Source of the DNA: Acidimicrobiia bacterium
Lineage (GTDB): Bacteria > Actinomycetota > Acidimicrobiia > Spongiisociales > ZC4RG35
DNA length: 64,000 bases
Reading direction: 5' to 3'
Assembly: GCA_036375695.1 (NCBI GenBank)
Contig: DASVBU010000025.1
Coordinates: 1,879 to 65,878 of the forward strand
Under the pieces are notes generated by a model that saw only the letters and a list, made by a program, of their open reading frames with translations, ran no database searches and was not told the origin of the DNA. The number at the start of each line of letters is the position of its first letter. Position 1 is the first letter of the stretch. Shown here piece after piece: positions 1 to 64,000 of the stretch. Position numbers and translations under genes: made by a program.

Positions 1-396
1 ATCAAGAGCCGCGGCGTCTACGAGACCCCGGGAGGCACCGTGATGCACATGGCACGAAGGGCAGTGGAGTCGATCGTGCTCGACCGAGAGGTTCTCGCCC
101 TGCGCAATTCTTTTTCCGGCCAATACGCCCGGATGGTCTACAACGGCTTCTGGTTCGCCCCGGAGCGAGTCGAACTGCAGAAGCTGATGGACTCGATCCA
201 GCGCCGGGTCACGGGAGAGGCCCGGCTCAAGCTGTACAAGGGGTCCGTCACCGTCACCGGCCGACGATCGCCCAACTCCATCTACGACCCCGAAGTGGCG
301 ACGTTCGAGGCCGACAAGGTGTACCGCCAGGCCGATGCCGAGGGCTTCATCAACCTCAACGCGCTGCGGGTCAGGGGCTACGGGGAAGGCCAGTGA
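1..396 (+). CDS. argG: argininosuccinate synthase, C-terminal fragment (gene begins upstream of window)
   Basis: Frame 1 is open from base 1; the ORF track shows only the part from 40. The tail ...ARMVYNGFWFAPERVELQKLMD...KLYKGSVTVTGRRSPNSIYD...AEGFINLNALR is the conserved ArgG C-terminal region. Its stop overlaps the argH GTG start (GTGA at 393-396). Confidence 0.85.
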   Translation: MKSRGVYETPGGTVMHMARRAVESIVLDREVLALRNSFSGQYARMVYNGFWFAPERVELQKLMDSIQRRVTGEARLKLYKGSVTVTGRRSPNSIYDPEVATFEADKVYRQADAEGFINLNALRVRGYGEGQ

Positions 397-1730
397 CGCT
401 CTGGGGCGGGCGCTTCGCCGAGGGTCCGGACGCAACCTTGTGGGCGTTCACCACCGACGATTGGGACCGGCGCCTGCTCGACGTCGACATCAGGGGCTCG
501 ATCGCCCACGCGTCCATGCTCGGCGCCGCGGGGATCATCCCCTCGGACGAGGCCGCGGCGATCGTCGACGCATTGGGGCGCATCCTCGAGGAGGCAGACT
601 CCGGTGAGTTCCGGTTCACCGACGGGGACGAGGACGTCCACTCCGCCGTGGAACGCCGTCTCGGCGAGATGATCGGTCCGCTGGCGGGAAAGTTGCACAC
701 CGGGCGGTCCCGCAACGACCAGGTGGCCACCGACCTCCGTCTCTACCTGATCGGCGCGGGGCGCGAGAAGATCGCCGCCATCCACGCGCTGGTGGCGCAT
801 CTGGCCGACATGGCCGAGGATCACGCCGAAGTGGTCGTCCCCACCTATACCCATCTGCAGCAGGCGCAGACGACGGTCCTGGGCGACCATCTGTGCGCCT
901 ACGCCTGGATGTTGCTGCGGGACTCCGGACGGTTCACCGACTGCCTCGACCGGTTGTCGGAGTCCCCCCTTGGGGCCGGGGCCAGCGCCGGATCGTCACT
1001 CCCGTTGGACCGTCAGGCGACGGCGGAGGCCTTGGGTTTCGACCGGGTCATGCCCAACACGCTGGACGCCGTGGCGGCCAGGGACTTCGTCGCCGAATAC
1101 GTCTTCGCCTCCACCCAGACGATGCTCCACCTCTCCCGGTTGGCCGAGGAGATCGTCCTCTGGGCCAGCGCGGAGTTCGGCTGGGCGAAGCTCGCCGACT
1201 CGGTGGCAACGGGGTCCTCGGCGATGCCCCACAAGAAGAACCCCGACATCGCGGAGCTGGTGCGGGGCCGGGCCGCCACGGCGGTGGGGGCGCTCGCGGC
1301 GATCGCCTCCCTGCAGAAGGGGCTCCCGCTCACCTACAACCGGGACCTGCAGGAGGACAAGCGGATCGTCCTCTCGGTCGACGACACCCTCGCCGGCTCG
1401 TTGGCGGCGATGGGTGTGTTGATGAGAGGGCTCACGTTCGACCCGCCGGCGCCGCGGGCGGAGACCACCAGCATCGATCTTGCCGACGTATTGGTCGGCA
1501 GGGGAGTCCCGTTCCGGGAGGCCCACGAGATCGTGGGTCGGCTGATCCGGAAGCTCGAGGACGAGGGACGGTCCTTCGCCGAGGTCACCGACGACGACCT
1601 GATCGCGGTCGACACCCGGTTCCAACCGGGCGATGCCGCAGTGGTGGATCCCGAGGAGTCGGTTCGCCGCCGGCGCGTCGCCGAGAGGGTCACCGAGCAG
1701 GTGGCGGTGATCAGGGAGCAGCTTCGCTAG
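393..1730 (+). CDS. argH: argininosuccinate lyase
   Basis: 445-aa ORF with N-terminal LWGGRF and the fumarate-lyase family signature GSSAMPHKKNPD. It is translationally coupled to argG. Confidence 0.95.
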   Translation: MTLWGGRFAEGPDATLWAFTTDDWDRRLLDVDIRGSIAHASMLGAAGIIPSDEAAAIVDALGRILEEADSGEFRFTDGDEDVHSAVERRLGEMIGPLAGKLHTGRSRNDQVATDLRLYLIGAGREKIAAIHALVAHLADMAEDHAEVVVPTYTHLQQAQTTVLGDHLCAYAWMLLRDSGRFTDCLDRLSESPLGAGASAGSSLPLDRQATAEALGFDRVMPNTLDAVAARDFVAEYVFASTQTMLHLSRLAEEIVLWASAEFGWAKLADSVATGSSAMPHKKNPDIAELVRGRAATAVGALAAIASLQKGLPLTYNRDLQEDKRIVLSVDDTLAGSLAAMGVLMRGLTFDPPAPRAETTSIDLADVLVGRGVPFREAHEIVGRLIRKLEDEGRSFAEVTDDDLIAVDTRFQPGDAAVVDPEESVRRRRVAERVTEQVAVIREQLR

Positions 1731-1758
1731 TACTTGGTACTTGGTACTTGGTACTTGC
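1731..1758. repeat. tandem heptamer repeat (TACTTGG x3 + TACTTGC)
   Basis: Four head-to-tail heptamers begin on the base after the argH TAG stop. A weaker GGTACCA GGTATGA pair lies at about 1819-1832. Confidence 0.8.
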
Positions 1759-1833
1759 CAGAGGCGTTCCGGCGAATTCGGGTGACCGCCCGGCGACGTG
1801 CCGACAGGATGCGGCCGCGGTACCAGGTATGAA

Positions 1834-1856
1834 CTGATCGGCTGCGAAGCAGCCGA

Positions 1857-1860
<4 letters not shown>
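1834..1860. terminator. hairpin between convergent argH and korB
   Basis: Perfect 12-bp inverted repeat CTGATCGGCTGC-gaa-GCAGCCGATCAG. It contains the korB stop codon (1857-1859). No clear U-tract, so the terminator role is inferred. Confidence 0.45.
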
Positions 1861-2881
<1,021 letters not shown>

Positions 2882-2885
<4 letters not shown>

Positions 2886-4750
2886 TTCGTCATCTCCATG
2901 ATCTTGGCGGTGATCTCGGCGACCTTGAAGGGCTCACCCATCACCTTGTTCAACCCGGTGGCATCGATGAGGTACTCGGAGCGTATGTGCTTGAGCAGTT
3001 GACCGGTGTTCAGCTCCGGGATCAGGACCTTCGGGAACCGGTGCAGCACGTCGCCGAGGTTCCTGGGCAGGGGGTTGAGATACCGGAGGTGGGCGGTGGC
3101 CACCTTCCTGCCCTCCAGTCGGGCCCGCCGGGCTGCGGCACGGTTGGCCCCGTATGTGGAGCCCCATCCCAACACCAGGAGCTCGGCGTCCTCGTCTCCC
3201 TCGACCTCCACCTCGGGGATGTCATTGGATATGTTGGCCACCTTCCACGCCCGGCTGTCCACCATGAGCTGGTGGTTGGCCGGATCGTACGAGACGTTCC
3301 CGGTGATGGCCTCCTTCTCCAGGCCACCGACGCGATGTTCCAGGCCCGGGGTGCCAGGGACGGCCCACGGCCGGGCGAAGGTGTCGAAGTCCCTCATGTA
3401 GGGGAGGAACTTGCCGTCGGGCCCGTTGGGGTGCTTGGCGAACTTCACCTCGATCCCCGGGATCGAGTCGAGATCGGGGAGCCGCCACGGCTCCGACCCG
3501 TTGGCGATGTAGTTGTCGCTCAGCAGGAGCACGGGGGTCATGTACTTGACGGCGATCCGGGCAGCCTCGATCGCCATGAAGAAGGCGTCGGAGGCGGAGG
3601 CGATGGCCAGCACCGGGACCGGCGACTCGCCGTGACGCCCGTACAGCGAGAACAAGAGGTCCGACTGCTCCGGCTTCGTCGGCAGGCCGGTCGAGGGGCC
3701 GCCACGCTGCACGTTGATCACGATCAGCGGCAACTCGAGCATGAAGGCCAGCGAGATCGCCTCGCTCTTCAAGGCGATGCCCGGCCCGGAGGACCCGGTC
3801 ACGGCGAGCGATCCGGCGAAGGCGGCGCCGATGGCGGTGCCGATGCCGGCAATCTCGTCCTCGGCCTGGAGCGTGCGGACCCCGAAGTTCTTGTGCCGGG
3901 ACAGCTCGTGGAGGATGTCGGAAGCCGGCGTGATCGGGTAGGTCCCGTAGAAGAGCGGGAGCCCGGACTTCTGCGAGGCTGCGATCAGGCCCCATGCCAG
4001 CGCCGTGTTCCCCGTGATGTTGGTGTAGGTGCCCTCCGGCAGGGAGGCCGGCTTCACCTCGAATGTGGTCCGGGTCGCCTCGGTGGTCTCACCGAAGTTG
4101 AAACCGGCCTTGAAGGCGGCCGCGTTGGCGGCGGCGACTGCCGGGTTGCGGGCGAACTTCTTCTCGATCCAGTCCAGTGTCGGCTGGGTCGGGCGGCTGA
4201 ACAGCCAGGCCATCAGACCGAGGGCGAAGAAGTTCTTGGAGCGGAGCACGTCGCGGCCACTGACTCCGGTGTCCTTGACCGCCAGGGTGGTGAGCTCGTC
4301 CATCGGGACCTCGATGACCCGGAACCCCTTCAGGGTGCCGTCCTCGAGCGGGTTGGACTCGAAGCCTGCCTTGGCCAGGTTGCGCTCGTCGAAGGCGTCA
4401 CGGTTGATGATCAGCGTCCCGCCATCCCGGAGGTCCTTGAGGTTCTTCTTCAGGGCGGCCGGGTTCATCGCCACCAGGCAGTCGGGTGCGTCGCCGGCGG
4501 TGAGGATGTCGAAGTCGGCTATCTGGACCTGGAAGCTGGAGACCCCCGGCAGCGTCCCTGCAGGTGCCCGGATCTCGGCGGGGAAGCTGGGAAGCGTGGC
4601 GAGGTCGTTGCCGAACAGGGCAGAGGCGTCGGTGAACCTGCTACCTGCCAACTGCATTCCGTCACCGGAGTCACCGGCAAAACGGATCACCAGACGGTCG
4701 AAGGTCTTGGTCTCGATACCAGGCTGTTCCGTGGCGGTGTCTTCAGCCAC
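2882..4750 (-). CDS. korA: 2-oxoglutarate/2-oxoacid:ferredoxin oxidoreductase, alpha subunit
   Basis: Motifs RFAGDSGDGMQ, YPITPASD and GGPSTGLPTKPEQSD. The ORF opens at TTG 4789, but GTG 4750 is preceded by AAGGAA at about 8 nt, so the start is placed there; 4789 remains an alternative. Confidence 0.9.
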
Positions 4751-4849
4751 TTGGATCACTTCCTTTGGGCCGCGCTCGACCCGTTTCAATACGGTCTTTC
4801 ATCGAGATTGTATCCCCGCGCCCGAGTCTCCAATTCGTGCGCAGAGCAG

Positions 4850-5971
4850 TCATTCCATCGTCGGGGCGGGCCGGAAACCTGAGAGCCCTTCTCCCTCCAA
4901 GGACCTGGCGAACGAGATCAGGAGGGGCTCCTGGTCGAAGGACGCCATGGCCTGCAGGGACAGGGGTGGCTGGCCGGTCCCGAGCAGTGGCATGGCGATG
5001 GCCGGGATCAGGGCGTGGTTGGCGACGTAGGAGAACCACGAGAGGACCGTGCGGTAGTGCTTGTCACCGATCATCTCCTCGCCGATCTGCTTGGAACGCA
5101 CCGGGACTGTCGGCGTGATGACGAGGTCGTGCTCCTCGAAGACGGACGCGAAGCTGTCGCGGAGGTGCCGCTGCCACTGGCGGGCGTCGGCGATGACGTC
5201 GGCTCCTGCGGCCTCGGAGTCGGACAGACGGCTGGCGACATCCTCCCCGTAGGACTCGCCCCGCTCCCGATAGGCGCGGTGGATCTCGCGCACCTCCTCG
5301 GCGATGGCGGGGACCACCAGACCGGACGGGCCGACGCCCGGCATCTCCACCTCCTCGATGTGGTGCCCGAGCCGCTCCAGGGCGGTAAGCGTCTCCCGGA
5401 ACGTGTGCGCCACCTCGTCGGACATGGGTGCGCCGGCGACCCAGGGCTGGGGCACGGCCAGCCGGAGAGGGCGAGGGCCGGGCTCCGGCCGGTCGTCACC
5501 GGACATGATCCGGTAGGCGAGCGCGAGGCTGTCCACAGAGTCGGCGAGCGGCCCTACCGTGTCGATCGAGGGGACGAGCGGGAAGACCCGATCGATGTCG
5601 ATCCGGCCATAGGTGACCTTGAGCCCGTACGTCCCGCACAGGGCCGCCGGAACCCGCACCGAGCCACCGGTGTCGGTGCCGAGGGCGATGGGGACGATGC
5701 CCGCAGCCACGGCGGCACCCGAACCACCGGACGACCCGCCGCAGGAGGTGTCGGGATCCCAGGGGTTGCGGACCGGCCCGAAATGGGGGTTCTCCGAGGA
5801 GAAGCCGAAAGCGAACTCGTGGAGCCCGGTCCTCCCGATGACCACGGCACCGGCCTTCTCCAGAGATGCCAGGCAGGGAGCCGTGGATTCGGCGACACGG
5901 CGATAGAAGGCGGAGCCGCAGGTGACCAGGCGTCCGGCGTGGTCGATCATGTCCTTGACGGCGATCGGCAC
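4850..5971 (-). CDS. amidase-signature family hydrolase (5' end unresolved)
   Basis: Motifs GVPIAVKD, GGSSGGSGAAVAAG and GTDTGGSVRVPAA. The listed start is a GTG that encodes the Val inside GVPIAVKD. The frame stays open upstream to 6088 without any ATG/GTG/TTG (see finding). Confidence 0.75.
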   Translation of the reverse strand: MPIAVKDMIDHAGRLVTCGSAFYRRVAESTAPCLASLEKAGAVVIGRTGLHEFAFGFSSENPHFGPVRNPWDPDTSCGGSSGGSGAAVAAGIVPIALGTDTGGSVRVPAALCGTYGLKVTYGRIDIDRVFPLVPSIDTVGPLADSVDSLALAYRIMSGDDRPEPGPRPLRLAVPQPWVAGAPMSDEVAHTFRETLTALERLGHHIEEVEMPGVGPSGLVVPAIAEEVREIHRAYRERGESYGEDVASRLSDSEAAGADVIADARQWQRHLRDSFASVFEEHDLVITPTVPVRSKQIGEEMIGDKHYRTVLSWFSYVANHALIPAIAMPLLGTGQPPLSLQAMASFDQEPLLISFARSLEGEGLSGFRPAPTME

Positions 5972-6074
5972 CCCCGACAGCGGGCCCTCCGGCCATGTCT
6001 CGGGGACGGTGTCCTCGATCTGGGTGAAGATGTTCAGGGCCGGTTGGAGGGCCCAGGCCCTGTCCAGGGCTTGC

Positions 6075-7142
6075 TCAGGGCTCGTAGGTCAGACCTCCGT
6101 CGTCGGGAACGAGTGAGATCCATGGCCGGCCTGGCGGGACCGGGATCGTGTTCCCCTGGGAATCTTCGAGCACGAACCAGCTCGTCTCGTCGGCGCGCTC
6201 CCAGGTGCCTTCGATCACCTTGCCATCGGCGAACACGAAGGCCCGCCCCGAGCCGACGGTGCGGGACGCGGGGACGGGCACACCGCTCTGGCCGCCCTCG
6301 GGTGTGGCTCGATACTGCTCCACGTAGAGGGCGACGAGCACGGGGACGCCGAGGCGGCCGGTCGTCCCTTCCTCGTCGACCCAGAGGGAGTCCTCGCCAT
6401 ATGCCGTGCGCAGCCAGAGGCCCTGGGCGGCATCCCAGGTCCACTCGACGATGTTGCCGGAGAAGTCGAGCCGGACGTGTGATGCGGGCGACGCCGAAGC
6501 GGGCATCTCGCCGAACTCCCACAACGGTGCCGGTGGCTCGTCGGGGTACCCGCGCTCGTCTGCGGCCGCACGGAGGGCGATCGTGTTGACGAAGAGGTTG
6601 TGAGGCGAGGAGTACTTGGAGACGCGGAACGTGGCCTCGCCGCCGATCTCACCGATCTGCTTCACGTCCCGGGCCGCGATGTAGGACTGGACCCAGCCCT
6701 GGGCCCCCGACCGGGCGAATGTCGGCTCGTTGAGGGCGGCGAGCAGGGAGGCGTCCGTGGGACGGCCCGAGCGCATGGGCCCCACGTACTCGCTGTCGGC
6801 CTCGAGCCACAGGGTGAGGAACCGGGTGATCCCCTCCACGAGGATCTCGATGACCACGTCGGCCTGCTCCAGACCCGACTGAGGTATGGCGGCCGGGTGG
6901 TTGTCGATCTTCACGGCCAGAACGCGTCTGTCCGCCAGCGTCGGGTCGGCGATGGGTAGCCCGGTGAGGGGGGAGGGATCACCCGCCACCGTGGAGCTGG
7001 TGGTGGTCGTCGGCGTGGTGGTGCTGGTGGTCGAGGTCGTGGTCGAAGTGGATGTCGTGGTGGGCTCCGCCGCGGGAGAGCATGCGGCAAGGATCAGGCA
7101 CAACGCGACCACGCTTCGTGTCAGGGATCGCATTGCGGGCAC
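6075..7142 (-). CDS. DUF3048 (YerB-like) lipoprotein
   Basis: Signal peptide with lipobox LILAAC, then a Thr/Ser-rich linker. This is followed by PLTGLP...RRVLAVKIDNHP...ADVVIEILVEGITRF, a pattern I recognise from DUF3048 proteins. Confidence 0.7.
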   Translation of the reverse strand: MPAMRSLTRSVVALCLILAACSPAAEPTTTSTSTTTSTTSTTTPTTTTSSTVAGDPSPLTGLPIADPTLADRRVLAVKIDNHPAAIPQSGLEQADVVIEILVEGITRFLTLWLEADSEYVGPMRSGRPTDASLLAALNEPTFARSGAQGWVQSYIAARDVKQIGEIGGEATFRVSKYSSPHNLFVNTIALRAAADERGYPDEPPAPLWEFGEMPASASPASHVRLDFSGNIVEWTWDAAQGLWLRTAYGEDSLWVDEEGTTGRLGVPVLVALYVEQYRATPEGGQSGVPVPASRTVGSGRAFVFADGKVIEGTWERADETSWFVLEDSQGNTIPVPPGRPWISLVPDDGGLTYEP

Positions 7143-7180
7143 TTTAGGGGCGAACCGATTCGTACCCGCAGTACCTGGCG

Positions 7181-7567
7181 TCAGCCCAGCACTTCGAGAT
7201 GGGGGAGGGCGGTGGCGGGTTGGTCCACCGACAAGGCCAGCTCGATGCCATCCACGGACGTCTTGAGGACGTAGAGGGCGTCGATGTTGACTCCGGCGTC
7301 GGCCAGCGAGCGGGTGAGCCGGGCCAGTTCCCCGGGACGATGGGGAAGGTGTGCGGTGAGCACCACCCGCTCGTCGTAGTGGAGACCTGCGTCCTCGAGG
7401 ATCCGGGCCGTGACGGCCTGGTCGCTGACGATGAGTCGTACCGTCGCCTCGCCGTCGAACCCGTAGGCGGTCAGAGCCTCGATGTTGACCCCGGCATCGG
7501 CGAGGGCCTCCGTGAGGGCGGCGAGCCGACCGGGCCGGTTCTCCATCGCCACCACAAACTCGGTCAT
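7181..7567 (-). CDS. ACT domain-containing protein (two tandem ACT repeats)
   Basis: 128 aa with an internal duplication: MENRPGRLAALTEALADAGVNIEAL and HLPHRPGELARLTRSLADAGVNIDAL. Confidence 0.7.
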   Translation of the reverse strand: MTEFVVAMENRPGRLAALTEALADAGVNIEALTAYGFDGEATVRLIVSDQAVTARILEDAGLHYDERVVLTAHLPHRPGELARLTRSLADAGVNIDALYVLKTSVDGIELALSVDQPATALPHLEVLG

Positions 7568-7627
7568 GTCACGACTCTACGCGTGAATCGGCGATGCAGG
7601 TCGAGGTAGCAACCGGCCAGGGGGATG

Positions 7628-8563
7628 TCAGCCCGGGGCAAGGTCCGCATGCCTCGGCTCGGCGCGGCCCCGACGCGCCAGATACCCGTGCCAGATGAGA
7701 CGGGCCGCGACCGCGCGCAGGGGCTTCCACGGCATCGAGAGCAGCTCCAACTCGTCCGGCGGCGGGATCTGGGCGAGACCGAGGGCCTCGGCCGTCCCCA
7801 CCTGGAGGGCGCGGTCACCGACGGGGAAGACGTCGAGATGCCGGAGCGCCGATAGCAGGTAGACGTCTGCGGTCCAGGGCCCGATCCCCTTGCAGGAGAG
7901 GAGTATCTCCCTCGCCTCGTGCTGTGGGGCGTGCTCCAGGGCGGCGAGGTCGAGGTCGCCCGTCGCCACCTGTTCGGCGAGACCGATCAGGTACGTCGAC
8001 TTCTGCCTGGTCACCCCTGCCTGCCGCAGGCCCTCGAAGCCGAGGTCGAGGAGATGCTCGGGGGTGACACCACCGGCGGATGCCGACACCCGGCGGAACA
8101 CCGCGGCGCCGCTCTCCAGTGAGACCTGCTGTTCCAGGATGAGCAGCGCCAGGGTGGCGAAGCCGGGAGGTCGTCCCCACAACTCCGGCACCCCGTGCTC
8201 GTCGACCAGGCCGCGGAGCGCGCCGTCTTCCTCGATGAGGAGATCCACCGCCTCGGTGAACACGGTCGGGTCGAGCCGCTCCACCCGGGGGAGCAGGTCG
8301 GCCACGGGCACCGGCCCGAACGCCCTGGAGTCCACGGCGGACACCGCGCCGTTGTCCGACGCCACCCAGGCCAGGTCGTCGGGAAGAGGCTGAGGCGGCT
8401 CGACGCGCCGCTTCACGAGCCAGAAGTCGTCGCGGTTGGGGTGGCGCAGAGCGACGACCTCCCCGATGCGGGCTCGCCGTGACGAGGTGGCCACGAACTC
8501 GTCGCCGGGGCGCAGCGAGGGCAGCATCGAGTCCTCGGCAACCCGGAAGCGGATCATGGCCAT
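7628..8563 (-). CDS. fusion protein: S26-type NiSOD maturation protease (SodX-like) N-domain + HhH-GPD DNA-3-methyladenine glycosylase (AlkA-like) C-domain
   Basis: N-terminal ~110 aa carry EDSMLPSLRPGD, WLVKRRV and SDN...VDSRAFGPVP, the Ser/Lys peptidase boxes. C-terminal ~200 aa carry ILEQQVSL, the helix-hairpin-helix CKGIGPWTADVYLL and FPVGD with the catalytic Asp. One uninterrupted 311-codon ORF, divergent from sodN. Confidence 0.75.
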   Translation of the reverse strand: MAMIRFRVAEDSMLPSLRPGDEFVATSSRRARIGEVVALRHPNRDDFWLVKRRVEPPQPLPDDLAWVASDNGAVSAVDSRAFGPVPVADLLPRVERLDPTVFTEAVDLLIEEDGALRGLVDEHGVPELWGRPPGFATLALLILEQQVSLESGAAVFRRVSASAGGVTPEHLLDLGFEGLRQAGVTRQKSTYLIGLAEQVATGDLDLAALEHAPQHEAREILLSCKGIGPWTADVYLLSALRHLDVFPVGDRALQVGTAEALGLAQIPPPDELELLSMPWKPLRAVAARLIWHGYLARRGRAEPRHADLAPG

Positions 8564-8610
8564 TTTCGGAGTATGGTCAAAAGGGTAAGGGTTGTCCGAA
8601 GGAGGAAACG

Positions 8611-9021
8611 ATGCGTCATGTGACGGTTGCCCACGCTCACTGTGATCTCTACTGCGGGGTGTACGACCCGGCTCAGGCGAAGATCGAGGCGATGTCGGTC
8701 ATGAAGGCCGCTCAGAAGTACCAGGATTCGGACGACCCGGTCTTCCGCGACCGCTGCATCCTGATCAAGGAAGAGCGGGCCGAGCTGGTCAAGCACCACT
8801 TGATGGTCCTGTGGGCGGACTTCTTCACCGAGGAGCATCGGAAGCAGTTCGAGAACCTCGACGACTTGTTCTGGCGGGCAATCCACAAGGCCGGGGACGC
8901 CAAGAAGTCGATGGACCCCGCCGTCGGCCAGGAGCTCATCGCTCTCATCGACGAGATCGCCGACATCTTCTGGCAGACCGAGAAGGCCAAGGACGCCGGG
9001 GTGTACCCGCCCAGCAAGTAG
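8611..9021 (+). CDS. sodN: nickel-containing superoxide dismutase precursor
   Basis: ATG 8611 is preceded by GGAGGA (8601-8606). MRHVTVAHA|HCDLYCGVYDPAQA is the propeptide plus Ni-hook, and the rest is the helical NiSOD body. The ORF-track start at 8479 is rejected as an upstream extension. Confidence 0.9.
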   Translation: MRHVTVAHAHCDLYCGVYDPAQAKIEAMSVMKAAQKYQDSDDPVFRDRCILIKEERAELVKHHLMVLWADFFTEEHRKQFENLDDLFWRAIHKAGDAKKSMDPAVGQELIALIDEIADIFWQTEKAKDAGVYPPSK

Positions 9022-9049
9022 TGCCTGGCACCGATCACTCGAAATCGGG

Positions 9050-9073
9050 ACGCCCCGGCGCGCGCCGGGGCGT
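9050..9073. terminator. GC-rich palindrome between convergent sodN and the PGPGW gene
   Basis: ACGCCCCGGCG-cg-CGCCGGGGCGT (11-bp arms), followed by TCTTCATT on the + strand. Confidence 0.5.
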
Positions 9074-9076
9074 TCT

Positions 9077-9298
9077 TCATTGCCGACCCCGACGAGCCGA
9101 CTGCTTGCGGGTCTTGCGGTCTTCGAGCTTCTTGTTCGCCCAGGTCTTGAGATCCGCCGCCATGGGCACGTCCTTGGCGAGGAGATGGATGCCGGCGGCG
9201 ATGGTGAGGAGCCCGGGCCCGGGCAGCACCAGCATGGCCGTCCCTGCCATGACGAGGGTCGATCCGGTGGCGATACGGGCCATGCGTGCGATCCGCAT
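9077..9298 (-). CDS. small membrane protein with PGPG(W)-type motif
   Basis: 73 aa with a hydrophobic core containing LVLPGPGLLTIAAG and a basic C-terminal tail. Family call is tentative. Confidence 0.45.
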   Translation of the reverse strand: MRIARMARIATGSTLVMAGTAMLVLPGPGLLTIAAGIHLLAKDVPMAADLKTWANKKLEDRKTRKQSARRGRQ

Positions 9299-9340
9299 GT
9301 CTATTCGACGCTACCCGGTGCCCGGAAGTTGCATTCCTGC

Positions 9341-9410
9341 GGCCCTTCGGGCCGCGCCCCCTCCCGGCTCCGCCGGCTCTCCCCCACTCCGCTGCCGCTC
9401 CGTGGGGGAG
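9341..9410 (-). repeat. GC-rich hairpin repeat element, copy 1 (inverted relative to copy at 44672)
   Basis: CTCCCCCAC-14 nt-GTGGGGGAG hairpin (9379-9410) plus flanking GGGAGGGGGCG-type tract on the reverse complement. About 28/32 identity to 44672-44703. Confidence 0.7.
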
Positions 9411-9415
9411 AAATC

Positions 9416-9443
9416 CAGGTACCCAGTACCAAGTGCCAAGTAC
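9416..9443. repeat. degenerate heptamer tandem repeat (CCAGGTA CCCAGTA CCAAGTG CCAAGTA)
   Basis: CCAAGTA is the reverse complement of the TACTTGG unit seen at 1731-1758. Confidence 0.7.
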
Positions 9444-9447
9444 CGAC

Positions 9448-9474
9448 GATTGAGGCGTCTACGACGCCTCAATC
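9448..9474 (-). terminator. hairpin at the metG stop codon
   Basis: Perfect 12-bp stem GATTGAGGCGTC-tac-GACGCCTCAATC overlapping the metG stop (9469-9471). No strong U-tract. Confidence 0.45.
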
Positions 9475-11109
9475 GTCCAATACGTGCTCGTCGAGCTTGG
9501 TGAACAGCGGGACGATCTCGCCCAGCGGCTGACCACCCGGCACCTCGACGGGGGACCACCCTCCGATCCCGGCGCCGATGCCGAGCATCTCGCCCACGGC
9601 GGCGCTGCTGTGGGGGAGATACGGGTGCAACGCCACCCGTATGCCTGCGATCGCCTGGATCGCCGACCAGAGCACAGTGCCCGCCCTGCCGTGGTCCGTC
9701 TTGAGCAGCTTCCACGGCTCGGTGGCGTTGAGATAGGCGTTGACCTCCGAGGCCGCCTCCATGGCCGCGCGCAGACCGGCTCGCAGCTCAACCTTCTCGA
9801 TGGCCTCGCCGGTCCGCGCCAACACCGTCGTCGCCAGCGTCGCCATCGCCCGGTCCTCCGGGGTGAGCTCTCCGGGTGGCGGGACCTTGCCGTCGAAGTT
9901 CCGCTGGCTGATGGTGAGGACCCGGTTGATCAGGTTCCCCCACGTCGCCACCAACTCCTCGTTGACCCGGCGGATGATGTCCTCATCCGACAGATCGGTG
10001 TCCTGTTGCTCGGGAAGGACCGACGAGAGGGCGTAGCGGATGGCGTCGGGCTGTAGCCGCTCGGTGTACCAGCCGATCGACCGGCCGACGCCGCGACTCG
10101 CCGACGCCTTGCGGGAGCCGAAGGTGACGTACTGATTGGCCGGCACGTCGGTGGGCAGGTTGAGCCCGCCGTAGCCCATGAGCATCGACGGCCAGATCAC
10201 CGTGTGGAACGGGATGTTGTCCTTGCCGATGAAGTAGTACGACTCCGCCTCGGGGTCCTCCCACCAGAGCCGCCAGGCGTCGGGGTCGTCCGTCTTCGAT
10301 GCCCACTCCTTGGAGGCCGACAGATAGCCGATGACCGCGTCGAACCAGACGTAGATGCGCTTCCCCGGGCCGAGGTCGTCCACGGGGAGAGGCACGCCCC
10401 ACTCCAGGTCGCGGGTGATGGCTCGATCGGGGAGACCTTCGTTGACCATCCCGAGGGCCCAGTTGCGGACGTGACGACGCCATCGGGTCTTCGACTCCAG
10501 CCACTCCCGCAGAGGCTCCTCGAGGCGGGAGAGGAGGAGGAAGTAGTGCTCCGTCTCCCGTTCCACCGGCCGCGCGCCGCTGATCTTGCTCACCGGGTCG
10601 ATCAGGTCGATCGGATCCAGCGTGCGGCCGCAATTGTCGCACTGGTCGCCGCGGGCCTCGGGGTAGCCGCAGTACGGACAGGTGCCCTGGACGTACCGGT
10701 CGGGGAGGAATCTCTCCGCCTCCGGGTCGTAGAACTGGCTGGATACCCGCTTCTCCAGAAAGCCGTTCTGGAGCAGCCGGAGGAACATGTCCTGGGTCGT
10801 CTCGTAGTGGTTGGGTGTGCCCGTGGACGTGAACAGGTCCCACGAGATGCCCAGGGTCTCCCAGTCGCGGAGGAACTCGGAGTGGTAGCGGTCGACGATG
10901 ACCTGTGGCTCGACGCCTTCCTGGTCGGCCCGCACGGTGATGGGTGTGCCGTGGACGTCGGAGCCCGAGACCATGAGGACCTGGTTCCCGACGAGACGGT
11001 GATACCGGGCGAAGATGTCGGCGGGGAGGTAGGCGCCGGCGAGATGCCCGAGATGACGGGACCCGCTGGCGTACGGCCAGGCCACAGCGACCAGGATGCG
11101 GCGGTTCAT
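9469..11109 (-). CDS. metG: methionine--tRNA ligase
   Basis: ATG 11109 gives MNRRILVAVAWPYASGSRHLGHLAG (class I HIGH-type motif). Zn knuckle CPYCGYPEARGDQCDNCG is present. The 57-codon upstream extension in the ORF track is rejected because it would overlap the divergent lipoprotein gene region. Confidence 0.93.
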   Translation of the reverse strand: MNRRILVAVAWPYASGSRHLGHLAGAYLPADIFARYHRLVGNQVLMVSGSDVHGTPITVRADQEGVEPQVIVDRYHSEFLRDWETLGISWDLFTSTGTPNHYETTQDMFLRLLQNGFLEKRVSSQFYDPEAERFLPDRYVQGTCPYCGYPEARGDQCDNCGRTLDPIDLIDPVSKISGARPVERETEHYFLLLSRLEEPLREWLESKTRWRRHVRNWALGMVNEGLPDRAITRDLEWGVPLPVDDLGPGKRIYVWFDAVIGYLSASKEWASKTDDPDAWRLWWEDPEAESYYFIGKDNIPFHTVIWPSMLMGYGGLNLPTDVPANQYVTFGSRKASASRGVGRSIGWYTERLQPDAIRYALSSVLPEQQDTDLSDEDIIRRVNEELVATWGNLINRVLTISQRNFDGKVPPPGELTPEDRAMATLATTVLARTGEAIEKVELRAGLRAAMEAASEVNAYLNATEPWKLLKTDHGRAGTVLWSAIQAIAGIRVALHPYLPHSSAAVGEMLGIGAGIGGWSPVEVPGGQPLGEIVPLFTKLDEHVLDD

Positions 11110-11164
11110 CGGGCGGAGGGTAGACCTAATGGCAAGAGACGAACCTGCCGATAACCTGGGCGTG

Positions 11165-12256
11165 ATGAACCTGCGCTCCCGCTTCCTGGCCGCGCTCTCC
11201 GTGCTCGCGCTCCTCCTCGCCGCCTGCGGCGGGTCCGGTGATGCCACGACGACCACGGCTGCTCCGGCCACGACCAGCACGATGCCCGTCCCCGAGGCGA
11301 TGGCGATCTCGTATGACCTCCAGGCCGGTCAGACCTACACCTTCGAGCTGGAGATGAACCAGACGATGGAGCTCACCACCACGGGCGACACCACGGCCAT
11401 GGAGGAGGAGGGGCTCCCGGGCAACATGGTCATGACGGTCTCCGGCCCGACTCTCATCACTTACGAGGTCGCCGACGGACCCGATCCCGACACCTACGAG
11501 ATCACCATCACCAGTGACCTGTCCGGCCTCGAGTTCGACGTCGCCATCGATGGCGAGACGGCAGAGCCAGGGGATCTCCCCGATTTCGCGGAGCTGGAGC
11601 CGCAGGAGACGACGATCGTCGTCGACAAGCAGGGAAAGCCGATCGGCGGCGACCCGATGACCGAGGACCCGTTCTCCGGCATCTTCGGCGGATTCGACCC
11701 GGGCACGATGGGCGATTTCGGCTCGTCCGGTCTGAACCCGACGCAGTTCTTCGGCCCGGCGCTCCCCGACGAGGAGGTCACGGTCGGCGACTCCTGGACC
11801 GACACCACCGAGATCCCGCTCTTCGGGGATGACAAGGTCACCACCACCGTCACCAGCACCATTGACCGAGTCGAGGAACTCGACGGCAAGGAGGCGATGG
11901 TGATCGAGACCACGATCTCCACCTCGGAGATCGAGTTCGACATGGCCGAGTTCATCCTCGCCCTCTTCGAGGGCTTCTTCCCCGAGGACCCGAGTGAAGA
12001 GGATCTGGCCCAGCTGGAGGAGCTCCGCAACTCGCTCCGGTTCCTCTTCCACGTGGACGCCTCCGAGACCGGGATGACCACGTGGTTCGACCCCGAGGCC
12101 GGCATGGCTCTGAGGTCCGAGATGAGCGGCGAGAACCGCATGGCCATGGACGCCAACGTGCCCGACGAGGCAACCGGGGAGATGGTGGCGTTCACCCTGG
12201 ACATGAAGGTCAGCTCGGACATGACCTACCGCCTGGTGGAGGCGCCCGGCGCCTGA
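11165..12256 (+). CDS. acidic secreted lipoprotein of unknown function (paralog 1)
   Basis: ATG 11165 gives MNLRSRFLAALSVLALLLAACGG (signal peptide plus lipobox), then a Thr-rich linker. The body is very D/E-rich and ends MTYRLVEAPGA. Paralogous to the next gene. Confidence 0.6.
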   Translation: MNLRSRFLAALSVLALLLAACGGSGDATTTTAAPATTSTMPVPEAMAISYDLQAGQTYTFELEMNQTMELTTTGDTTAMEEEGLPGNMVMTVSGPTLITYEVADGPDPDTYEITITSDLSGLEFDVAIDGETAEPGDLPDFAELEPQETTIVVDKQGKPIGGDPMTEDPFSGIFGGFDPGTMGDFGSSGLNPTQFFGPALPDEEVTVGDSWTDTTEIPLFGDDKVTTTVTSTIDRVEELDGKEAMVIETTISTSEIEFDMAEFILALFEGFFPEDPSEEDLAQLEELRNSLRFLFHVDASETGMTTWFDPEAGMALRSEMSGENRMAMDANVPDEATGEMVAFTLDMKVSSDMTYRLVEAPGA

Positions 12257-12263
12257 GATAGGG

Positions 12264-13451
12264 ATGGGGCGCTTGCTCGGCGAGCCCGGCACTGGTGCCC
12301 TCTCAGGACACCTGTACCGCCTGCGGACAGCCATCGTCGGCCCCGTCGCGCTCCTCTTGACCGCATGCGGGGTGCCCGGCGCGGGCACGACCACGACGAT
12401 GGTCGCTCCCGAACGGACGACGACGCTCGCCGCTCCCGTCACCAGCTCGACGATCGGCAGCACCACCACCGACGGGCCGGTGGAGTGGTCGGAGTTCAGC
12501 TATGACCTCGAGGTCGGCCAGGTCTACACGTACGAGGTCGACGTGGACCAGACGTTCGAGATGACCACCGCGGGTGAGCCGCGGCAGGGTGGGCTGTGGG
12601 CATCGAGCGATCTGCCGGAGCGGTTGGTCGTCGTGTTCACCGGAACCGCTCTGGTGAGGTACGAAGTGGGCCCCGGCCCATCGTCCGACAGCTTCGTGGT
12701 CGCGATCGTGAGCGACCTGTCCGACGTCGAGGTCGATGTCACCAGCGAAGGCGAGTCCGACCTGCCGGATGATCCGGGTGAGCTGTCCAATCGTCACGAA
12801 GTCGAGGTACTGGTGAGTCGTCAGGGCCGGGTCGACCCGATGGGGCCGGAAGCGGCGATGTCGAAGGTCTTCGTAGGTGGGCTCCTGGAGGAATTCGAGG
12901 AGCCCTGGCTGCTTCCGTCGGAGTTCATCGGCCCCTGGCTTCCGTCGGAGTTCTCGCTCGGGCACACGTGGACCCAGTCTCTCGAACTGCCTCTGTTCGA
13001 GGGCTGGGGCGGGGAGGAGGGGCCAGTCCATCTGCCCGAGAGCACCACGATGACGACGACCTACACGGTGAACCGCGGGGACCTCGAGGGGGCCCCGGTG
13101 CTCGTCGTGGAGAACGTGAGCGTGATACCCGACCTCGAGTTCGACATGGCGGCATTGATCCTGGCGCTCACCGCCCCCGAGTTGCCCGGTCTCGAGTCTG
13201 CCGACGAGGCGACCTTTTTCGCACTGCTGGAAGACTCCCGCTACTTGGTCGAGCTCGACCGGTCGGAGACCAGGACGACGACCTGGCTCGATCCGGCGAG
13301 GGGGCTGGTCCTGGGCCAGCACCTGACCGGAGCCAGCCGATTCACCACCGACGTGCACTTCCCGTCCGAGGTGACGGGGGAGGAAGTCACCTTCACCATG
13401 TCGAGATCCCTCACACGGGATCTCACCTACCGCTTGGTGGAAGCTCCTTGA
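12264..13451 (+). CDS. acidic secreted lipoprotein of unknown function (paralog 2)
   Basis: Lipobox LLLTACG and a Thr-rich linker. Shares blocks with paralog 1: SYDLEVGQVYTYEV vs SYDLQAGQTYTFEL, ETRTTTWLDP vs ETGMTTWFDP, and C-terminal LTYRLVEAP. Confidence 0.6.
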   Translation: MGRLLGEPGTGALSGHLYRLRTAIVGPVALLLTACGVPGAGTTTTMVAPERTTTLAAPVTSSTIGSTTTDGPVEWSEFSYDLEVGQVYTYEVDVDQTFEMTTAGEPRQGGLWASSDLPERLVVVFTGTALVRYEVGPGPSSDSFVVAIVSDLSDVEVDVTSEGESDLPDDPGELSNRHEVEVLVSRQGRVDPMGPEAAMSKVFVGGLLEEFEEPWLLPSEFIGPWLPSEFSLGHTWTQSLELPLFEGWGGEEGPVHLPESTTMTTTYTVNRGDLEGAPVLVVENVSVIPDLEFDMAALILALTAPELPGLESADEATFFALLEDSRYLVELDRSETRTTTWLDPARGLVLGQHLTGASRFTTDVHFPSEVTGEEVTFTMSRSLTRDLTYRLVEAP

Positions 13452-13491
13452 GCCCGGGCGTTGTTGCTCCGCTTCACGGTACGCTGAGCAC

Positions 13492-14451
13492 GTGACCCTC
13501 GCCCACGCTTCAGACCGGTCCGCCATCCTGCCGGATCGCATCTCCACGCCCACGTTGCGCACGTTCCTCCGCGCCGTGCCCTCCGTGGACGAGGTCGGCG
13601 TCATGGAGCGGGTGGCGGCACTCTCCACGAGGTCGATCAAGCGGGACTCGAAGCGGGCCGCACTCGATCTCATCGTGCGGATGACCGACCTGACCACCCT
13701 AGAGGGCAAGGACACTCCTGGCCGGGTCGCCCAACTCTGCGCCAAGGCTCTTCGGCCGGATCCGACCGACCCCTCGATCCCGCCGGTGGCCGCCGTGTGC
13801 GTCTACCCGAACCTGGTGCGGCACGCCGTGAGCTGTGTCGCGGGCTCGGGCGTCAAGGTCGCCAGCGTCGCCACGTACTTCCCGTCGGGTCAGGCCGACA
13901 CCAAGCTCAAGGTCGAGGAGACCAAGATGGTCGTCGCCGAAGGCGCCCAGGAGGTCGACATGGTCATCGACCGCGGCGCCTTCCTGGCGGGCGAGTACTT
14001 CAAGGTCTTCGACGAGATCCGCCGGGTCAAGGAGGCCTGCGGCGACGCCCACCTCAAGGTCATCCTGGAGACGGGGGAGCTGGTCACCCATGACAACGTC
14101 AGGCGGGCCTCGATGCTGGCAATGGCCGCCGGCGCCGACTTCATCAAGACCTCCACGGGCAAGGTGTCCCCGGCAGCCACCCTCCCGGTCACGCTCGTGA
14201 TGCTTGAGGCGATCCGGGACTTCCATGACGCCACCGGTGTGATGGTGGGGATGAAGCCGGCGGGGGGCATCCGGACGGCGAAGGACGCCATCAGGTACCT
14301 CATCGTCCTCAACGAGACCCTGGGTCACGAGTGGATGACACCCGACCTGTTCCGGTTCGGCGCCTCGTCGCTGCTCAACGACGTCCTGATGCAGATCCGC
14401 TGGCTCGATACCGGCCGCTACTCGTCGCCCAACTACTTCACGAAGGATTGA
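13492..14451 (+). CDS. deoC: deoxyribose-phosphate aldolase (long actinobacterial form)
   Basis: 319 aa with TTLEGKDTP, EVDMVIDRG, LKVILETGEL and the FIKTSTGK Schiff-base lysine motif. Confidence 0.88.
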   Translation: MTLAHASDRSAILPDRISTPTLRTFLRAVPSVDEVGVMERVAALSTRSIKRDSKRAALDLIVRMTDLTTLEGKDTPGRVAQLCAKALRPDPTDPSIPPVAAVCVYPNLVRHAVSCVAGSGVKVASVATYFPSGQADTKLKVEETKMVVAEGAQEVDMVIDRGAFLAGEYFKVFDEIRRVKEACGDAHLKVILETGELVTHDNVRRASMLAMAAGADFIKTSTGKVSPAATLPVTLVMLEAIRDFHDATGVMVGMKPAGGIRTAKDAIRYLIVLNETLGHEWMTPDLFRFGASSLLNDVLMQIRWLDTGRYSSPNYFTKD

Positions 14452-14453
14452 CA

Positions 14454-15929
14454 GTGAGCCGTCTTCCCACCACCACCCACACTCCGCTTCTCTGGGAATA
14501 CGCCACGTCCCGGGAGTCCGCCGATCTCGTCGAGATCGAGGAACGCTATGGGCTGTTCATCGATGGGGAGTTCCGCGAGCCGAAGTCGGGCAAATGGTTC
14601 GACACCATCAACCCCGCCACCGAGGAGAAGCTGGCGACCGTGGCGGAGGCAGGCCCGGCGGACGTGGACGCCGCGGTGGCGGCCGCCCGCGCCGCCTTCG
14701 AAGGGCCATGGGGGAGGATGTCACCCGCCGAGCGGGCCAAGCACCTGTTCCGCATCGCCCGGATGATCCAGGAGCGCTCCCGGGAGATGGCGGTGCTCGA
14801 GGTGCTCGACGGAGGCAAGCCGATCAAGGAAGCTCGCGACATCGACCTGCCCCTGGTCGCCGCCCACTTCTTCTATTACGCCGGGTGGGCGGACAAGCTG
14901 GAGTACGCCTTCCCCGGCGCCAAGCCCAGGCCGCTCGGCGTCGCGGGCCAGGTGATCCCATGGAACTTCCCGCTCCTGATGCTGGCGTGGAAGCTGGCGC
15001 CCGCCCTCGCCGCCGGCAACACCGTCGTCCTCAAGCCCGCCGAGACCACACCACTCAGCGCATTGCACTTCGCCCAGATCGCCGCCGAGGCCGGTCTGCC
15101 GCCGGGCGTGGTCAACGTGGTCACGGGGGCGGGGGAGACCGGCTCGCTGGTGGTGACCCATCCCGACGTCAGCAAGGTGGCATTCACCGGCTCGACTGCG
15201 GTGGGCAAGCTGATTCGATCCCAGCTCGCCGGCACGGGGAAGAAGCTGACCCTCGAGCTGGGCGGCAAGGCCGCCAACATCATCTTCGAGGACGCCCCGC
15301 TCGACCAGGCCGTCGAAGGGGTGATCAACGGGATCTTCTTCAACCAGGGCCACGTCTGTTGCGCCGGCTCCCGTCTCCTCGTCGAGGAGAGCATCCACGA
15401 CCGGTTCGTGGAGAAGTTGAAGCGGCGTCTCACCACGCTCCGCGTCGGCGATCCGCTGGACAAGAACACCGACGTGGGCGCGATCAACAGTCGCCAGCAG
15501 CTGGACAAGATCGAGGAACTGGTCGACTCGGGTGTTGCCGAGGGCGCCGAGATGTATCAACCCGACTGCCCGCTCCCGTCCAAGGGCTTCTGGTTCCGCC
15601 CGACCCTCTTCACCGGCGTGTCCCAGTCGCATCGCATCGCCCAGGAGGAGATATTCGGCCCCGTCCTCTCCATCCTCACGTTCCGCACACCCGAGGAGGC
15701 GGTGGAGAAGGCGAACAACACCCCCTACGGCCTCTCCGCAGGTGTCTGGACCTCCAAGGGCTCCCGGATCCTGTGGATGGCCGATCGCATGAAGGCGGGC
15801 GTGGTCTGGGCCAACACCTACAACAAGTTCGACCCGACCTCGCCGTTCGGCGGCTACAAGGAGTCCGGATTCGGTCGGGAGGGCGGACGCCACGGTCTGC
15901 TCCCGTACCTGGACTGGAGCGAGGGATGA
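14454..15929 (+). CDS. NAD(P)-dependent aldehyde dehydrogenase
   Basis: GTG 14454 lies 3 nt after the deoC stop. Motifs VIPWNFP, LELGGKA, the catalytic FFNQGHVCCAGSR and EEIFGPV. The ORF-track start at 14331 lies inside deoC. Confidence 0.9.
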   Translation: MSRLPTTTHTPLLWEYATSRESADLVEIEERYGLFIDGEFREPKSGKWFDTINPATEEKLATVAEAGPADVDAAVAAARAAFEGPWGRMSPAERAKHLFRIARMIQERSREMAVLEVLDGGKPIKEARDIDLPLVAAHFFYYAGWADKLEYAFPGAKPRPLGVAGQVIPWNFPLLMLAWKLAPALAAGNTVVLKPAETTPLSALHFAQIAAEAGLPPGVVNVVTGAGETGSLVVTHPDVSKVAFTGSTAVGKLIRSQLAGTGKKLTLELGGKAANIIFEDAPLDQAVEGVINGIFFNQGHVCCAGSRLLVEESIHDRFVEKLKRRLTTLRVGDPLDKNTDVGAINSRQQLDKIEELVDSGVAEGAEMYQPDCPLPSKGFWFRPTLFTGVSQSHRIAQEEIFGPVLSILTFRTPEEAVEKANNTPYGLSAGVWTSKGSRILWMADRMKAGVVWANTYNKFDPTSPFGGYKESGFGREGGRHGLLPYLDWSEG

Positions 15930-16771
15930 GCCGTCTGGAGGTCCGCAAGACCTACAAGCTGTACATCGGCGGAAAGTTCCCGCGGTCGGAGTCGGGGCGT
16001 TCCTATCCGGCGCTCGGTGCCGACGGAGAGGTCCTGGCCCGAGTGGCCCGCGCCAGCCGCAAGGACCTGAGGGATGCCGTACGTGTCGCCCGGGGCGCCC
16101 AGGAGGGATGGGCTTCGGCGACTGCCTACAACCGGGGGCAGGTGGTCTACCGGATCGCCGAGACGCTCGAAGATCGTGCCGGGACCTTCGTCGAGCAGCT
16201 GATGGACCTCGGTGCGAGCAAGTCGCAGGCGACCAAGGAGGTCGAGGAGACCGTCGACCTGGTCGTCTGGTACGCCGGTTGGTCCGACAAGTTCGCCCAG
16301 ATGCTCGGGAACCTCAACCCGGTGGCAGGGCCGTTCTTCAACATCTCCACACCCGAGCCCACGGGTGTCGTCGGTGTCGTGGCCCCCGAGGAGCCTCCGC
16401 TGTACGGACTCGTCGGCTCCGTGATCCCTGTGATCGTGCCCGGGAACACCGTCGTCGTCCTGGCTGCCGAGAATGCGCCGATGCCGGCGATCACCTTTGC
16501 CGAGGTCCTGGCCACCTCGGACGTGCCGGCCGGGGTGGTCAACATCCTCACGGGGAGCAAGGACGAGTTGGTCCCCTGGCTCGCCGACCACATGGATGTG
16601 GACGCCATCGACGCCGTAGGGGCGACTCCGGATCAGGTTCGGCGCATCGAGGAGGGCGCGGTGCACAACGTGAAGCGCACGCTGCTGCCCGGGCAGTGGT
16701 CCTTGCGCAGCCCCTATCGCATCGCGGCCTTCACCGAGACCAAGACGGTCTGGCACCCCAAGGGCCAGTAG
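15926..16771 (+). CDS. aldehyde-dehydrogenase-like protein lacking the catalytic domain (281 aa)
   Basis: ATGA overlap with the upstream ALDH stop. ALDH-type N-terminus (KLYIGGKFPRSESGRS) and cofactor-domain blocks (PTGVVGVVAPEEPP, VVNILTGS) are present. The sequence then jumps to the C-terminal ETKTVWHP with no ELGGK/Cys block. Confidence 0.7.
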   Translation: MSRLEVRKTYKLYIGGKFPRSESGRSYPALGADGEVLARVARASRKDLRDAVRVARGAQEGWASATAYNRGQVVYRIAETLEDRAGTFVEQLMDLGASKSQATKEVEETVDLVVWYAGWSDKFAQMLGNLNPVAGPFFNISTPEPTGVVGVVAPEEPPLYGLVGSVIPVIVPGNTVVVLAAENAPMPAITFAEVLATSDVPAGVVNILTGSKDELVPWLADHMDVDAIDAVGATPDQVRRIEEGAVHNVKRTLLPGQWSLRSPYRIAAFTETKTVWHPKGQ

Positions 16772-16806
16772 GGCGTTATCGGAGGTCCCGGCCTAAGGGC
16801 GTCGGA

Positions 16807-17865
16807 TCAGGACGCCTGGGTCTCGAGCATCGCAACGGCCTCGGCGTAGTGGCACGCCGTGCGATGCCCGTTGCCCTCGCGGTCGATGAGCCGGGGGATC
16901 TCCTCGATGCAGCGCTGGCGCTCCTGCTCGGTCAGCTCGTTGGCGAACTTGGGGCACCGCGTGCGGAACCGGCACCCCGAGGGTGGGTTGGCCGGGCTGG
17001 GCACGTCGCCCTCGAGGATGATGCGCCGCCTCGTCCGCTCCTTGCGTGGGTCCGGCAGGGGGATGGCGGAGATGAGGGCCTGGGTGTACGGATGTGAGGG
17101 GCGGTCGAACACCTGGGTGGAGGTGCCGGCCTCGACGATGCGACCCAGATACATCACCGACAGGTCGTGGGCGATGTGACGCACGACGGAGAGGTCGTGG
17201 GATACGAACATGTAGGCCAGGTCGAGCTCGTCCTGGAGGTTCTCCAGCAGGTTGAGGACACCGGCCCGGATCGACACGTCGAGCGCGGACACCGGCTCGT
17301 CGAGGACGATGAACTTCGGGTTGAGCGCCAGGGCACGGGCGACACCGATCCGCTGCCGCTGGCCGCCGGAGAACTCGTGCGGGTAGCGGTTCCCGTGCTC
17401 GGGGTTCAGTCCCACGATCTTGAGGAGCTCACGGACCCGATCCTTGCCGTTCCGATCCCACAGCCCGTGGATCTGGAGCGGCTCTGCGATGAGGTTCATC
17501 ACCGTCATGCGGGGATCCAGTGAGGCGTACGGGTCCTGGAAGACGATCTGCAGCTGCCTACGGATGGGCTGGATGTCCCGGCGTGGCATCTGGGTCAGGT
17601 CCTTGCCGTCGTATACGACGCTGCCGGAGTCGGCCGGGATCAGGTTGAGCAGGAGCCGGGCGGTCGTCGACTTGCCGCAGCCGGACTCGCCGACGAGCCC
17701 CATGGTGCGACCCGGCATCAGGTCGAGCGACACGCTGCACACAGCGTGGATGTCGCCGATGCGGCGCCGGAAGAATCCCTTGGACCTGATGGGGAAATGC
17801 TTGACGAGCTTGCGAGCGCGGATGATCGGCTCGACCTGGGTCGTGGTGCCGGCGGTCGTCGTCAC
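16807..17865 (-). CDS. peptide ABC transporter ATP-binding protein (OppF/DppF-like)
   Basis: GTG 17865 overlaps the upstream gene's stop (GTGA). Walker A GESGCGKST, signature FSGGQRQR, Walker B VLDEPVSALD, and a C-terminal CRFRTRCP extension. Confidence 0.88.
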   Translation of the reverse strand: MTTTAGTTTQVEPIIRARKLVKHFPIRSKGFFRRRIGDIHAVCSVSLDLMPGRTMGLVGESGCGKSTTARLLLNLIPADSGSVVYDGKDLTQMPRRDIQPIRRQLQIVFQDPYASLDPRMTVMNLIAEPLQIHGLWDRNGKDRVRELLKIVGLNPEHGNRYPHEFSGGQRQRIGVARALALNPKFIVLDEPVSALDVSIRAGVLNLLENLQDELDLAYMFVSHDLSVVRHIAHDLSVMYLGRIVEAGTSTQVFDRPSHPYTQALISAIPLPDPRKERTRRRIILEGDVPSPANPPSGCRFRTRCPKFANELTEQERQRCIEEIPRLIDREGNGHRTACHYAEAVAMLETQAS

Positions 17866-18968
17866 CTGGCCTCCTCGTGGGCGACTTCCTCGGGAGCCTC
17901 GTCGTAGGCCGCGACGAGCTCCTCGTCGATCGTTGTGGGCGGGAACAGGTCGACGGGCTTGGCGCCGATGAGCCTCTCGTGGAAGTGGCAGGCGGCGTAT
18001 TGGCCGTCGATGCCCACCGAGAAGAGCTCGGGTTCCTGCTCGATGCAGATCGGCTGCACGATGGGGCAGCGGGGCGAGAACGGGCAACCGGGCGGCAGGT
18101 TCACCAGTGACGGCGGGGTGCCAACGATGGGAGTGAGCCGATGCGACCTCGTGGTGTCGAGGCGGGGGAGGCTCCCCAGCAGGCCCAGGGTGTACGGCAT
18201 GCGGGGCTCGTAGAAGACCTGGTCGACGTTTCCCGTCTCCACCAGCTTCCCGGCGTACATCACGCAGACCCGGTCCACGGTGCCCGCCACGACGCCGAGG
18301 TCGTGGGTGATCAGGATCATGGCGGCGCCGGTCTCCTCGCGGGCGTTGCGCAGAGCCTCCATCACCTGGGCCTGGACGGTGACGTCCAGCGCCGTCGTGG
18401 GCTCGTCGGCGATGATCACGTCGGGGTTGTTGGCCATGGCGATGGCGATGACAACCCTCTGACGCATGCCGCCGGACAGCTCGTGCGGGTAGGCGTTGGC
18501 TCGCTGCTCGGGGTTGGGGATGCCGACGATGTCCAGCAGCTCCACCGCACGCGCCCACGCCTCAGACTTGGGCACGTCTTTGTGGGCCAGGACCGCCTCG
18601 GCGAGCTGGTAGCCGACGGTGTAGACGGGGCTCAGCGAGGTGAGGGGGTCCTGGAAGATCATGGCGATCTTGTTCCCCCTGACCTTGGAGAGCTCGGAGT
18701 CGGTCAGGCCCAGCAACTCCCGACCCTGGAGCTTGGCCGAGCCCGAGATGCGCGCCGTCTTGGGGAGAAGCCCCATGACAGCCAGCGAGGACACCGACTT
18801 CCCGGAGCCGGACTCGCCCACGATCCCGAGGGTCTCGCCCCGGCGCAGCTCGTAGGAGACCCCGCGGACGGCCTGGACCAGCCCATCGTCGGTGGGGAAC
18901 TCCACCGTCAAATCCTCCACTTTCAGGAGGAGATCGGTGTCTGGCCAGGGATCCGTAACCACGGTCAA
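17862..18968 (-). CDS. peptide ABC transporter ATP-binding protein (OppD/DppD-like)
   Basis: Motifs GESGSGKSV, LSGGMRQR, IIADEPTTALD and CPFSPRCP. Confidence 0.9.
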   Translation of the reverse strand: MTVVTDPWPDTDLLLKVEDLTVEFPTDDGLVQAVRGVSYELRRGETLGIVGESGSGKSVSSLAVMGLLPKTARISGSAKLQGRELLGLTDSELSKVRGNKIAMIFQDPLTSLSPVYTVGYQLAEAVLAHKDVPKSEAWARAVELLDIVGIPNPEQRANAYPHELSGGMRQRVVIAIAMANNPDVIIADEPTTALDVTVQAQVMEALRNAREETGAAMILITHDLGVVAGTVDRVCVMYAGKLVETGNVDQVFYEPRMPYTLGLLGSLPRLDTTRSHRLTPIVGTPPSLVNLPPGCPFSPRCPIVQPICIEQEPELFSVGIDGQYAACHFHERLIGAKPVDLFPPTTIDEELVAAYDEAPEEVAHEEAR

Positions 18969-19909
18969 CGACGAACCATTTGCTGCTTCGGATCCAACGC
19001 GTCCCTCAGGCCGTCACCGATGAAGTTGATGGTGAGCACGATGACGATGATGAAGATGCCGGGAATGTAGAACAGCCACGGCCGGGTGAACACCGCGGTC
19101 TGCGCGTTCTGGATGAGGAGCCCCAACGAGGTGTCGGGGATCTGGATACCGAAACCGAGGAACGACAGCGCCGCCTCGACCAGGATCGCCGTGGCTATGA
19201 CCAGCGTGGCGTCCACGATGATCACACCGGCGGTGTTGGGGAGGAGGTGTCTGAAGATGATCCGGGCGTCGCCGGCGCCCATGGCCCGGGAGGCTTCGAC
19301 GAACTCCTGCTCACGCAGGGACAGGACCATGCCGCGGACGACGCGTGCGGTGCTCGTCCACCCGAACAGGCCGATGATCAGGGCGACGCTGAGCCAGGTG
19401 GTACCCCTGGTGAAGCCCGCCAGGACGAGCACGACCACCAGGATGGGTATCACGATGATGACGTCGACGATCCGCATCATGATCGAGTCGATCCGGCCCC
19501 GGTAGAACCCGGCGATGGCGCCCCAGGTGGCGCCGATGCCAGTGGTGAGGAGGGCGACGAGGAAGCCGACCTTCAGTGTCTGCTGGGTGCCCCGCATCAC
19601 CTGACCCATGACGTCCTGTCCGGCTCGGGTGGTCCCGAACGGGTGGTCCCAGCTGGGTGGTTCGTCGCTGGGAATGGAGCGGTCGATGGTGTGGTCGTAT
19701 CTCCACAACAGCGGCCCGACGAATGCGAACAGCACGATGAGGATGAAAACCGCGAGGCTGCCCACTGCCACCTTGTGACGCAGGAAGCGCGTGACGATCA
19801 TCTGGAACTGGGTTCGCTCCTCGGTGGTGATGGCCTCGGCGCTGCGTAGCGGTAGGTCCTGGCCCACCGCGGACTCGATGGTCAGGTCCCGCTTCTCGAG
19901 ATCAGTCAT
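18965..19909 (-). CDS. peptide ABC transporter permease (OppC/DppC-like)
   Basis: Multi-TM protein with the binding-protein-dependent transport EAA-type loop (ASRAMGAGDARIIFRHLLPN). Start taken at ATG 19909 (MTDLEKRD), overlapping the upstream stop; ATG 19936 is the alternative. Confidence 0.85.
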   Translation of the reverse strand: MTDLEKRDLTIESAVGQDLPLRSAEAITTEERTQFQMIVTRFLRHKVAVGSLAVFILIVLFAFVGPLLWRYDHTIDRSIPSDEPPSWDHPFGTTRAGQDVMGQVMRGTQQTLKVGFLVALLTTGIGATWGAIAGFYRGRIDSIMMRIVDVIIVIPILVVVLVLAGFTRGTTWLSVALIIGLFGWTSTARVVRGMVLSLREQEFVEASRAMGAGDARIIFRHLLPNTAGVIIVDATLVIATAILVEAALSFLGFGIQIPDTSLGLLIQNAQTAVFTRPWLFYIPGIFIIVIVLTINFIGDGLRDALDPKQQMVRR

Positions 19910-20909
19910 ATCGGATCCGAGGGTCGAGGACGCCATAGAGGAGGTCGGCGACCAGATTGGCGGCGACCACCAGGATGCCGGCGAGCAACAGGAAGGCCAT
20001 CACGGCGAACGCGTCGTATTCGGCGATGGATTGGGTGAGAAACGTGCCGAGCCCGCGCCAGCGGAACACGGTCTCGGTGATCACCGCCCCGGTCAGGGCT
20101 CCCGACACGGTGAGGGCCGCCAGGGTGACAACGGGGATCAGGGCGGTGCGAAGGGCGTGGCGCCGCATCACCACCCGGTTGGGGAGGCCCTTGGCACGCG
20201 CCAGCCGGATGTAGTCGCTGTTGAGCACTTCGAGCATCGACGCCCGCTGGTAGCGGCTGATCGCCGCGTAGCCGGTGAGCATGAGGGTGAGGGTGGGCAG
20301 GACCAGGTGCAGCACCACGTCCATGAACGCCTCCCACCCCTCCATCCGGTAGTAGAGAGGGGAGGTCGCGCCCAACGTGGCGAAATTGGTTCCCAGGTTC
20401 TGGTTCGCCCAGATGCCGGCCTCCTTGATCAGGGCGGCGAGCCAGAAGGTGGGCATGGCGAGCGCGAGGAAGCCGAAGAAGGTGAGGCTGTTGTCGGTGA
20501 TCGAGTACTGCTTCACCGCCGAGATGACACCGGTCACCACCGCCAAGCCGAGGGCGAAGAGCGTTGCAGCCCCGACCAGGCGCAGGGTGATCACGAAGCG
20601 CTCGCCGATCTCGGTGCCGATGTCCATCGCCCCCTGAGTGGATGGGCCCCACTTGCCCTGGAGGATCCCGATGTCTCCGTGCGTGTCACCGATGCCGGTC
20701 AGCCAGAGCCAGTAACGCTCGACCGTGGGGCGATCCAGGTAGAGCTGGACCTCACGGGCCCGGATCGTCGCTTCCGGGACGGGCGGTGTGGCGAACCGCA
20801 GCTCCTGCAATGGGTCGCCTGACAGGTCTACGAGCACGAAGGTGAAGAAAGTGGCCGCGATGAGCACCGGGATGGTGACTGCCAGACGGCGCAGCACATA
20901 GACGAGCAC
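19902..20909 (-). CDS. peptide ABC transporter permease (OppB/DppB-like)
   Basis: 335 aa with MLVYVLRRLAVTIPVL, a typical OppB N-terminus, and DYIRLARAKGLPNRVVMRRHALR. Confidence 0.88.
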   Translation of the reverse strand: MLVYVLRRLAVTIPVLIAATFFTFVLVDLSGDPLQELRFATPPVPEATIRAREVQLYLDRPTVERYWLWLTGIGDTHGDIGILQGKWGPSTQGAMDIGTEIGERFVITLRLVGAATLFALGLAVVTGVISAVKQYSITDNSLTFFGFLALAMPTFWLAALIKEAGIWANQNLGTNFATLGATSPLYYRMEGWEAFMDVVLHLVLPTLTLMLTGYAAISRYQRASMLEVLNSDYIRLARAKGLPNRVVMRRHALRTALIPVVTLAALTVSGALTGAVITETVFRWRGLGTFLTQSIAEYDAFAVMAFLLLAGILVVAANLVADLLYGVLDPRIRYD

Positions 20910-20965
20910 AGGCGGATCCTAAACGGGTGGAGCGCGCTGTCGCTACTCCGACGGAAGTTCAGTAT

Positions 20966-21004
20966 CGAAAAATGAAGGGGGCCGGGCGTATGCCCGGCCC
21001 CCTT
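20966..21004 (-). terminator. intrinsic terminator/attenuator between the binding-protein gene and the permease genes
   Basis: Perfect stem AAGGGGGCCGGGC-gtat-GCCCGGCCCCCTT (20975-21004), followed on the minus strand by TTCATTTTT. Confidence 0.6.
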
Positions 21005-21024
21005 CGAAGGTGTGGTTCAGCCGA

Positions 21025-22899
21025 TCAGTTGGCGGCTGCCACGCCCCACTGACCCACGTTGTGGTAGGCGCGGGTGCTGTCGAAGTGGTTGTCCCTGATG
21101 TTGACGAGCTCACGCCCGACGAACGTCAGGTTCATGGTGTCCCACAACGGCATGACGTAGGCCTCGTCCATCACGATCTGCACCGCCTGGTTGGTCAGCT
21201 CAGCTGCCTCATCCAGGGTCGGGGCGACGAGGATCTGCTTGACCAGCTCGTCGACCTCGTCGTTGACGAAGCCACCGAAGTTGGATTGGCTCTCCGACCA
21301 CCAGAACTGGTCAGGCGCCGCGGTGAAGAGCGGTGAACCGCTCCAACCGAAGATCACGATGTCCCAGTCCGGGGAGACCAGCAGAGCGCCCAGGTTGTCC
21401 GCCGGGACAGGCACCACGTTGATGCCGATCTCGGCGAGGTAGTTCTGGGTGAGCTCCACGAAGGTCCCTCGGTTGGTGTTGGCGGCCGAGAAGCCGAACC
21501 GGACATCGGGCACCGGGGTGCCGTCGGGAGCGGTCAGGGCGCCAGCCCCGCCGTCCATGCCGGTGTAGCCGGCCTCTTCGAGGATGGCCCGTGCGGCTTC
21601 CACATCACCGCTTCCGTAACCCGTTCCCTCCATGAAGTCCTGGTAGTAGTTCGGGTCGTTCTGCGGGAAGATGTGGTTGTTGCGGAACTGCGGCTCGATG
21701 TCGCCGTAGATGCGCTCACGAGCATCTGCACGGTCGATGGCCGTCCAGATCGCCTTGCGCAACGCAACGTCGCTCAGGGTCTCCATGTTCATGTCGATGT
21801 GCTCCCAAACGGCGCCGCCGGAGCCGAGAGCCCAGGTCACGTCATCCATGCCCTGAAGCTGCTGGAGCAGGTCGGCGTCGAAGGATGCCGGCGAACCACC
21901 GTGGAGGTCACGGTTGGTGAGTGCCGGAATCCAGGAGCCACGGTCGGTCACCACTTCCTTGGTGACAGTCGACAGCGTCGCCACGTCCTCGGTGCCGTAG
22001 TACGACTCGTTGGGGACGAGGACGACACGCTCACCAAGGGTGGCGTTCTCGATCATGTACGGGCCACCGGACCAGTTGGGCACCGTGGTGTTGAAGAACA
22101 CCGACGCCTGGGCCACACCTTCGGGGGTGCTCAGGTCGAAGCCCTGGTCCTCCGCGATGTGTGCCGGGTAGTAGAGGCCGCCGTAAAGGGCGTGCCACTC
22201 GGCGTACGGGTAGCCCTCGGGGAATTGCACCATGATGGTGTTGCCCTCGGCCGTGATGTCGACGATGTCCTCAAAGCGAGACGTGCTCGCCGGGAAGCAC
22301 CCTTCGGAGCCCTTGGCCGGGAGGCCGGTCTCCGGGTCGATCTCACCCACGAGGCAGTGCTCGGGGTTGCCGCTCAGGAACTTCCACTGGAGGATGAAGT
22401 CGTCGACGGTCACCGGCGTGGTCGACCCATCCGGGTTGGTCCAGACGACCCCTTCCTTCAGCTCATAGGTGATGACATCGTTCTCGTACGTCGGCTCGGA
22501 CGCGAGAACATCCATGTTCCACACGAACTCCCCGTTGGGCATGTACTGGCCAATGATGACCTCCATGCCTTCCAGGGCCTGGACGGTGTACACGGAGTTC
22601 GCCTCGACCCGGTTCACGTTCCATCCGTCCCAGGGCTGGTCGATCAGATAGACCACGTCACCGCCGTCTTCGCGGGGTCCGCTGTTGCAGTTGAGCGGGT
22701 CTTCCGTGCAGCCCTCGAGACCAGGATTGGCCTGAGGGGCCGTAGTCGTGGTGCCGTCACCACCGCCGCCGGTCGTGGTCGTCTGACCGTCGCCCGCCGT
22801 GGTGGTCGTTGCCTGCCCGCCGCCGCCGCAAGCCGCGACCAATAGGCCGAGGATTGCTACCGCGGCGAGCCATCGCCACGACCGATACTTGCTTTTCAT
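21025..22899 (-). CDS. ABC transporter substrate-binding lipoprotein, family 5 (peptide/nickel type)
   Basis: 624 aa with a signal peptide, lipobox LLVAACGG and a Thr/Gly-rich linker. Located at the head of the opp-like operon. Confidence 0.85.
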   Translation of the reverse strand: MKSKYRSWRWLAAVAILGLLVAACGGGGQATTTTAGDGQTTTTGGGGDGTTTTAPQANPGLEGCTEDPLNCNSGPREDGGDVVYLIDQPWDGWNVNRVEANSVYTVQALEGMEVIIGQYMPNGEFVWNMDVLASEPTYENDVITYELKEGVVWTNPDGSTTPVTVDDFILQWKFLSGNPEHCLVGEIDPETGLPAKGSEGCFPASTSRFEDIVDITAEGNTIMVQFPEGYPYAEWHALYGGLYYPAHIAEDQGFDLSTPEGVAQASVFFNTTVPNWSGGPYMIENATLGERVVLVPNESYYGTEDVATLSTVTKEVVTDRGSWIPALTNRDLHGGSPASFDADLLQQLQGMDDVTWALGSGGAVWEHIDMNMETLSDVALRKAIWTAIDRADARERIYGDIEPQFRNNHIFPQNDPNYYQDFMEGTGYGSGDVEAARAILEEAGYTGMDGGAGALTAPDGTPVPDVRFGFSAANTNRGTFVELTQNYLAEIGINVVPVPADNLGALLVSPDWDIVIFGWSGSPLFTAAPDQFWWSESQSNFGGFVNDEVDELVKQILVAPTLDEAAELTNQAVQIVMDEAYVMPLWDTMNLTFVGRELVNIRDNHFDSTRAYHNVGQWGVAAAN

Positions 22900-23032
22900 T
22901 CGATTGATCCTCCTGCGGGGGATTTCCTTGGCGGCGCGCCCGAACGGACGCAGCCGTCGCGATAGACCTTAGACGCAGCCGTGTTGGACTGCGACCTCAA
23001 ACGTCGGGTATCAACCCCACTGAACCCGTGTT

Positions 23033-23980
23033 TCAGGCGGACTGTGAGCGTGTTTCGAGCCACGAAACGACCACTTCGCCGATCGAAGCCGGGTCGATCA
23101 CGGTCTGGTGCGTCACGTCCTCCAGTATCTCCAGGTCTACCGTGAGCCCGGCTTCTTCGAGGGCCTCGGCGAAGTCCTCGCTGAACCGGACGGGGACCAC
23201 CGTGTCGGCGCCACCGTGGATCAGCAGCGTGGCGATCCCGTCATCCGGGTCGATGAGCTCCATCGGGTTGCCGCTCGCCCAGAGATCGGGATCGTCGGAG
23301 AGCGAAACGCCGAACACCGGTGCGGCGAGCATCCCGAGTCGGGTGATGTCGTAGGGGCCCGCCAATCCGATGAGCCCGGTGGCACCCGCCTCTCGGGTGT
23401 CCCCACACCCTTCTCCGAACAGTGTGCCGGTCAACGCCACCACCGCCGCCAGGTGGGCACCCGACGAGTGCCCGATCAGGGTCACGGTTCCGTCGGATGC
23501 CGGGTGGTGTGCCGCGTGCCGCACCGCGCAGGCGACATCGTGCAGGGCGCCGGGGAACGACGGATCGCTCAAGGTGGCCAATTCGTACCTGGTGTTGACC
23601 ACGAGGTAGCCGTTGTCTGCCAGGTGTCCGGCGAGACGTTCCAGTGACCGGGGAGATCCCGCTATCCAGCTCCCCCCATGGACCAGCACCACCGCCGGGA
23701 ACGGCCCCGATCCCTCGGGGACGGTCACCTCGGCGTCCAGATCCCGAATGGGCGTCGTGGTGGTGCTCCCGTTGGCGGTCGTAGACGTCACGGTCGAGGT
23801 GGTGGTGCTCGGCTGCAGGGTGGTGACCGTCGGGCTGGTCGGTTCGGTGACGTTGGTCGAGGTCGGGACGAGAGCCGGGAGCGCGGTGCAGGCGGCGAGC
23901 GCGCCCAGGAGCAGGAGGCCGGTCGGCCGGGCGGCGGATCCGCGGTCAGGAGAGAAGAGACGCCGCAGCACGATCGACAT
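23033..23980 (-). CDS. secreted alpha/beta hydrolase (esterase/lipase-like) lipoprotein
   Basis: Lipobox GALAAC, a Thr-rich linker, oxyanion-type VLVHGGSW and nucleophile elbow GHSSGAH. Start placed at ATG 23980 (MSIVLRRL); the ORF-track start at 24046 overlaps pgl by 100 nt. Confidence 0.72.
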   Translation of the reverse strand: MSIVLRRLFSPDRGSAARPTGLLLLGALAACTALPALVPTSTNVTEPTSPTVTTLQPSTTTSTVTSTTANGSTTTTPIRDLDAEVTVPEGSGPFPAVVLVHGGSWIAGSPRSLERLAGHLADNGYLVVNTRYELATLSDPSFPGALHDVACAVRHAAHHPASDGTVTLIGHSSGAHLAAVVALTGTLFGEGCGDTREAGATGLIGLAGPYDITRLGMLAAPVFGVSLSDDPDLWASGNPMELIDPDDGIATLLIHGGADTVVPVRFSEDFAEALEEAGLTVDLEILEDVTHQTVIDPASIGEVVVSWLETRSQSA

Positions 23981-24623
23981 GCCACTCGACCCGGGCCTCG
24001 CCCCTTCCGAGACGGCCCGCCGGGGTGAGCCCGGCGAAGGAGTCACGGACCGCTGCGGCCTTCGACTCCCCGTGCGCCTGGACCAAGACGACCTCGGCGG
24101 ACCATATGAGAGGGAATGTGGCCGTGATCCGGAACTCGGATTGGGCGGGCACCCAGTTGGCGACGATGTACCGGTTCCACTCCTCGAGGGCGGTGGTGTT
24201 GGGGAACAGGGAAGCGGTGTGACCGTCCTCGCCGACGCCCAGGTGGATCACGTCGGGGCGACTTCCCTCGAGCAGGTTGCGGACCGTGGCGTCGTATTGC
24301 GCCGCGGCCTCGTCCGGCTCCATGTCTTCTGCCCATGGCGGTCGGTAGAGCCAGGTGCCAACGGGTCCCGCCAGCACTTCGGCCGCCATCCGGCCGTTGC
24401 AACGTTCGTCATATGGCGGCACCCAGCGCTCGTCGGTGATCCAAAGATCGATCTTCTCCCAGTCGAGATCCATCCCCGAGAGGATTCGATATGCGGGTAT
24501 CGGGGTGGTGCCACCCGTGAGACCGAGGGTGAACCGGTCGTCGGCCTTGGCGGCGAGCTCGGCGATCCGATCCGCCACGGCTCGAGATGTCTCCTCGGGT
24601 GTGTCGTGTACGACGAGTTCCAC
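23946..24623 (-). CDS. pgl: 6-phosphogluconolactonase
   Basis: 225 aa with GLTGGTTP, TDERWVP and GVGEDGHTASLFP. Confidence 0.85.
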   Translation of the reverse strand: MELVVHDTPEETSRAVADRIAELAAKADDRFTLGLTGGTTPIPAYRILSGMDLDWEKIDLWITDERWVPPYDERCNGRMAAEVLAGPVGTWLYRPPWAEDMEPDEAAAQYDATVRNLLEGSRPDVIHLGVGEDGHTASLFPNTTALEEWNRYIVANWVPAQSEFRITATFPLIWSAEVVLVQAHGESKAAAVRDSFAGLTPAGRLGRGEARVEWHVDRAAASLLS

Positions 24624-24660
24624 TGACGGCCGAGCCTACCGAGGGACGCGGTGTGTCGGG

Positions 24661-25299
24661 TCACGTGAGCCGCCCCACCCACCCGGCCGTCCGTTCGGCG
24701 AGGAACGAAGCGGTGGTCTCCTCGGTCCAACCACCGCCCCTGGGGGAGTGGGTGGCCTTCTCCAGGATCTCGACGGTCGCATTGGGCAGCGTGGCGATGT
24801 GACGCTGGAACAGGTCCATGCGGGCCATGGCGTCGTTGGTCCCTTGAAAGAACAGCATCGGCAGATCGATGGCGGGGAACTGGTCGATGCGCAGACTCTC
24901 GGGTCGGCCTGCGGGGTGGAGCGGGTAGGCGTACAGCACCAGGCCGGCGGCCGGGTGGCCGTCGGCGGCGAGATAGGTACCCATCCGCCCGCCCATGGAG
25001 CGGCCGGCCAGGAAGACCCGATCGACCTCTTTCGTCAACCGCTCGGCTGCGGCGCGATGACATGCGAGGAGCCGATCCCGATGGTCGGGTCGGCGGCCTC
25101 CCCGCTCGGTGTACGGGTAGTTGAAGGTGAGGACATGCAGACCCCACCCGGCGAGACCGTCCCTCAGCTTCTCCATGAATGGGTGGTCCTGGTTCGTCCC
25201 CGCGCCGTGGGCGAGGAGGATCCCCGTGGGGCCCTCGCCGGCCATGCGCGCAGTGACCGTCTCTCCCTTGGCCCAGGTGATGCGGAGGGTGCGTGCCAT
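24661..25299 (-). CDS. alpha/beta family hydrolase (dienelactone-hydrolase/KANL3-like)
   Basis: ATG 25299 gives MARTLRITW...ILLAHGAGTNQDHPFM...FLAGRSMGGR (nucleophile elbow). The 53-codon upstream extension in the ORF track is rejected. Confidence 0.7.
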   Translation of the reverse strand: MARTLRITWAKGETVTARMAGEGPTGILLAHGAGTNQDHPFMEKLRDGLAGWGLHVLTFNYPYTERGGRRPDHRDRLLACHRAAAERLTKEVDRVFLAGRSMGGRMGTYLAADGHPAAGLVLYAYPLHPAGRPESLRIDQFPAIDLPMLFFQGTNDAMARMDLFQRHIATLPNATVEILEKATHSPRGGGWTEETTASFLAERTAGWVGRLT

Positions 25300-25331
25300 C
25301 GGCTTCGCAAGGTACTGGGTGTCTCGAACAC

Positions 25332-25395
25332 CGTACCCCGTATCCCGACAGGCCTTTTGGGTACGGGGTACGAGGCACGGAGTACGGGGTGCGGC
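25332..25395. promoter_or_regulatory. imperfect inverted repeat plus GTACGGG-type heptamers in a divergent promoter region
   Basis: CGTACCCCGTATCCC (25332-25346) and GGGTACGGGGTACG (25359-25372) form an inverted repeat with one indel. The right arm continues as the tandem units GTACGGG GTACGAG GCACGGA GTACGGG GTGCGGC. Confidence 0.4.
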
Positions 25396-25469
25396 GATAC
25401 GAACTAGGCACAAGCCCAGGGCAAAGGGCATAATCCGTGTTCGTTCTTCCACTCCCAAGGAGTCTTCAG

Positions 25470-26147
25470 ATGTCAGAGATCACCCTGCGCGCCCACACCG
25501 GGAGGACGCCCGGAACGCGCAGCTCGCGCCGGCTCCGCCGTGAGGGCATGGTCCCGGCGGTCGTCTACGGCATGGGGATGGAGCCCGTGTCGGTCGCCGT
25601 CGATGCCCACGATCTCCATCTCGCCCTCCACACCGAGGCCGGGGTCAATGCGGTCATCTCACTCGAGATCGAAGGTGCTGAGACCGTGACCACGATGGCG
25701 CGAGTCATCGAGAAGCATCCGTTCCGCCCCGAGTACCGCCATGTCGATTTCGTCCGGGTCGACCTGACCCGGGCGATCCACACCGAAGTGCCCATTCATT
25801 TCGAGGGCGAGCCGATCGGCGTCAGGGAGGGTGGTGTGCTCTCCCCGGCCAAGACCCATGTCCTGGTGGAGGGTCTTCCCACGGAAATCCCGGGACACAT
25901 CGAGGTCGACATCAGCGGCGTGGAGCTGGGTGGGAACCTTCGTGTGGCCGACCTGCCCCAGATCGAGGGCATCACCTATCTCGACGACCCCGAGGCCGTC
26001 CTGATGTCGGTGACCACACCGGCGGCCGAGGAGCCCGAAGTGGTCGAGGAAGAGGAAGAAGCCGCCGAAGCGGCCGAAGGCGAGGAGGCCGCACCGGCCG
26101 ATGAGGCTGCCGAAGAGGCTGCTGAAGAAGAGGGCGGAGACGAGTAG
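25470..26147 (+). CDS. rplY: 50S ribosomal protein L25 / general stress protein Ctc
   Basis: ATG 25470 is preceded by AAGGAG. N-terminus is RAHTGRTPGTRSSRRLRREGMVPAVVYG, and the C-terminal tail is acidic Ala/Glu-rich. Confidence 0.9.
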   Translation: MSEITLRAHTGRTPGTRSSRRLRREGMVPAVVYGMGMEPVSVAVDAHDLHLALHTEAGVNAVISLEIEGAETVTTMARVIEKHPFRPEYRHVDFVRVDLTRAIHTEVPIHFEGEPIGVREGGVLSPAKTHVLVEGLPTEIPGHIEVDISGVELGGNLRVADLPQIEGITYLDDPEAVLMSVTTPAAEEPEVVEEEEEAAEAAEGEEAAPADEAAEEAAEEEGGDE

Positions 26148-26154
26148 CGCCCGA

Positions 26155-26718
26155 GTGGTCGTTGTCGGGCTCCGCAACCCCGGGCCCGGCTACCAGGGCA
26201 CCCGTCACAACATCGGATTCGAGGTCCTCTCTCGAGTCGCCGACCGCGCCGGAGCGCGACTGGGGCGCGCTCCCGCTCGCGTGCCCGCCCAGGTGGTCTC
26301 GCTGGGAAGCGCCGTCCTCGCCAGCCCGGTGACCTACATGAACGACTCGGGGAGGGCGGTGCGCGCCATCCTCGACTATTGGAGGGTGGCGCCGGCCGAC
26401 CTCCTCGTCATCCACGACGACATCGACCTGGCCTTCGGGAGGCTTCGTGTCCAGGTGGGAGGCGGTTCGGGCGGCCACAACGGGATCCGGTCCATCGACC
26501 GAGCGCTCGGAACACCGGACTACTCCCGCCTCAAGGTTGGGGTGGGACGACCACCGGGGACCATGGACCCGGCCGACTACGTCTTGCAGCGTTTCTCGAA
26601 GACCGAGCGCGAGGAGATCGACGTACTGATCGAGGACGCCGCCGACGTCGTCGACGCCTGGCTCGAGGATCGGTCACGGGCACAGGAAATGGCCGCCCAT
26701 CGGGGACGCGATGCCTGA
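26155..26718 (+). CDS. pth: peptidyl-tRNA hydrolase
   Basis: GTG 26155 lies just after the rplY stop. Motifs [28 protein letters not shown] and GGHNGIRSI. Confidence 0.9.
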
Positions 26719-28186
26719 GTTCGTCGGCGCCATCGACCAGGGGACGACCTCCACCCGGTTCATGGTCTTCGACGGCGGCGGCGAGGTCCGGGCATCCGCC
26801 CAGAAGGAGCATCGCCAGATCTTCCCCAACCCGGGCTGGGTCGAGCACGATCCGATGGAGATCTGGTCCAGCACCGTCGAAGTGATCGAGACGGCCCTCG
26901 CTCGTGCCGGTCTGGGCGCGAGCGACCTCGCCGGGGTGGGCATAGCCAACCAGAGGGAGACGACCGTGCTATGGAACCGGGCGACGGGCGAGCCCCTGGC
27001 CAACGCCGTCGTCTGGCAGGACACCAGGACCGACCGCATATGCGCCGACCTCGCCGCCGAGGGTGGGCCCGATCGCTTCAGGGACAGAACCGGGCTTCCC
27101 ATCGCCACCTATTTCTCGGGTCCCAAGATCCGCTGGCTCCTCGATGAAACGGGGCTCCGGGACCGGGCCGAGAGAGGCGAGGTCGCGTTTGGCACCATCG
27201 ACTCTTGGCTGGCGTGGAACCTCACGGGGCGTCACGTCACCGACTCCACCAATGCCTCCCGCACCCTGCTCTACGACCTCGCCACCGACTCGTGGGGCCC
27301 CGATCTGGCCGCGGTGATCGGTGTGCCCGAGACCGTGTTGCCCGAGATCGTGGACTCCGTCGGAGTGGTCGCCGATTGCGGAGGCCCCCTCGCCGGTGTC
27401 CCGTTGGCCGCCATGCTCGGGGACCAGCAAGCCGCCCTCTTCGGTCAGGCCTGCTTCCTGCCCGGGGAGGCCAAGAACACCTACGGGACCGGCAACTTCC
27501 TGCTCCTCCACACCGGGGACACGCCGGTCGCCTCGGCAGCCGGCCTGATCACCACGGTGGCCTCCCGCTTCCGGGGAGAGCCGGTCCAGTACGCACTGGA
27601 GGGCGCCATCGCCGTCACCGGCTCGCTCGTGCAGTGGCTCCGTGACAACCTGGGGATCATCTCCGATGCCTCGGAGGTCGAGGAGCTCGCCGCTTCCGTC
27701 GACGACACCGGCGACGTCTACTTCGTTCCCGCCTTCAGCGGGTTGTTCGCCCCTCATTGGAGATCGGATGCCAGAGGTGTGATCGTCGGGCTGACCCGGT
27801 TCATCGACAAGCGCCACCTGGCAAGGGCCGCTCTCGAAGCGACGGCGTTCCAGACCCAGGAGGTGCTGGCCGCGATGGCCGACGACTCCGGCGTCCGTCT
27901 CACGGAGCTCAGGGTGGATGGAGGGATGAGCCGCAACGATCTCCTCATGCAGATCCAGGCCGACGTGCTCGGCATCGACATCGTCAGGCCCCGGTTCACC
28001 GAGACCACCGTCCTCGGGGCGGCCTATGCGGCCGGTCTGGCCACCGGGCTCTGGAAGGACCGTGACGAGGTCAAGGGCTTGTGGGCCGAGGACCGCCGAT
28101 GGTCGCCACGCATCGACTTCTCCGAGAGGACGCGCCTCACCGCCCGCTGGAGCCAGGCGATACAGCGATCCCTGGGCTGGGCCTAG
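26711..28186 (+). CDS. glpK: glycerol kinase
   Basis: 491 aa with [27 protein letters not shown] and [20 protein letters not shown]. 8-nt overlap with pth. Confidence 0.95.
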
Positions 28187-28255
28187 CCGGCCTCCACCGC
28201 CTTCCGACGCCACCCGGACGGGTCGCGTCCGCTCCCGGCACCGTATGATCGCGTC

Positions 28256-28843
28256 GTGACCCGAGGCCGTCTCAACTTGCCCGACGGACTCGCCCTTTTC
28301 CGGGTGGTGATGACCGTCCCCATCATGTCGTTCGTCAGGGCTGACGAGGACCAGATCCCCGGGCACTTCTTCATCGCCGCCGCACTGTTCGCCATCACCG
28401 CCCTCACCGACTTCCTCGACGGATACCTGGCGCGTCGGAGCACCGGGGGCACGGTCCTCGGGGCGTTCCTCGACACCACCGCCGACAAGATCCTGGTCAC
28501 CGGCGTGCTTCTCGCCCTCGTGTCCGTGGACCACGTCTCGGTGTGGCCGGCGGCGGTGATCGTGTTCCGGGAGTTCACCGTCATGGCCCTGCGCGGGGTC
28601 GTGGCCCACGGCGGAGGCCTGATCAAGCCGTCCACTTGGGGCAAGGCGAAGGCGGTCACGCAATACACGGCTCTGTTCCTCGCCTTTCTCAGGCTCCCGG
28701 ACAAGTGGGGGCCCTGGTACCTCGACCAGTACGTGATGGCGATCGCGGTGATCGCCACCATCGGGTCGATGTGGGGTTACCTTCAGTCCTTCTGGAAGGT
28801 GATCCGATCGGAGCCGGAACCGGCCCCCGCAAATCGGTCGTGA
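28256..28843 (+). CDS. pgsA: CDP-diacylglycerol--glycerol-3-phosphate 3-phosphatidyltransferase
   Basis: CDP-alcohol phosphatidyltransferase motif DFLDGYLARR...GAFLDTTADK in a multi-TM protein. Confidence 0.85.
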   Translation: MTRGRLNLPDGLALFRVVMTVPIMSFVRADEDQIPGHFFIAAALFAITALTDFLDGYLARRSTGGTVLGAFLDTTADKILVTGVLLALVSVDHVSVWPAAVIVFREFTVMALRGVVAHGGGLIKPSTWGKAKAVTQYTALFLAFLRLPDKWGPWYLDQYVMAIAVIATIGSMWGYLQSFWKVIRSEPEPAPANRS

Positions 28844-29781
28844 AGGTCGCGGTCACCGGTGGCACCGGGGTGGTGGGCAACGCTCTGGTGAAGGAGCTCC
28901 TGGCGGACGGCCACGAGGTGTCGATGTTGGTGCGTTCCGGGTCCGCGCCGAATGGGGGAGCCCGCCCGGTGCCCGGTGACGTGCTCGACCCTGCGAGCCT
29001 CGACCGGCTCACCAAGGGGGCCGAGGTCGTCTTCCATGTCGCCGGGGTCAACGAACTCTGCCCCCGCAAGCCGGGCCGGATGTGGCAGGTCAACGTCGTG
29101 GGGACCCGGAACGTGCTCGAGGCTGCCCGGCGGTCGGGCGTCCGGAGGGTGGTTCACACCTCGTCGGCGGTGACGATCGGGGAAGCCAAGGGCGAAGTCG
29201 GCACGGAGGAGACCCGCCACCGGGGCCGATACCTCTCCCTCTACGCACGAACCAAGACGGAGGCCGAGCGCCTGGCGATGGCGTTCGAGGGCATCGAGGT
29301 GGTGGCCGTCAACCCGTCGTCGGTCCAAGGGCCCGGTCGCGACACGGGGACGGGAAAGATCCTCCGCGCCGCGGCGCGCGGCCGGCTGCGCTACGCCTTC
29401 GACACCACCTTCTCCCTGGTCGACATCACCGACTGCGCCAGGGGACACATCCTCGCCGGGGAGGCCGGACGGCCCGGCGAGCGGTACCTGCTCAGCGGGG
29501 CGACCCTCAGCACCAGAGAGGCGATCTCCGTCCTCGAGAAGGTGACCGGGCCGCTGCCGCCGCCCAGGTACCTCCCCGAATGGCTGCTTCCGCTGGCCGG
29601 AGCGGCCGGCTCCGTGCTCCCACTGTCGATTCCCGTCTGCCCCGAGTCGGTCAGGGTGGCGCGGCACGGCCATCGTCTCGACGGGAGCAAGGCGACTCGT
29701 GAGCTGGGCCTCCGGTACACGCCCGTCGAGGAGACCTTTCGCCGCACGGTCGAGTGGTTTCGAGAGACCGGCAGGCTCTGA
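28840..29781 (+). CDS. NAD-dependent epimerase/dehydratase family protein
   Basis: GTG 28840 (GTGA overlap with the pgsA stop) gives VKVAVTGGTGVVGNAL, a Rossmann motif. The ORF-track start at 28543 is out of context. Confidence 0.8.
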   Translation: MKVAVTGGTGVVGNALVKELLADGHEVSMLVRSGSAPNGGARPVPGDVLDPASLDRLTKGAEVVFHVAGVNELCPRKPGRMWQVNVVGTRNVLEAARRSGVRRVVHTSSAVTIGEAKGEVGTEETRHRGRYLSLYARTKTEAERLAMAFEGIEVVAVNPSSVQGPGRDTGTGKILRAAARGRLRYAFDTTFSLVDITDCARGHILAGEAGRPGERYLLSGATLSTREAISVLEKVTGPLPPPRYLPEWLLPLAGAAGSVLPLSIPVCPESVRVARHGHRLDGSKATRELGLRYTPVEETFRRTVEWFRETGRL

Positions 29782-29830
29782 CCTCCACCGATTCGTGGTG
29801 GAGGGCCACCGGTAGCATCGGCTTCCCGGG

Positions 29831-32800
29831 ATGACCGCCCCTCTCGCGCCACTGCTCAGCCGCTGGCACAGCGCTCCCGCACCCGACATGGGATCAGTGT
29901 GGGCCGTGCCGCCGGGCGCGCGCGCCTATGCCATCGCCGGTCTCGCCGAACGTCTCGGCACCGGGATCCTGGTCATCACACCCGGTGAGAACGAGGCGCT
30001 GGAGCTCGTCGAAGACCTGGAGCTGTTCCTCGAAGACGTCTTGCTGTGTCCCGCCTGGGAGACCCTGCCCTTCGAGCACGTCTCGCCGAACACGGGGACC
30101 ATGGCGATGCGCGCCCGGGCACGACACGCCCTGGCGGAGAACCGTCCCGGGGTGGTCGTGGCCTCGGTTCGCAGCGCAGTGCAGCGGGTGAGCCCCTCAC
30201 CGGTCGACCCGGTATGTGTGGCGAGGGGTGACGTGATCGACCTCGAGACCCTGGTCACGGATCTGGCCAGGCTGGGCTACCACCGAACCGACAGGGTCGA
30301 AGCCCGGGGCGAGATGGCCGTGCGGGGAGGGATCGTCGACGTCTTCCCGGCGCAGGGCGACCAGCCGGTGCGCATCGACTTCTGGGGCGATGAGGTGGAG
30401 GAGGTCAGGGTCTTCTCCATCGCCACCCAAAGGTCGGAGCACCCCGTAGACGGGATGGTGGCCTACCCCGCCCGGGAGCTGAGGCCCGACGAGACGCTCG
30501 CCGCCAGGGCGGCCGAGCTCCTCCGCCTCGAGCCGTGGGCGGCCCATGCGTGGGAGCGGATCTCCCAGGGCCAGATCTTCTCCGGCATCGAGTCGTGGCT
30601 GCCATGGCTGACCGACGAGCGAATCCTCGTCGACGAGCTCTCGCCCGCGGCGCATCTCGTGGTCACCGACCCCACGCGCGCCATCGACCGCTCCCGAGAC
30701 CTGATCGAAGAGGAATCGGAGCTGGCGGCCGCCCTGGCGCCCACCTGGGGCGAGACCGCGCCGCCCGCGGGGGATCACCCGACCTTGTTCGGCGATCTCG
30801 AGGCGGTCCTCGCCGACCGGCGCCATCTGAGGATGCCTTCGACGCCCACGGGCCCGGACGACCGGGTCTTCACCGTCCGCTCCCTGGATGCGACACCCGG
30901 CGACGCAGAGTCGGTGGCACGGGCCCTGGCCAAGCTGACAGCCGCCGGTGTCGCCACCGTCATCGCCATGGACGGCGAGCCGGCTGCCGACCGCGTCGCC
31001 CGGGTCCTCGCCGAGGAGGGCTTCGACATCGAGAGGCTGGGCAGCCTCGTCAATCCGAGATCGGCGGTCATCCCGGTCGGGATCCACCACGGCTTCATCT
31101 CACCCGATCTCTCGGTGGCCGTGCTCGGCGAGAGCGAGATCGCCGGGAGGAGGCGGTCCCACCGGCGTCCGGGCCGGGCGCCCGCGCCGGCGGTCAAGCA
31201 GCTCCAGGATCTGGTCGAAGGCGACTACGTCGTCCACCATCAGCACGGCATCGGCAGGTTCGAGGGCCTGGTCACCCGGACCATGGTCGGGGTGGAGAGG
31301 GAGTACCTCGTCATCGGGTACGCGGCGGGTGACAAGCTCTACGTACCCGTCGACCAGCTGGCGGCGGTGAAGAGGTACACCGGCGGCGAGGCGCCTCGCA
31401 TCTCCCGAATGGGCGGGCGCGACTGGTCGGAGCAGAAGAGCCGGGTGCGCAAGGCCGTGGCGGCGGTGGCGGCCGAGGTGGTCGCCCTCCACCGGCAGCG
31501 GGCCGTGGCCAAGGGGCACGCGTTCGCCGGCGACACGCCCTGGCAGCAGGAGATGGAAGCGGCATTCCCCTACGAGGAGACTGCCGACCAGCTCACCGCC
31601 ATCGCCGACGTCAAGGTGGACATGCAGAGCGACCGGCCGATGGACCGCCTGATCTTCGGCGACGTCGGGTTCGGCAAGACCGAGGTGGCCATCCGCGCCG
31701 CCTTCAAGGCGATCCAGGACGGGAAGCAGGTCGCCGTGCTCTGCCCCACAACCCTGCTCGCCCAGCAGCACCATCAGACCTTCTCGGAGCGCTTCGCCCC
31801 CTATCCGATCCGGGTCGAGGTGCTCTCCCGCTTCCTCACTCCCAGACAGCAGGCCAAGGTGGTTCAAGGTCTCTCCACCGGCGAGGTCGACCTGGTGATC
31901 GGAACCCACCGCCTCCTGTCCGAGGACGTCTCCTTCAAGGACCTCGGTCTGCTGATCATCGACGAGGAGCAGCGCTTCGGCGTTTCCGCCAAGGATGCCC
32001 TGAAACGGCTGAAGGTGGGCGTCGACGTCCTCACCCTCACCGCCACGCCGATCCCGCGGACGCTGGAGATGGCCTTGACCGGGATCCGCGACGTCTCGCA
32101 CATCCGCACCCCGCCTGAGGACCGCCACCCGATCCTCACCTACGTCGGCCCGTATGACGAGCAGGCGGTGGCTGCCGCCATCCGCCGTGAGCTGCTCCGC
32201 GAGGGCCAGGTCTTCTATGTCCACAACCGTGTGCGGTCCATCGATCGGGCAGTGGCCCGCCTCCAGGAGCTCGTCCCCGACGCCCGCTACGTGGTCGCCC
32301 ATGGTCAGATGTCGGAGGGTCAGCTCGAGCAGGTGATGATCGACTTCTGGAACGGGGAATACGACGTCCTCGTCGCCACCACGATCATCGAGTCCGGACT
32401 CGACCTGCCCAAGGTCAACACACTGATAGTGGAGCGCGCCGATCTCCTGGGGCTCGCCCAGCTATACCAATTGCGAGGCCGGGTCGGCAGGTCCAACCAG
32501 CGAGCCTACGCGTACCTCTTCCACCCCGCCGACCAGACATTGACCGAGGAGGCACACCGCCGGCTCGAGGCGATCGGCGAGGCGACCGACCTCGGATCCG
32601 GGTTCCAGCTGGCTCTGAAGGACCTCGAGATCCGTGGCGCCGGATCGATCCTCGGCGAGGTGCAGAGCGGCCATATCGCGGCCGTGGGCTTCGACCTCTA
32701 CACGGAGCTCGTCGCCGAGGCGGTCGCCGAGATGAAGGGGGAGGACTTCATCCCCTCGGGCCCCCCGGACATCCGGATCGATCTCCCGGTCGATGCGCGG

Positions 32801-33190
32801 ATACCGGACACCTACGTAGAGGACCAGGACCTCCGGCTCGAGGCGTACCGGCGGCTGGCCGCCGCCGACACCCATGCCGAGGTGGACGACGTGGTGGCCG
32901 AGTGGGAGGATCGCTTCGGGCCGTTGCCCGAGGAGGCCCAGGGTCTCATCTCCCTGGCACGACTCCGGGTCGAGGCGCTGCGGGTGGGCCTCAAGGACCT
33001 CGTCCAGGTCCGTCACGAGGTCCGCATGTCGCCCGTCGACCTGAAGCCGTCGCAGGAGGTGCGTCTCGAGCGGCTCCAGCCGAGGGCGGTACTCAGGGCT
33101 GCAGAAGCAGAGTTGTTCATCCCCGCGCCCAAGCCGTTGATAGAAGGGGTCATCGGGTTCCTGCGCGAGATGTGGCCCGAGGGCGAGTAG
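29831..33190 (+). CDS. mfd: transcription-repair coupling factor
   Basis: 1119 aa with a CarD-like domain (VVHHQHGIGRFEGL), helicase motifs GDVGFGKTEVA and IIDEEQRFG, and a C-terminal TRCF domain. Confidence 0.95.
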   Translation: MTAPLAPLLSRWHSAPAPDMGSVWAVPPGARAYAIAGLAERLGTGILVITPGENEALELVEDLELFLEDVLLCPAWETLPFEHVSPNTGTMAMRARARHALAENRPGVVVASVRSAVQRVSPSPVDPVCVARGDVIDLETLVTDLARLGYHRTDRVEARGEMAVRGGIVDVFPAQGDQPVRIDFWGDEVEEVRVFSIATQRSEHPVDGMVAYPARELRPDETLAARAAELLRLEPWAAHAWERISQGQIFSGIESWLPWLTDERILVDELSPAAHLVVTDPTRAIDRSRDLIEEESELAAALAPTWGETAPPAGDHPTLFGDLEAVLADRRHLRMPSTPTGPDDRVFTVRSLDATPGDAESVARALAKLTAAGVATVIAMDGEPAADRVARVLAEEGFDIERLGSLVNPRSAVIPVGIHHGFISPDLSVAVLGESEIAGRRRSHRRPGRAPAPAVKQLQDLVEGDYVVHHQHGIGRFEGLVTRTMVGVEREYLVIGYAAGDKLYVPVDQLAAVKRYTGGEAPRISRMGGRDWSEQKSRVRKAVAAVAAEVVALHRQRAVAKGHAFAGDTPWQQEMEAAFPYEETADQLTAIADVKVDMQSDRPMDRLIFGDVGFGKTEVAIRAAFKAIQDGKQVAVLCPTTLLAQQHHQTFSERFAPYPIRVEVLSRFLTPRQQAKVVQGLSTGEVDLVIGTHRLLSEDVSFKDLGLLIIDEEQRFGVSAKDALKRLKVGVDVLTLTATPIPRTLEMALTGIRDVSHIRTPPEDRHPILTYVGPYDEQAVAAAIRRELLREGQVFYVHNRVRSIDRAVARLQELVPDARYVVAHGQMSEGQLEQVMIDFWNGEYDVLVATTIIESGLDLPKVNTLIVERADLLGLAQLYQLRGRVGRSNQRAYAYLFHPADQTLTEEAHRRLEAIGEATDLGSGFQLALKDLEIRGAGSILGEVQSGHIAAVGFDLYTELVAEAVAEMKGEDFIPSGPPDIRIDLPVDARIPDTYVEDQDLRLEAYRRLAAADTHAEVDDVVAEWEDRFGPLPEEAQGLISLARLRVEALRVGLKDLVQVRHEVRMSPVDLKPSQEVRLERLQPRAVLRAAEAELFIPAPKPLIEGVIGFLREMWPEGE

Positions 33191-33251
33191 TGGTGGTTAG
33201 GGATCGCAACGCATTTACCATCGCCTCGTTCCCCATTCGAAGGATTCCCCT

Positions 33252-34217
33252 GTGAAGAGACTGATCGCCCTGCTCATGGTGTCCGTGCTCGGCCTCGCGG
33301 CGTGCGGCGCGGGTGATGCCGCAACCGCCGCCACCGTCAACGGCCAGGCGATCACCGTCGGCGACGTCAACGGTCTCCTTGCCATCGACAGCGGGACGAT
33401 CACCAAGGCGCAGTTCGCCCAGTTCCTCGATCTGCTCGTGGAGTGGCACGTGGTCGAAGACGCCGCGGCCGAGGAGTTCGGCTTCACCGTGACCCAGGAG
33501 GAGATCGACGCCGAGACCGACCGGATCTACGAGCAGTTCTCCGACGAAGGCCAGTCGCGCGAGGACTTCCTGGCGACCCGGGGCTTCACCGAGACCTTCC
33601 TCGAGATCGTCGGGCATCAGGAAGTCCTCTTCCGCAAGATCCACGACATGTTCAAGGAGGACGGGCGTGGCGTCCCCACCGAGGACGACGTCGAGGAGAG
33701 GATGGACGCCCAGCGGGCCGTCATGACCCAGGCGTGCGTCTCTCACATCCTCCTCGGGGAGTTCCGGGGTCTCGAAGGCGAGGAACTGGACACCGCCAAG
33801 GAGGAAGCCCTCGCCGACGCCGAGGAGGTCCTGGGCCTCATCGAGGATGGCGGCGATTTCGCCGAACTCGCCCGGGAGCACTCCGTCGACACGGGCAGCG
33901 CCCCGAACGGCGGCGACCTGGGATGCGCTTCGCCGGCCGAGTACGTCCCGGAGTTCCAGGAGGCCGTCATGGACGCGCCGATCGGGGAGGTGCTGGGCGA
34001 GCCGGTCGAGAGCCAGTTCGGTTATCACATAATCCTGGTCCGCACCCGCGAGACCCCGCCCGACGAGGAGGTCGCCCAGGCGATCGTCGACGACGGAGTA
34101 TCGGGTGCCATCGACGAGTGGATCGACGAGAAGCTCGGTGAGGCCGACATCTCGGTCGTCGAGCGTTTCGGCACCTGGAACTCCGACCTCCTCCGGGTGG
34201 ACGCCCCACCGGCCTGA
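33252..34217 (+). CDS. parvulin-type peptidyl-prolyl isomerase lipoprotein (SurA/PrsA-like)
   Basis: Lipobox GLAACG. PPIC rotamase block ACVSHILL...GGDLGCASPAEYVPEFQEAV...FGYHIILV. Confidence 0.8.
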   Translation: MKRLIALLMVSVLGLAACGAGDAATAATVNGQAITVGDVNGLLAIDSGTITKAQFAQFLDLLVEWHVVEDAAAEEFGFTVTQEEIDAETDRIYEQFSDEGQSREDFLATRGFTETFLEIVGHQEVLFRKIHDMFKEDGRGVPTEDDVEERMDAQRAVMTQACVSHILLGEFRGLEGEELDTAKEEALADAEEVLGLIEDGGDFAELAREHSVDTGSAPNGGDLGCASPAEYVPEFQEAVMDAPIGEVLGEPVESQFGYHIILVRTRETPPDEEVAQAIVDDGVSGAIDEWIDEKLGEADISVVERFGTWNSDLLRVDAPPA

Positions 34218-34219
34218 TC

Positions 34220-35623
34220 ATGATCACGATCGTGGGGCTCGGGCCCGGTGACTACGACCGGCTGCCCGTGTCGACACGATCGCTGCTCATGGACACGGGG
34301 GCCGAGGTCGTCGTTCGTACGCTCCGGCACCCGGCGGCGGAGCACCTGGCTACGTTGCGACCGGTCGTCAGTTGCGATGATCTGTATGAGCGCTCCGACA
34401 CGTTCGAGGAGGTCTACGACGCCATCGTGGACCGGTTGGTGGAGATGGCCGCTACCGGACCCGTCGTCTACGCCGTCCCGGGCAGCCCTTTGGTGGGCGA
34501 GTTCGCGGTGCGCCGGCTCCTCGACCGGGTTCCAGATGCGCAGGTGATTCCCGGCGAGTCGTTCGTCGACGCCGTGCTCACCACGGTCGGCTACGACCCC
34601 TTCGACCGCGGGCTCCAGGTCCTCAATGGCCACGACCTCCCGGACCCGCTGATCCTCGACAAGCCCACGGTCATCGGCCACCTCGACCGGGCAGAGCTAG
34701 TCGCCGAGGTGGCGGCACAGATCGCCCGTGTCGTCCCGGAGGAGGCGCGGGTGAAGGTCCTGGTCGATCTGGGCACCGCGTCGCAGAAGGTCGTCGAGGT
34801 CGAGGCTTCGCGTATCGACCCGGGTCTGGCGGGTCTGCGCACCAGCATCTGGGTGGACTCCGATCCGGGCGGCCTGATCGGAGCCGTCCACACCATGCGG
34901 AGGCTGCGTGAGGAATGCCCATGGGATCAGGAGCAGACGCATCAGAGCCTGACCAAGAACCTCGTCGAGGAGGCGTACGAGCTGATCGAGGCGATCTCGA
35001 GGCTCCCCGAGGGGGAGATCGATTGGGCTGCCTACGCCGAAGTCGAAGACGAGTTGGGTGACCTCCTCCTCCAGGTTCTTTTCCACGAGGCGATCGCCCG
35101 TCAGACCGGCGCGTTCGACATCGATGGCGCGGCCGAGACCCTGCGTCAGAAGCTGGTCCGGCGCCACCCGCACGTCTTTGGCGATGCCGAGGCCGGGTCG
35201 CCGGAGGACGTGAAGAACCGATGGGATCGGATCAAGGCGGAAGAGAGGGGAGGGGTTCCGGAATCTCCCCTGGACGGCGTTCCCTCGGGGATGCCGGCTC
35301 TGCACCGCGCCTCCAAGGTCCAGAACAAGGCGGCCAAGGTGGGATTCGACTGGCCCTCGGCGGACGGTGTCGTGGAGAAGCTGCGCGAGGAGGTCGCAGA
35401 GCTCGAGGAGGCGATGGCGGGTCGCGGCTCGGTCGAGGACGAGATGGGGGATCTCCTCTTCACGGTGGTCAATCTCGCCCGTCATCTCGGCGTCGACACC
35501 GAGATGTCGCTGCAGCGGGCGGTGGACCGGTTCGTCACGCGCTTCCGGGCCATGGAGGCCGAAGGCCCATTGGAGGGTCTCACCCTCGACGAGATGAACG
35601 CCCGCTGGGAAACAGCGAAGTAG
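34220..35623 (+). CDS. mazG: MazG nucleoside-triphosphate pyrophosphohydrolase with N-terminal tetrapyrrole-methylase-like domain
   Basis: N-terminal MITIVGLGPGD...VYAVPGSPLVGE. Two MazG repeats follow: EEAYELIEAI...ELGDLLLQV and EEVAELEEAM...EMGDLLFTVVNLAR. Confidence 0.85.
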   Translation: MITIVGLGPGDYDRLPVSTRSLLMDTGAEVVVRTLRHPAAEHLATLRPVVSCDDLYERSDTFEEVYDAIVDRLVEMAATGPVVYAVPGSPLVGEFAVRRLLDRVPDAQVIPGESFVDAVLTTVGYDPFDRGLQVLNGHDLPDPLILDKPTVIGHLDRAELVAEVAAQIARVVPEEARVKVLVDLGTASQKVVEVEASRIDPGLAGLRTSIWVDSDPGGLIGAVHTMRRLREECPWDQEQTHQSLTKNLVEEAYELIEAISRLPEGEIDWAAYAEVEDELGDLLLQVLFHEAIARQTGAFDIDGAAETLRQKLVRRHPHVFGDAEAGSPEDVKNRWDRIKAEERGGVPESPLDGVPSGMPALHRASKVQNKAAKVGFDWPSADGVVEKLREEVAELEEAMAGRGSVEDEMGDLLFTVVNLARHLGVDTEMSLQRAVDRFVTRFRAMEAEGPLEGLTLDEMNARWETAK

Positions 35624-35650
35624 CAGCCGGATGAGTCCCCCGGCCGAAAG

Positions 35651-35700
35651 CTGGGGAAAGTACCGACGGCGGAGCGGAGCCGGGGGTAGGGGGTGCTGAA
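35651..35700 (+). repeat. partial copy of the GC-rich intergenic repeat family
   Basis: CTGGGGAAAGTACCGACGGCGGAGCGGAGCCGGGGGTAGGGGGTG resembles the G-rich half of the 9341 (reverse-complement) and 44672 elements. Shared pieces are GGGGA-AGTACC, CGGCGGAG and AGGGGG. Confidence 0.45.
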
Positions 35701-35760
35701 CCCGTTCGGATTTCCTGGCGCTGGGTTCTCCAGAACACCTGCAGATGAGTGTTACCTTGA

Positions 35761-37437
<1,677 letters not shown>

Positions 37438-37454
<17 letters not shown>

Positions 37455-37956
37455 TCGACGGACGGTCGAGGCTCAGATCGGGCGTCCGGTCCGATCCGAG
37501 ATCGAGGTGGTCTCCAGGTGTCATCTCGGCGTCCCGGTCGTGGTCAAGGTGCCGCCTCTCCTCGACGACGGGACGCCGTTCCCGACCCTCTACTGGCTGA
37601 GCTGCCCCCTCGCCGTGAAACGCATCGGCCGCCTGGAGGGCGGCGGTGGCGTGCGGCGGATGGAGCAGAAGGCGGCGGCGGATCCCCTCTTCCGAACCAG
37701 GCTGGAGGACGCCCATAGCTCCTACGAGGAGGAGAGGGACCGGTTGGTCCCCCCGGCGGCGATCCCGAGGCCTTCCGGTGGCGTGGGTGGCGCCCGAACC
37801 GGCGTCAAATGCCTCCATGCCCACTACGCACACACCAGGGCCGGCGGCGACAACCCGGTGGGCGAGTTGGTCGCGGGATGGGTCGAGCCTCTCGATTGCA
37901 CGGTGCCCTGTGTCGTCGACGGCGAGCGCAACCCGGAATGGGAGCCTCGCCCTTGA
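37438..37956 (+). CDS. DUF501 domain protein
   Basis: ATG 37438 gives ...GVPVVVKVPPLLDDGTPFPTLYWLSCP...LHAHYAH. It sits in the conserved position between ftsB and ppx in actinobacteria. Confidence 0.75.
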
Positions 37957-38810
37957 GGGTCGCCGCCGTCGACATCGGCACGAACTCGATGCGTCTGCTC
38001 ATCACCGACGGCATGGTCGACCTCGTGCGCGAGGAGAGGGTGACCGGGCTGGGGAGGGGAGTGGACCTGACGGGCCGGCTCGCCGACGACGCCGTCGAGC
38101 GCACGCTGGTGGCCCTGGCGGAGTTCCGGGGGTTGATCGATGCCGCCGGTGCGGAGCGTGTCCGTGCCATCGCCACTTCGGCGTCCCGGGACGCGGTGAA
38201 TCGGGACTCATTCTTCGATGCGGTCGAGCGGACGCTCGGTGTTCGGCCCGACCTGGTCTCGGGGGAGGAAGAGGCGCGTCTCGGTTACGCGGGTGCCGCG
38301 GGCGCATGGCGAGGGCGCGGGCCCGTGATGGTGATCGACATCGGCGGTGGAAGCACCGAGTTCGTCACGGCCGACAATGCCGTGTCGGTGGGCATCGGCT
38401 CGGTTCGCCTCACCGAACGCGTCATGCCCAACCGGCCCGCACCGTCGACCGAGATCACGGCCGGCCGCGAGATGGTCGGCCAGATGTTCTCGGGTCTCGA
38501 TCTGCCGGCGTGCGAGACGGTGTTGGGCATCGGCGGGACATGGACCGAGATCCCCAGATTGGGCGGCGCGCCCGACGACTCCGTGGTCGACCTCTCGATG
38601 CTCGACGTGTTGGCGACGCGTCTGGCCCAGATGACGGTCGAGGAGACCGTTGCCCTCGGTGTGCCGCCGATGCGAGCGTCCGTGCTGCTCGCAGGGATCG
38701 TGATCGCCGGAGGTGCCCTGAAGGCGGCAGGCTGTGCTGTCGCCACCGTCTCGATCCGGGACTCGCTGGACGGTGTCGCCGCGGGATTGCTCTCCGAAGG
38801 CTTAGCCTGA
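37938..38810 (+). CDS. ppx: Ppx/GppA family exopolyphosphatase
   Basis: Motifs AAVDIGTNSMRLLI and VIDIGGGSTEF. Start is ATG 37938 or TTG 37953. The third-from-last codon (the penultimate sense codon) is a rare TTA (38802-38804). Confidence 0.85.
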   Translation: MGASPLRVAAVDIGTNSMRLLITDGMVDLVREERVTGLGRGVDLTGRLADDAVERTLVALAEFRGLIDAAGAERVRAIATSASRDAVNRDSFFDAVERTLGVRPDLVSGEEEARLGYAGAAGAWRGRGPVMVIDIGGGSTEFVTADNAVSVGIGSVRLTERVMPNRPAPSTEITAGREMVGQMFSGLDLPACETVLGIGGTWTEIPRLGGAPDDSVVDLSMLDVLATRLAQMTVEETVALGVPPMRASVLLAGIVIAGGALKAAGCAVATVSIRDSLDGVAAGLLSEGLA

Positions 38811-38818
38811 CACTCCCG

Positions 38819-38905
38819 GCCCGGGTGGCGGAATCGGTAGACGCGAGGGGCTTAAACCCCCTTGAGCCACATCGGCTCGTGTGGGTTCGAGACCCACCCC
38901 GGGCA
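38819..38905 (+). tRNA. tRNA-Leu (anticodon UAA)
   Basis: Folded by hand. Acceptor GCCCGGG/CCCGGGC, D-arm GCGGAATCGGTAGACGC, anticodon stem AGGGG/CCCCT with loop CTTAAAC. Long variable arm GAGCC-acatc-GGCTC and T-arm GTGGG-TTCGAGA-CCCAC. 87 nt, CCA not encoded. Confidence 0.9.
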
Positions 38906-38982
38906 CCGGGACCGATGGCTCCCGTGCCGCTCCCCGGTGCAGACCCCCTACTCTTGATGTTCCAACGACCGAAAGGAACGAC

Positions 38983-39417
38983 ATGGCACTCGAGAGCACC
39001 GGACGCGCCCACTGGGAGGGCGATCTGTTCAGCGGGAAGGGCACCGCGTCGGTCGACTCCGGCGCTTTCGGCCCGCTTCCGGTCGACTGGAAGGCCCGGG
39101 CCGAGGATCAGGGCGGGAAGACCAATCCCGAAGAGCTGATCGCGGCTGCCCACGCCACCTGCTTCTCCATGGCGTTCTCCAACGTCCTGGCCAAGAACGA
39201 GACCCCGCCCACCAGCCTCGACGTCTCCGCCACCATCACCTTCGTCCCGGGCACGGGGATCACCACGTCGAAGCTGGCGGTGACCGGCGTCGTTCCCGGG
39301 ATCGACGAGGCCAAGTTCAGAGAGCTCGCCGAAGACGCCAAGGCCAACTGCCCTGTCTCCAAGGCGCTCACCGGCAACGTCGAACTGTCGGTGGAGGCGA
39401 CCCTGGCCGGAGCCTAG
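38983..39417 (+). CDS. osmC: OsmC family peroxiredoxin
   Basis: ATG 38983 gives ...TNPEELIAAAHATCFSMAF...AKANCPVSKAL, containing the two conserved Cys. Confidence 0.85.
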   Translation: MALESTGRAHWEGDLFSGKGTASVDSGAFGPLPVDWKARAEDQGGKTNPEELIAAAHATCFSMAFSNVLAKNETPPTSLDVSATITFVPGTGITTSKLAVTGVVPGIDEAKFRELAEDAKANCPVSKALTGNVELSVEATLAGA

Positions 39418-39965
39418 GCCTCGTCCGCCTGCCGGCGCCGATAGGCGCTGACCGCCTCTCTGGTAGAGCACGTGCTCGAGCAGTGACGGCGTGATCGATT
39501 GCGCGATGCGTCGACGTAGACGTCGTCGCAGTCCGCGGCCGCGCAGATGCCAAATCGGTCGATCCCGTGCTCCACGATCACGGTCGCCAGCGCCATCGCC
39601 GTGGTGGCGGCGAGCCAGGAGACCATGTCGGATCCGAAGGGCTCGAAGTGGAGATGGGGGACGCCGTTGTGCACCGAGAGCCGGGGCTGGGCGTCGTACT
39701 TGGTGAGTATGTCGTTGAGGAGGTCCGCTGCCTCCCTCTCGTCCTGGGCGGCGACCACCCCACGCAACGTCTCGCGCAGGCCCTTCACCGCCTTCAGGTC
39801 CCGGTCGGTGGGGGGCCGGGCGACGCCCTCCCACATGTGCCGGTAGGGGTCGAGAAACGCCTCGAGATCGGTGAGCGATTCCAAGGAATCCGTCGACCTG
39901 CCTCTGGTGTTCATCAAGGAGACAGAGAGGTCTACTGGCTCCCCGGTGTAGTGCGAAAAATCCAT
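39414..39965 (-). CDS. CGNR zinc-finger domain protein (ABATE + zf-CGNR)
   Basis: C-terminal CAAADCDDVYVDASRNRSRRHCSSTCSTREAVSAYRRR. Confidence 0.8.
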   Translation of the reverse strand: MDFSHYTGEPVDLSVSLMNTRGRSTDSLESLTDLEAFLDPYRHMWEGVARPPTDRDLKAVKGLRETLRGVVAAQDEREAADLLNDILTKYDAQPRLSVHNGVPHLHFEPFGSDMVSWLAATTAMALATVIVEHGIDRFGICAAADCDDVYVDASRNRSRRHCSSTCSTREAVSAYRRRQADEA

Positions 39966-40008
39966 CTTTGTGTAACTACGGGGGCTCTATACAGTAAGGA
40001 GCGTAATC

Positions 40009-40185
40009 GTGAAGACTCATTACGACACCGAAAGAAGCACCATGATCCAGATGGCCAACATCCTGCTCGGCGATCTTCGCCGCAAGGCGGCCGAGGAACG
40101 TCTCGCCCGGAAGGTGACGCGGCCGGGCCGTGTCATCCATCTGGGTCTCCGCCGCGTCGATCGCAATCACGACGCCGCGGCCTGA
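40009..40185 (+). CDS. hypothetical small basic protein (58 aa)
   Basis: Below the ORF-track size cutoff. GTG 40009 lies 7 nt downstream of AAGGAG (39996-40001) in a locally AT-richer divergent promoter region. Translation is VKTHYDTERSTMIQMANILLGDLRRKAAEERLARKVTRPGRVIHLGLRRVDRNHDAAA. Confidence 0.35.
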   Translation: MKTHYDTERSTMIQMANILLGDLRRKAAEERLARKVTRPGRVIHLGLRRVDRNHDAAA

Positions 40186-40195
40186 AGGATTGAGG

Positions 40196-40228
40196 CAGGT
40201 TATCCGGCCCTCCTCCCCGGATAACCTG
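40196..40228 (+). promoter_or_regulatory. perfect 12-bp hairpin abutting the DUF1992 start codon
   Basis: CAGGTTATCCGG-ccctcctcc-CCGGATAACCTG ends 5 nt before ATG 40234. Confidence 0.4.
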
Positions 40229-40233
40229 TCCTC

Positions 40234-40434
40234 ATGACCTCCGCAGAGCACCCTGCCGAGCGTCTCATCCGCGAAGCGATCGAAGCCGGCGACTTCGACG
40301 ACCTGCCTGGTGCCGGGAAGCCCATCCCGGGCGCGGGTCAACCCGATGATCCTCTGTGGTGGGTGCGCGGCTGGGTGCAGAGAATCCGCGCCGACGACGC
40401 CGCTGTAGAACGAGAAGAGGCCGGCGGAGGGTGA
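40234..40434 (+). CDS. DUF1992 (DnaJ-C28-like) domain protein
   Basis: 66 aa with ERLIREAIEAGDFDDLPGAGKPIP, the conserved DUF1992 core. Confidence 0.7.
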   Translation: MTSAEHPAERLIREAIEAGDFDDLPGAGKPIPGAGQPDDPLWWVRGWVQRIRADDAAVEREEAGGG

Positions 40435-40440
40435 GCCCCG

Positions 40441-40498
40441 GAGAGATGCGGGGCGCCCCCATGGCCCCGCATCTCTCACTTCGACGCCAAGGCGTCGA
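40441..40498. terminator. double hairpin between convergent genes
   Basis: A perfect 14-bp stem GAGAGATGCGGGGC-9 nt-GCCCCGCATCTCTC (40441-40477) is followed by TTCGACGCC-aa-GGCGTCGAA (40480-40499). Confidence 0.55.
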
Positions 40499-40504
40499 AC
40501 CCGC

Positions 40505-40726
40505 TCACAGTTGGACGAACCCCTCCAGGACCCCCCGTCGAGCCTCGAACTCGTCGGCCGGACGGGCGAACCTGGCTCTCGCCACTTCGTTGGTGAGTTC
40601 GCCGTGGAGCCTGAAGCTGACCTTCCCGCAGTCGCTGCACACGCTTCGCTCCAGACCGGCGACCGTCACCGAAACATTCATCTCGTGAGCGCAACGATCA
40701 CGTCGCGCCCGCGTCAATCTCCTCAT
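40505..40726 (-). CDS. hypothetical small Cys-containing protein (73 aa)
   Basis: ATG 40726 is preceded by GGGAGG at about 6 nt. Sequence is MRRLTRARRDRCAHE...SVCSDCGKV.... The 187-aa ORF-track version is rejected because its N-terminus is antisense to a convincing membrane-protein gene. Confidence 0.4.
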   Translation of the reverse strand: MRRLTRARRDRCAHEMNVSVTVAGLERSVCSDCGKVSFRLHGELTNEVARARFARPADEFEARRGVLEGFVQL

Positions 40727-40855
40727 GTATGCCTCCCTCGCACCCACGTAGCCCACAGCATGCGGGGACGGAGCCGATCTGTCCATGAGTCGCCCGGCCC
40801 AACCATTCGGAAACTCGAAGCCTCCGACGCGAGTCGAATCGGGCGGAGGTACGAA

Positions 40856-41170
40856 ATGACTGCATCCCAGGCGGCACGAACGAGTTGGAAGTTCCACGAT
40901 TATCTGGTCGGCATCCTCGGCGGCGGGGGCGTCGGCGCATCGCTCGGCGTCTTCGTCGCGGCACGGCTCCTCGAGGACACCATGGAGCCACCACTGGTCA
41001 TCGCCATCGGCGCAATCGTCGGGGCCGTGATCGGCATCTTGCTCATGAGGCAGACGAGGGAGAACCACGAAGGGTTCTGGACGGTGACCACGGTCGTGAT
41101 GTGGATCGTGGCCGTCGCATCGGCCGTCTTCCTCATCCTGCTCTACCGGGCCCTCCTCGACTTCAACTGA
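40856..41170 (+). CDS. hypothetical membrane protein (104 aa, about 3 TM)
   Basis: ATG 40856 is preceded by GGAGGT. Hydrophobic segments are LVGILGGGGVGASLGVFVAA, LVIAIGAIVGAVIGILLM and VVMWIVAVASAVFLILL. Confidence 0.5.
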   Translation: MTASQAARTSWKFHDYLVGILGGGGVGASLGVFVAARLLEDTMEPPLVIAIGAIVGAVIGILLMRQTRENHEGFWTVTTVVMWIVAVASAVFLILLYRALLDFN

Positions 41171-41234
41171 GGTTTCGCCCGGTGGGCGGGCGGGGTCGCG
41201 GGATTACTCTGCGGCCGAGACAAGGAGCCCGAAC

Positions 41235-42533
41235 ATGCCCACTCATGCGGAACTGTTGGCGCGTCATCGTCGGGTGCTGCCCGACTGGATGATCCTGTAT
41301 TACAGGGAGCCGATCGCACTGGTCGACGGCGATGGTCGATATGTGACCGACGCCGAGGGGAACCGCTACCTCGACTTCTTCGGGGGCATCCTCGTCACCA
41401 TGTCGGGCCACCGGTTGCCGCGGGTGGTCGAGGCGATCAAGGCTCAGGCCGACCGGTTGCTCCACTCGTCGACCCTGTACCTCATCGAGTCGCAGATCGA
41501 GCTCGCCGAGAGGATCGCCGAGCTGAGTGGCATCCCCGACGCCAAGGTCTTCTTCACCAACTCGGGCACCGAGGCCAACGACGCCGCCCTGATGATCGCC
41601 ACCCAACTCCGCAACTCGAACCAGGTGATCGCGTTCCGGGGGAGCTACCACGGCCGATCCCATTCCACCGTGGCGATCACCGGACAGCGGGCATGGTCGG
41701 CCACGTCGTTGAGCCCGTTCCACACCATTTACGTGCACGGGCCATACAAGCTGCGAAGCCCATTCGGTCATCTCTCCGACGACGAGTACACCGCCGCCTG
41801 CGTGCGCGACCTCGAAGACATGCTCACCGTGGGCACGGCCGGACAGGTGGCGGCCATGATCGCCGAGCCGATCCAGGGAGTCGGGGGGTTCGCCACACCA
41901 CCAGACGGCTTCCTCGGGGCGATCAAGGAGGTCACCGACCGCCACGACATCCTCTTCATCTCCGACGAGGTCCAGACGGGCTGGGGTCGCACCGGGGAGA
42001 ACTTCTGGGGCTATCAGGCCCATGGCATCGTGCCCGACCTCCTCACGTTCGCCAAGGGTCTCGGGAACGGGCTGGCGATCGGTGGTGTGGTCGCCTCGGC
42101 CGAGGTCATGGACTCGATGCCGGCCAACTCGATCTCGACCTTCGGGGGGAACCCGCTGTCCACGGCGGCGGCCCTGGCCAACCTGGAGTACCTGCTGGAG
42201 AACGACCTGCAGACCAACGCCCTCAAGGTCGGCGCCCGGCTCAAGAGTGGTCTCGACGACCTCGCAGACGAGGTCCCGGAGATCGCAGAGGTTCGTGGCA
42301 AGGGTCTGATGCTGGGCGTGGAGTTCGCGGACCCGGAGTCGGGTGAGCCGTTGTCCGGTTTCACCGGCGAAGTGATGGAGGAGGCGAAGAAGGCCGGTTT
42401 GCTCATCGGCAAAGGTGGTCTCTTCGGGAACACCCTCCGAATCGCCCCGCCGCTCTCTCTCACCGAGGCCGAGGCCGACGAGGGGCTGGAGAAGCTGCGT
42501 ACGGCCATGCTGCGGGCCCGCTCCACCGACTAG
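41235..42533 (+). CDS. class III (omega) aminotransferase, PLP-dependent
   Basis: 432 aa with an AAGGAG RBS. Motifs FTNSGTEANDAA, ISDEVQTGWGRTG and TFAKGLGNG (Schiff-base Lys). Confidence 0.9.
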   Translation: MPTHAELLARHRRVLPDWMILYYREPIALVDGDGRYVTDAEGNRYLDFFGGILVTMSGHRLPRVVEAIKAQADRLLHSSTLYLIESQIELAERIAELSGIPDAKVFFTNSGTEANDAALMIATQLRNSNQVIAFRGSYHGRSHSTVAITGQRAWSATSLSPFHTIYVHGPYKLRSPFGHLSDDEYTAACVRDLEDMLTVGTAGQVAAMIAEPIQGVGGFATPPDGFLGAIKEVTDRHDILFISDEVQTGWGRTGENFWGYQAHGIVPDLLTFAKGLGNGLAIGGVVASAEVMDSMPANSISTFGGNPLSTAAALANLEYLLENDLQTNALKVGARLKSGLDDLADEVPEIAEVRGKGLMLGVEFADPESGEPLSGFTGEVMEEAKKAGLLIGKGGLFGNTLRIAPPLSLTEAEADEGLEKLRTAMLRARSTD

Positions 42534-42555
42534 GGAATCGGCAACGCCCGTCGAT

Positions 42556-42571
42556 GGTTGTCATGTCAACC
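42556..42571. promoter_or_regulatory. 16-bp near-perfect palindrome upstream of the LLM oxidoreductase gene
   Basis: GGTTGTCATGTCAACC has 7 of 8 arm positions complementary. It lies 44 nt upstream of ATG 42615 in a locally lower-GC spacer. Confidence 0.3.
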
Positions 42572-42614
42572 AGCTGATCGCGGGTAAACGACTTCCAACC
42601 ATCGAGGTGTTGAA

Positions 42615-43637
42615 ATGGAATTGGGTCTCACCAGCTTCGCCGAGACGATCCCGCCCTCGGGTGGCGAGCCGACCGGCCATGGCGTCAGGCTGCGTCAGGT
42701 CATCGAGGAGGTGGTCACCGCCGAGGAGGTCGGACTCGACGTCTACGGATTGGGGGAGCATCATCGACCCGACTTCGCGTCTTCCGCCCCGGCCGTGGTG
42801 CTGGCCGCCGCCGCGGGCAAGACCTCTCGCATCCGGCTCTTCCCGGCCGTCTCCATCCTCTCCACGGACGACCCGGTACGTGTCTTCCAGCAGTACGCCA
42901 CACTGGATCTGGTGTCCAATGGCCGGGCCGAACTGCTCGTCGGCAGGGGGTCGTTCATCGAGTCGTTCCCACTCTTCGGGTATCGCCTCGAGGACTACGA
43001 CGAGCTCTTCGCCGAGAAGCTGGATCTCCTGCTGCGGATCCGGGACGAGGAGGGCCCGTTCGAGTGGTCGGGGCGGTTCCGCCCGCCGATCCAGGGCCAG
43101 GGCGTCTACCCGAGACCCGAGCGCCGGCTTCCGATCAGGGTCGCGGTGGGCGGCACCCCGGCGTCGGTGGTCCGTGCCGCCAGCCGGGGGCTCGGTCTCT
43201 CACTCGCGATCATCGGCGGGGCGCCCGACCGATTCCGGACGCTGACCGATCTCTATCGGTCGAGTCTCGTCGACCACGGGCACGATCCCGCCGACTTCCC
43301 GATCTCGGTTCACGCCCACGGCTTCGTCGCCCCCACGGACGACGAGGCCGCTGAGATCTTCTACCCGTCCTACTCGGTGGCGATGACCCGCATCGGCCGG
43401 GAGCGTGGCTGGGGCCCCATGACCCGGGAGCAGTTCGAGGCGATGCGGTCGCCCGCCGGTTCGCTGGTGCTGGGCAGCCCGGAGACCGTCGCCGCCAAGA
43501 TCCTGCGTTGGAAGGAGGTGCTCGGCATGGAGCGGTTCGAGCTCCACGTCAGTGTCGGCACCATCCCGCACGAGCACGTGCTCCGGTCCATCGAGCTGTT
43601 CGGCCAGAAGGCGGCTCCGATCGTCAGGGGCGGCTGA
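42615..43637 (+). CDS. LLM-class flavin-dependent oxidoreductase (luciferase-like)
   Basis: 340 aa with YGLGEHHR and GRAELLVGRGSFIESF, typical luciferase-like monooxygenase blocks. Confidence 0.85.
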   Translation: MELGLTSFAETIPPSGGEPTGHGVRLRQVIEEVVTAEEVGLDVYGLGEHHRPDFASSAPAVVLAAAAGKTSRIRLFPAVSILSTDDPVRVFQQYATLDLVSNGRAELLVGRGSFIESFPLFGYRLEDYDELFAEKLDLLLRIRDEEGPFEWSGRFRPPIQGQGVYPRPERRLPIRVAVGGTPASVVRAASRGLGLSLAIIGGAPDRFRTLTDLYRSSLVDHGHDPADFPISVHAHGFVAPTDDEAAEIFYPSYSVAMTRIGRERGWGPMTREQFEAMRSPAGSLVLGSPETVAAKILRWKEVLGMERFELHVSVGTIPHEHVLRSIELFGQKAAPIVRGG

Positions 43638-43640
43638 GCC

Positions 43641-44633
43641 TCAACCGGTCATCGCCTCGGCGACGATCCTGCTGATCCGCTCCACCGCCGCGATCCCGGA
43701 CGGGTGATCGGGCCAGCCCTGGGTGAGGATTGCCACGACATAACCCGGGTCGGCGCCGGGCCCGTCCACCCACCCCACCGAGTTGATGATCTCGCCGGCG
43801 AAGCCGTTCTTGAGCGCCACGGTCCAGCCACCGGGGACGCCGGCGGTGACCCCCCAACGCTGAGATGACACAACCGAGGTCATCAGGTCGAGGGCGATCG
43901 CCCGGTACTCCGACTCGAGGGGCCCCCATTGCCCCACCAAGACCTGTCGGATGAGGTTCACCTGGTCACGGGCCGACGTGGTCGTCCGTCCCCACGCCGA
44001 ACCGTCGTCGGCCCTCACTGTGGTCTGGCCGAGGCCGAAGAGGTCGCGCTGCTCCTTGAACCAAGGCGAGCCCCCGAAGTGGTTCCAGAGGGCGCGCACC
44101 TCGTCGTTGGTCGACCGGGTGATCATGGGCACCAGCTGGCTCATCTCCCAGTCGGTCACCGGGCGCCCCTCCTGCTGGGCCTCGAGGAGCGTCCCGGCCA
44201 TCACCATCACCTTGAACACCGACGCCGTCCACTGGCGATTCTGGGGGTTGATCGAGTAGTCGCAGCTCGTCCTCAGATCGTGGACCCAGGCGGTGATCTG
44301 CCTGCCCGGGTAGTCGGCGAGCAATTGTGAGACGACCTCGTCGGTGAACATCTGGGGCCGACAGTGGGCGGGGACCGTGGGTTGGGCCGGGCGGCTGGTG
44401 GTGGTCTCCCGAGGGGCGGTGGTGGGGGCTGCCACGGTCGTCGTCGTGGTGGGGATCGTCGTGGTGGTGGTCGTCGTCGACGTCGTCGTCGTCGGGCTGG
44501 ACGTGGTCGTCGTGGTCGAGGTCGTGGTCGACGTGCTCGTCGTGGTGGTCGGCTCCGGCACGGTGGTCTCGGCTGCCGGCCCGGCACAGGCGGCGAGGAC
44601 GACCAGGGTCAGAGCGGGGACCAGCTTCCGCAC
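43641..44633 (-). CDS. secreted serine hydrolase, class A beta-lactamase-like lipoprotein
   Basis: GTG 44633 gives VRKLVPALTLVVLAACAG (lipobox), then a Thr/Ser tract of about 60 residues. Motifs SVFK (SxxK), STN (SxN) and KNG (KTG-like). The ORF-track start at 44777 runs through an intergenic repeat and into the next gene. Confidence 0.72.
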   Translation of the reverse strand: MRKLVPALTLVVLAACAGPAAETTVPEPTTTTSTSTTTSTTTTTSSPTTTTSTTTTTTTIPTTTTTVAAPTTAPRETTTSRPAQPTVPAHCRPQMFTDEVVSQLLADYPGRQITAWVHDLRTSCDYSINPQNRQWTASVFKVMVMAGTLLEAQQEGRPVTDWEMSQLVPMITRSTNDEVRALWNHFGGSPWFKEQRDLFGLGQTTVRADDGSAWGRTTTSARDQVNLIRQVLVGQWGPLESEYRAIALDLMTSVVSSQRWGVTAGVPGGWTVALKNGFAGEIINSVGWVDGPGADPGYVVAILTQGWPDHPSGIAAVERISRIVAEAMTG

Positions 44634-44671
44634 ACCGGCATTGTGGTCGACGCGCCAGACTCGCCGGACCT

Positions 44672-44737
44672 CTCCCCCGTGTAGCGGCAGCGGAGCGGGG
44701 GAGTACCCCGAAGGGGGGAGGGGGCGAGCGAAGCGAG
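44672..44737 (+). repeat. GC-rich hairpin repeat element, copy 2
   Basis: CTCCCCCG-16 nt-CGGGGGAG hairpin (44672-44703), followed by TACCCCGAAGGGGGGAGGGGGCGAGCG. Matches the reverse complement of 9341-9410. Confidence 0.7.
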
Positions 44738-45373
44738 CTATAGACGGGTGTCGTGCTCGCGACCGACCACGAACCACACCGCCTTCACCGGCTCGTCGCC
44801 GTCGTTGTAGAGACGATGGGGTGTCGTCGAGTCGAAGGCGATCGAGTCGCCGGGGCCCAGCTCGTACTCCTGGAACCCGATCTGGACGGTGAGGGTCCCC
44901 GAGATCACGTATCCGTACTCACGCCCGTGGTGGCGCATCAGTGACATGTCCGGTGTCGAGGAACCACCCACGTCGTAGGTGGCCAGGAGGAAGTCGATGC
45001 CCTCCTCGCCCTCCGCCGTCAGCTCCTCCCACCTGACACCGGACGCCAGGTCGATCACCTGGCGGCTACCGGTCCTCGCCACCGGCGCACTGGCGTTCTC
45101 CTCCACTGTGTGGTCGGGCTCGGTGTAGTCGTCCCCTCTGATGATGCGATCGAGGGACACGTCCAGTTCGGTGACGATGGCGTACAGCGTGCCCACGGAT
45201 GGCTTGGAGACGCCACTCTCCAGCTGGGAGATCAGGCTCGCCGACAGTCCGAGCCGCCGCGCCAATTCGCGCTGGCTCAGCCCCGCTTTGATCCGCTCCT
45301 CCCGGAGACGGGCGCCAATGCCATCGAGTGCCCCCAGTGAGGTGTCGGCGGCGCCGCTCACATCAGCATCCAT
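44738..45373 (-). CDS. XRE-family transcriptional regulator with C-terminal cupin domain
   Basis: HTH block LSQRELARRLGLSASLISQLESG. Cupin block GREYGYVISGTLTVQ...GDSIAFDSTTPHRLYN. Confidence 0.85.
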   Translation of the reverse strand: MDADVSGAADTSLGALDGIGARLREERIKAGLSQRELARRLGLSASLISQLESGVSKPSVGTLYAIVTELDVSLDRIIRGDDYTEPDHTVEENASAPVARTGSRQVIDLASGVRWEELTAEGEEGIDFLLATYDVGGSSTPDMSLMRHHGREYGYVISGTLTVQIGFQEYELGPGDSIAFDSTTPHRLYNDGDEPVKAVWFVVGREHDTRL

Positions 45374-46047
45374 CCGCCGTCGATGGGCAGGTTGACACCG
45401 TTCACCGACGCATTCTCCAGCAGGAAGACGGTGGCATCCACGACGTCGGCCATCGTGGTCAGCTTGCCGGTGGGCGTGCGGGCGACGACGTGGCTCAGGT
45501 CCTTGTCCTTCCAGAACGGGCTGTCGCCGACGATCCCGGGGTGGATGGCGTTGACCCGCACGGGGGCCAGCTCGAGCGCAAGGGTGACGATCATCGACGT
45601 GACCGCACCGTTCACCGTGGTGACCGTGGTGGAGCCCGGGTACGGGCGGTCCTTGGCTCGCCCACCGAAGAGCACGATCGAGGCATCCTCGGTGAGCCGG
45701 TCGGACAGGGCGTGGATCACCTCCGTGTAGCTGACCAGCTTCATCGTGGCCAGCTTGATCGCGCGCTCGTACGAATACTCCCGGACACTGTTGCTGTCAC
45801 GGGCAATCGCCGCCAGGACCAGGCGCGACACCGGACCGACATCGGCGAGGGCGGGTGCGATCAGCGAAGGGTCGGCGAGGTCGAAGCCGATCCCGGTGGC
45901 GCCGTCGCCGAGCTCGGCGGCGATCTTCCGGCACCGCTCGTCCTCACTCCCGGTGACCACCACCTCTGCGCCCTGGCCCAGGTAGTGCTTGGCGATCTCG
46001 AGCCCGATACCGGATGTGCCCCCCACGACGACGACCGCTCCATTCAC
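45358..46047 (-). CDS. SDR family oxidoreductase
   Basis: GTG 46047 is preceded by AAGGAGG. Sequence VNGAVVVVGGTSGIGLEIA carries the TGxxxGxG motif. The ORF-track start at 46284 is rejected because it is antisense to lhgO. Confidence 0.85.
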   Translation of the reverse strand: MNGAVVVVGGTSGIGLEIAKHYLGQGAEVVVTGSEDERCRKIAAELGDGATGIGFDLADPSLIAPALADVGPVSRLVLAAIARDSNSVREYSYERAIKLATMKLVSYTEVIHALSDRLTEDASIVLFGGRAKDRPYPGSTTVTTVNGAVTSMIVTLALELAPVRVNAIHPGIVGDSPFWKDKDLSHVVARTPTGKLTTMADVVDATVFLLENASVNGVNLPIDGGWMLM

Positions 46048-46128
46048 AGTTCCGACCCTCCTTGATGCGCTCGGTCGAGGATATACCCTCGGAGCCGACG
46101 CGTGCAGTCCTACTGAGCAGGTGAGAGG

Positions 46129-47325
46129 TTGAAGGGCGACCTGGCGGTCATCGGGGGCGGTCTCATCGGGTTGGCCACCGCCCGCGCCTATCTCGAGGAG
46201 CGGCCCGGTGCCTCGGTGACCGTGTTCGAGAAGGAGGCGCGCCTGGCCGGCCATCAGAGCGGTCACTCCAGCGGTGTCATCCACTCCGGTCTCTACTACC
46301 GGCCCGGATCGCTCAAGGCGAGGCTGGCGGTGGCGGGAGCGGAGGAGATGTACCGGTTCGTCGAGGCAGAGGGCATCGGGTTCGCCCGGTCGGGGAAGCT
46401 GGTGATCGCAGTATCACCAAGGGAGCTGCCGGCGCTCGACGAACTGGAGCGACGGGGCCACGCCAACGGACTCGCGGGTCTGCGACGCATCGGGTCCGAG
46501 GAGATAACCGAGATCGAACCGGCCGCCACCGGGTTGGCGGCCCTGCACGTGCCTGCTGCAGGGGTGACCGATTTCGTCGCCGTTGCCGAGCGTCTCGCAG
46601 CCAGGCTCGCCGAGCAGGGTGTCGTGATCCGAACGGGCACCGGTGTCACGGGCATCTCCGAACGAGGGGATCACGTCGAGGTCGTTGCCGGAGGAGAGAC
46701 GCATCGCTTCGAGAATCTCGTCAACTGCGCCGGTCTCCAATCCGACCGGGTGGCGGCGATGGCCGGCGTGGACGCCGGAATCCGGATCGTCCCGTTCCGG
46801 GGCGAGTACTTCAACCTCGTCGGCCCGCTCTCCGAGCGAGTGAGGGCCTCGATCTACCCCGTGCCCGACCCCAGGTATCCGTTCCTCGGCGTCCACTTCA
46901 CCAGAGGCGTGGATGGATCTGTCCACGTCGGGCCCAATGCCGTCCTCGCGTTGGGCAGGGAGCAGTACCGGGGGGAGCGGCCCAACCTGGCGGACATCGC
47001 CGAGCTGATCCGGTTCGGTGGTTTCTGGAGACTGGCCGCGCAGAACATCCCGGCGGGCGCAAGGGAGATGGTCTCGAGATGGCGTCGGCTCTATGCCCGG
47101 CAGGCACGACGGCTCGTCCCGGGAGTGACCGCCACGGATCTCGGCCCCGGTGGGGCCGGGATCAGGGCCCAGGCAGTCGATCGGCGGGGCAAGCTCGTCG
47201 ACGACTTCGTCATCGAGCGCTCGGACCGGGCAGTCCACGTCCTCAACGCCCCCTCACCAGGCGCCACGGCATCCCTGGCCATCGGTCGGCACATCGCGAA
47301 AGTGATCGCTCTGGGTGCACGCTGA
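46129..47325 (+). CDS. L-2-hydroxyglutarate oxidase-like FAD-dependent oxidoreductase
   Basis: DLAVIGGGLIGLATA...FEKEARLAGHQSGHSSGVIHSGLYYRPGSLKA is the LhgO-type N-terminal pattern. TTG start. Confidence 0.8.
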   Translation: MKGDLAVIGGGLIGLATARAYLEERPGASVTVFEKEARLAGHQSGHSSGVIHSGLYYRPGSLKARLAVAGAEEMYRFVEAEGIGFARSGKLVIAVSPRELPALDELERRGHANGLAGLRRIGSEEITEIEPAATGLAALHVPAAGVTDFVAVAERLAARLAEQGVVIRTGTGVTGISERGDHVEVVAGGETHRFENLVNCAGLQSDRVAAMAGVDAGIRIVPFRGEYFNLVGPLSERVRASIYPVPDPRYPFLGVHFTRGVDGSVHVGPNAVLALGREQYRGERPNLADIAELIRFGGFWRLAAQNIPAGAREMVSRWRRLYARQARRLVPGVTATDLGPGGAGIRAQAVDRRGKLVDDFVIERSDRAVHVLNAPSPGATASLAIGRHIAKVIALGAR

Positions 47326-47356
47326 GGCCCTACCTGTGTAGTGTCACTGTTCACCG

Positions 47357-48244
47357 ATGAACAGCCAGCGCGCAGTGGCGGTGTTGGGGACCGGTCGCAT
47401 GGGAGCCGCGATGGCCTCCACCATCATGCGATCCGGCCTGCCCGTCACGGTGTGGAACCGGAGCCGCGACAAGGCCGACGAACTGGCCGGGCGCATCGGC
47501 TGCACGGTCGCAGAAAGCGCCGCGTCCGCGGCGGCGGGCGCGGCCTACGTGATCACGAGCCTGGCCGACGACGCCGCGGTAAAGGCGGTCTATCTCGGCG
47601 ATGACGGTGTCGCCTCGGGCGTCGGCCCGGGGCAGGTCGTGATCGACACCTCGACCATCGACCCGGCCACCGTCCACGAGATCGGGGCCGCCATCGACGC
47701 CGCAGGTGCCACGTTCCTCGACTGCCCTGTGTCGGGGAGTGTCTCGGTGGTCGAGGCCGGGAACCTCACGATCATGGCCGGGGGCGAGGCCGCCGAGGTG
47801 GAAGCAGCCCGACCCGCCCTCGACCCGATTGCGGCCCGGATCATCCACACCGGCCCCAGGGGAACCGGCGCGGCGATGAAACTGGCCATCAATTCACTGG
47901 TGCACGCCCTCAATGTGGCCCTGTCCGAGGCGCTGGTCCTGGCCGAGCGCGCCGGCATCGACCGGAAGATCGCCTATGAGGTCTTCGCCAGCGGGGCCAG
48001 CGGGGCCCCGTTCGTCCAGTACAAGCGGCAGGCGTTCGAGGACCCGGAGAACGCGGCCGTGGCATTCAGCCTCGACCTGGTGCAGAAGGACATGGAGCTG
48101 ATCACGGGGCTGGGCCAACGTACGGGCACTCCGATGGCCGCTGCGGACACGGTGCTCCGCCTGGTCCGTGAGGCCAACGAGGCTGGTTTCGCCGACCGCG
48201 ACATGAGCGCGGTCGCCGAGTTCCTGAGAGGGAGGGCTGGCTGA
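47357..48244 (+). CDS. NAD(P)-dependent oxidoreductase, 3-hydroxyisobutyrate/tartronate-semialdehyde reductase family
   Basis: 295 aa with VAVLGTGRMGAAMA (Rossmann motif), DCPVSGS and a C-terminal 6PGDH-like helical domain. Confidence 0.85.
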   Translation: MNSQRAVAVLGTGRMGAAMASTIMRSGLPVTVWNRSRDKADELAGRIGCTVAESAASAAAGAAYVITSLADDAAVKAVYLGDDGVASGVGPGQVVIDTSTIDPATVHEIGAAIDAAGATFLDCPVSGSVSVVEAGNLTIMAGGEAAEVEAARPALDPIAARIIHTGPRGTGAAMKLAINSLVHALNVALSEALVLAERAGIDRKIAYEVFASGASGAPFVQYKRQAFEDPENAAVAFSLDLVQKDMELITGLGQRTGTPMAAADTVLRLVREANEAGFADRDMSAVAEFLRGRAG

Positions 48245-49170
48245 TGTCCCATCACATCGTGAGGAAGGCCGAGGACATGGTCTTCACCACACCCTCGTGG
48301 TTCGCCGGGTACAGCGAGGGATACACCGCCGACTACTCGATCTCCGAGACCGCCGGATCGGTGCACACCGGCTTCCGCGTCTCCAGGCTGGAGCCCGGCG
48401 GCTGGGTCGGCTCCCATCTCCACTCCTTCGAGGAGAGCTTCTTCGTCATCGACGGCGACATCGTGGTCGACACTCCAGACGGCAGCGTCGCCGCCACCAC
48501 GGGTGATTACGGCCTGTTGCCCACTGCGACTCCTCACGCCATTCGCAACGTATCGGACCGGACCGTCACCTTCGCCGAGGTGATGGTCCCGGTCCCTCGG
48601 GAGCGTTTCGACTTCGACACCTATCGGGTCGGCCCGGTGCCCCAGGGCGAGCCGATCTCGATCGATCCGAGGGACCCGCGGAATCGCAACTACGGCCACA
48701 TCGCGCCGGAGAACATGGCCGCGGAGAACCAGACCCAGGACAAACTGGCCCAGAGCGCCTCGATGCGCACCGCCCTCCTGGTCTACAGCGGGATCACCGT
48801 GAAGATGATGATCGATTCCGACCTCGGGTCGAACCAGCACACCATGTTCATGGTCCAGTACGTCCCGGGCGGGTTCGCCGGGCCGCACGATCATCCCCTC
48901 GAGGAGGCATACCTGTTCCTGGAGGGCGAGGCGCTGGGGGTCTTCGACGGCGAGGAGTACCACCTCAAGGCGGGTGACCTCGCGTGGGCGGGCGTCGGCT
49001 GTGTTCACGAGTTCCGGAACCTGTCGCCTGACGGCGTGGTCCGGTGGCTGGAGACGGCGGCTCCGCAGCCGCCCGGCCGTCACTCGTACCGCTTCCGCCG
49101 GGATTGGACCTATCTGGAGAATGCCCTGGTCCGGGAACTCGGGCCGGGCGGAAAGGACAACGATGAGTGA
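48244..49170 (+). CDS. bicupin protein (two metal-binding cupin motifs)
   Basis: 308 aa. Cupin motif 1 is GSHLHSFEESFFV...PHAIRN and motif 2 is GPHDHPLEEAYLF...VHEFRN. 1-nt overlap (TGATG) with the upstream gene. Confidence 0.75.
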   Translation: MSHHIVRKAEDMVFTTPSWFAGYSEGYTADYSISETAGSVHTGFRVSRLEPGGWVGSHLHSFEESFFVIDGDIVVDTPDGSVAATTGDYGLLPTATPHAIRNVSDRTVTFAEVMVPVPRERFDFDTYRVGPVPQGEPISIDPRDPRNRNYGHIAPENMAAENQTQDKLAQSASMRTALLVYSGITVKMMIDSDLGSNQHTMFMVQYVPGGFAGPHDHPLEEAYLFLEGEALGVFDGEEYHLKAGDLAWAGVGCVHEFRNLSPDGVVRWLETAAPQPPGRHSYRFRRDWTYLENALVRELGPGGKDNDE

Positions 49171-50416
49171 GTTCCCTGTTGCCACCAGCCCCGCCCCGGG
49201 CGTGATGGGGGTGGACTGGGAGATCCGGGTCGACTTCGAGAGGCTCCGGCAGTACCGGATCGACCGCGTCCGCCAGATGCTCGAGGAGTTCGACCTGGGT
49301 GCCGTCCTCCTCTTCGAGACCTCCAACATCCGCTATGCCACCTCGACCCAGATCGGCTACTGGGCGTTCAACAAGGGCGAGCGCTACGCCCTGATCACCC
49401 GGAACGGTCGGCCCCGGATCTGGGATTTCGGATCGGCGGCCAAGGCCCACCGGCTCCAATTGCCTCATCTGTACGACACCGAGAACTCGGTGGGCGGCAA
49501 CACCGGCCTCCAGGGCGCCATCGGCCCGGAAGCCGGGCTGCACAAGCGCGCCGCCCAGGAGCTGAAGTCCGTCCTGGCCGCCGAGGGACTCGAGAACGAG
49601 CGGCTCGGCGTGGACATGGCCGAGACCGCCGTGATCCTCGCCCTGCAGGCGGAGGGCCTCGACGTGGTCGACGGCCAGCAGGCGATGATGCGGGCCCGGG
49701 AGATCAAGAGCCCAGACGAGATCGTCCTGCTCACCCAGGCCTGCGCCATGGTCGACGGCGTCTATCACGGCATCTTCGAGATGCTCAAGCCGGGGATCCG
49801 TGAGTCGGACGTCGTCGGCTTTGCCCACGCCAAGCTCTTCGAGATGGGCTCGGAGTTCGTGGAGGCGATCAACTCGATCGCCGGTGAACGGTGCTCGCCG
49901 CATCCGCACGTGTTCAGCGACCGCCTGATCCGCCCCGGCGACCAGGCCTACTTCGACATCATCCACACCTTCAACGGCTACAAGACCTGCTACTACCGCA
50001 CCTTCGTGGTCGGCCGGGCGACACAAGCCCAGCGGGATGCCTTCGCCAAGGCCAGGGAATGGATGGATGCCGCCATCGACCTGGTAAGGCCGGGCACCAC
50101 CACCGACCAGATCGCCAAGGTGTGGCCGCGTGCCGAGGAGTTCGGTTTCGCCGACGAGATGGACGCCTTCGGCCTCCAGTTCGGTCACGGTGTGGGTGTG
50201 GGTCTCCACGAGCGACCGATCATCAGCCGTCTCAACTCCCTCGACAGCCCCATCGAGATCCAGGAGGGGATGGTGTTCGCCCTGGAGACCTACGCCCCGG
50301 CCGCCGACGGTCGGTCGGCCGCCCGGATCGAGGAGGAGGTGGTCGTCACCGCCGACGGCTGCAAGGTCATCACCCTGTTCCCGTGCGAGGAGTTGATGGT
50401 CGCCAATGCCTACTGA
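49163..50416 (+). CDS. M24-fold enzyme (creatinase/Xaa-Pro peptidase-like)
   Basis: ATG 49163 overlaps the bicupin stop by 8 nt. Creatinase_N-like N-domain plus pita-bread C-domain blocks (IKSPDEIVLL, GDQAYFDIIH, GHGVGVGLHERP, FALETY, IEEEVVVT). Confidence 0.85.
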   Translation: MSEFPVATSPAPGVMGVDWEIRVDFERLRQYRIDRVRQMLEEFDLGAVLLFETSNIRYATSTQIGYWAFNKGERYALITRNGRPRIWDFGSAAKAHRLQLPHLYDTENSVGGNTGLQGAIGPEAGLHKRAAQELKSVLAAEGLENERLGVDMAETAVILALQAEGLDVVDGQQAMMRAREIKSPDEIVLLTQACAMVDGVYHGIFEMLKPGIRESDVVGFAHAKLFEMGSEFVEAINSIAGERCSPHPHVFSDRLIRPGDQAYFDIIHTFNGYKTCYYRTFVVGRATQAQRDAFAKAREWMDAAIDLVRPGTTTDQIAKVWPRAEEFGFADEMDAFGLQFGHGVGVGLHERPIISRLNSLDSPIEIQEGMVFALETYAPAADGRSAARIEEEVVVTADGCKVITLFPCEELMVANAY

Positions 50417-51476
50417 TATCGCCGATCCCCGCTACGACTACGCCCTACGCCCGCCGCGTCTGCCCGAGCCGGTCGACGAGTCGATGGCGTCACAGCCGAT
50501 CGACACGGACACCCGACTCGGGATGTACCGCAACCTCCATCTGCTGAGACAGTGGGGGAAGCGGGCCCACGATCTGTTCCTGCAGAACCTGGTCAAGGGG
50601 ACGACGCATCTGTCGCTGGGCCAGGAGGCGGTGGCGACGGGTTTCGGCGCGGCGATGAGGCCGGACGACTACACCTTCGCCACCTATCGCGGACACGCCC
50701 ACTCGCTTGCCCGCGGGATGGATCCCGGCGAGGCGCTGGCCGAGTTGCTCGGCCGGTCCAACGGGGTGCTGGGGGGCAAGGGCGGCTCCATGCACCTCAC
50801 CGACGTGTCCAAGGGGATGATGGGCTCATACGCCATCATCGGCGCCCATCTCTGCATCGCCAACGGCGCGGCGTGGGCCGCCCAGATGCGCGGGTCGGAC
50901 CAGGTGGCGGTGTGCTTCTTCGGCGACGGGACCACCAACATCGGCGCCTTCCACGAGGCCCTCAACATGGCGAAGATCTGGAACCTGCCGGTCGTCTTCG
51001 TCTGCGAGAACAACCTCTACATGGAGTACACGCCGATCGACCTGGTGACGGCGGTGCCCCGACCGGCGGCCGACCGCGCACCGGCGTACGGTCTCGAGCC
51101 CGTGGTGGTGGATGGCAACGACCCGGATGCCGTCTACGTGACCGCCAGGGACGCGATCCAGAAGGCCCGCGCCGGCGGTGGCCCGTCGCTCATCGAGGCC
51201 CAGACCTACCGCCACGGAGGGCACTCCCGGGCCGATCCCGGCAAGTACCGGCCACCGGACGAGGTCGAGGCGTGGAAGGCCCGGGACCCCATCCCGATGT
51301 ACCACGACCGTCTGCTGTCGCTCGGTACGCCCGAGGCCACGCTCACCGGAATCGAGCGCGAGGTCGCCGCCGTCATCGACGCCGCCACCGAGTTCGCCAA
51401 GAACGGTCCGGATCCGGGTGAGGGCGAACTGCTGGTCAACGTCTGGGCCGACGGAGGAGCGGAATGGCGCAACTGA
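50406..51476 (+). CDS. TPP-dependent 2-oxoacid dehydrogenase E1 component, alpha subunit
   Basis: TPP motif FFGDGTTNIGAFHEALNMAKIWNLPVVFVCENN, and YRHGGHSRADP. Confidence 0.9.
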   Translation: MPTDIADPRYDYALRPPRLPEPVDESMASQPIDTDTRLGMYRNLHLLRQWGKRAHDLFLQNLVKGTTHLSLGQEAVATGFGAAMRPDDYTFATYRGHAHSLARGMDPGEALAELLGRSNGVLGGKGGSMHLTDVSKGMMGSYAIIGAHLCIANGAAWAAQMRGSDQVAVCFFGDGTTNIGAFHEALNMAKIWNLPVVFVCENNLYMEYTPIDLVTAVPRPAADRAPAYGLEPVVVDGNDPDAVYVTARDAIQKARAGGGPSLIEAQTYRHGGHSRADPGKYRPPDEVEAWKARDPIPMYHDRLLSLGTPEATLTGIEREVAAVIDAATEFAKNGPDPGEGELLVNVWADGGAEWRN

Positions 51477-52447
51477 GCTACCGCGAGGCGGTCGCCTACG
51501 GCATCGCCCAGGAGATGCGCCGCGACCCGCGGCTGGTGATGCTCGGTGAGGACATCGCGGCCGCCGGCGGTGTCTTCAAGACCACCGTCGGGCTGCTCGA
51601 CGAGTTCGGGCCCGAGCGGGTGAAGGACACGCCGATCTCCGAGCAGGCGATCATCGGCGCCGCCATGGGGGCTGCGATGACCGGCATTCCGGTGATCGCC
51701 GAGCTGATGTTCTCGGACTTCCTGGCGGTCACCTGGGACATGATCGCCAACCAGGTGGCCAAGACCCGCTACATGACCGACGGACAGGTCACCATCCCCC
51801 TGGTCATCCGCACGGCCAACGGCGGAGGCGTCCGCTTCGGCGCGCAGCACTCCCAGTCGGTGGAGAACTGGTGCATGATGATCCCGGGCCTCAAGGTGGT
51901 TGCCCCGGCGACTCCCACCGACGTGGTCGGGCTGATGGCTGCAGCCGTCCGCGACCCCGACCCGGTCGTCTTCTTCGAGCACAAGGCACTCATGGCGATG
52001 TCCGAGGAGATCCCTGACGGCGAGATCGTCGACGAACTGGGCAAGGCGAAGGTCGTTCGCGAGGGCACGGACGTGACCATCGCCGCCCTGGCCGCCATGG
52101 TCCCCAGGGCCCTGGAGGCAGCGCATCGACTGGCGGAGGCCGGGATCTCAGCAGAAGTCATCGATGTCCGTAGCCTCGTCCCATTGGACACCCGGACGAT
52201 CCTCCGCTCGGTCGCCAAGACCGGGCGTTTCTACACGGTCGAGGAGAACCCGAGGGTCCTGGGCTGGGGCGCCGAGGTGGTGTCTATCGTCTCCGATGAG
52301 GCGTTCTGGGATCTCGACGGGCCCTGCGTCCGGATCACGACGCCTCACATCCCCCTCCCGGCGGCATCGTCACTCGAGGACCTGGCCATCCCTTCGGTGG
52401 ACCGCATCTACGAGACGGTCGTGAAGACGGCCGGAGGACCTGCTTGA
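51464..52447 (+). CDS. 2-oxoacid dehydrogenase E1 component, beta subunit
   Basis: 327 aa with LGEDIAAAGGVFKTT, DTPISEQAIIGAAMGAAMTG and a transketolase-like C-terminal domain. Confidence 0.9.
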   Translation: MAQLSYREAVAYGIAQEMRRDPRLVMLGEDIAAAGGVFKTTVGLLDEFGPERVKDTPISEQAIIGAAMGAAMTGIPVIAELMFSDFLAVTWDMIANQVAKTRYMTDGQVTIPLVIRTANGGGVRFGAQHSQSVENWCMMIPGLKVVAPATPTDVVGLMAAAVRDPDPVVFFEHKALMAMSEEIPDGEIVDELGKAKVVREGTDVTIAALAAMVPRALEAAHRLAEAGISAEVIDVRSLVPLDTRTILRSVAKTGRFYTVEENPRVLGWGAEVVSIVSDEAFWDLDGPCVRITTPHIPLPAASSLEDLAIPSVDRIYETVVKTAGGPA

Positions 52448-53724
52448 GCAAGCTGCTCCTGCGCGAAGGTTGCGTTCTCACGTTGGGGGCCCGGACGGCC
52501 AATCACGCCCGTGCCGACGTCCTCATCGAGGACGGGAAGATCGCCGAGATCGGCGCCGGTGTCCGGGCACGTGACGCCGAGATCATCGACGCCACGGACA
52601 CGATCGTCATGCCGGGGTTCGTCGACTGTCACCGGCAGATGGCGCACACACTGTTCCGCGGAACCGGCCACCTGGGTGACCCCCCGGCTGCCGGGCATTT
52701 CGAAGACGACGACATCCATGCGGCCACCCTGCTCGGGCTGCTGTCGGCGGCAGAAGCGGGAGCGACCACCGTCGTGGACTGGTGCGAGGCTGCCGATGAA
52801 GCCAGGCTCGACGCGGTCCTGCGGGCCCATGCCGAGGCGGCGATCCGGTCGGTGGTGGTGGTGGCACGTCCGCCCGGCACCGATGTCGGGGTCTGGAAAC
52901 GGCTGCTGGCTTCGGACACACCCGAGAACGTCACCCTCGCCGCCGGCTCCGAGGAACCGGGCTCGGTTCCCGACCACGAGGTCCAGGAGCAGTGGGCGAT
53001 GGCGCGAGACGCGGGCCTTCGGATCCACGCTCGAGCCGGTCTCTCGGAGGCGGGCCGGGGCGCCATCCGACGTCTCGCCGACGCCGGAGCGATGGGCCGC
53101 GACGTGACCCTGGTCCATTGCACCCGACTGTCCGACGCCGACTTCGACGCCATAGCGTCGAGCGGAGCGTCGGTGGTCCTCGCCCCCTCCGATGAGATGG
53201 CAACCGGAGCGGGGATGCCGCCCGTACAGGATCTCATGGATCGTCAGATCAAGCCGGGTCTCGGGGTGGGGAAGGAGACCCTGGCACCGGGAGACATCTT
53301 CGCCCAGATGAGGGGAGTCATCTCGATCCAGCACGCCCGCTACTTCGATCTCAAGCTCGCGGGCAAGGCCGGTCTGCCCAACCTCCTCAACACACGTGAG
53401 ACGATCAAGTTCGGGACCTCGTACGGGGCGGCGGCCGTCGGTCTCGGCGACGTCACCGGTTCCCTCGAGGTCGGGAAGCAGGCCGACCTCGTCGTGCTGC
53501 GGACCGACCGACCCAACATCTGGCCCATCAACGATCCGATCGGGGCCGTGGTGTGGGGCATGGACACCTCGAATCTCGATTGGGTGATCGTGGCCGGCCG
53601 GCCCGTGGTGCGTGACGGCCGTCTCGTGGGCGACACCTCCGAGGTGCGCCGTCTCGCCGAGGAGGCACGACAGCGGGTGGCCACCCGGGCCGGCCTCCTC
53701 GAGGTGGCCGGGGGCCCGGCGTGA
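52444..53724 (+). CDS. amidohydrolase-family protein with degenerate metal/catalytic ligands
   Basis: TTG start with TTGA overlap of the E1-beta stop. Chlorohydrolase/cytosine-deaminase-like fold. The strand-1 motif reads PGFVDCHRQ (HxQ, 52630-38) and the strand-8 position reads GVGKET where the paralog has SVDVET. Confidence 0.8.
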   Translation: MSKLLLREGCVLTLGARTANHARADVLIEDGKIAEIGAGVRARDAEIIDATDTIVMPGFVDCHRQMAHTLFRGTGHLGDPPAAGHFEDDDIHAATLLGLLSAAEAGATTVVDWCEAADEARLDAVLRAHAEAAIRSVVVVARPPGTDVGVWKRLLASDTPENVTLAAGSEEPGSVPDHEVQEQWAMARDAGLRIHARAGLSEAGRGAIRRLADAGAMGRDVTLVHCTRLSDADFDAIASSGASVVLAPSDEMATGAGMPPVQDLMDRQIKPGLGVGKETLAPGDIFAQMRGVISIQHARYFDLKLAGKAGLPNLLNTRETIKFGTSYGAAAVGLGDVTGSLEVGKQADLVVLRTDRPNIWPINDPIGAVVWGMDTSNLDWVIVAGRPVVRDGRLVGDTSEVRRLAEEARQRVATRAGLLEVAGGPA

Positions 53725-54791
53725 CCACGCTCCGACGGCCGTCGTCCGCCCTGACCCAGTTCGTGGTCGCTTCCCGGTACATGCCGGTGTTCATCGCCCT
53801 GGGCCTGCTCGTCGTGATAGCGGCCACCTGGGTTCCGGCGGCCCTGGGTGAGCAGGCGCTGCGCGCCATGGCAGCCGGTGGGGCGATTCTCGCCATCGCC
53901 GCCCTCGGGCAGATGCTGGTGATCATGACCGCCGGTATCGATCTCTCCACGTCGAGCACGATCACCATGGCCGCGGTGCTGATGGTGGGGATCGGGAACC
54001 AGTCCGGTCAGCCACTGCTCCGGGCGATCCTCACCGCGATCGGGGTGGCCGCATTTATCGGGCTGGTCAATGGGATCCTCATCGGCGGGCTCAAGCTCAA
54101 CCCCCTGATCGTCACGCTGGCGGTGGGCCAACTCGTGGTGGGCCTGGTGACTCGCTACTCGCGCGGATTCCCCGTCCAACTGCCGGTGCCCGAGCCCCTG
54201 TCCGATTGGACGGATGGCCGCTTGTTGGGCATGAGCAACGTCTTCTGGGTCGCGGCTGCCCTCACGCTCTTCCTGATCCTCGGATTCCGCTACACCACCC
54301 TGGGCCGCCGCTTCCAGTCGGTCGGCGCCAACCCGGTGGCCTCCCACGTGGTGGGCCTGCGGATCAATGTCTACCAGGTGGGGGCCTACGTGGTCGCCGC
54401 GGTCCTCTACGCCGCGGCCGGGATCCTCCTCGCCGGTCAGCTGGAAGTACCCGGCGTGGCCGCGGGTCAGCCCTTCTTCCTCAGCCCGATAGCCGCAGTC
54501 GTCATCGGCGGGGCATCCCTGGCCGGCGGTCTCGCCAGCTCCTTCGCCACTTCCGTCGCCGCGTTCTTCCTCACCTGGCTCAACCAGGTGATGCGGGTGC
54601 TGGGCCTCTCCACGGCCTGGCAGAACGTGGTGTTCGGTGCGGTGATCATCGCCGGAATGCTGGTCTCAGGTGACCGGATCATCCGCATCGTGGAGCGAGT
54701 GCTCCGCGAGCGTCGGAGGGGCCGGAAGCCGGGAGGAAACACGAAATTGGAGATGAGCGGGTCGAGTCAGAAAGGAGAACCGACGTCCTGA
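53721..54791 (+). CDS. CUT2-type (ribose/sugar-like) ABC transporter permease 1
   Basis: 356 aa, multi-TM, with MTAGIDLSTSS, typical of RbsC-like permeases. GTGA overlap with the upstream gene. Confidence 0.85.
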   Translation: MTTLRRPSSALTQFVVASRYMPVFIALGLLVVIAATWVPAALGEQALRAMAAGGAILAIAALGQMLVIMTAGIDLSTSSTITMAAVLMVGIGNQSGQPLLRAILTAIGVAAFIGLVNGILIGGLKLNPLIVTLAVGQLVVGLVTRYSRGFPVQLPVPEPLSDWTDGRLLGMSNVFWVAAALTLFLILGFRYTTLGRRFQSVGANPVASHVVGLRINVYQVGAYVVAAVLYAAAGILLAGQLEVPGVAAGQPFFLSPIAAVVIGGASLAGGLASSFATSVAAFFLTWLNQVMRVLGLSTAWQNVVFGAVIIAGMLVSGDRIIRIVERVLRERRRGRKPGGNTKLEMSGSSQKGEPTS

Positions 54792-54817
54792 CGAGCCAGT
54801 CTCGACGGAGGAGGAAT

Positions 54818-56188
54818 ATGAGAAGAGTCAGAGTGATCGGGTGGCTGGCGGTGCTGGCCCTCGTGATCGCCGCCTGTGGCGGTGGCACGCAGGGGTCCAC
54901 CACCACAACTGCCGCCCCACAGACGACGACCACGGCGGGTGACACCACCACCACCGCGGAGCCAGGCACCACACAGCCGCCATCGGACAACCCGCTGGAG
55001 GAATTCGGGGAGAGCCTGGATGCCGACCCGGCGTTGATCGAGAAGGCCTTGGGCCCGGTGACGCCGTCTGACGAGGCGAGCTGGAACATCGTTCTGGCTT
55101 CGATCGCCAGAGCCCATCAGGACCTCGACGACGCAACGATCGCCAAGGCGATCGAGTGCTGGCGCAATGCCGAGTGCGACACCGGTTCCGGTGGCGACCT
55201 CGTGATGGGCTATGCCGACGGTGGTGGCAACGACGTCAACGTCTGGCGGTCGGTGAGCAAGATGGAAGCCGTCCTCCAGGCCCTGACGTACCCGGAGATC
55301 GGGACGATCGTGGCGACGGCCGCCAACTTCAACCCGGACCCGGCGGTGCACGCCAACGACATCCGGTTCCTGATCAACCGGGGCGTCGACTTCATCGTCG
55401 GCTACCCCGACATGGGCATCGCCATCGCCGACGCCATCAAGGAAGCAGACGACGCGGGGATCCCGTATGTGTCGTTCTCGGCCGGCTATGTCGGTCTGCC
55501 CGACCAGGAAGGCGCTCTCGTACCCGGTGAGGACTACCTGACGGTGGTCGGTGAGGACCTGTGCGCGCTCGGTGAGAGCTTCGCCGAGATCCTCAACGAG
55601 AACGTCGGGGAGGGCAAGGTCGCCATCCTCGGTGGCACGCCGAACAACGCCCTGTCGCTGGGGTGGCAGCGGTGCACGATCGATGCGCTCGCCGACTCGA
55701 TCACGCTGGTCAACCCGCCGGCCAACCGGGACACCACCACGGGTGACACCAACTGGTTCAACCCGATCATCCCCGACATCTTCGAGGGATTGCTGGTGGC
55801 CAACCCGGACATCCGGGGCTACGCCTACGAGTACGCCGACGGCATGCTCTCCGGGTTCGACGCCTACGAGGAGCTCGACATCCCGATCGAGAACCTCACG
55901 CTGGCTCTCCGGACCGACGAGCAGAGCCTGTTCTGCGACTGGGCGGAGCGCAACGAGCCCACCTACAACATCTGGTATTCGGCCGGTGGCAACTTCCAGT
56001 CCCGGACCGGTGTCACCGCGGCCATGCTCCACATCAAGGGAGCTGAGGTTCCTGCGCAGATCATCGTCCCGCACGTGATGCGTCAGGTGACCGCGGACGA
56101 CTGCGACCCGAACCGGCCCAACCCGGTCGTGTCCGGCACGTCGCTCGTGCCCGACTCGATCCTGAGCCAGATGTTCCAGGCGGGTTAG
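54818..56188 (+). CDS. ABC transporter substrate-binding lipoprotein (periplasmic-binding-protein type I-like)
   Basis: GGAGGAGGA RBS, lipobox VIAACGG and a Thr-rich linker. 456 aa. Specificity cannot be read from the sequence. Confidence 0.78.
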   Translation: MRRVRVIGWLAVLALVIAACGGGTQGSTTTTAAPQTTTTAGDTTTTAEPGTTQPPSDNPLEEFGESLDADPALIEKALGPVTPSDEASWNIVLASIARAHQDLDDATIAKAIECWRNAECDTGSGGDLVMGYADGGGNDVNVWRSVSKMEAVLQALTYPEIGTIVATAANFNPDPAVHANDIRFLINRGVDFIVGYPDMGIAIADAIKEADDAGIPYVSFSAGYVGLPDQEGALVPGEDYLTVVGEDLCALGESFAEILNENVGEGKVAILGGTPNNALSLGWQRCTIDALADSITLVNPPANRDTTTGDTNWFNPIIPDIFEGLLVANPDIRGYAYEYADGMLSGFDAYEELDIPIENLTLALRTDEQSLFCDWAERNEPTYNIWYSAGGNFQSRTGVTAAMLHIKGAEVPAQIIVPHVMRQVTADDCDPNRPNPVVSGTSLVPDSILSQMFQAG

Positions 56189-56195
56189 TAGCCAA

Positions 56196-57785
56196 GTGAC
56201 CGAACGCGATCGTCGAGAGGGGTCGACCAACCCGGTCCTCGAGCTGACGGGCGTGTCCCGCCAGTTCGGAGCCGTTCGGGCTTTGACCAACGTCGACTTC
56301 GACTGTCGCCCCGGCGAGGTTCACGCCTTGGTCGGGGAGAACGGGTCGGGCAAGTCGACCCTTCTCGGCATCGCGTCGGGTTTCGTCGAGCCCGACACCG
56401 GGGAGGTCCGGATCGGAGGGAAGCGTCTCCGCACCGATTCCCCGGCTCTCGCCCGCAAGCTCGGGCTGGCAATCGCCTATCAGGAGACCTCGCTCGTCCA
56501 CGCCGAGCCGGTCAAGAACAACCTCTACCTCGCCGCCGCCTTCGGTGAGCGGCCGCCGTATTGGAACCGGAAGCGGTGGGCCCGGAAACTGCTCGCCGAG
56601 TTCGATCTCGATCTCGAGCTGTTTCCCGACTCCCCGGCCGGCTTCCTCACACTGGCGGAACGGCAGCTCTTCGAAGTCGCCAAGGCGCTGGTGTCCAACC
56701 CCAAGGTGCTCCTCCTCGACGAGCCGACGACGGCTCTCGGCCCCGACGAGGTCGAGGCGCTGCATCGCACCGTCAAGGCGTGTCGCCAAAGGGGCGTGGG
56801 GGTGGTCTACGTCAGCCACCGCCTCCCCGAGATCATCGAGATAGCCGACCGCATCACGGTGCTGCGCGACGGTCGGAACGTGGGGACCTTCGACGCCCGG
56901 AAGGTCACCGAGCACGAACTCGTCGAGTTGATCGTCGGCCGACCCATCGAGGTCGCCTTCCCGCCACCGGCAGCCCGGCGGGCAGGGGATCGCGAGGTCC
57001 TGGTGGTCGACGGTCTCCAGGGCCAGTCCTTCGGACCGGTCAGCTTCACGCTGGAGGCAGGCGAAGTGGTCGGTATCGCCGGGGCGGAGGGCAACGGCCA
57101 GCCGCAGCTGTTCGACTGTCTCGCCGGAAGGGTTCCGCCCAAGGCGGGGCGAGTGGTGTGCGACGGGAAGGAGCTCACCCTCATCTCCACCCACGAGGCG
57201 GCCAGGGCCGGGATCATGCTGTTGCCGGGCGACCGCAAACGCGAGGCGCTGATGCCGGTGCTGGGGGTGCGGGTCAACTCGACCATCCAGTCCTTGGGGA
57301 ACTTCGCAGTCGGCGGCCTGCTGCGGAGGAGAAAGGAGCGCCGGGCGGTCACCGATCTCATCGAAGAGCTGGAGATCCGAACGCCGTCGCTGGAGCAGCC
57401 GGTGGAGTTCCTCTCCGGCGGCAACGCCCAGAAGGTCTCGGTGTCCCGGACCTTCCTGCGGGAGCCCGTGGTGATCATGGCCTACGAGCCCACCCAGGGA
57501 GTCGACGTCGGCTCCCGCTTCGACATCTACAAGGCGCTTCGGAAGCGCACCGACACAGGTGCCGCCCTCCTGATCAAGTCGTCGGACCCCATCGAGCTGG
57601 CCGGTCTCTGCGACCGGGTCCTGGTCATGTCCCGGGGCACCATCGTGGAGGAGATACCGGGCGACGAGCTGGACGAGAGGCGGATCACCGAGGCCATCGT
57701 TCGCGGCCCCGGCCTGGCCCGCTCTGGACGCTCGCCTCTGGGCGTGGCCATGCCCAAGTCCTCGAGCGCGGGGAACGGCGGATGA
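56196..57785 (+). CDS. CUT2-type ABC transporter ATP-binding protein (duplicated NBD)
   Basis: NBD1 has GENGSGKST and LLLDEPTTALG. NBD2 has LSGGNAQK and a degenerate Walker A, as is typical for RbsA-like ATPases. Confidence 0.92.
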   Translation: MTERDRREGSTNPVLELTGVSRQFGAVRALTNVDFDCRPGEVHALVGENGSGKSTLLGIASGFVEPDTGEVRIGGKRLRTDSPALARKLGLAIAYQETSLVHAEPVKNNLYLAAAFGERPPYWNRKRWARKLLAEFDLDLELFPDSPAGFLTLAERQLFEVAKALVSNPKVLLLDEPTTALGPDEVEALHRTVKACRQRGVGVVYVSHRLPEIIEIADRITVLRDGRNVGTFDARKVTEHELVELIVGRPIEVAFPPPAARRAGDREVLVVDGLQGQSFGPVSFTLEAGEVVGIAGAEGNGQPQLFDCLAGRVPPKAGRVVCDGKELTLISTHEAARAGIMLLPGDRKREALMPVLGVRVNSTIQSLGNFAVGGLLRRRKERRAVTDLIEELEIRTPSLEQPVEFLSGGNAQKVSVSRTFLREPVVIMAYEPTQGVDVGSRFDIYKALRKRTDTGAALLIKSSDPIELAGLCDRVLVMSRGTIVEEIPGDELDERRITEAIVRGPGLARSGRSPLGVAMPKSSSAGNGG

Positions 57786-60256
57786 GCGTCCCCATCGAAT
57801 CCACCCGCATGGATCGGCTCCGCCAGAAATGGCGGATGGTGGTGCGCGAGGCGAGAGAGAAGAACCGATGGCGGAAGATCATCCGGTTCCGGCTCTGGAT
57901 GCCCATCGTCCTCCAGACGATCTTCGTCATCGGCCTGGCTCTCTACACCAACTCACGGTTCCCGGGCTTCCTCAACGCCAACAACATCAAACAGCTGCTC
58001 ATTCTGGCGCTGCCTCTGATCGTCTCCGCGATCGCCCAGACCCATGCCCTCCTGGTCGGTTACATCGACCTGTCGGTGGGTGCGATGATCAGTCTCGGTG
58101 TGGTGATCGCCTCGTTCCAGATAGGGGCCTCGGCCACACCGGGCCAGATCTTCATCGGGATGGCCCTGATCCTCGGGTGTGCCGTGGCGCTCGGCCTGGT
58201 CAACTCTCTGCTCATCCGGGGCGCCAAGATCCCTTCGATCATCGTGACGCTGGCCACGATGAGCATCCTCAACGGTTTCTCGCTCAACATGCGCCCGTCG
58301 GCGCAGGGCGTGATCAGCCCGACCCTGGTGGGCTGGCTGACGGCGTCGGTGGGCCCGATCCCGATCGCTTTCATCGTCGTCGCCCTCGGCGCGGCGGCAC
58401 TCGACGCCTGGCTTCATGGATCGGGGTCGGGTCTCGAGCTGCGGGCGGTCGGTTACGACGACCGGGCGGCGCGGCGGAGCGGCGTGCGCACCACCTGGAT
58501 CCGGGTCAGAGCCCTCCTCCTCAGCGCCATCCTCGCCGCGGTGGCCTCGTTCCTGGTCATGGCCCGGTCTCCGATCGGCAACGCCCAGATCGGCGACACC
58601 TTCGCCCTGTCCAGCATCACGGCGGCGGTCCTCGGCGGCGCCTCCCTCGCCGGCGGCCGAGCGACGTTCATCGGCTCCACCGTGGCCTCGATCCTCCTCG
58701 CGCTGATCCTCACGGTCCTGCCCTACCTGGGCCTCTCCAACACCGACGGGCTGATGATCATCGGGGCGCTGGTGCTCCTCGGCGTGATCCTCTTCCAGGT
58801 GGGCGACCTCAAGGAGCTGGTGAAGCGGAACTACAAGCGGGCCCGCCGCCTCGTCATCGGGTCCCGCCCGCCCAAGCCGGTGCAGCTCCCGGTGTTCTTC
58901 CCCGAGGGAACCGCCGTCCAGGTGATGTCCAATGGCCGGAAGCTGATCAAGGGCGGGACGGTGCTCAGCCTCGACCCGCAGGTTGGTGACTTCGCCCAGG
59001 GTGACGTGCTCATCGAAGGCTCCAAGATCGTGGCGGTCGGTCCCGGGCTCAACGGCTCGATGGGGGGCACCGAGGTCATCGACGCCACCGGGATGATCGT
59101 GATGCCCGGGTTCGTCGACACCCACCGGCACATCTGGGAAGGGCTGCTCCGCAACATCGGCACCGACGTGCCATTGGAGGGTCGCACCTCCTACATCACC
59201 TTCGTGCTCCACAAGCTGGCGCCGGCGTTCCGCCCCGAGGACGCGTACGTCGGGAACCTGGTCTCCGCATTGGGGGCCATCGACGCCGGGATCACGACTC
59301 TGCTCGACTGGTCCCATATCCAGGGGTCTCCGGCGCACACCGACGCAGTGGTCCAGGCCTTGAGGGACTCCGGGATGCGGGCGGTGTTCGCCTACGGGTT
59401 CCCCTGGTGGGGCAAGTGGGAGGAGAGGCAGCCGTCCTGGTTCGTCCGTTGCGCCACGGAGCACTTCTCCACCAAGGACCAGCTCCTCACACTGGCCCTC
59501 GCCGCGCCGGGCCCCGAGTTCACCGACTTCGAGGTGACCCGGGACCACTGGAAGCTGGCCCGGGAGACCGAGGCACGCATAACCACACATGTCGGGGTCG
59601 GGACGTACGGCCAGGAGAGGAAGGTGCAGCGATTCGGCGAGGCAGGTCTGCTCGGCCCGGACACGACCTACATCCACTGCACCACGCTCAACGACACCGA
59701 GATCCAGATGATCGTGGACACGGGCGGGACCGTCTCCCTGGCCTCGCCGGTGGAGATGATGATGGGGCACGGCATGCCCCCGATCCAGAAGTTCCTCGAC
59801 CGCGGCCTATCGCCCAGTCTGAGCGTCGACGTCGAGACCAACGTCCCGGCCGACATGTTCAACCAGATGCGCAACGTTCTCGCCTTGCAGCGGTCGATCG
59901 CCGCCGAGTCGGGCAAGCCGATGGCGACACCACGGGACGTCCTGACCTGGGCCACGGTCGAGGGCGCCCGCGCCAACGGCCTTGACCACAAGACGGGGAC
60001 CCTGACGCCGGGCAAGGAGGCGGACCTGATCATGCTCCGGACCGACCGTCTCAACGCCACGCCGATCAACGACCCGGCCGCTGCCGTGGTGCTCGGGATG
60101 GACACCTCGAACGTCGACACGGTGGTCATCGCCGGGCGGGTGATGAAGCGGAACGGGCGCCTGCTCCGTGTCGACTGGAAGGCCGTCCGGGAGGCCGCGC
60201 TCGCGGCCCGGGATCACGTCATCGAGCGATCCGGCTTCAAGCTGCCCAAGATCTGA
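57782..60256 (+). CDS. single reading frame encoding CUT2 ABC permease 2 (about 360 aa) fused to an intact amidohydrolase (about 443 aa)
   Basis: ATG 57782 (ATGA overlap with the ATPase stop). The permease part contains VGYIDLSVGAM. No stop codon occurs before the amidohydrolase part (MSNGRKLIKGGTVLSLD from ATG 58925), which has PGFVDTHRH at 59111-59131, ITTHVG, YIHCTT and SVDVET. The upstream part of the 1231-aa ORF-track frame (56561-57781) is rejected. Confidence 0.7.
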   Translation: MSVPIESTRMDRLRQKWRMVVREAREKNRWRKIIRFRLWMPIVLQTIFVIGLALYTNSRFPGFLNANNIKQLLILALPLIVSAIAQTHALLVGYIDLSVGAMISLGVVIASFQIGASATPGQIFIGMALILGCAVALGLVNSLLIRGAKIPSIIVTLATMSILNGFSLNMRPSAQGVISPTLVGWLTASVGPIPIAFIVVALGAAALDAWLHGSGSGLELRAVGYDDRAARRSGVRTTWIRVRALLLSAILAAVASFLVMARSPIGNAQIGDTFALSSITAAVLGGASLAGGRATFIGSTVASILLALILTVLPYLGLSNTDGLMIIGALVLLGVILFQVGDLKELVKRNYKRARRLVIGSRPPKPVQLPVFFPEGTAVQVMSNGRKLIKGGTVLSLDPQVGDFAQGDVLIEGSKIVAVGPGLNGSMGGTEVIDATGMIVMPGFVDTHRHIWEGLLRNIGTDVPLEGRTSYITFVLHKLAPAFRPEDAYVGNLVSALGAIDAGITTLLDWSHIQGSPAHTDAVVQALRDSGMRAVFAYGFPWWGKWEERQPSWFVRCATEHFSTKDQLLTLALAAPGPEFTDFEVTRDHWKLARETEARITTHVGVGTYGQERKVQRFGEAGLLGPDTTYIHCTTLNDTEIQMIVDTGGTVSLASPVEMMMGHGMPPIQKFLDRGLSPSLSVDVETNVPADMFNQMRNVLALQRSIAAESGKPMATPRDVLTWATVEGARANGLDHKTGTLTPGKEADLIMLRTDRLNATPINDPAAAVVLGMDTSNVDTVVIAGRVMKRNGRLLRVDWKAVREAALAARDHVIERSGFKLPKI

Positions 60257-60314
60257 GGCACGCGGCGGGGAGAAATCTCTCGCATCGTCGACCGCCGACC
60301 TGCATGATTCGCCG

Positions 60315-61115
60315 ATGGATCGGCGAAAAGTGCGCATAGCCGCCCAACTGCACCCGCAGCAGGGCGAGTTCGGGTCGCTCCGCGAGGCGGCCGTCGAGGC
60401 CGAGGCCCTCGGATTCGACATCGTCTACACCTGGGACCACTTCTTCCCGCTCTACGGGAACCCGGATGGGGAGCACTACGAGTGCTTCACCACACTGGCA
60501 TCCCTGGCGGAGGCGACGGAGAGGGTCGAGATCGGGCCCCTCGTCGCCTGCAACTCGTATCGAAATCCTCAACTGGTGGCCGACATGGCCCGCACGATCG
60601 ATCACATCTCGGGCGGGAGGTTCATCCTCGGTCTCGGGTCGGGCTGGAAGAAGCGCGACTACGACGAGTACGGATACGAGTTCGGGACCAAGGGTTCGAG
60701 GCTGCGGGATCTCGAGCGGAACCTGCCGGTCATCGAGAGCCGTCTGGCGGCCCTCAACCCGCCGCCCGTTCGTCGCATGCCGATCCTCATCGCCGGCACG
60801 GGCGAGACGATCACACTCCGGTTGGTCGCCCGGCATGCCGACTCCTGGCACGCGTCGTTCCCGGACCATCCAGACGAACTGGTGCCCAAGGTCGAGGCCC
60901 TGCTCCGTTGGTGCGAGGTCGAAGGGAGGGACCCCGCCGATGTCGAATGGGGCCTGGGCGTGGAGCCCTACGACCTGTCTCGGTTCCTCGACGAGGACGC
61001 CGAGACCTATCTGGAGATGGGTTTCACCCAGTTCACCCTCGGCTTCGACGGACCCGGCTGGGACGTGTCGAAAGGGCGCGACTGGCTCGTCTGGAGGGAC
61101 TCGATCAGCGCCTGA
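60315..61115 (+). CDS. LLM-class F420-dependent oxidoreductase
   Basis: ATG 60315 gives MDRRKVRIAAQLHPQQ...YTWDHFFP...GGRFILGLGSGW. Confidence 0.82.
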   Translation: MDRRKVRIAAQLHPQQGEFGSLREAAVEAEALGFDIVYTWDHFFPLYGNPDGEHYECFTTLASLAEATERVEIGPLVACNSYRNPQLVADMARTIDHISGGRFILGLGSGWKKRDYDEYGYEFGTKGSRLRDLERNLPVIESRLAALNPPPVRRMPILIAGTGETITLRLVARHADSWHASFPDHPDELVPKVEALLRWCEVEGRDPADVEWGLGVEPYDLSRFLDEDAETYLEMGFTQFTLGFDGPGWDVSKGRDWLVWRDSISA

Positions 61116-61359
61116 CCGGGGTCCGACGAGGTCGCGAAACTTTTCGAGCGATCCGGTTTGCCCGACCCGGTGGCATGGTCTACCTTGCCGTCACCGGATC
61201 GGGGGAAACCCCGAACCGGGACGGACTCCACCGAGAGGTGGATCCGGAACCCGGATGGTGGAACCGCCTTAGGGATTGGGAGCACGATCCGGGTCGAAGA
61301 CCCCGAGGGGGTGATGACTTCGGTCGCCACTCACTCGGGGTCTCTCGCGTTCCGGCGTC
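61116..61359 (+). ncRNA. candidate structured non-coding RNA or structured 3' UTR (unclassified)
   Basis: 244-nt spacer between convergent genes. On the + strand it holds a C-GGGG-GAAA-CCCC-G hairpin (61200-61213) and a 9-bp stem with a GAGA loop (61223-61245). It also has an 8-position stem (7 paired, one A/C mismatch) with a UUCG loop (61311-61330) and a CCGGU-GGCA...UGCC-ACCGG hairpin (61167-61197). Strand is inferred from the tetraloop identities. Confidence 0.3.
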
Positions 61360-62307
61360 TCACGCCTCCGATCCGAGAGGCTGCGGGGCGAGGACCCCGA
61401 CCTCGCTGAAGTCCCGCGTGCGGGACAACCACGTCATGGTGGTGATCGTGCCGACCAGCAGAACCACGCCCAGCCACTGCGACGGGGCCAGCGCCCGGTT
61501 GAAGACCACGTAGCCGATGATCGTGGCGGTGATCGGGAAGGCCAGCTCGCCGATCGTGGCAGCCGAAGCGGGCGTCGAACGTAGGCCCCGGTAGTAGAGC
61601 AGAAGTGCCAGCAGACCCGGGACGAGGGCCAGGGCCACCACACCTGCCATCTCTCGTCCGGTCAGGTCGAAGATCGGGGAGTCACCGAGATCAAGGCTCA
61701 TGATCACTGCCGCGGCGGGGAGCCCGATGCCGAACCGCAACGCGGTGAGGGTCTGGAAGCTCAGTTTCGGGGCGAGACGGCGGCCCAGGACGGTCCCCAG
61801 ACCCCACAGGGCCGCCGCACCCAGTGCCAGCAACGCAGGCACCAGCGCCGACACCGAGACGTTGAACGGATCCTGGAACGCGACCAGATAGGCGCCGATC
61901 ACCGCCACCGTCAGGAACAGACCGAATCTGGGGAGGAGCTTCTCCTTGAGGATGAGCCACGCTCCCAGCACTGCGATCAGGGGCTGCATCTTCTGGAGCA
62001 ACAGCGGAGTGGTCGGGTCCCCGTAGGTGAATGCGCGGGTGAACAGCACCGTGGCCAATGCGGAGGCGCCGGCTCCGATCACGAAGGCGGCGAGCCAGTC
62101 ACCGGCATCGAGACGGCGGAGCGCAGCGCGGTCGGTCCAGAGGTAGCGGACGGTGATGACCACCAGCACGAGATGCTCGAGGAAGACGAGCCTCGATGGC
62201 ACCATCTCGAAAGCGAGCCAGTAGCGGAAGAGGGCGTCCGTTCCCCACAGGGACGCCGCGGCGACGACGAAGAGGAATCCGCGCCCATGCTCACGGAGAG
62301 AATTCAT
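61360..62307 (-). CDS. EamA/DMT family transporter
   Basis: 315 aa with about 10 TM segments in two EamA-like halves. Confidence 0.85.
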   Translation of the reverse strand: MNSLREHGRGFLFVVAAASLWGTDALFRYWLAFEMVPSRLVFLEHLVLVVITVRYLWTDRAALRRLDAGDWLAAFVIGAGASALATVLFTRAFTYGDPTTPLLLQKMQPLIAVLGAWLILKEKLLPRFGLFLTVAVIGAYLVAFQDPFNVSVSALVPALLALGAAALWGLGTVLGRRLAPKLSFQTLTALRFGIGLPAAAVIMSLDLGDSPIFDLTGREMAGVVALALVPGLLALLLYYRGLRSTPASAATIGELAFPITATIIGYVVFNRALAPSQWLGVVLLVGTITTMTWLSRTRDFSEVGVLAPQPLGSEA

Positions 62308-62327
62308 CGATCCTTCCTATCTCGAGG

Positions 62328-63314
62328 TCACGACTCCGCCCGGCGGCGCAGCTCCGGAAGAAGCTCCTTGCCCGCCATCTGGAGGATGCGATCGGGATCT
62401 GTGCTGGCGATCTGAACGGCCACGTAGTCGGCCTGGATCTCGGTCACGAGCGGAGTGTATGCCTCGACCAACTCGTCGATCGTCGAGACGATCGTGTATT
62501 TGCCGAGGATCTCGTCACGGTCCATCGCGTCGGCCTCGATCCGCAGCTCCATGGGATCGACCGCTTCGAGGCGGCTCGGCGCCCGCAGACCGCGCATCGA
62601 TCCGAGCGCCTTCCACGCCTCTTCGGCATCTCGAGCGAACACCGTCCACCGGGTCGCCATGACCGTCGTCGGCTTGTCGCCGGACGCGGCCGTGAACGGC
62701 CCGATGACCTTCGTCCTGGTGTCGTCGGGGTCCTTGACGCTGGTGATCAGCCCGTCGGCATGGGTCCCGGCGAAGGCGGCCGACTTTGGCCCCCCGGCGG
62801 CCATCCAGATCGGGATGGGGTGCATGGGGGGGCTGTAGAGGCGAGCCTTGTCGGTGGTGTAGTACTCGCCCCGGAAGTCGAGCTTCTCCCCGGCGAAGAG
62901 GCGGTGGATGATCTCGAGCGCCTCACGCATGCGGGCGATGCGCTCCGAGTAGCCCGGGAAGGGAAAGCCGAGCGGGCCTTCGTTCAGATTCTCGCCGGTG
63001 CCCACTCCCAAGATGAAGCGTCCTCTCGAGAGTCGGTCCGTGGTCGCTGCCGCCTGGGCGATCAGTGCGGGGTGGTAGTGGAAGAGGGGACAGGTGACGC
63101 TGGTGGCGAGCTCGACGCGCGCGGTCCTGGCCGCCACGGCTCCGAGCCAGCCCCATACGAACCCAGCGGCAGATTCGTCGTCCACCCAGGGATGGAAATG
63201 GTCGGACCCGAGGACGACGTCGAAGCCGACCTCCTCGGCGAGAACGGCTTGGTCTACGAGGACCTCGGGCTGGTAGGACTCGTGGCTGCAGAGCCAGGCG
63301 AACTTCTTCGGCAT
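62328..63314 (-). CDS. LLM-class F420-dependent oxidoreductase (G6PDH-family-like)
   Basis: 328 aa with FAWLCSHESYQP, LGSDHFHPW and GRFILGVGTGENLNE. Confidence 0.82.
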   Translation of the reverse strand: MPKKFAWLCSHESYQPEVLVDQAVLAEEVGFDVVLGSDHFHPWVDDESAAGFVWGWLGAVAARTARVELATSVTCPLFHYHPALIAQAAATTDRLSRGRFILGVGTGENLNEGPLGFPFPGYSERIARMREALEIIHRLFAGEKLDFRGEYYTTDKARLYSPPMHPIPIWMAAGGPKSAAFAGTHADGLITSVKDPDDTRTKVIGPFTAASGDKPTTVMATRWTVFARDAEEAWKALGSMRGLRAPSRLEAVDPMELRIEADAMDRDEILGKYTIVSTIDELVEAYTPLVTEIQADYVAVQIASTDPDRILQMAGKELLPELRRRAES

Positions 63315-63362
63315 CGGCCGAGGATATCGCGGGCTCGTCCGGGTCCCGTCGGGCGGGTTCGC

Positions 63363-64000
63363 TCAGTTCTCGAGGGCGCCGTCGGCGAGGTCCTCCCAGA
63401 TGACCTCGCCACCACTGGAGAGATGGACGACGCTGGCGTTGCCGGCCCAGCCTCCGCGCCCGGGCACGACGACGTTGGGGATCTCTGCTGCATCTGCAGA
63501 GATCGCCGCGGCGGAGAAGGTGAGGATCTGCTCCGGGGTCATGTTGGTGCTCAGCCAGGGATCGGACCCTTCCATCAGCGCCGGGATGGCGCCGTAGCCC
63601 TGCGCGGCCACGGCCTGCACCGCACCGAGGAGGAGCATCCCCTGGAACTGGGAGCGGGTGAAGTCGCCACCGGGGACGGTCTTGCGCGGGCGGGCGAACG
63701 CCAGGGCGTTCTTGCCGTTGAGCAATTGCTTGCCGGCCTCGAAATAGGCCTTGGCGTGCTTGTCGTTGATGTCGAAGGGAATGTCGACCTCTATCCCACC
63801 CAAGACTGCGCCAACCATCATCCTGAAACCTTCGAAACCGGTGAGGACGTAGCCCTCCAAGGGCAGACCCGAGACCTGTTTCATCGTCTCGAACATCACG
63901 TCGGGGCCGCCACGCGACAACGCCGCGTTGATCTTGTTTCGGCCGACGCCCGGGATGGGGACGTAGGCATCGCGCGGGATCCCGACGATCCCGCCGGCTC
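63363..64000 (-). CDS. LCP (LytR-CpsA-Psr) family protein, C-terminal part (gene continues beyond window)
   Basis: The frame is open to the window edge. Sequence RDAYVPIPGVGRNKINAALSRGGP...NGKNALAFARPRK...GDFTRSQFQ matches LCP blocks. Confidence 0.8.
   Translation of the reverse strand, partial: AGGIVGIPRDAYVPIPGVGRNKINAALSRGGPDVMFETMKQVSGLPLEGYVLTGFEGFRMMVGAVLGGIEVDIPFDINDKHAKAYFEAGKQLLNGKNALAFARPRKTVPGGDFTRSQFQGMLLLGAVQAVAAQGYGAIPALMEGSDPWLSTNMTPEQILTFSAAAISADAAEIPNVVVPGRGGWAGNASVVHLSSGGEVIWEDLADGALEN

Follow-up and report, generated by a model that had tools for sequence, protein, structure and literature searches.

The window analysed here is a 64,000-nucleotide stretch of DNA from a bacterium of the class Acidimicrobiia, and all of the genes described below are located on its forward strand. 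Permease 1 (53,721–54,791) matches BPD_transp_2 in Pfam and represents the unfused partner transmembrane domain (TMD) of an ABC importer. Its GTG start codon overlaps the stop codon of the preceding gene (GTGA), and its own ORF ends normally with a stop codon, as had been noted previously. A gene for a substrate-binding lipoprotein follows (54,818–56,188), whose product was recognized by Pfam and from its sequence on the basis of a lipobox (LVIAAC), a Thr-rich tether and a Peripla_BP_4 domain. This is the only cassette gene that carries its own strong Shine-Dalgarno (SD) sequence (GGAGGAGG, 5 nucleotides before the ATG), and it is present in 66 of 80 related loci. The adjacent ORF (56,196–57,785), present in 75 of the 80 loci, codes for an ABC ATPase of the RbsA/AraG type with two fused nucleotide-binding domains (NBDs), each detected as Pfam ABC_tran. 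The best NCBIfam matches of this ATPase are AraG, XylG and RbsA, all below the cut-off. Given that the NCBIfam equivalog scores are all far below cut-off, no named sugar system is orthologous to this transporter, and sequence searches detected no homologue of solved structure.

Immediately upstream of permease 1 lies a gene for an amidohydrolase (52,444–53,724), which by alignment is 41% identical to the hydrolase domain that is fused to the second permease of the same transporter. This paralogue is always found directly upstream of permease 1. The hydrolase–permease and permease–hydrolase symmetry proposed in the initial annotation is only partial, since a fusion of the paralogue to permease 1 was never found among the loci, and the two genes are only translationally coupled. 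The description of the paralogue as inactive-looking likewise fits this genome, wherein HRH is changed to HRQ, the strand-5 His to Arg and the strand-8 Asp to Gly, but the loss is lineage-specific: the ligands are all intact in approximately 31 of 58 orthologues, and approximately 18 lack the Asp. Copies without ligands exhibit dN/dS values of 0.15–0.21.

The cassette is accompanied by an accessory catabolic module (46,129–52,447), which was assigned by using Pfam and NCBIfam. This module encodes an L-2-hydroxyglutarate-oxidase-like flavoprotein (46,129–47,325), a HIBADH-family dehydrogenase (47,357–48,244), a bicupin (48,244–49,170), an M24 creatinase/DddP-like hydrolase (48,974–50,416), and the E1 alpha (50,406–51,476) and E1 beta (51,464–52,447) subunits. 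Its placement varies by species: it may precede the cassette, follow it or be inverted with respect to it.

The most conspicuous feature of the locus is the second permease, which shares a single ORF with an amidohydrolase (57,782–60,256). Translation yields 824 residues with one stop codon, which is terminal (60,254–60,256), and Pfam detects both BPD_transp_2 (amino acids 69–333) and Amidohydro_1 (amino acids 439–787) on the same polypeptide. Thus, the uninterrupted 824-codon frame and the completeness of both of its parts, as well as the ATGA overlap between the start codon at 57,782 and the stop codon of the ATPase gene, are all as originally reported. The linker, which had been estimated at about 28 codons, requires correction, since 24 codons separate ARRL (amino acid 357) from M382. 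When its bounds are drawn from conservation and from the structure model, the linker comprises about 45 residues (amino acids 342–385; 58,805–58,936).

An open frame of this kind could have a trivial origin, such as a sequencing or assembly error, or the recent accidental loss of a stop codon in a high-GC genome. The GC content is 68%, at which about 2% of random codons are expected to be stops, and by our own arithmetic a run of 24–45 codons would lack one with a chance of approximately 0.4–0.6, or about half the time. Therefore, a stop-free linker in one genome is not significant alone. Moreover, the fusion frame is already open from position 56,561, and stop codons are likewise missing from two non-coding linker frames in most relatives.

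It is the comparative data that make the fusion significant. The fused frame, defined as a single open frame that contains the motifs of both the permease and the hydrolase, is kept in all 80 related loci (80/80), each from a distinct GTDB species, although the lists of relatives were ranked by score, and true split orthologues could have escaped them. In addition, over 120 protein clusters keep the fused frame (72–89% identity); those of 815–825 amino acids with both Pfam domains, also more than 120, are 76–89% identical. Nearly all of these relatives are metagenome-assembled genomes (MAGs). Several appear to be split, and those checked proved to be frameshifted or truncated assemblies: three short ones on long contigs were examined in the linker DNA, a fourth by gene table only, and a further one is a truncated remnant. 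The fusion is general in the clade rather than specific to this isolate.

The linker itself reflects the characteristics of coding sequence. Its first part, DLKELVKRNYKRARRL, is basic and prolongs the TM10 helix as far as about amino acid 360; a Pro-rich coil with the conserved motif LPxF(F/Y)PxG comes next, and residues R355, R356, P370 and P374 are invariant. The linker spans 45 codons in 79 of the 81 loci, and the other two have 43 and 47 codons. Stop codons in the coding frame of the linker number 0/81 (+1 frame: 66/81). Nucleotide identity in its variable half (amino acids 363–385) is only 61%, and entropy by codon position follows the order 3 > 1 > 2. The dN/dS of the linker is 0.23, compared with 0.19 in the permease and 0.12 in the hydrolase; within the linker, the values are 0.11 (amino acids 342–362) and 0.39 (amino acids 363–385). 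These patterns indicate that the linker is translated and under purifying selection. An artefact or a recent accident is extremely improbable given this constraint, the fixed linker length, the conserved motif and the recurrence of the fused frame in 80 of 80 species and more than 120 clusters, which derive from many assemblies and sequencing platforms. Since selection has preserved this join across at least 80 soil-dwelling species of Acidimicrobiia, we take the permease–hydrolase fusion to be real.

The initial annotation also raised the prospect of additional internal initiation at GTG 58,922 or ATG 58,925. On the fuller form of this reading, a free soluble hydrolase is also, or even mainly, made from these codons, such that the fusion is one of two products. 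A GTG-ATG pair is indeed evident at the domain boundary (V381 and M382; 58,922–58,927), ATG, GTG or TTG occurs at codon 381 or 382 in 50 of 81 loci, and free-standing relatives of the hydrolase begin near these codons. However, the site is not conserved. At codon 382, ATG occurs in only 8 of the 81 loci. No ATG, GTG or TTG is present anywhere in codons 372–388 in 21/81, and an SD-like motif is found near the boundary in 3/81. In our judgement, the use of GTG for V381 (38 of 67 Val codons) is ordinary for high-GC DNA. In the window, the nearest GAGG is located 14–17 nucleotides upstream of the pair, as opposed to the 5-nucleotide spacing seen for the gene of the substrate-binding protein, and if the functional form were the free enzyme, purifying selection on the linker would be needless. 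Some free hydrolase could be made in this genome too via the GTG-ATG pair, but it is unlikely that internal initiation accounts for the function of the locus more generally.

Pfam, hydropathy and the AF2 helices agree on a CUT2/RbsC-type TMD (Pfam BPD_transp_2) at amino acids 1–341 (57,782–58,804) of the fusion. By hydropathy and AF2, this domain starts with an amphipathic helix that is basic, after which come 10 TM helices, and CUT2 permeases are typically 10-TMS proteins (PMC3654945). An EAA-like cytoplasmic coupling loop read from the sequence, SGSGLELRAVGYDDRAARRSGVRT (amino acids 214–237; 58,421–58,492), connects TM6 and TM7 and carries five K/R residues. Given that four TM helices come after this loop, the C-terminus is expected on the cytoplasmic side. 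The positive-inside count for the permease is 29 K+R inside versus 1 outside. Together, the K+R count and the EAA-like loop clearly predict an N-in/C-in topology that places the hydrolase in the cytoplasm. The earlier proposal of a membrane-anchored fusion with a cytoplasmic enzyme is thus backed by this topology as well as by the universally kept frame, the constrained linker and the lack of a conserved internal start.

The amidohydrolase domain (amino acids 386–824; 58,937–60,253) belongs to the NF006056/PRK08204 subfamily of NCBIfam, with a score of 518 bits versus a cut-off of 391. The domain falls in this uncharacterized ‘hypothetical protein’ entry of NCBIfam and in no equivalog. All of the ligand motifs previously listed as intact were found (HRH at 59,123–59,131, ITTHVG, YIHCT and SVDVET), and they supply H448 and H450 (59,123–59,131), H603 (59,588–59,590), H632 (59,675–59,677) and D683 (59,828–59,830). 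Conservation of the HxH pair, H603, H632 and D683 is 90% or higher in fused and free-standing relatives, which also have in common the family-specific invariant residues E658, H663 and E685 (the last within SVDVET).

The domain is modelled by AF2 with pLDDT > 90, and Foldseek returns target-normalized TM-scores of 0.8–0.9 to AtzA, TrzN and MTA/SAH-deaminase-type (cog0402) barrels. With these enzymes, and with 8-oxoguanine/isocytosine deaminase and guanine deaminase, it shares the (beta/alpha)8 barrel plus beta-sandwich and the arrangement of HxH, strand-5 His, strand-6 His and strand-8 Asp. Unlike them, it carries its own E658, H663 and E685, its identity to them is only 20–26%, and it lacks the HxxE glutamate of characterized cog0402 deaminases and chlorohydrolases. 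Since HVGV replaces HxxE, the catalytic Glu is absent, and therefore the chemistry and activity of the hydrolase are to be read as predictions.

Lack of the canonical Glu invites the hypothesis that the fused domain instead senses a ligand or acts as a regulator in the cytoplasm and thereby gates the transporter, in the manner of trans-inhibition by the C-terminal domains of MetN, ModC and MalK. The accessory domains described for ABC importers are mostly regulatory (PMC4245157), and the neighbouring paralogue persists without ligands under purifying selection. Nevertheless, the known regulatory domains reside on the NBD rather than the TMD. In addition, the metal ligands and E658, H663 and E685 are kept in both fused and free-standing relatives, and the hydrolase is the most constrained when compared with the permease and the linker overall. 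A regulatory role is thus quite unlikely, and we infer that the fused hydrolase is catalytically competent.

Our favoured model, which we judge likely on the strength of sequence analyses, is that one polypeptide forms permease 2 of a heterodimeric CUT2-type importer with a metal-dependent amidohydrolase tethered at the cytoplasmic end of TM10. The lipoprotein would deliver the substrate, for which the fold family makes a small nitrogen-containing heterocycle or amide probable. Translocation of this compound would then fall to the two permeases and the tandem-NBD ATPase, and the tethered enzyme would hydrolyse it at the cytoplasmic exit. The tether would set the enzyme-to-transporter ratio at 1:1 and hold the enzyme at the membrane. 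Uptake could plausibly be coupled in this way to the first catabolic step, and tethering would render import effectively irreversible, in the manner of metabolic trapping or vectorial hydrolysis.

The linker pLDDT is < 50, so the linker is probably flexible, and how the model orients the two domains to each other is of low confidence. This flexibility is also compatible with cleavage of the linker after synthesis, which would release soluble hydrolase and leave the fusion to serve only co-expression and stoichiometry, and the conserved motif in the Pro-rich segment could be a processing site. However, the linker has no known protease-site signature, the conserved neighbourhood includes no protease gene, and translational coupling, which is present elsewhere in the operon, gives co-expression without fusion. 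Cleavage is accordingly a very unlikely fate, and a lasting tether remains our preferred reading.

No description of an ABC importer permease–amidohydrolase fusion was found in the literature, and this transporter–enzyme fusion is apparently undescribed so far. The rest of the system resembles the CUT2 importers RbsABC, AraFGH and LsrACDB (TC 3.A.1.2) in its BPD_transp_2 subunits of about 10 TMS, two-NBD ATPase, Peripla_BP_4-type binding protein and heterodimeric TMDs, but here one TMD bears a 440-amino-acid C-terminal enzyme. Bacteriocin exporters of the PCAT type carry a C39 peptidase domain, a genuine enzyme domain whose target is the cargo. Known accessory domains of ABC importers include substrate-binding domains on the TMD (OpuA and GlnPQ) and regulatory domains on the NBD (MetN, ModC and MalK) (PMC4245157). 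All of these proteins, PCAT included, have an extra domain joined covalently to a core ABC subunit, but in none of them does the TMD of an importer carry a catabolic enzyme in the cytoplasm, and the PCAT domain processes cargo before transport and is on an exporter.

In the phosphotransferase system (PTS) and in PnuC/NadR, the substrate is chemically modified on arrival in the cytoplasm, which makes uptake irreversible, and a comparable modification is proposed here. For the PTS, modification drives transport, whereas in the present case ATP hydrolysis by the NBDs presumably does so, with substrate hydrolysis occurring afterwards and any coupling arising through the tether. SulP transporters and carbonic anhydrases are encoded by adjacent or fused genes depending on the genome, which is read as functional coupling (Felce & Saier 2004; discussed in PMC6458275 and bioRxiv 10.1101/2020.07.02.185504). 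That case likewise unites a transporter and an enzyme for its substrate in one polypeptide, and its coupling too remains largely inferred. However, SulP is a secondary carrier rather than an ATP-driven, binding-protein-dependent importer, and the enzyme fold is unrelated.

Free-standing relatives of the hydrolase are widespread and about 450 amino acids long, and in our model the fusion arose a single time from such proteins in a clade of soil Acidimicrobiia, where selection has maintained it. Some free-standing relatives carry Tat signals, and therefore the family is not intrinsically cytoplasmic. The closest one (57% identical) adjoins a gene for a Peripla_BP_4 substrate-binding protein and a following 523-amino-acid ORF that is cut by the contig end, which suggests that the tie to transport is older than the fusion.

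The open reading frame at window positions 57782-60256 (+) translates into 824 residues with one stop codon, which is terminal, and its ATG at 57782 overlaps the stop codon of the upstream ATPase gene as ATGA. Both Pfam domains, BPD_transp_2 (aa 69-333) and Amidohydro_1 (aa 439-787), are located on the same polypeptide, which thus joins the second permease of an ABC transporter (permease 2) to an amidohydrolase. The hydrolase motifs HRH (59123-59131), ITTHVG, YIHCT and SVDVET, as well as their positions, agree with the initial annotation when checked against the window sequence. Given that the GC content of the window is 67-69%, long stop-free frames are common, and the frame of the fusion is already open from 56561, across an ATPase gene that is read in another frame. 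By simple arithmetic, the probability that 24-45 codons lack a stop is about one half when approximately 2% of random codons are stops. The open frame in a single genome is a correct observation, yet by itself it is no proof of a fusion.

When the whole ORF was used as the query in a protein search, more than 120 clusters (formed at 90% identity) were matched, each 807-825 aa in length (most 815-825 aa) and each carrying both Pfam domains. These clusters are 76-89% identical to the query over 97-100% of its length (99-100% for nearly all), their source labels are those of Acidimicrobiia or Actinomycetes MAG proteins, and the fusion sequences are already publicly available, with automatically assigned names such as 'amidohydrolase family protein'. 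A genome scan with one genome per GTDB species recovered 80 loci (72-89% identity), and Acidimicrobiia or Actinomycetota MAGs account for nearly all of them. The permease and hydrolase share one open frame in all 80, as judged by a frame with PVEMMMG of more than 810 codons in each locus; a permease marker motif was found in 74 of the 80 and the HRHIWE motif in 77. In an exhaustive search of representatives at 50% identity, the sole full-length fused representative is P0121, and the other strong matches are free-standing hydrolases of 440-530 aa (no more than 57% identity) or fragments.

The linker, set as aa 342-385, was examined in 81 codon-aligned sequences, namely those of the 80 loci and of the window. 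Its coding frame contains no stop codon in any of the 81 sequences, and stops are present in the +1 frame of 66 and in the two reverse frames of 80 and 78. Because the +2 frame and one reverse frame of the linker are also mostly open in the 81 loci, the lack of stops does not count for much on its own. Of the 81 linkers, 79 have 45 codons and the two others have 43 and 47; the indels preserve the frame. Mean nucleotide identity across aa 363-385 is only 61%. Nei-Gojobori dN/dS values are 0.11 for aa 342-362, 0.39 for aa 363-385 and 0.23 for the whole linker, compared with 0.19 for the permease and 0.12 for the hydrolase, the latter being the lowest among the whole parts and marking the most constrained one. 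Variability, measured as entropy, follows the order third, first, second codon position in every segment. Five residues never vary, namely R355, R356, P370 and P374 in the linker and R386 just past it, and LPxF(Y/F)PxG forms a recognisable motif.

On the basis of the stop pattern, the fixed length, the dN/dS values, the codon-position bias and the invariant residues, the alignment indicates that the linker is translated in the fused frame and is constrained as a protein. An artefact or the accidental loss of a stop codon could have produced the open frame of one high-GC genome, and with the same frame in 80 of 80 loci we consider this explanation extremely improbable. Post-translational cleavage of the linker is another rival reading, which we judge very unlikely. 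As read from these comparisons, the fusion appears to be real and conserved and is apparently undescribed, and it is only the functional side that we infer.

Many shorter proteins (422-774 aa, 79-86% identity) were returned by a search with the hydrolase domain only, the majority of them labelled partial and located on contigs of 1.4-7 kb. Five related loci on long contigs that might be taken for two-gene relatives (L085-L089) were each rejected as such. Locus L085 has a 1-nt indel in the linker; in L086 the linker is intact and in frame, and a frameshift falls within the first beta-strand of the hydrolase; in L087 nearly every gene is frameshifted. All three are MFD (Microflora Danica) assemblies in ENA, which from their isolate names we take to be nanopore-based. 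Locus L088 (protein P0507, 426 aa) was judged from its gene table, in which no permease is called between the ATPase and the hydrolase. In L089 (Logan DRR655371, protein P0460), the ORF at 2501-4069 starts within TM9, its permease homology ends at approximately aa 292, where an unrelated gene of the other strand adjoins, no transporter is located upstream, and genes for M24, E1 alpha and E1 beta are located downstream. Either the locus is a rearranged, two-TM-anchored hydrolase remnant, or its contig is chimeric. Among the score-ranked matches, which could hide some, no relative with an accurate sequence was found to carry a stop codon where the two domains meet. A separate observation concerns the databases themselves: single-base frameshifts in long-read MAGs (L085-L087) make gene callers cut the fusion into a 'permease' and a 'hydrolase', and such artefactual short proteins populate protein databases, where cluster P0434 alone comprises 624 member sequences.

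A GTG-ATG pair that had been put forward as a possible internal start for the hydrolase is indeed present at 58922-58927 (codons 381 and 382). However, codon 382 is ATG in only 8 of 81 loci, and codon 381 mostly encodes Val, through GTG (38 loci), GTC (20) or GTT (9); we would take a GTG here to reflect the codon usage that is usual at high GC, not a conserved start. In 21 of the 81 loci, codons 372-388 include neither ATG nor GTG nor TTG, an SD-like motif at a suitable distance is present in only 3 of 81, and the closest GAGG in the window lies 14-17 nt upstream of the candidate starts. The one clear independent initiator in the operon is the gene for the binding protein (SBP), which has GGAGGAGG 5 nt ahead of its ATG. 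A free hydrolase made by internal initiation is thus not a conserved feature. That internal initiation additionally yields some free hydrolase in this one genome, where the codon pair is at hand, is in our estimation unlikely.

Permease 2 matches PF02653 with 70.5 bits (cut-off 26.8), and permease 1 does so with 95.3 bits. An initial AF2 model from a shallow alignment (23 fusions) had a mean pLDDT of 42 and was discarded; the rerun with 114 sequences gave a better model with a mean pLDDT of 77.6 (60-84 in the permease and above 90 in the hydrolase). Ten TM helices are predicted for permease 2 by hydropathy and AlphaFold secondary structure alike, of which TM1-TM5 span aa 39-59, 66-92, 99-113, 120-147 and 152-169, and TM6-TM10 span aa 192-213, 238-262, 268-290, 295-316 and 320-341. 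Loops predicted to be cytoplasmic contain 29 Lys and Arg residues versus 1 in the remaining loops, and the loop at aa 214-237 (LRAVGYDDRAARRSGVRT) is similar to an EAA coupling loop, which necessarily contacts the NBDs. Because four helices follow this EAA-like loop, the C terminus of TM10 is predicted to be cytoplasmic. TM10 is prolonged in the AF2 model as a basic helix to approximately residue 360, followed by low-confidence coil to residue 385. The initial annotation had placed the hydrolase as a tethered domain on the cytoplasmic face, and we predict the same from the helix count, the Lys and Arg bias, the EAA-like loop and the C-terminal extension of TM10. A PDB sequence search with both permeases gave zero matches even at E = 1, and the topology conclusion rests on prediction because no solved permease homologue is detectable by sequence. 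CUT2 permeases are most often predicted with 10 TMS (PMC3654945). The fusion also begins with an unusually long, very basic N terminus (aa 1-38, 57782-57895; 13 Lys or Arg in 38 residues), which is predicted to be helical and carries invariant W30-R31-K32 and R37-L38-W39. This segment might contact the ATPase or the hydrolase.

The fused hydrolase domain matches Amidohydro_1 with an E-value of 9e-33 and has the (beta/alpha)8 barrel together with the N/C-terminal beta-sandwich. It scores 518.3 bits against NCBIfam model NF006056 (PRK08204, 'hypothetical protein'; cut-off 391) and far under the cut-off of every NCBIfam equivalog. The closest PDB entries by sequence are AtzA, 3hpa, 4f0r, 7ww2 and TrzN (E from about 1e-31 to 1e-25), and Foldseek gives TM-scores of 0.8-0.9 to 4v1x, 4f0r, 3hpa and 1p1m at 20-26% identity. 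The metal-site residues H448 and H450 (HxH, strand 1), H603 (strand 5), H632 (strand 6) and D683 (strand 8) are all present, and their conservation across 114 relatives, both fused and free-standing, is at least 90%. The HxxE motif, whose Glu is the catalytic Glu of deaminases and chlorohydrolases, is absent after strand 5, where the fused domain has H603-V-G-V versus H-L-A-E in 3hpa and H-I-H-E in 4f0r. HVGVG is conserved within the hydrolase family, which has residues of its own in invariant E658, near-invariant H663 (PVEMMMGHG) and E685 (SVDVET); these stretches are encoded at 59588-59599 and 59753-59836. The presence of E658, H663 and E685 without HxxE suggests that the catalytic acid has moved or that the chemistry differs. 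Because HVGV stands where HxxE is expected, the label of an MTA/SAH, cytosine or guanine deaminase is unfit. The JGI name '5-methylthioadenosine/S-adenosylhomocysteine deaminase' was rejected, given a score of 86 bits against NF012037 (cut-off 779) and the absent HxxE.

By its residues, the fused domain looks like an active metalloenzyme. The accessory domains listed for ABC importers are regulatory ones on NBDs or fused binding domains (PMC4245157), and a fused domain that is regulatory rather than catalytic would resemble the former; set beside the intact ligands and the low dN/dS of the hydrolase, we regard such a role as quite improbable. Free-standing relatives of approximately 450 aa have a wide distribution that includes Ktedonosporobacter and Rhodopseudomonas. 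The nearest of them (57% identical) adjoins a Peripla_BP_4 binding protein, and the next ORF beside it is 523 aa, is cut at the contig end and has no Pfam record. Some free-standing relatives (proteins P0127 and P0328, the latter with Pfam PF10518) carry a Tat-type N-terminal signal, and were noted alongside many matches of 490-530 aa in the search of 50% representatives. Because of these signals, we consider the family to be extracytoplasmic in some organisms and tethered inside here.

A second amidohydrolase (52444-53724, +), directly upstream of permease 1 (53721-54791, +), is 41% identical to the fused domain and scores 307 bits against NF006056, which is under the cut-off. In the window, the HRH of this paralogue is replaced by HRQ, its strand-5 His by Arg and its strand-8 Asp by Gly, a loss of three catalytic-site residues. 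Approximately 31 of its 58 orthologues have all ligands, and approximately 18 lack the Asp. The ligand-less copies of the window and its closest relatives (loci L001 and L010) exhibit dN/dS values of 0.15-0.21 among themselves, a sign of purifying selection, and for this reason we class them as conserved pseudoenzymes rather than decaying genes; the window copy looks like a lineage-specific pseudoenzyme. A fusion of the paralogue to permease 1 was sought in relatives and not found, and the two are always translationally coupled instead. It is an attractive idea that the paralogue might pair with the fused hydrolase as its structural partner, which would mirror the heterodimeric TMDs.

The order of paralogue, permease 1, SBP (54818-56188), ATPase (56196-57785) and fusion, all on the + strand, is identical in every locus long enough. 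Overlaps of 4 nt (TTGA at 52444, GTGA at 53721 and ATGA at 57782) couple the cassette genes tightly. Among the cassette genes, that of the SBP alone is preceded by a strong SD (54790-54820), and the ATPase gene starts 7 nt past the SBP stop without a comparable motif, an arrangement consistent with more SBP than membrane complex being made. The SBP itself combines a lipobox (LVIAAC) with a Thr/Pro-rich tether of approximately 40 residues (54818-55000) and a Peripla_BP_4 domain; a Pfam 'New_glue' match to it was spurious, arising from the tether. Because an SBP with lipobox and tether is present, we consider the system to be an importer. The ATPase of the same operon is 529 aa long, with two ABC_tran stretches that represent two fused NBDs. 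The tested features that define CUT2 importers (TC 3.A.1.2) are all found, namely BPD_transp_2, about 10 TMS, a tandem-NBD ATPase and a receptor. However, scores against NCBIfam equivalogs (AraH, RbsC, LsrC and others) are all far under cut-off, the SBP matches no NCBIfam model, and the transporter is not an orthologue of any named CUT2 system.

In the mechanism we propose, the SBP would hand over a small nitrogen-containing compound, the two permeases and tandem ATPase would carry it across, and the tethered hydrolase would convert it at the transporter exit; enzyme activity, the coupling of transport to hydrolysis and the substrate class are here what we infer, and the data show the single frame, the constrained linker, the lack of a conserved start, the predicted cytoplasmic position and the intact ligands. 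The expected gain would be that the substrate is trapped metabolically, that enzyme and transporter are kept at a fixed 1:1 ratio and that the enzyme is located at the membrane. More speculative, and in our view rather doubtful, is a stoichiometric transporter-enzyme machine in which the fused hydrolase and the soluble pseudoenzyme paralogue form an asymmetric heterodimer docked under the TMDs, such that each imported molecule is hydrolysed on leaving the translocation path. Were this machine to exist, it would be the first ABC importer with vectorial hydrolysis, carried out by a subfamily of amidohydrolases whose catalytic acid has been relocated.

Fusing functionally linked neighbour genes is a familiar evolutionary event. 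Enzyme-bearing ABC exporters with C39 peptidase domains provide one of the nearest conceptual precedents, and Felce and Saier (2004) is reportedly a source for SulP-carbonic anhydrase fusions. The others are importers with fused binding or regulatory domains (PMC4245157) and these SulP fusions (PMC6458275; bioRxiv 10.1101/2020.07.02.185504). Reviews describe binding-protein-dependent ABC importers as having separate TMD and NBD chains (PMC4245157). We found no account in the literature of an ABC importer TMD fused to an amidohydrolase or other catabolic enzyme, nor of this fusion family, and literature searches on PDB entry 6SJ0 and on RbsC topology likewise revealed no TMD-amidohydrolase fusion. 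If our reading is correct, the fusion would represent a naturally occurring direct link between uptake and the first step of metabolism, kept by selection in at least 80 species, and an abundant, conserved catabolic trait in uncultured soil Acidimicrobiia. It would tie the orphan subfamily NF006056 to a specific transporter and SBP, making substrate discovery tractable, for example by SBP screening. It would also offer a test case for whether tethering provides kinetic channelling or merely sets stoichiometry, and engineered uptake-degradation modules might be designed after it.

An accessory module at 46129-52447 (+) encodes an LhgO-like (L-2-hydroxyglutarate-oxidase-like) flavoprotein, a HIBADH-family dehydrogenase, a bicupin, an M24 creatinase/DddP-like hydrolase and E1 alpha and beta; no E2 or E3 is present among the window ORFs examined (40-64 kb). 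Depending on the species, the module is upstream of, downstream of or inverted relative to the cassette. That it accompanies the cassette argues for a single catabolic pathway. Neighbourhoods gave no clue to the substrate, as the contexts of free-standing relatives are heterogeneous and the module matches no nameable pathway. The region is flanked by a class-III aminotransferase gene (41235-42533), a beta-lactamase-fold gene (43641-44777, -) and two luciferase-like monooxygenase genes (42615-43637, +; 62328-63314, -). The aminotransferase, the first monooxygenase and the beta-lactamase-fold gene have no matches in related loci, these genes lying beyond the 9-kb flank that was fetched. The second luciferase-like monooxygenase is found in 3 of 80 loci.
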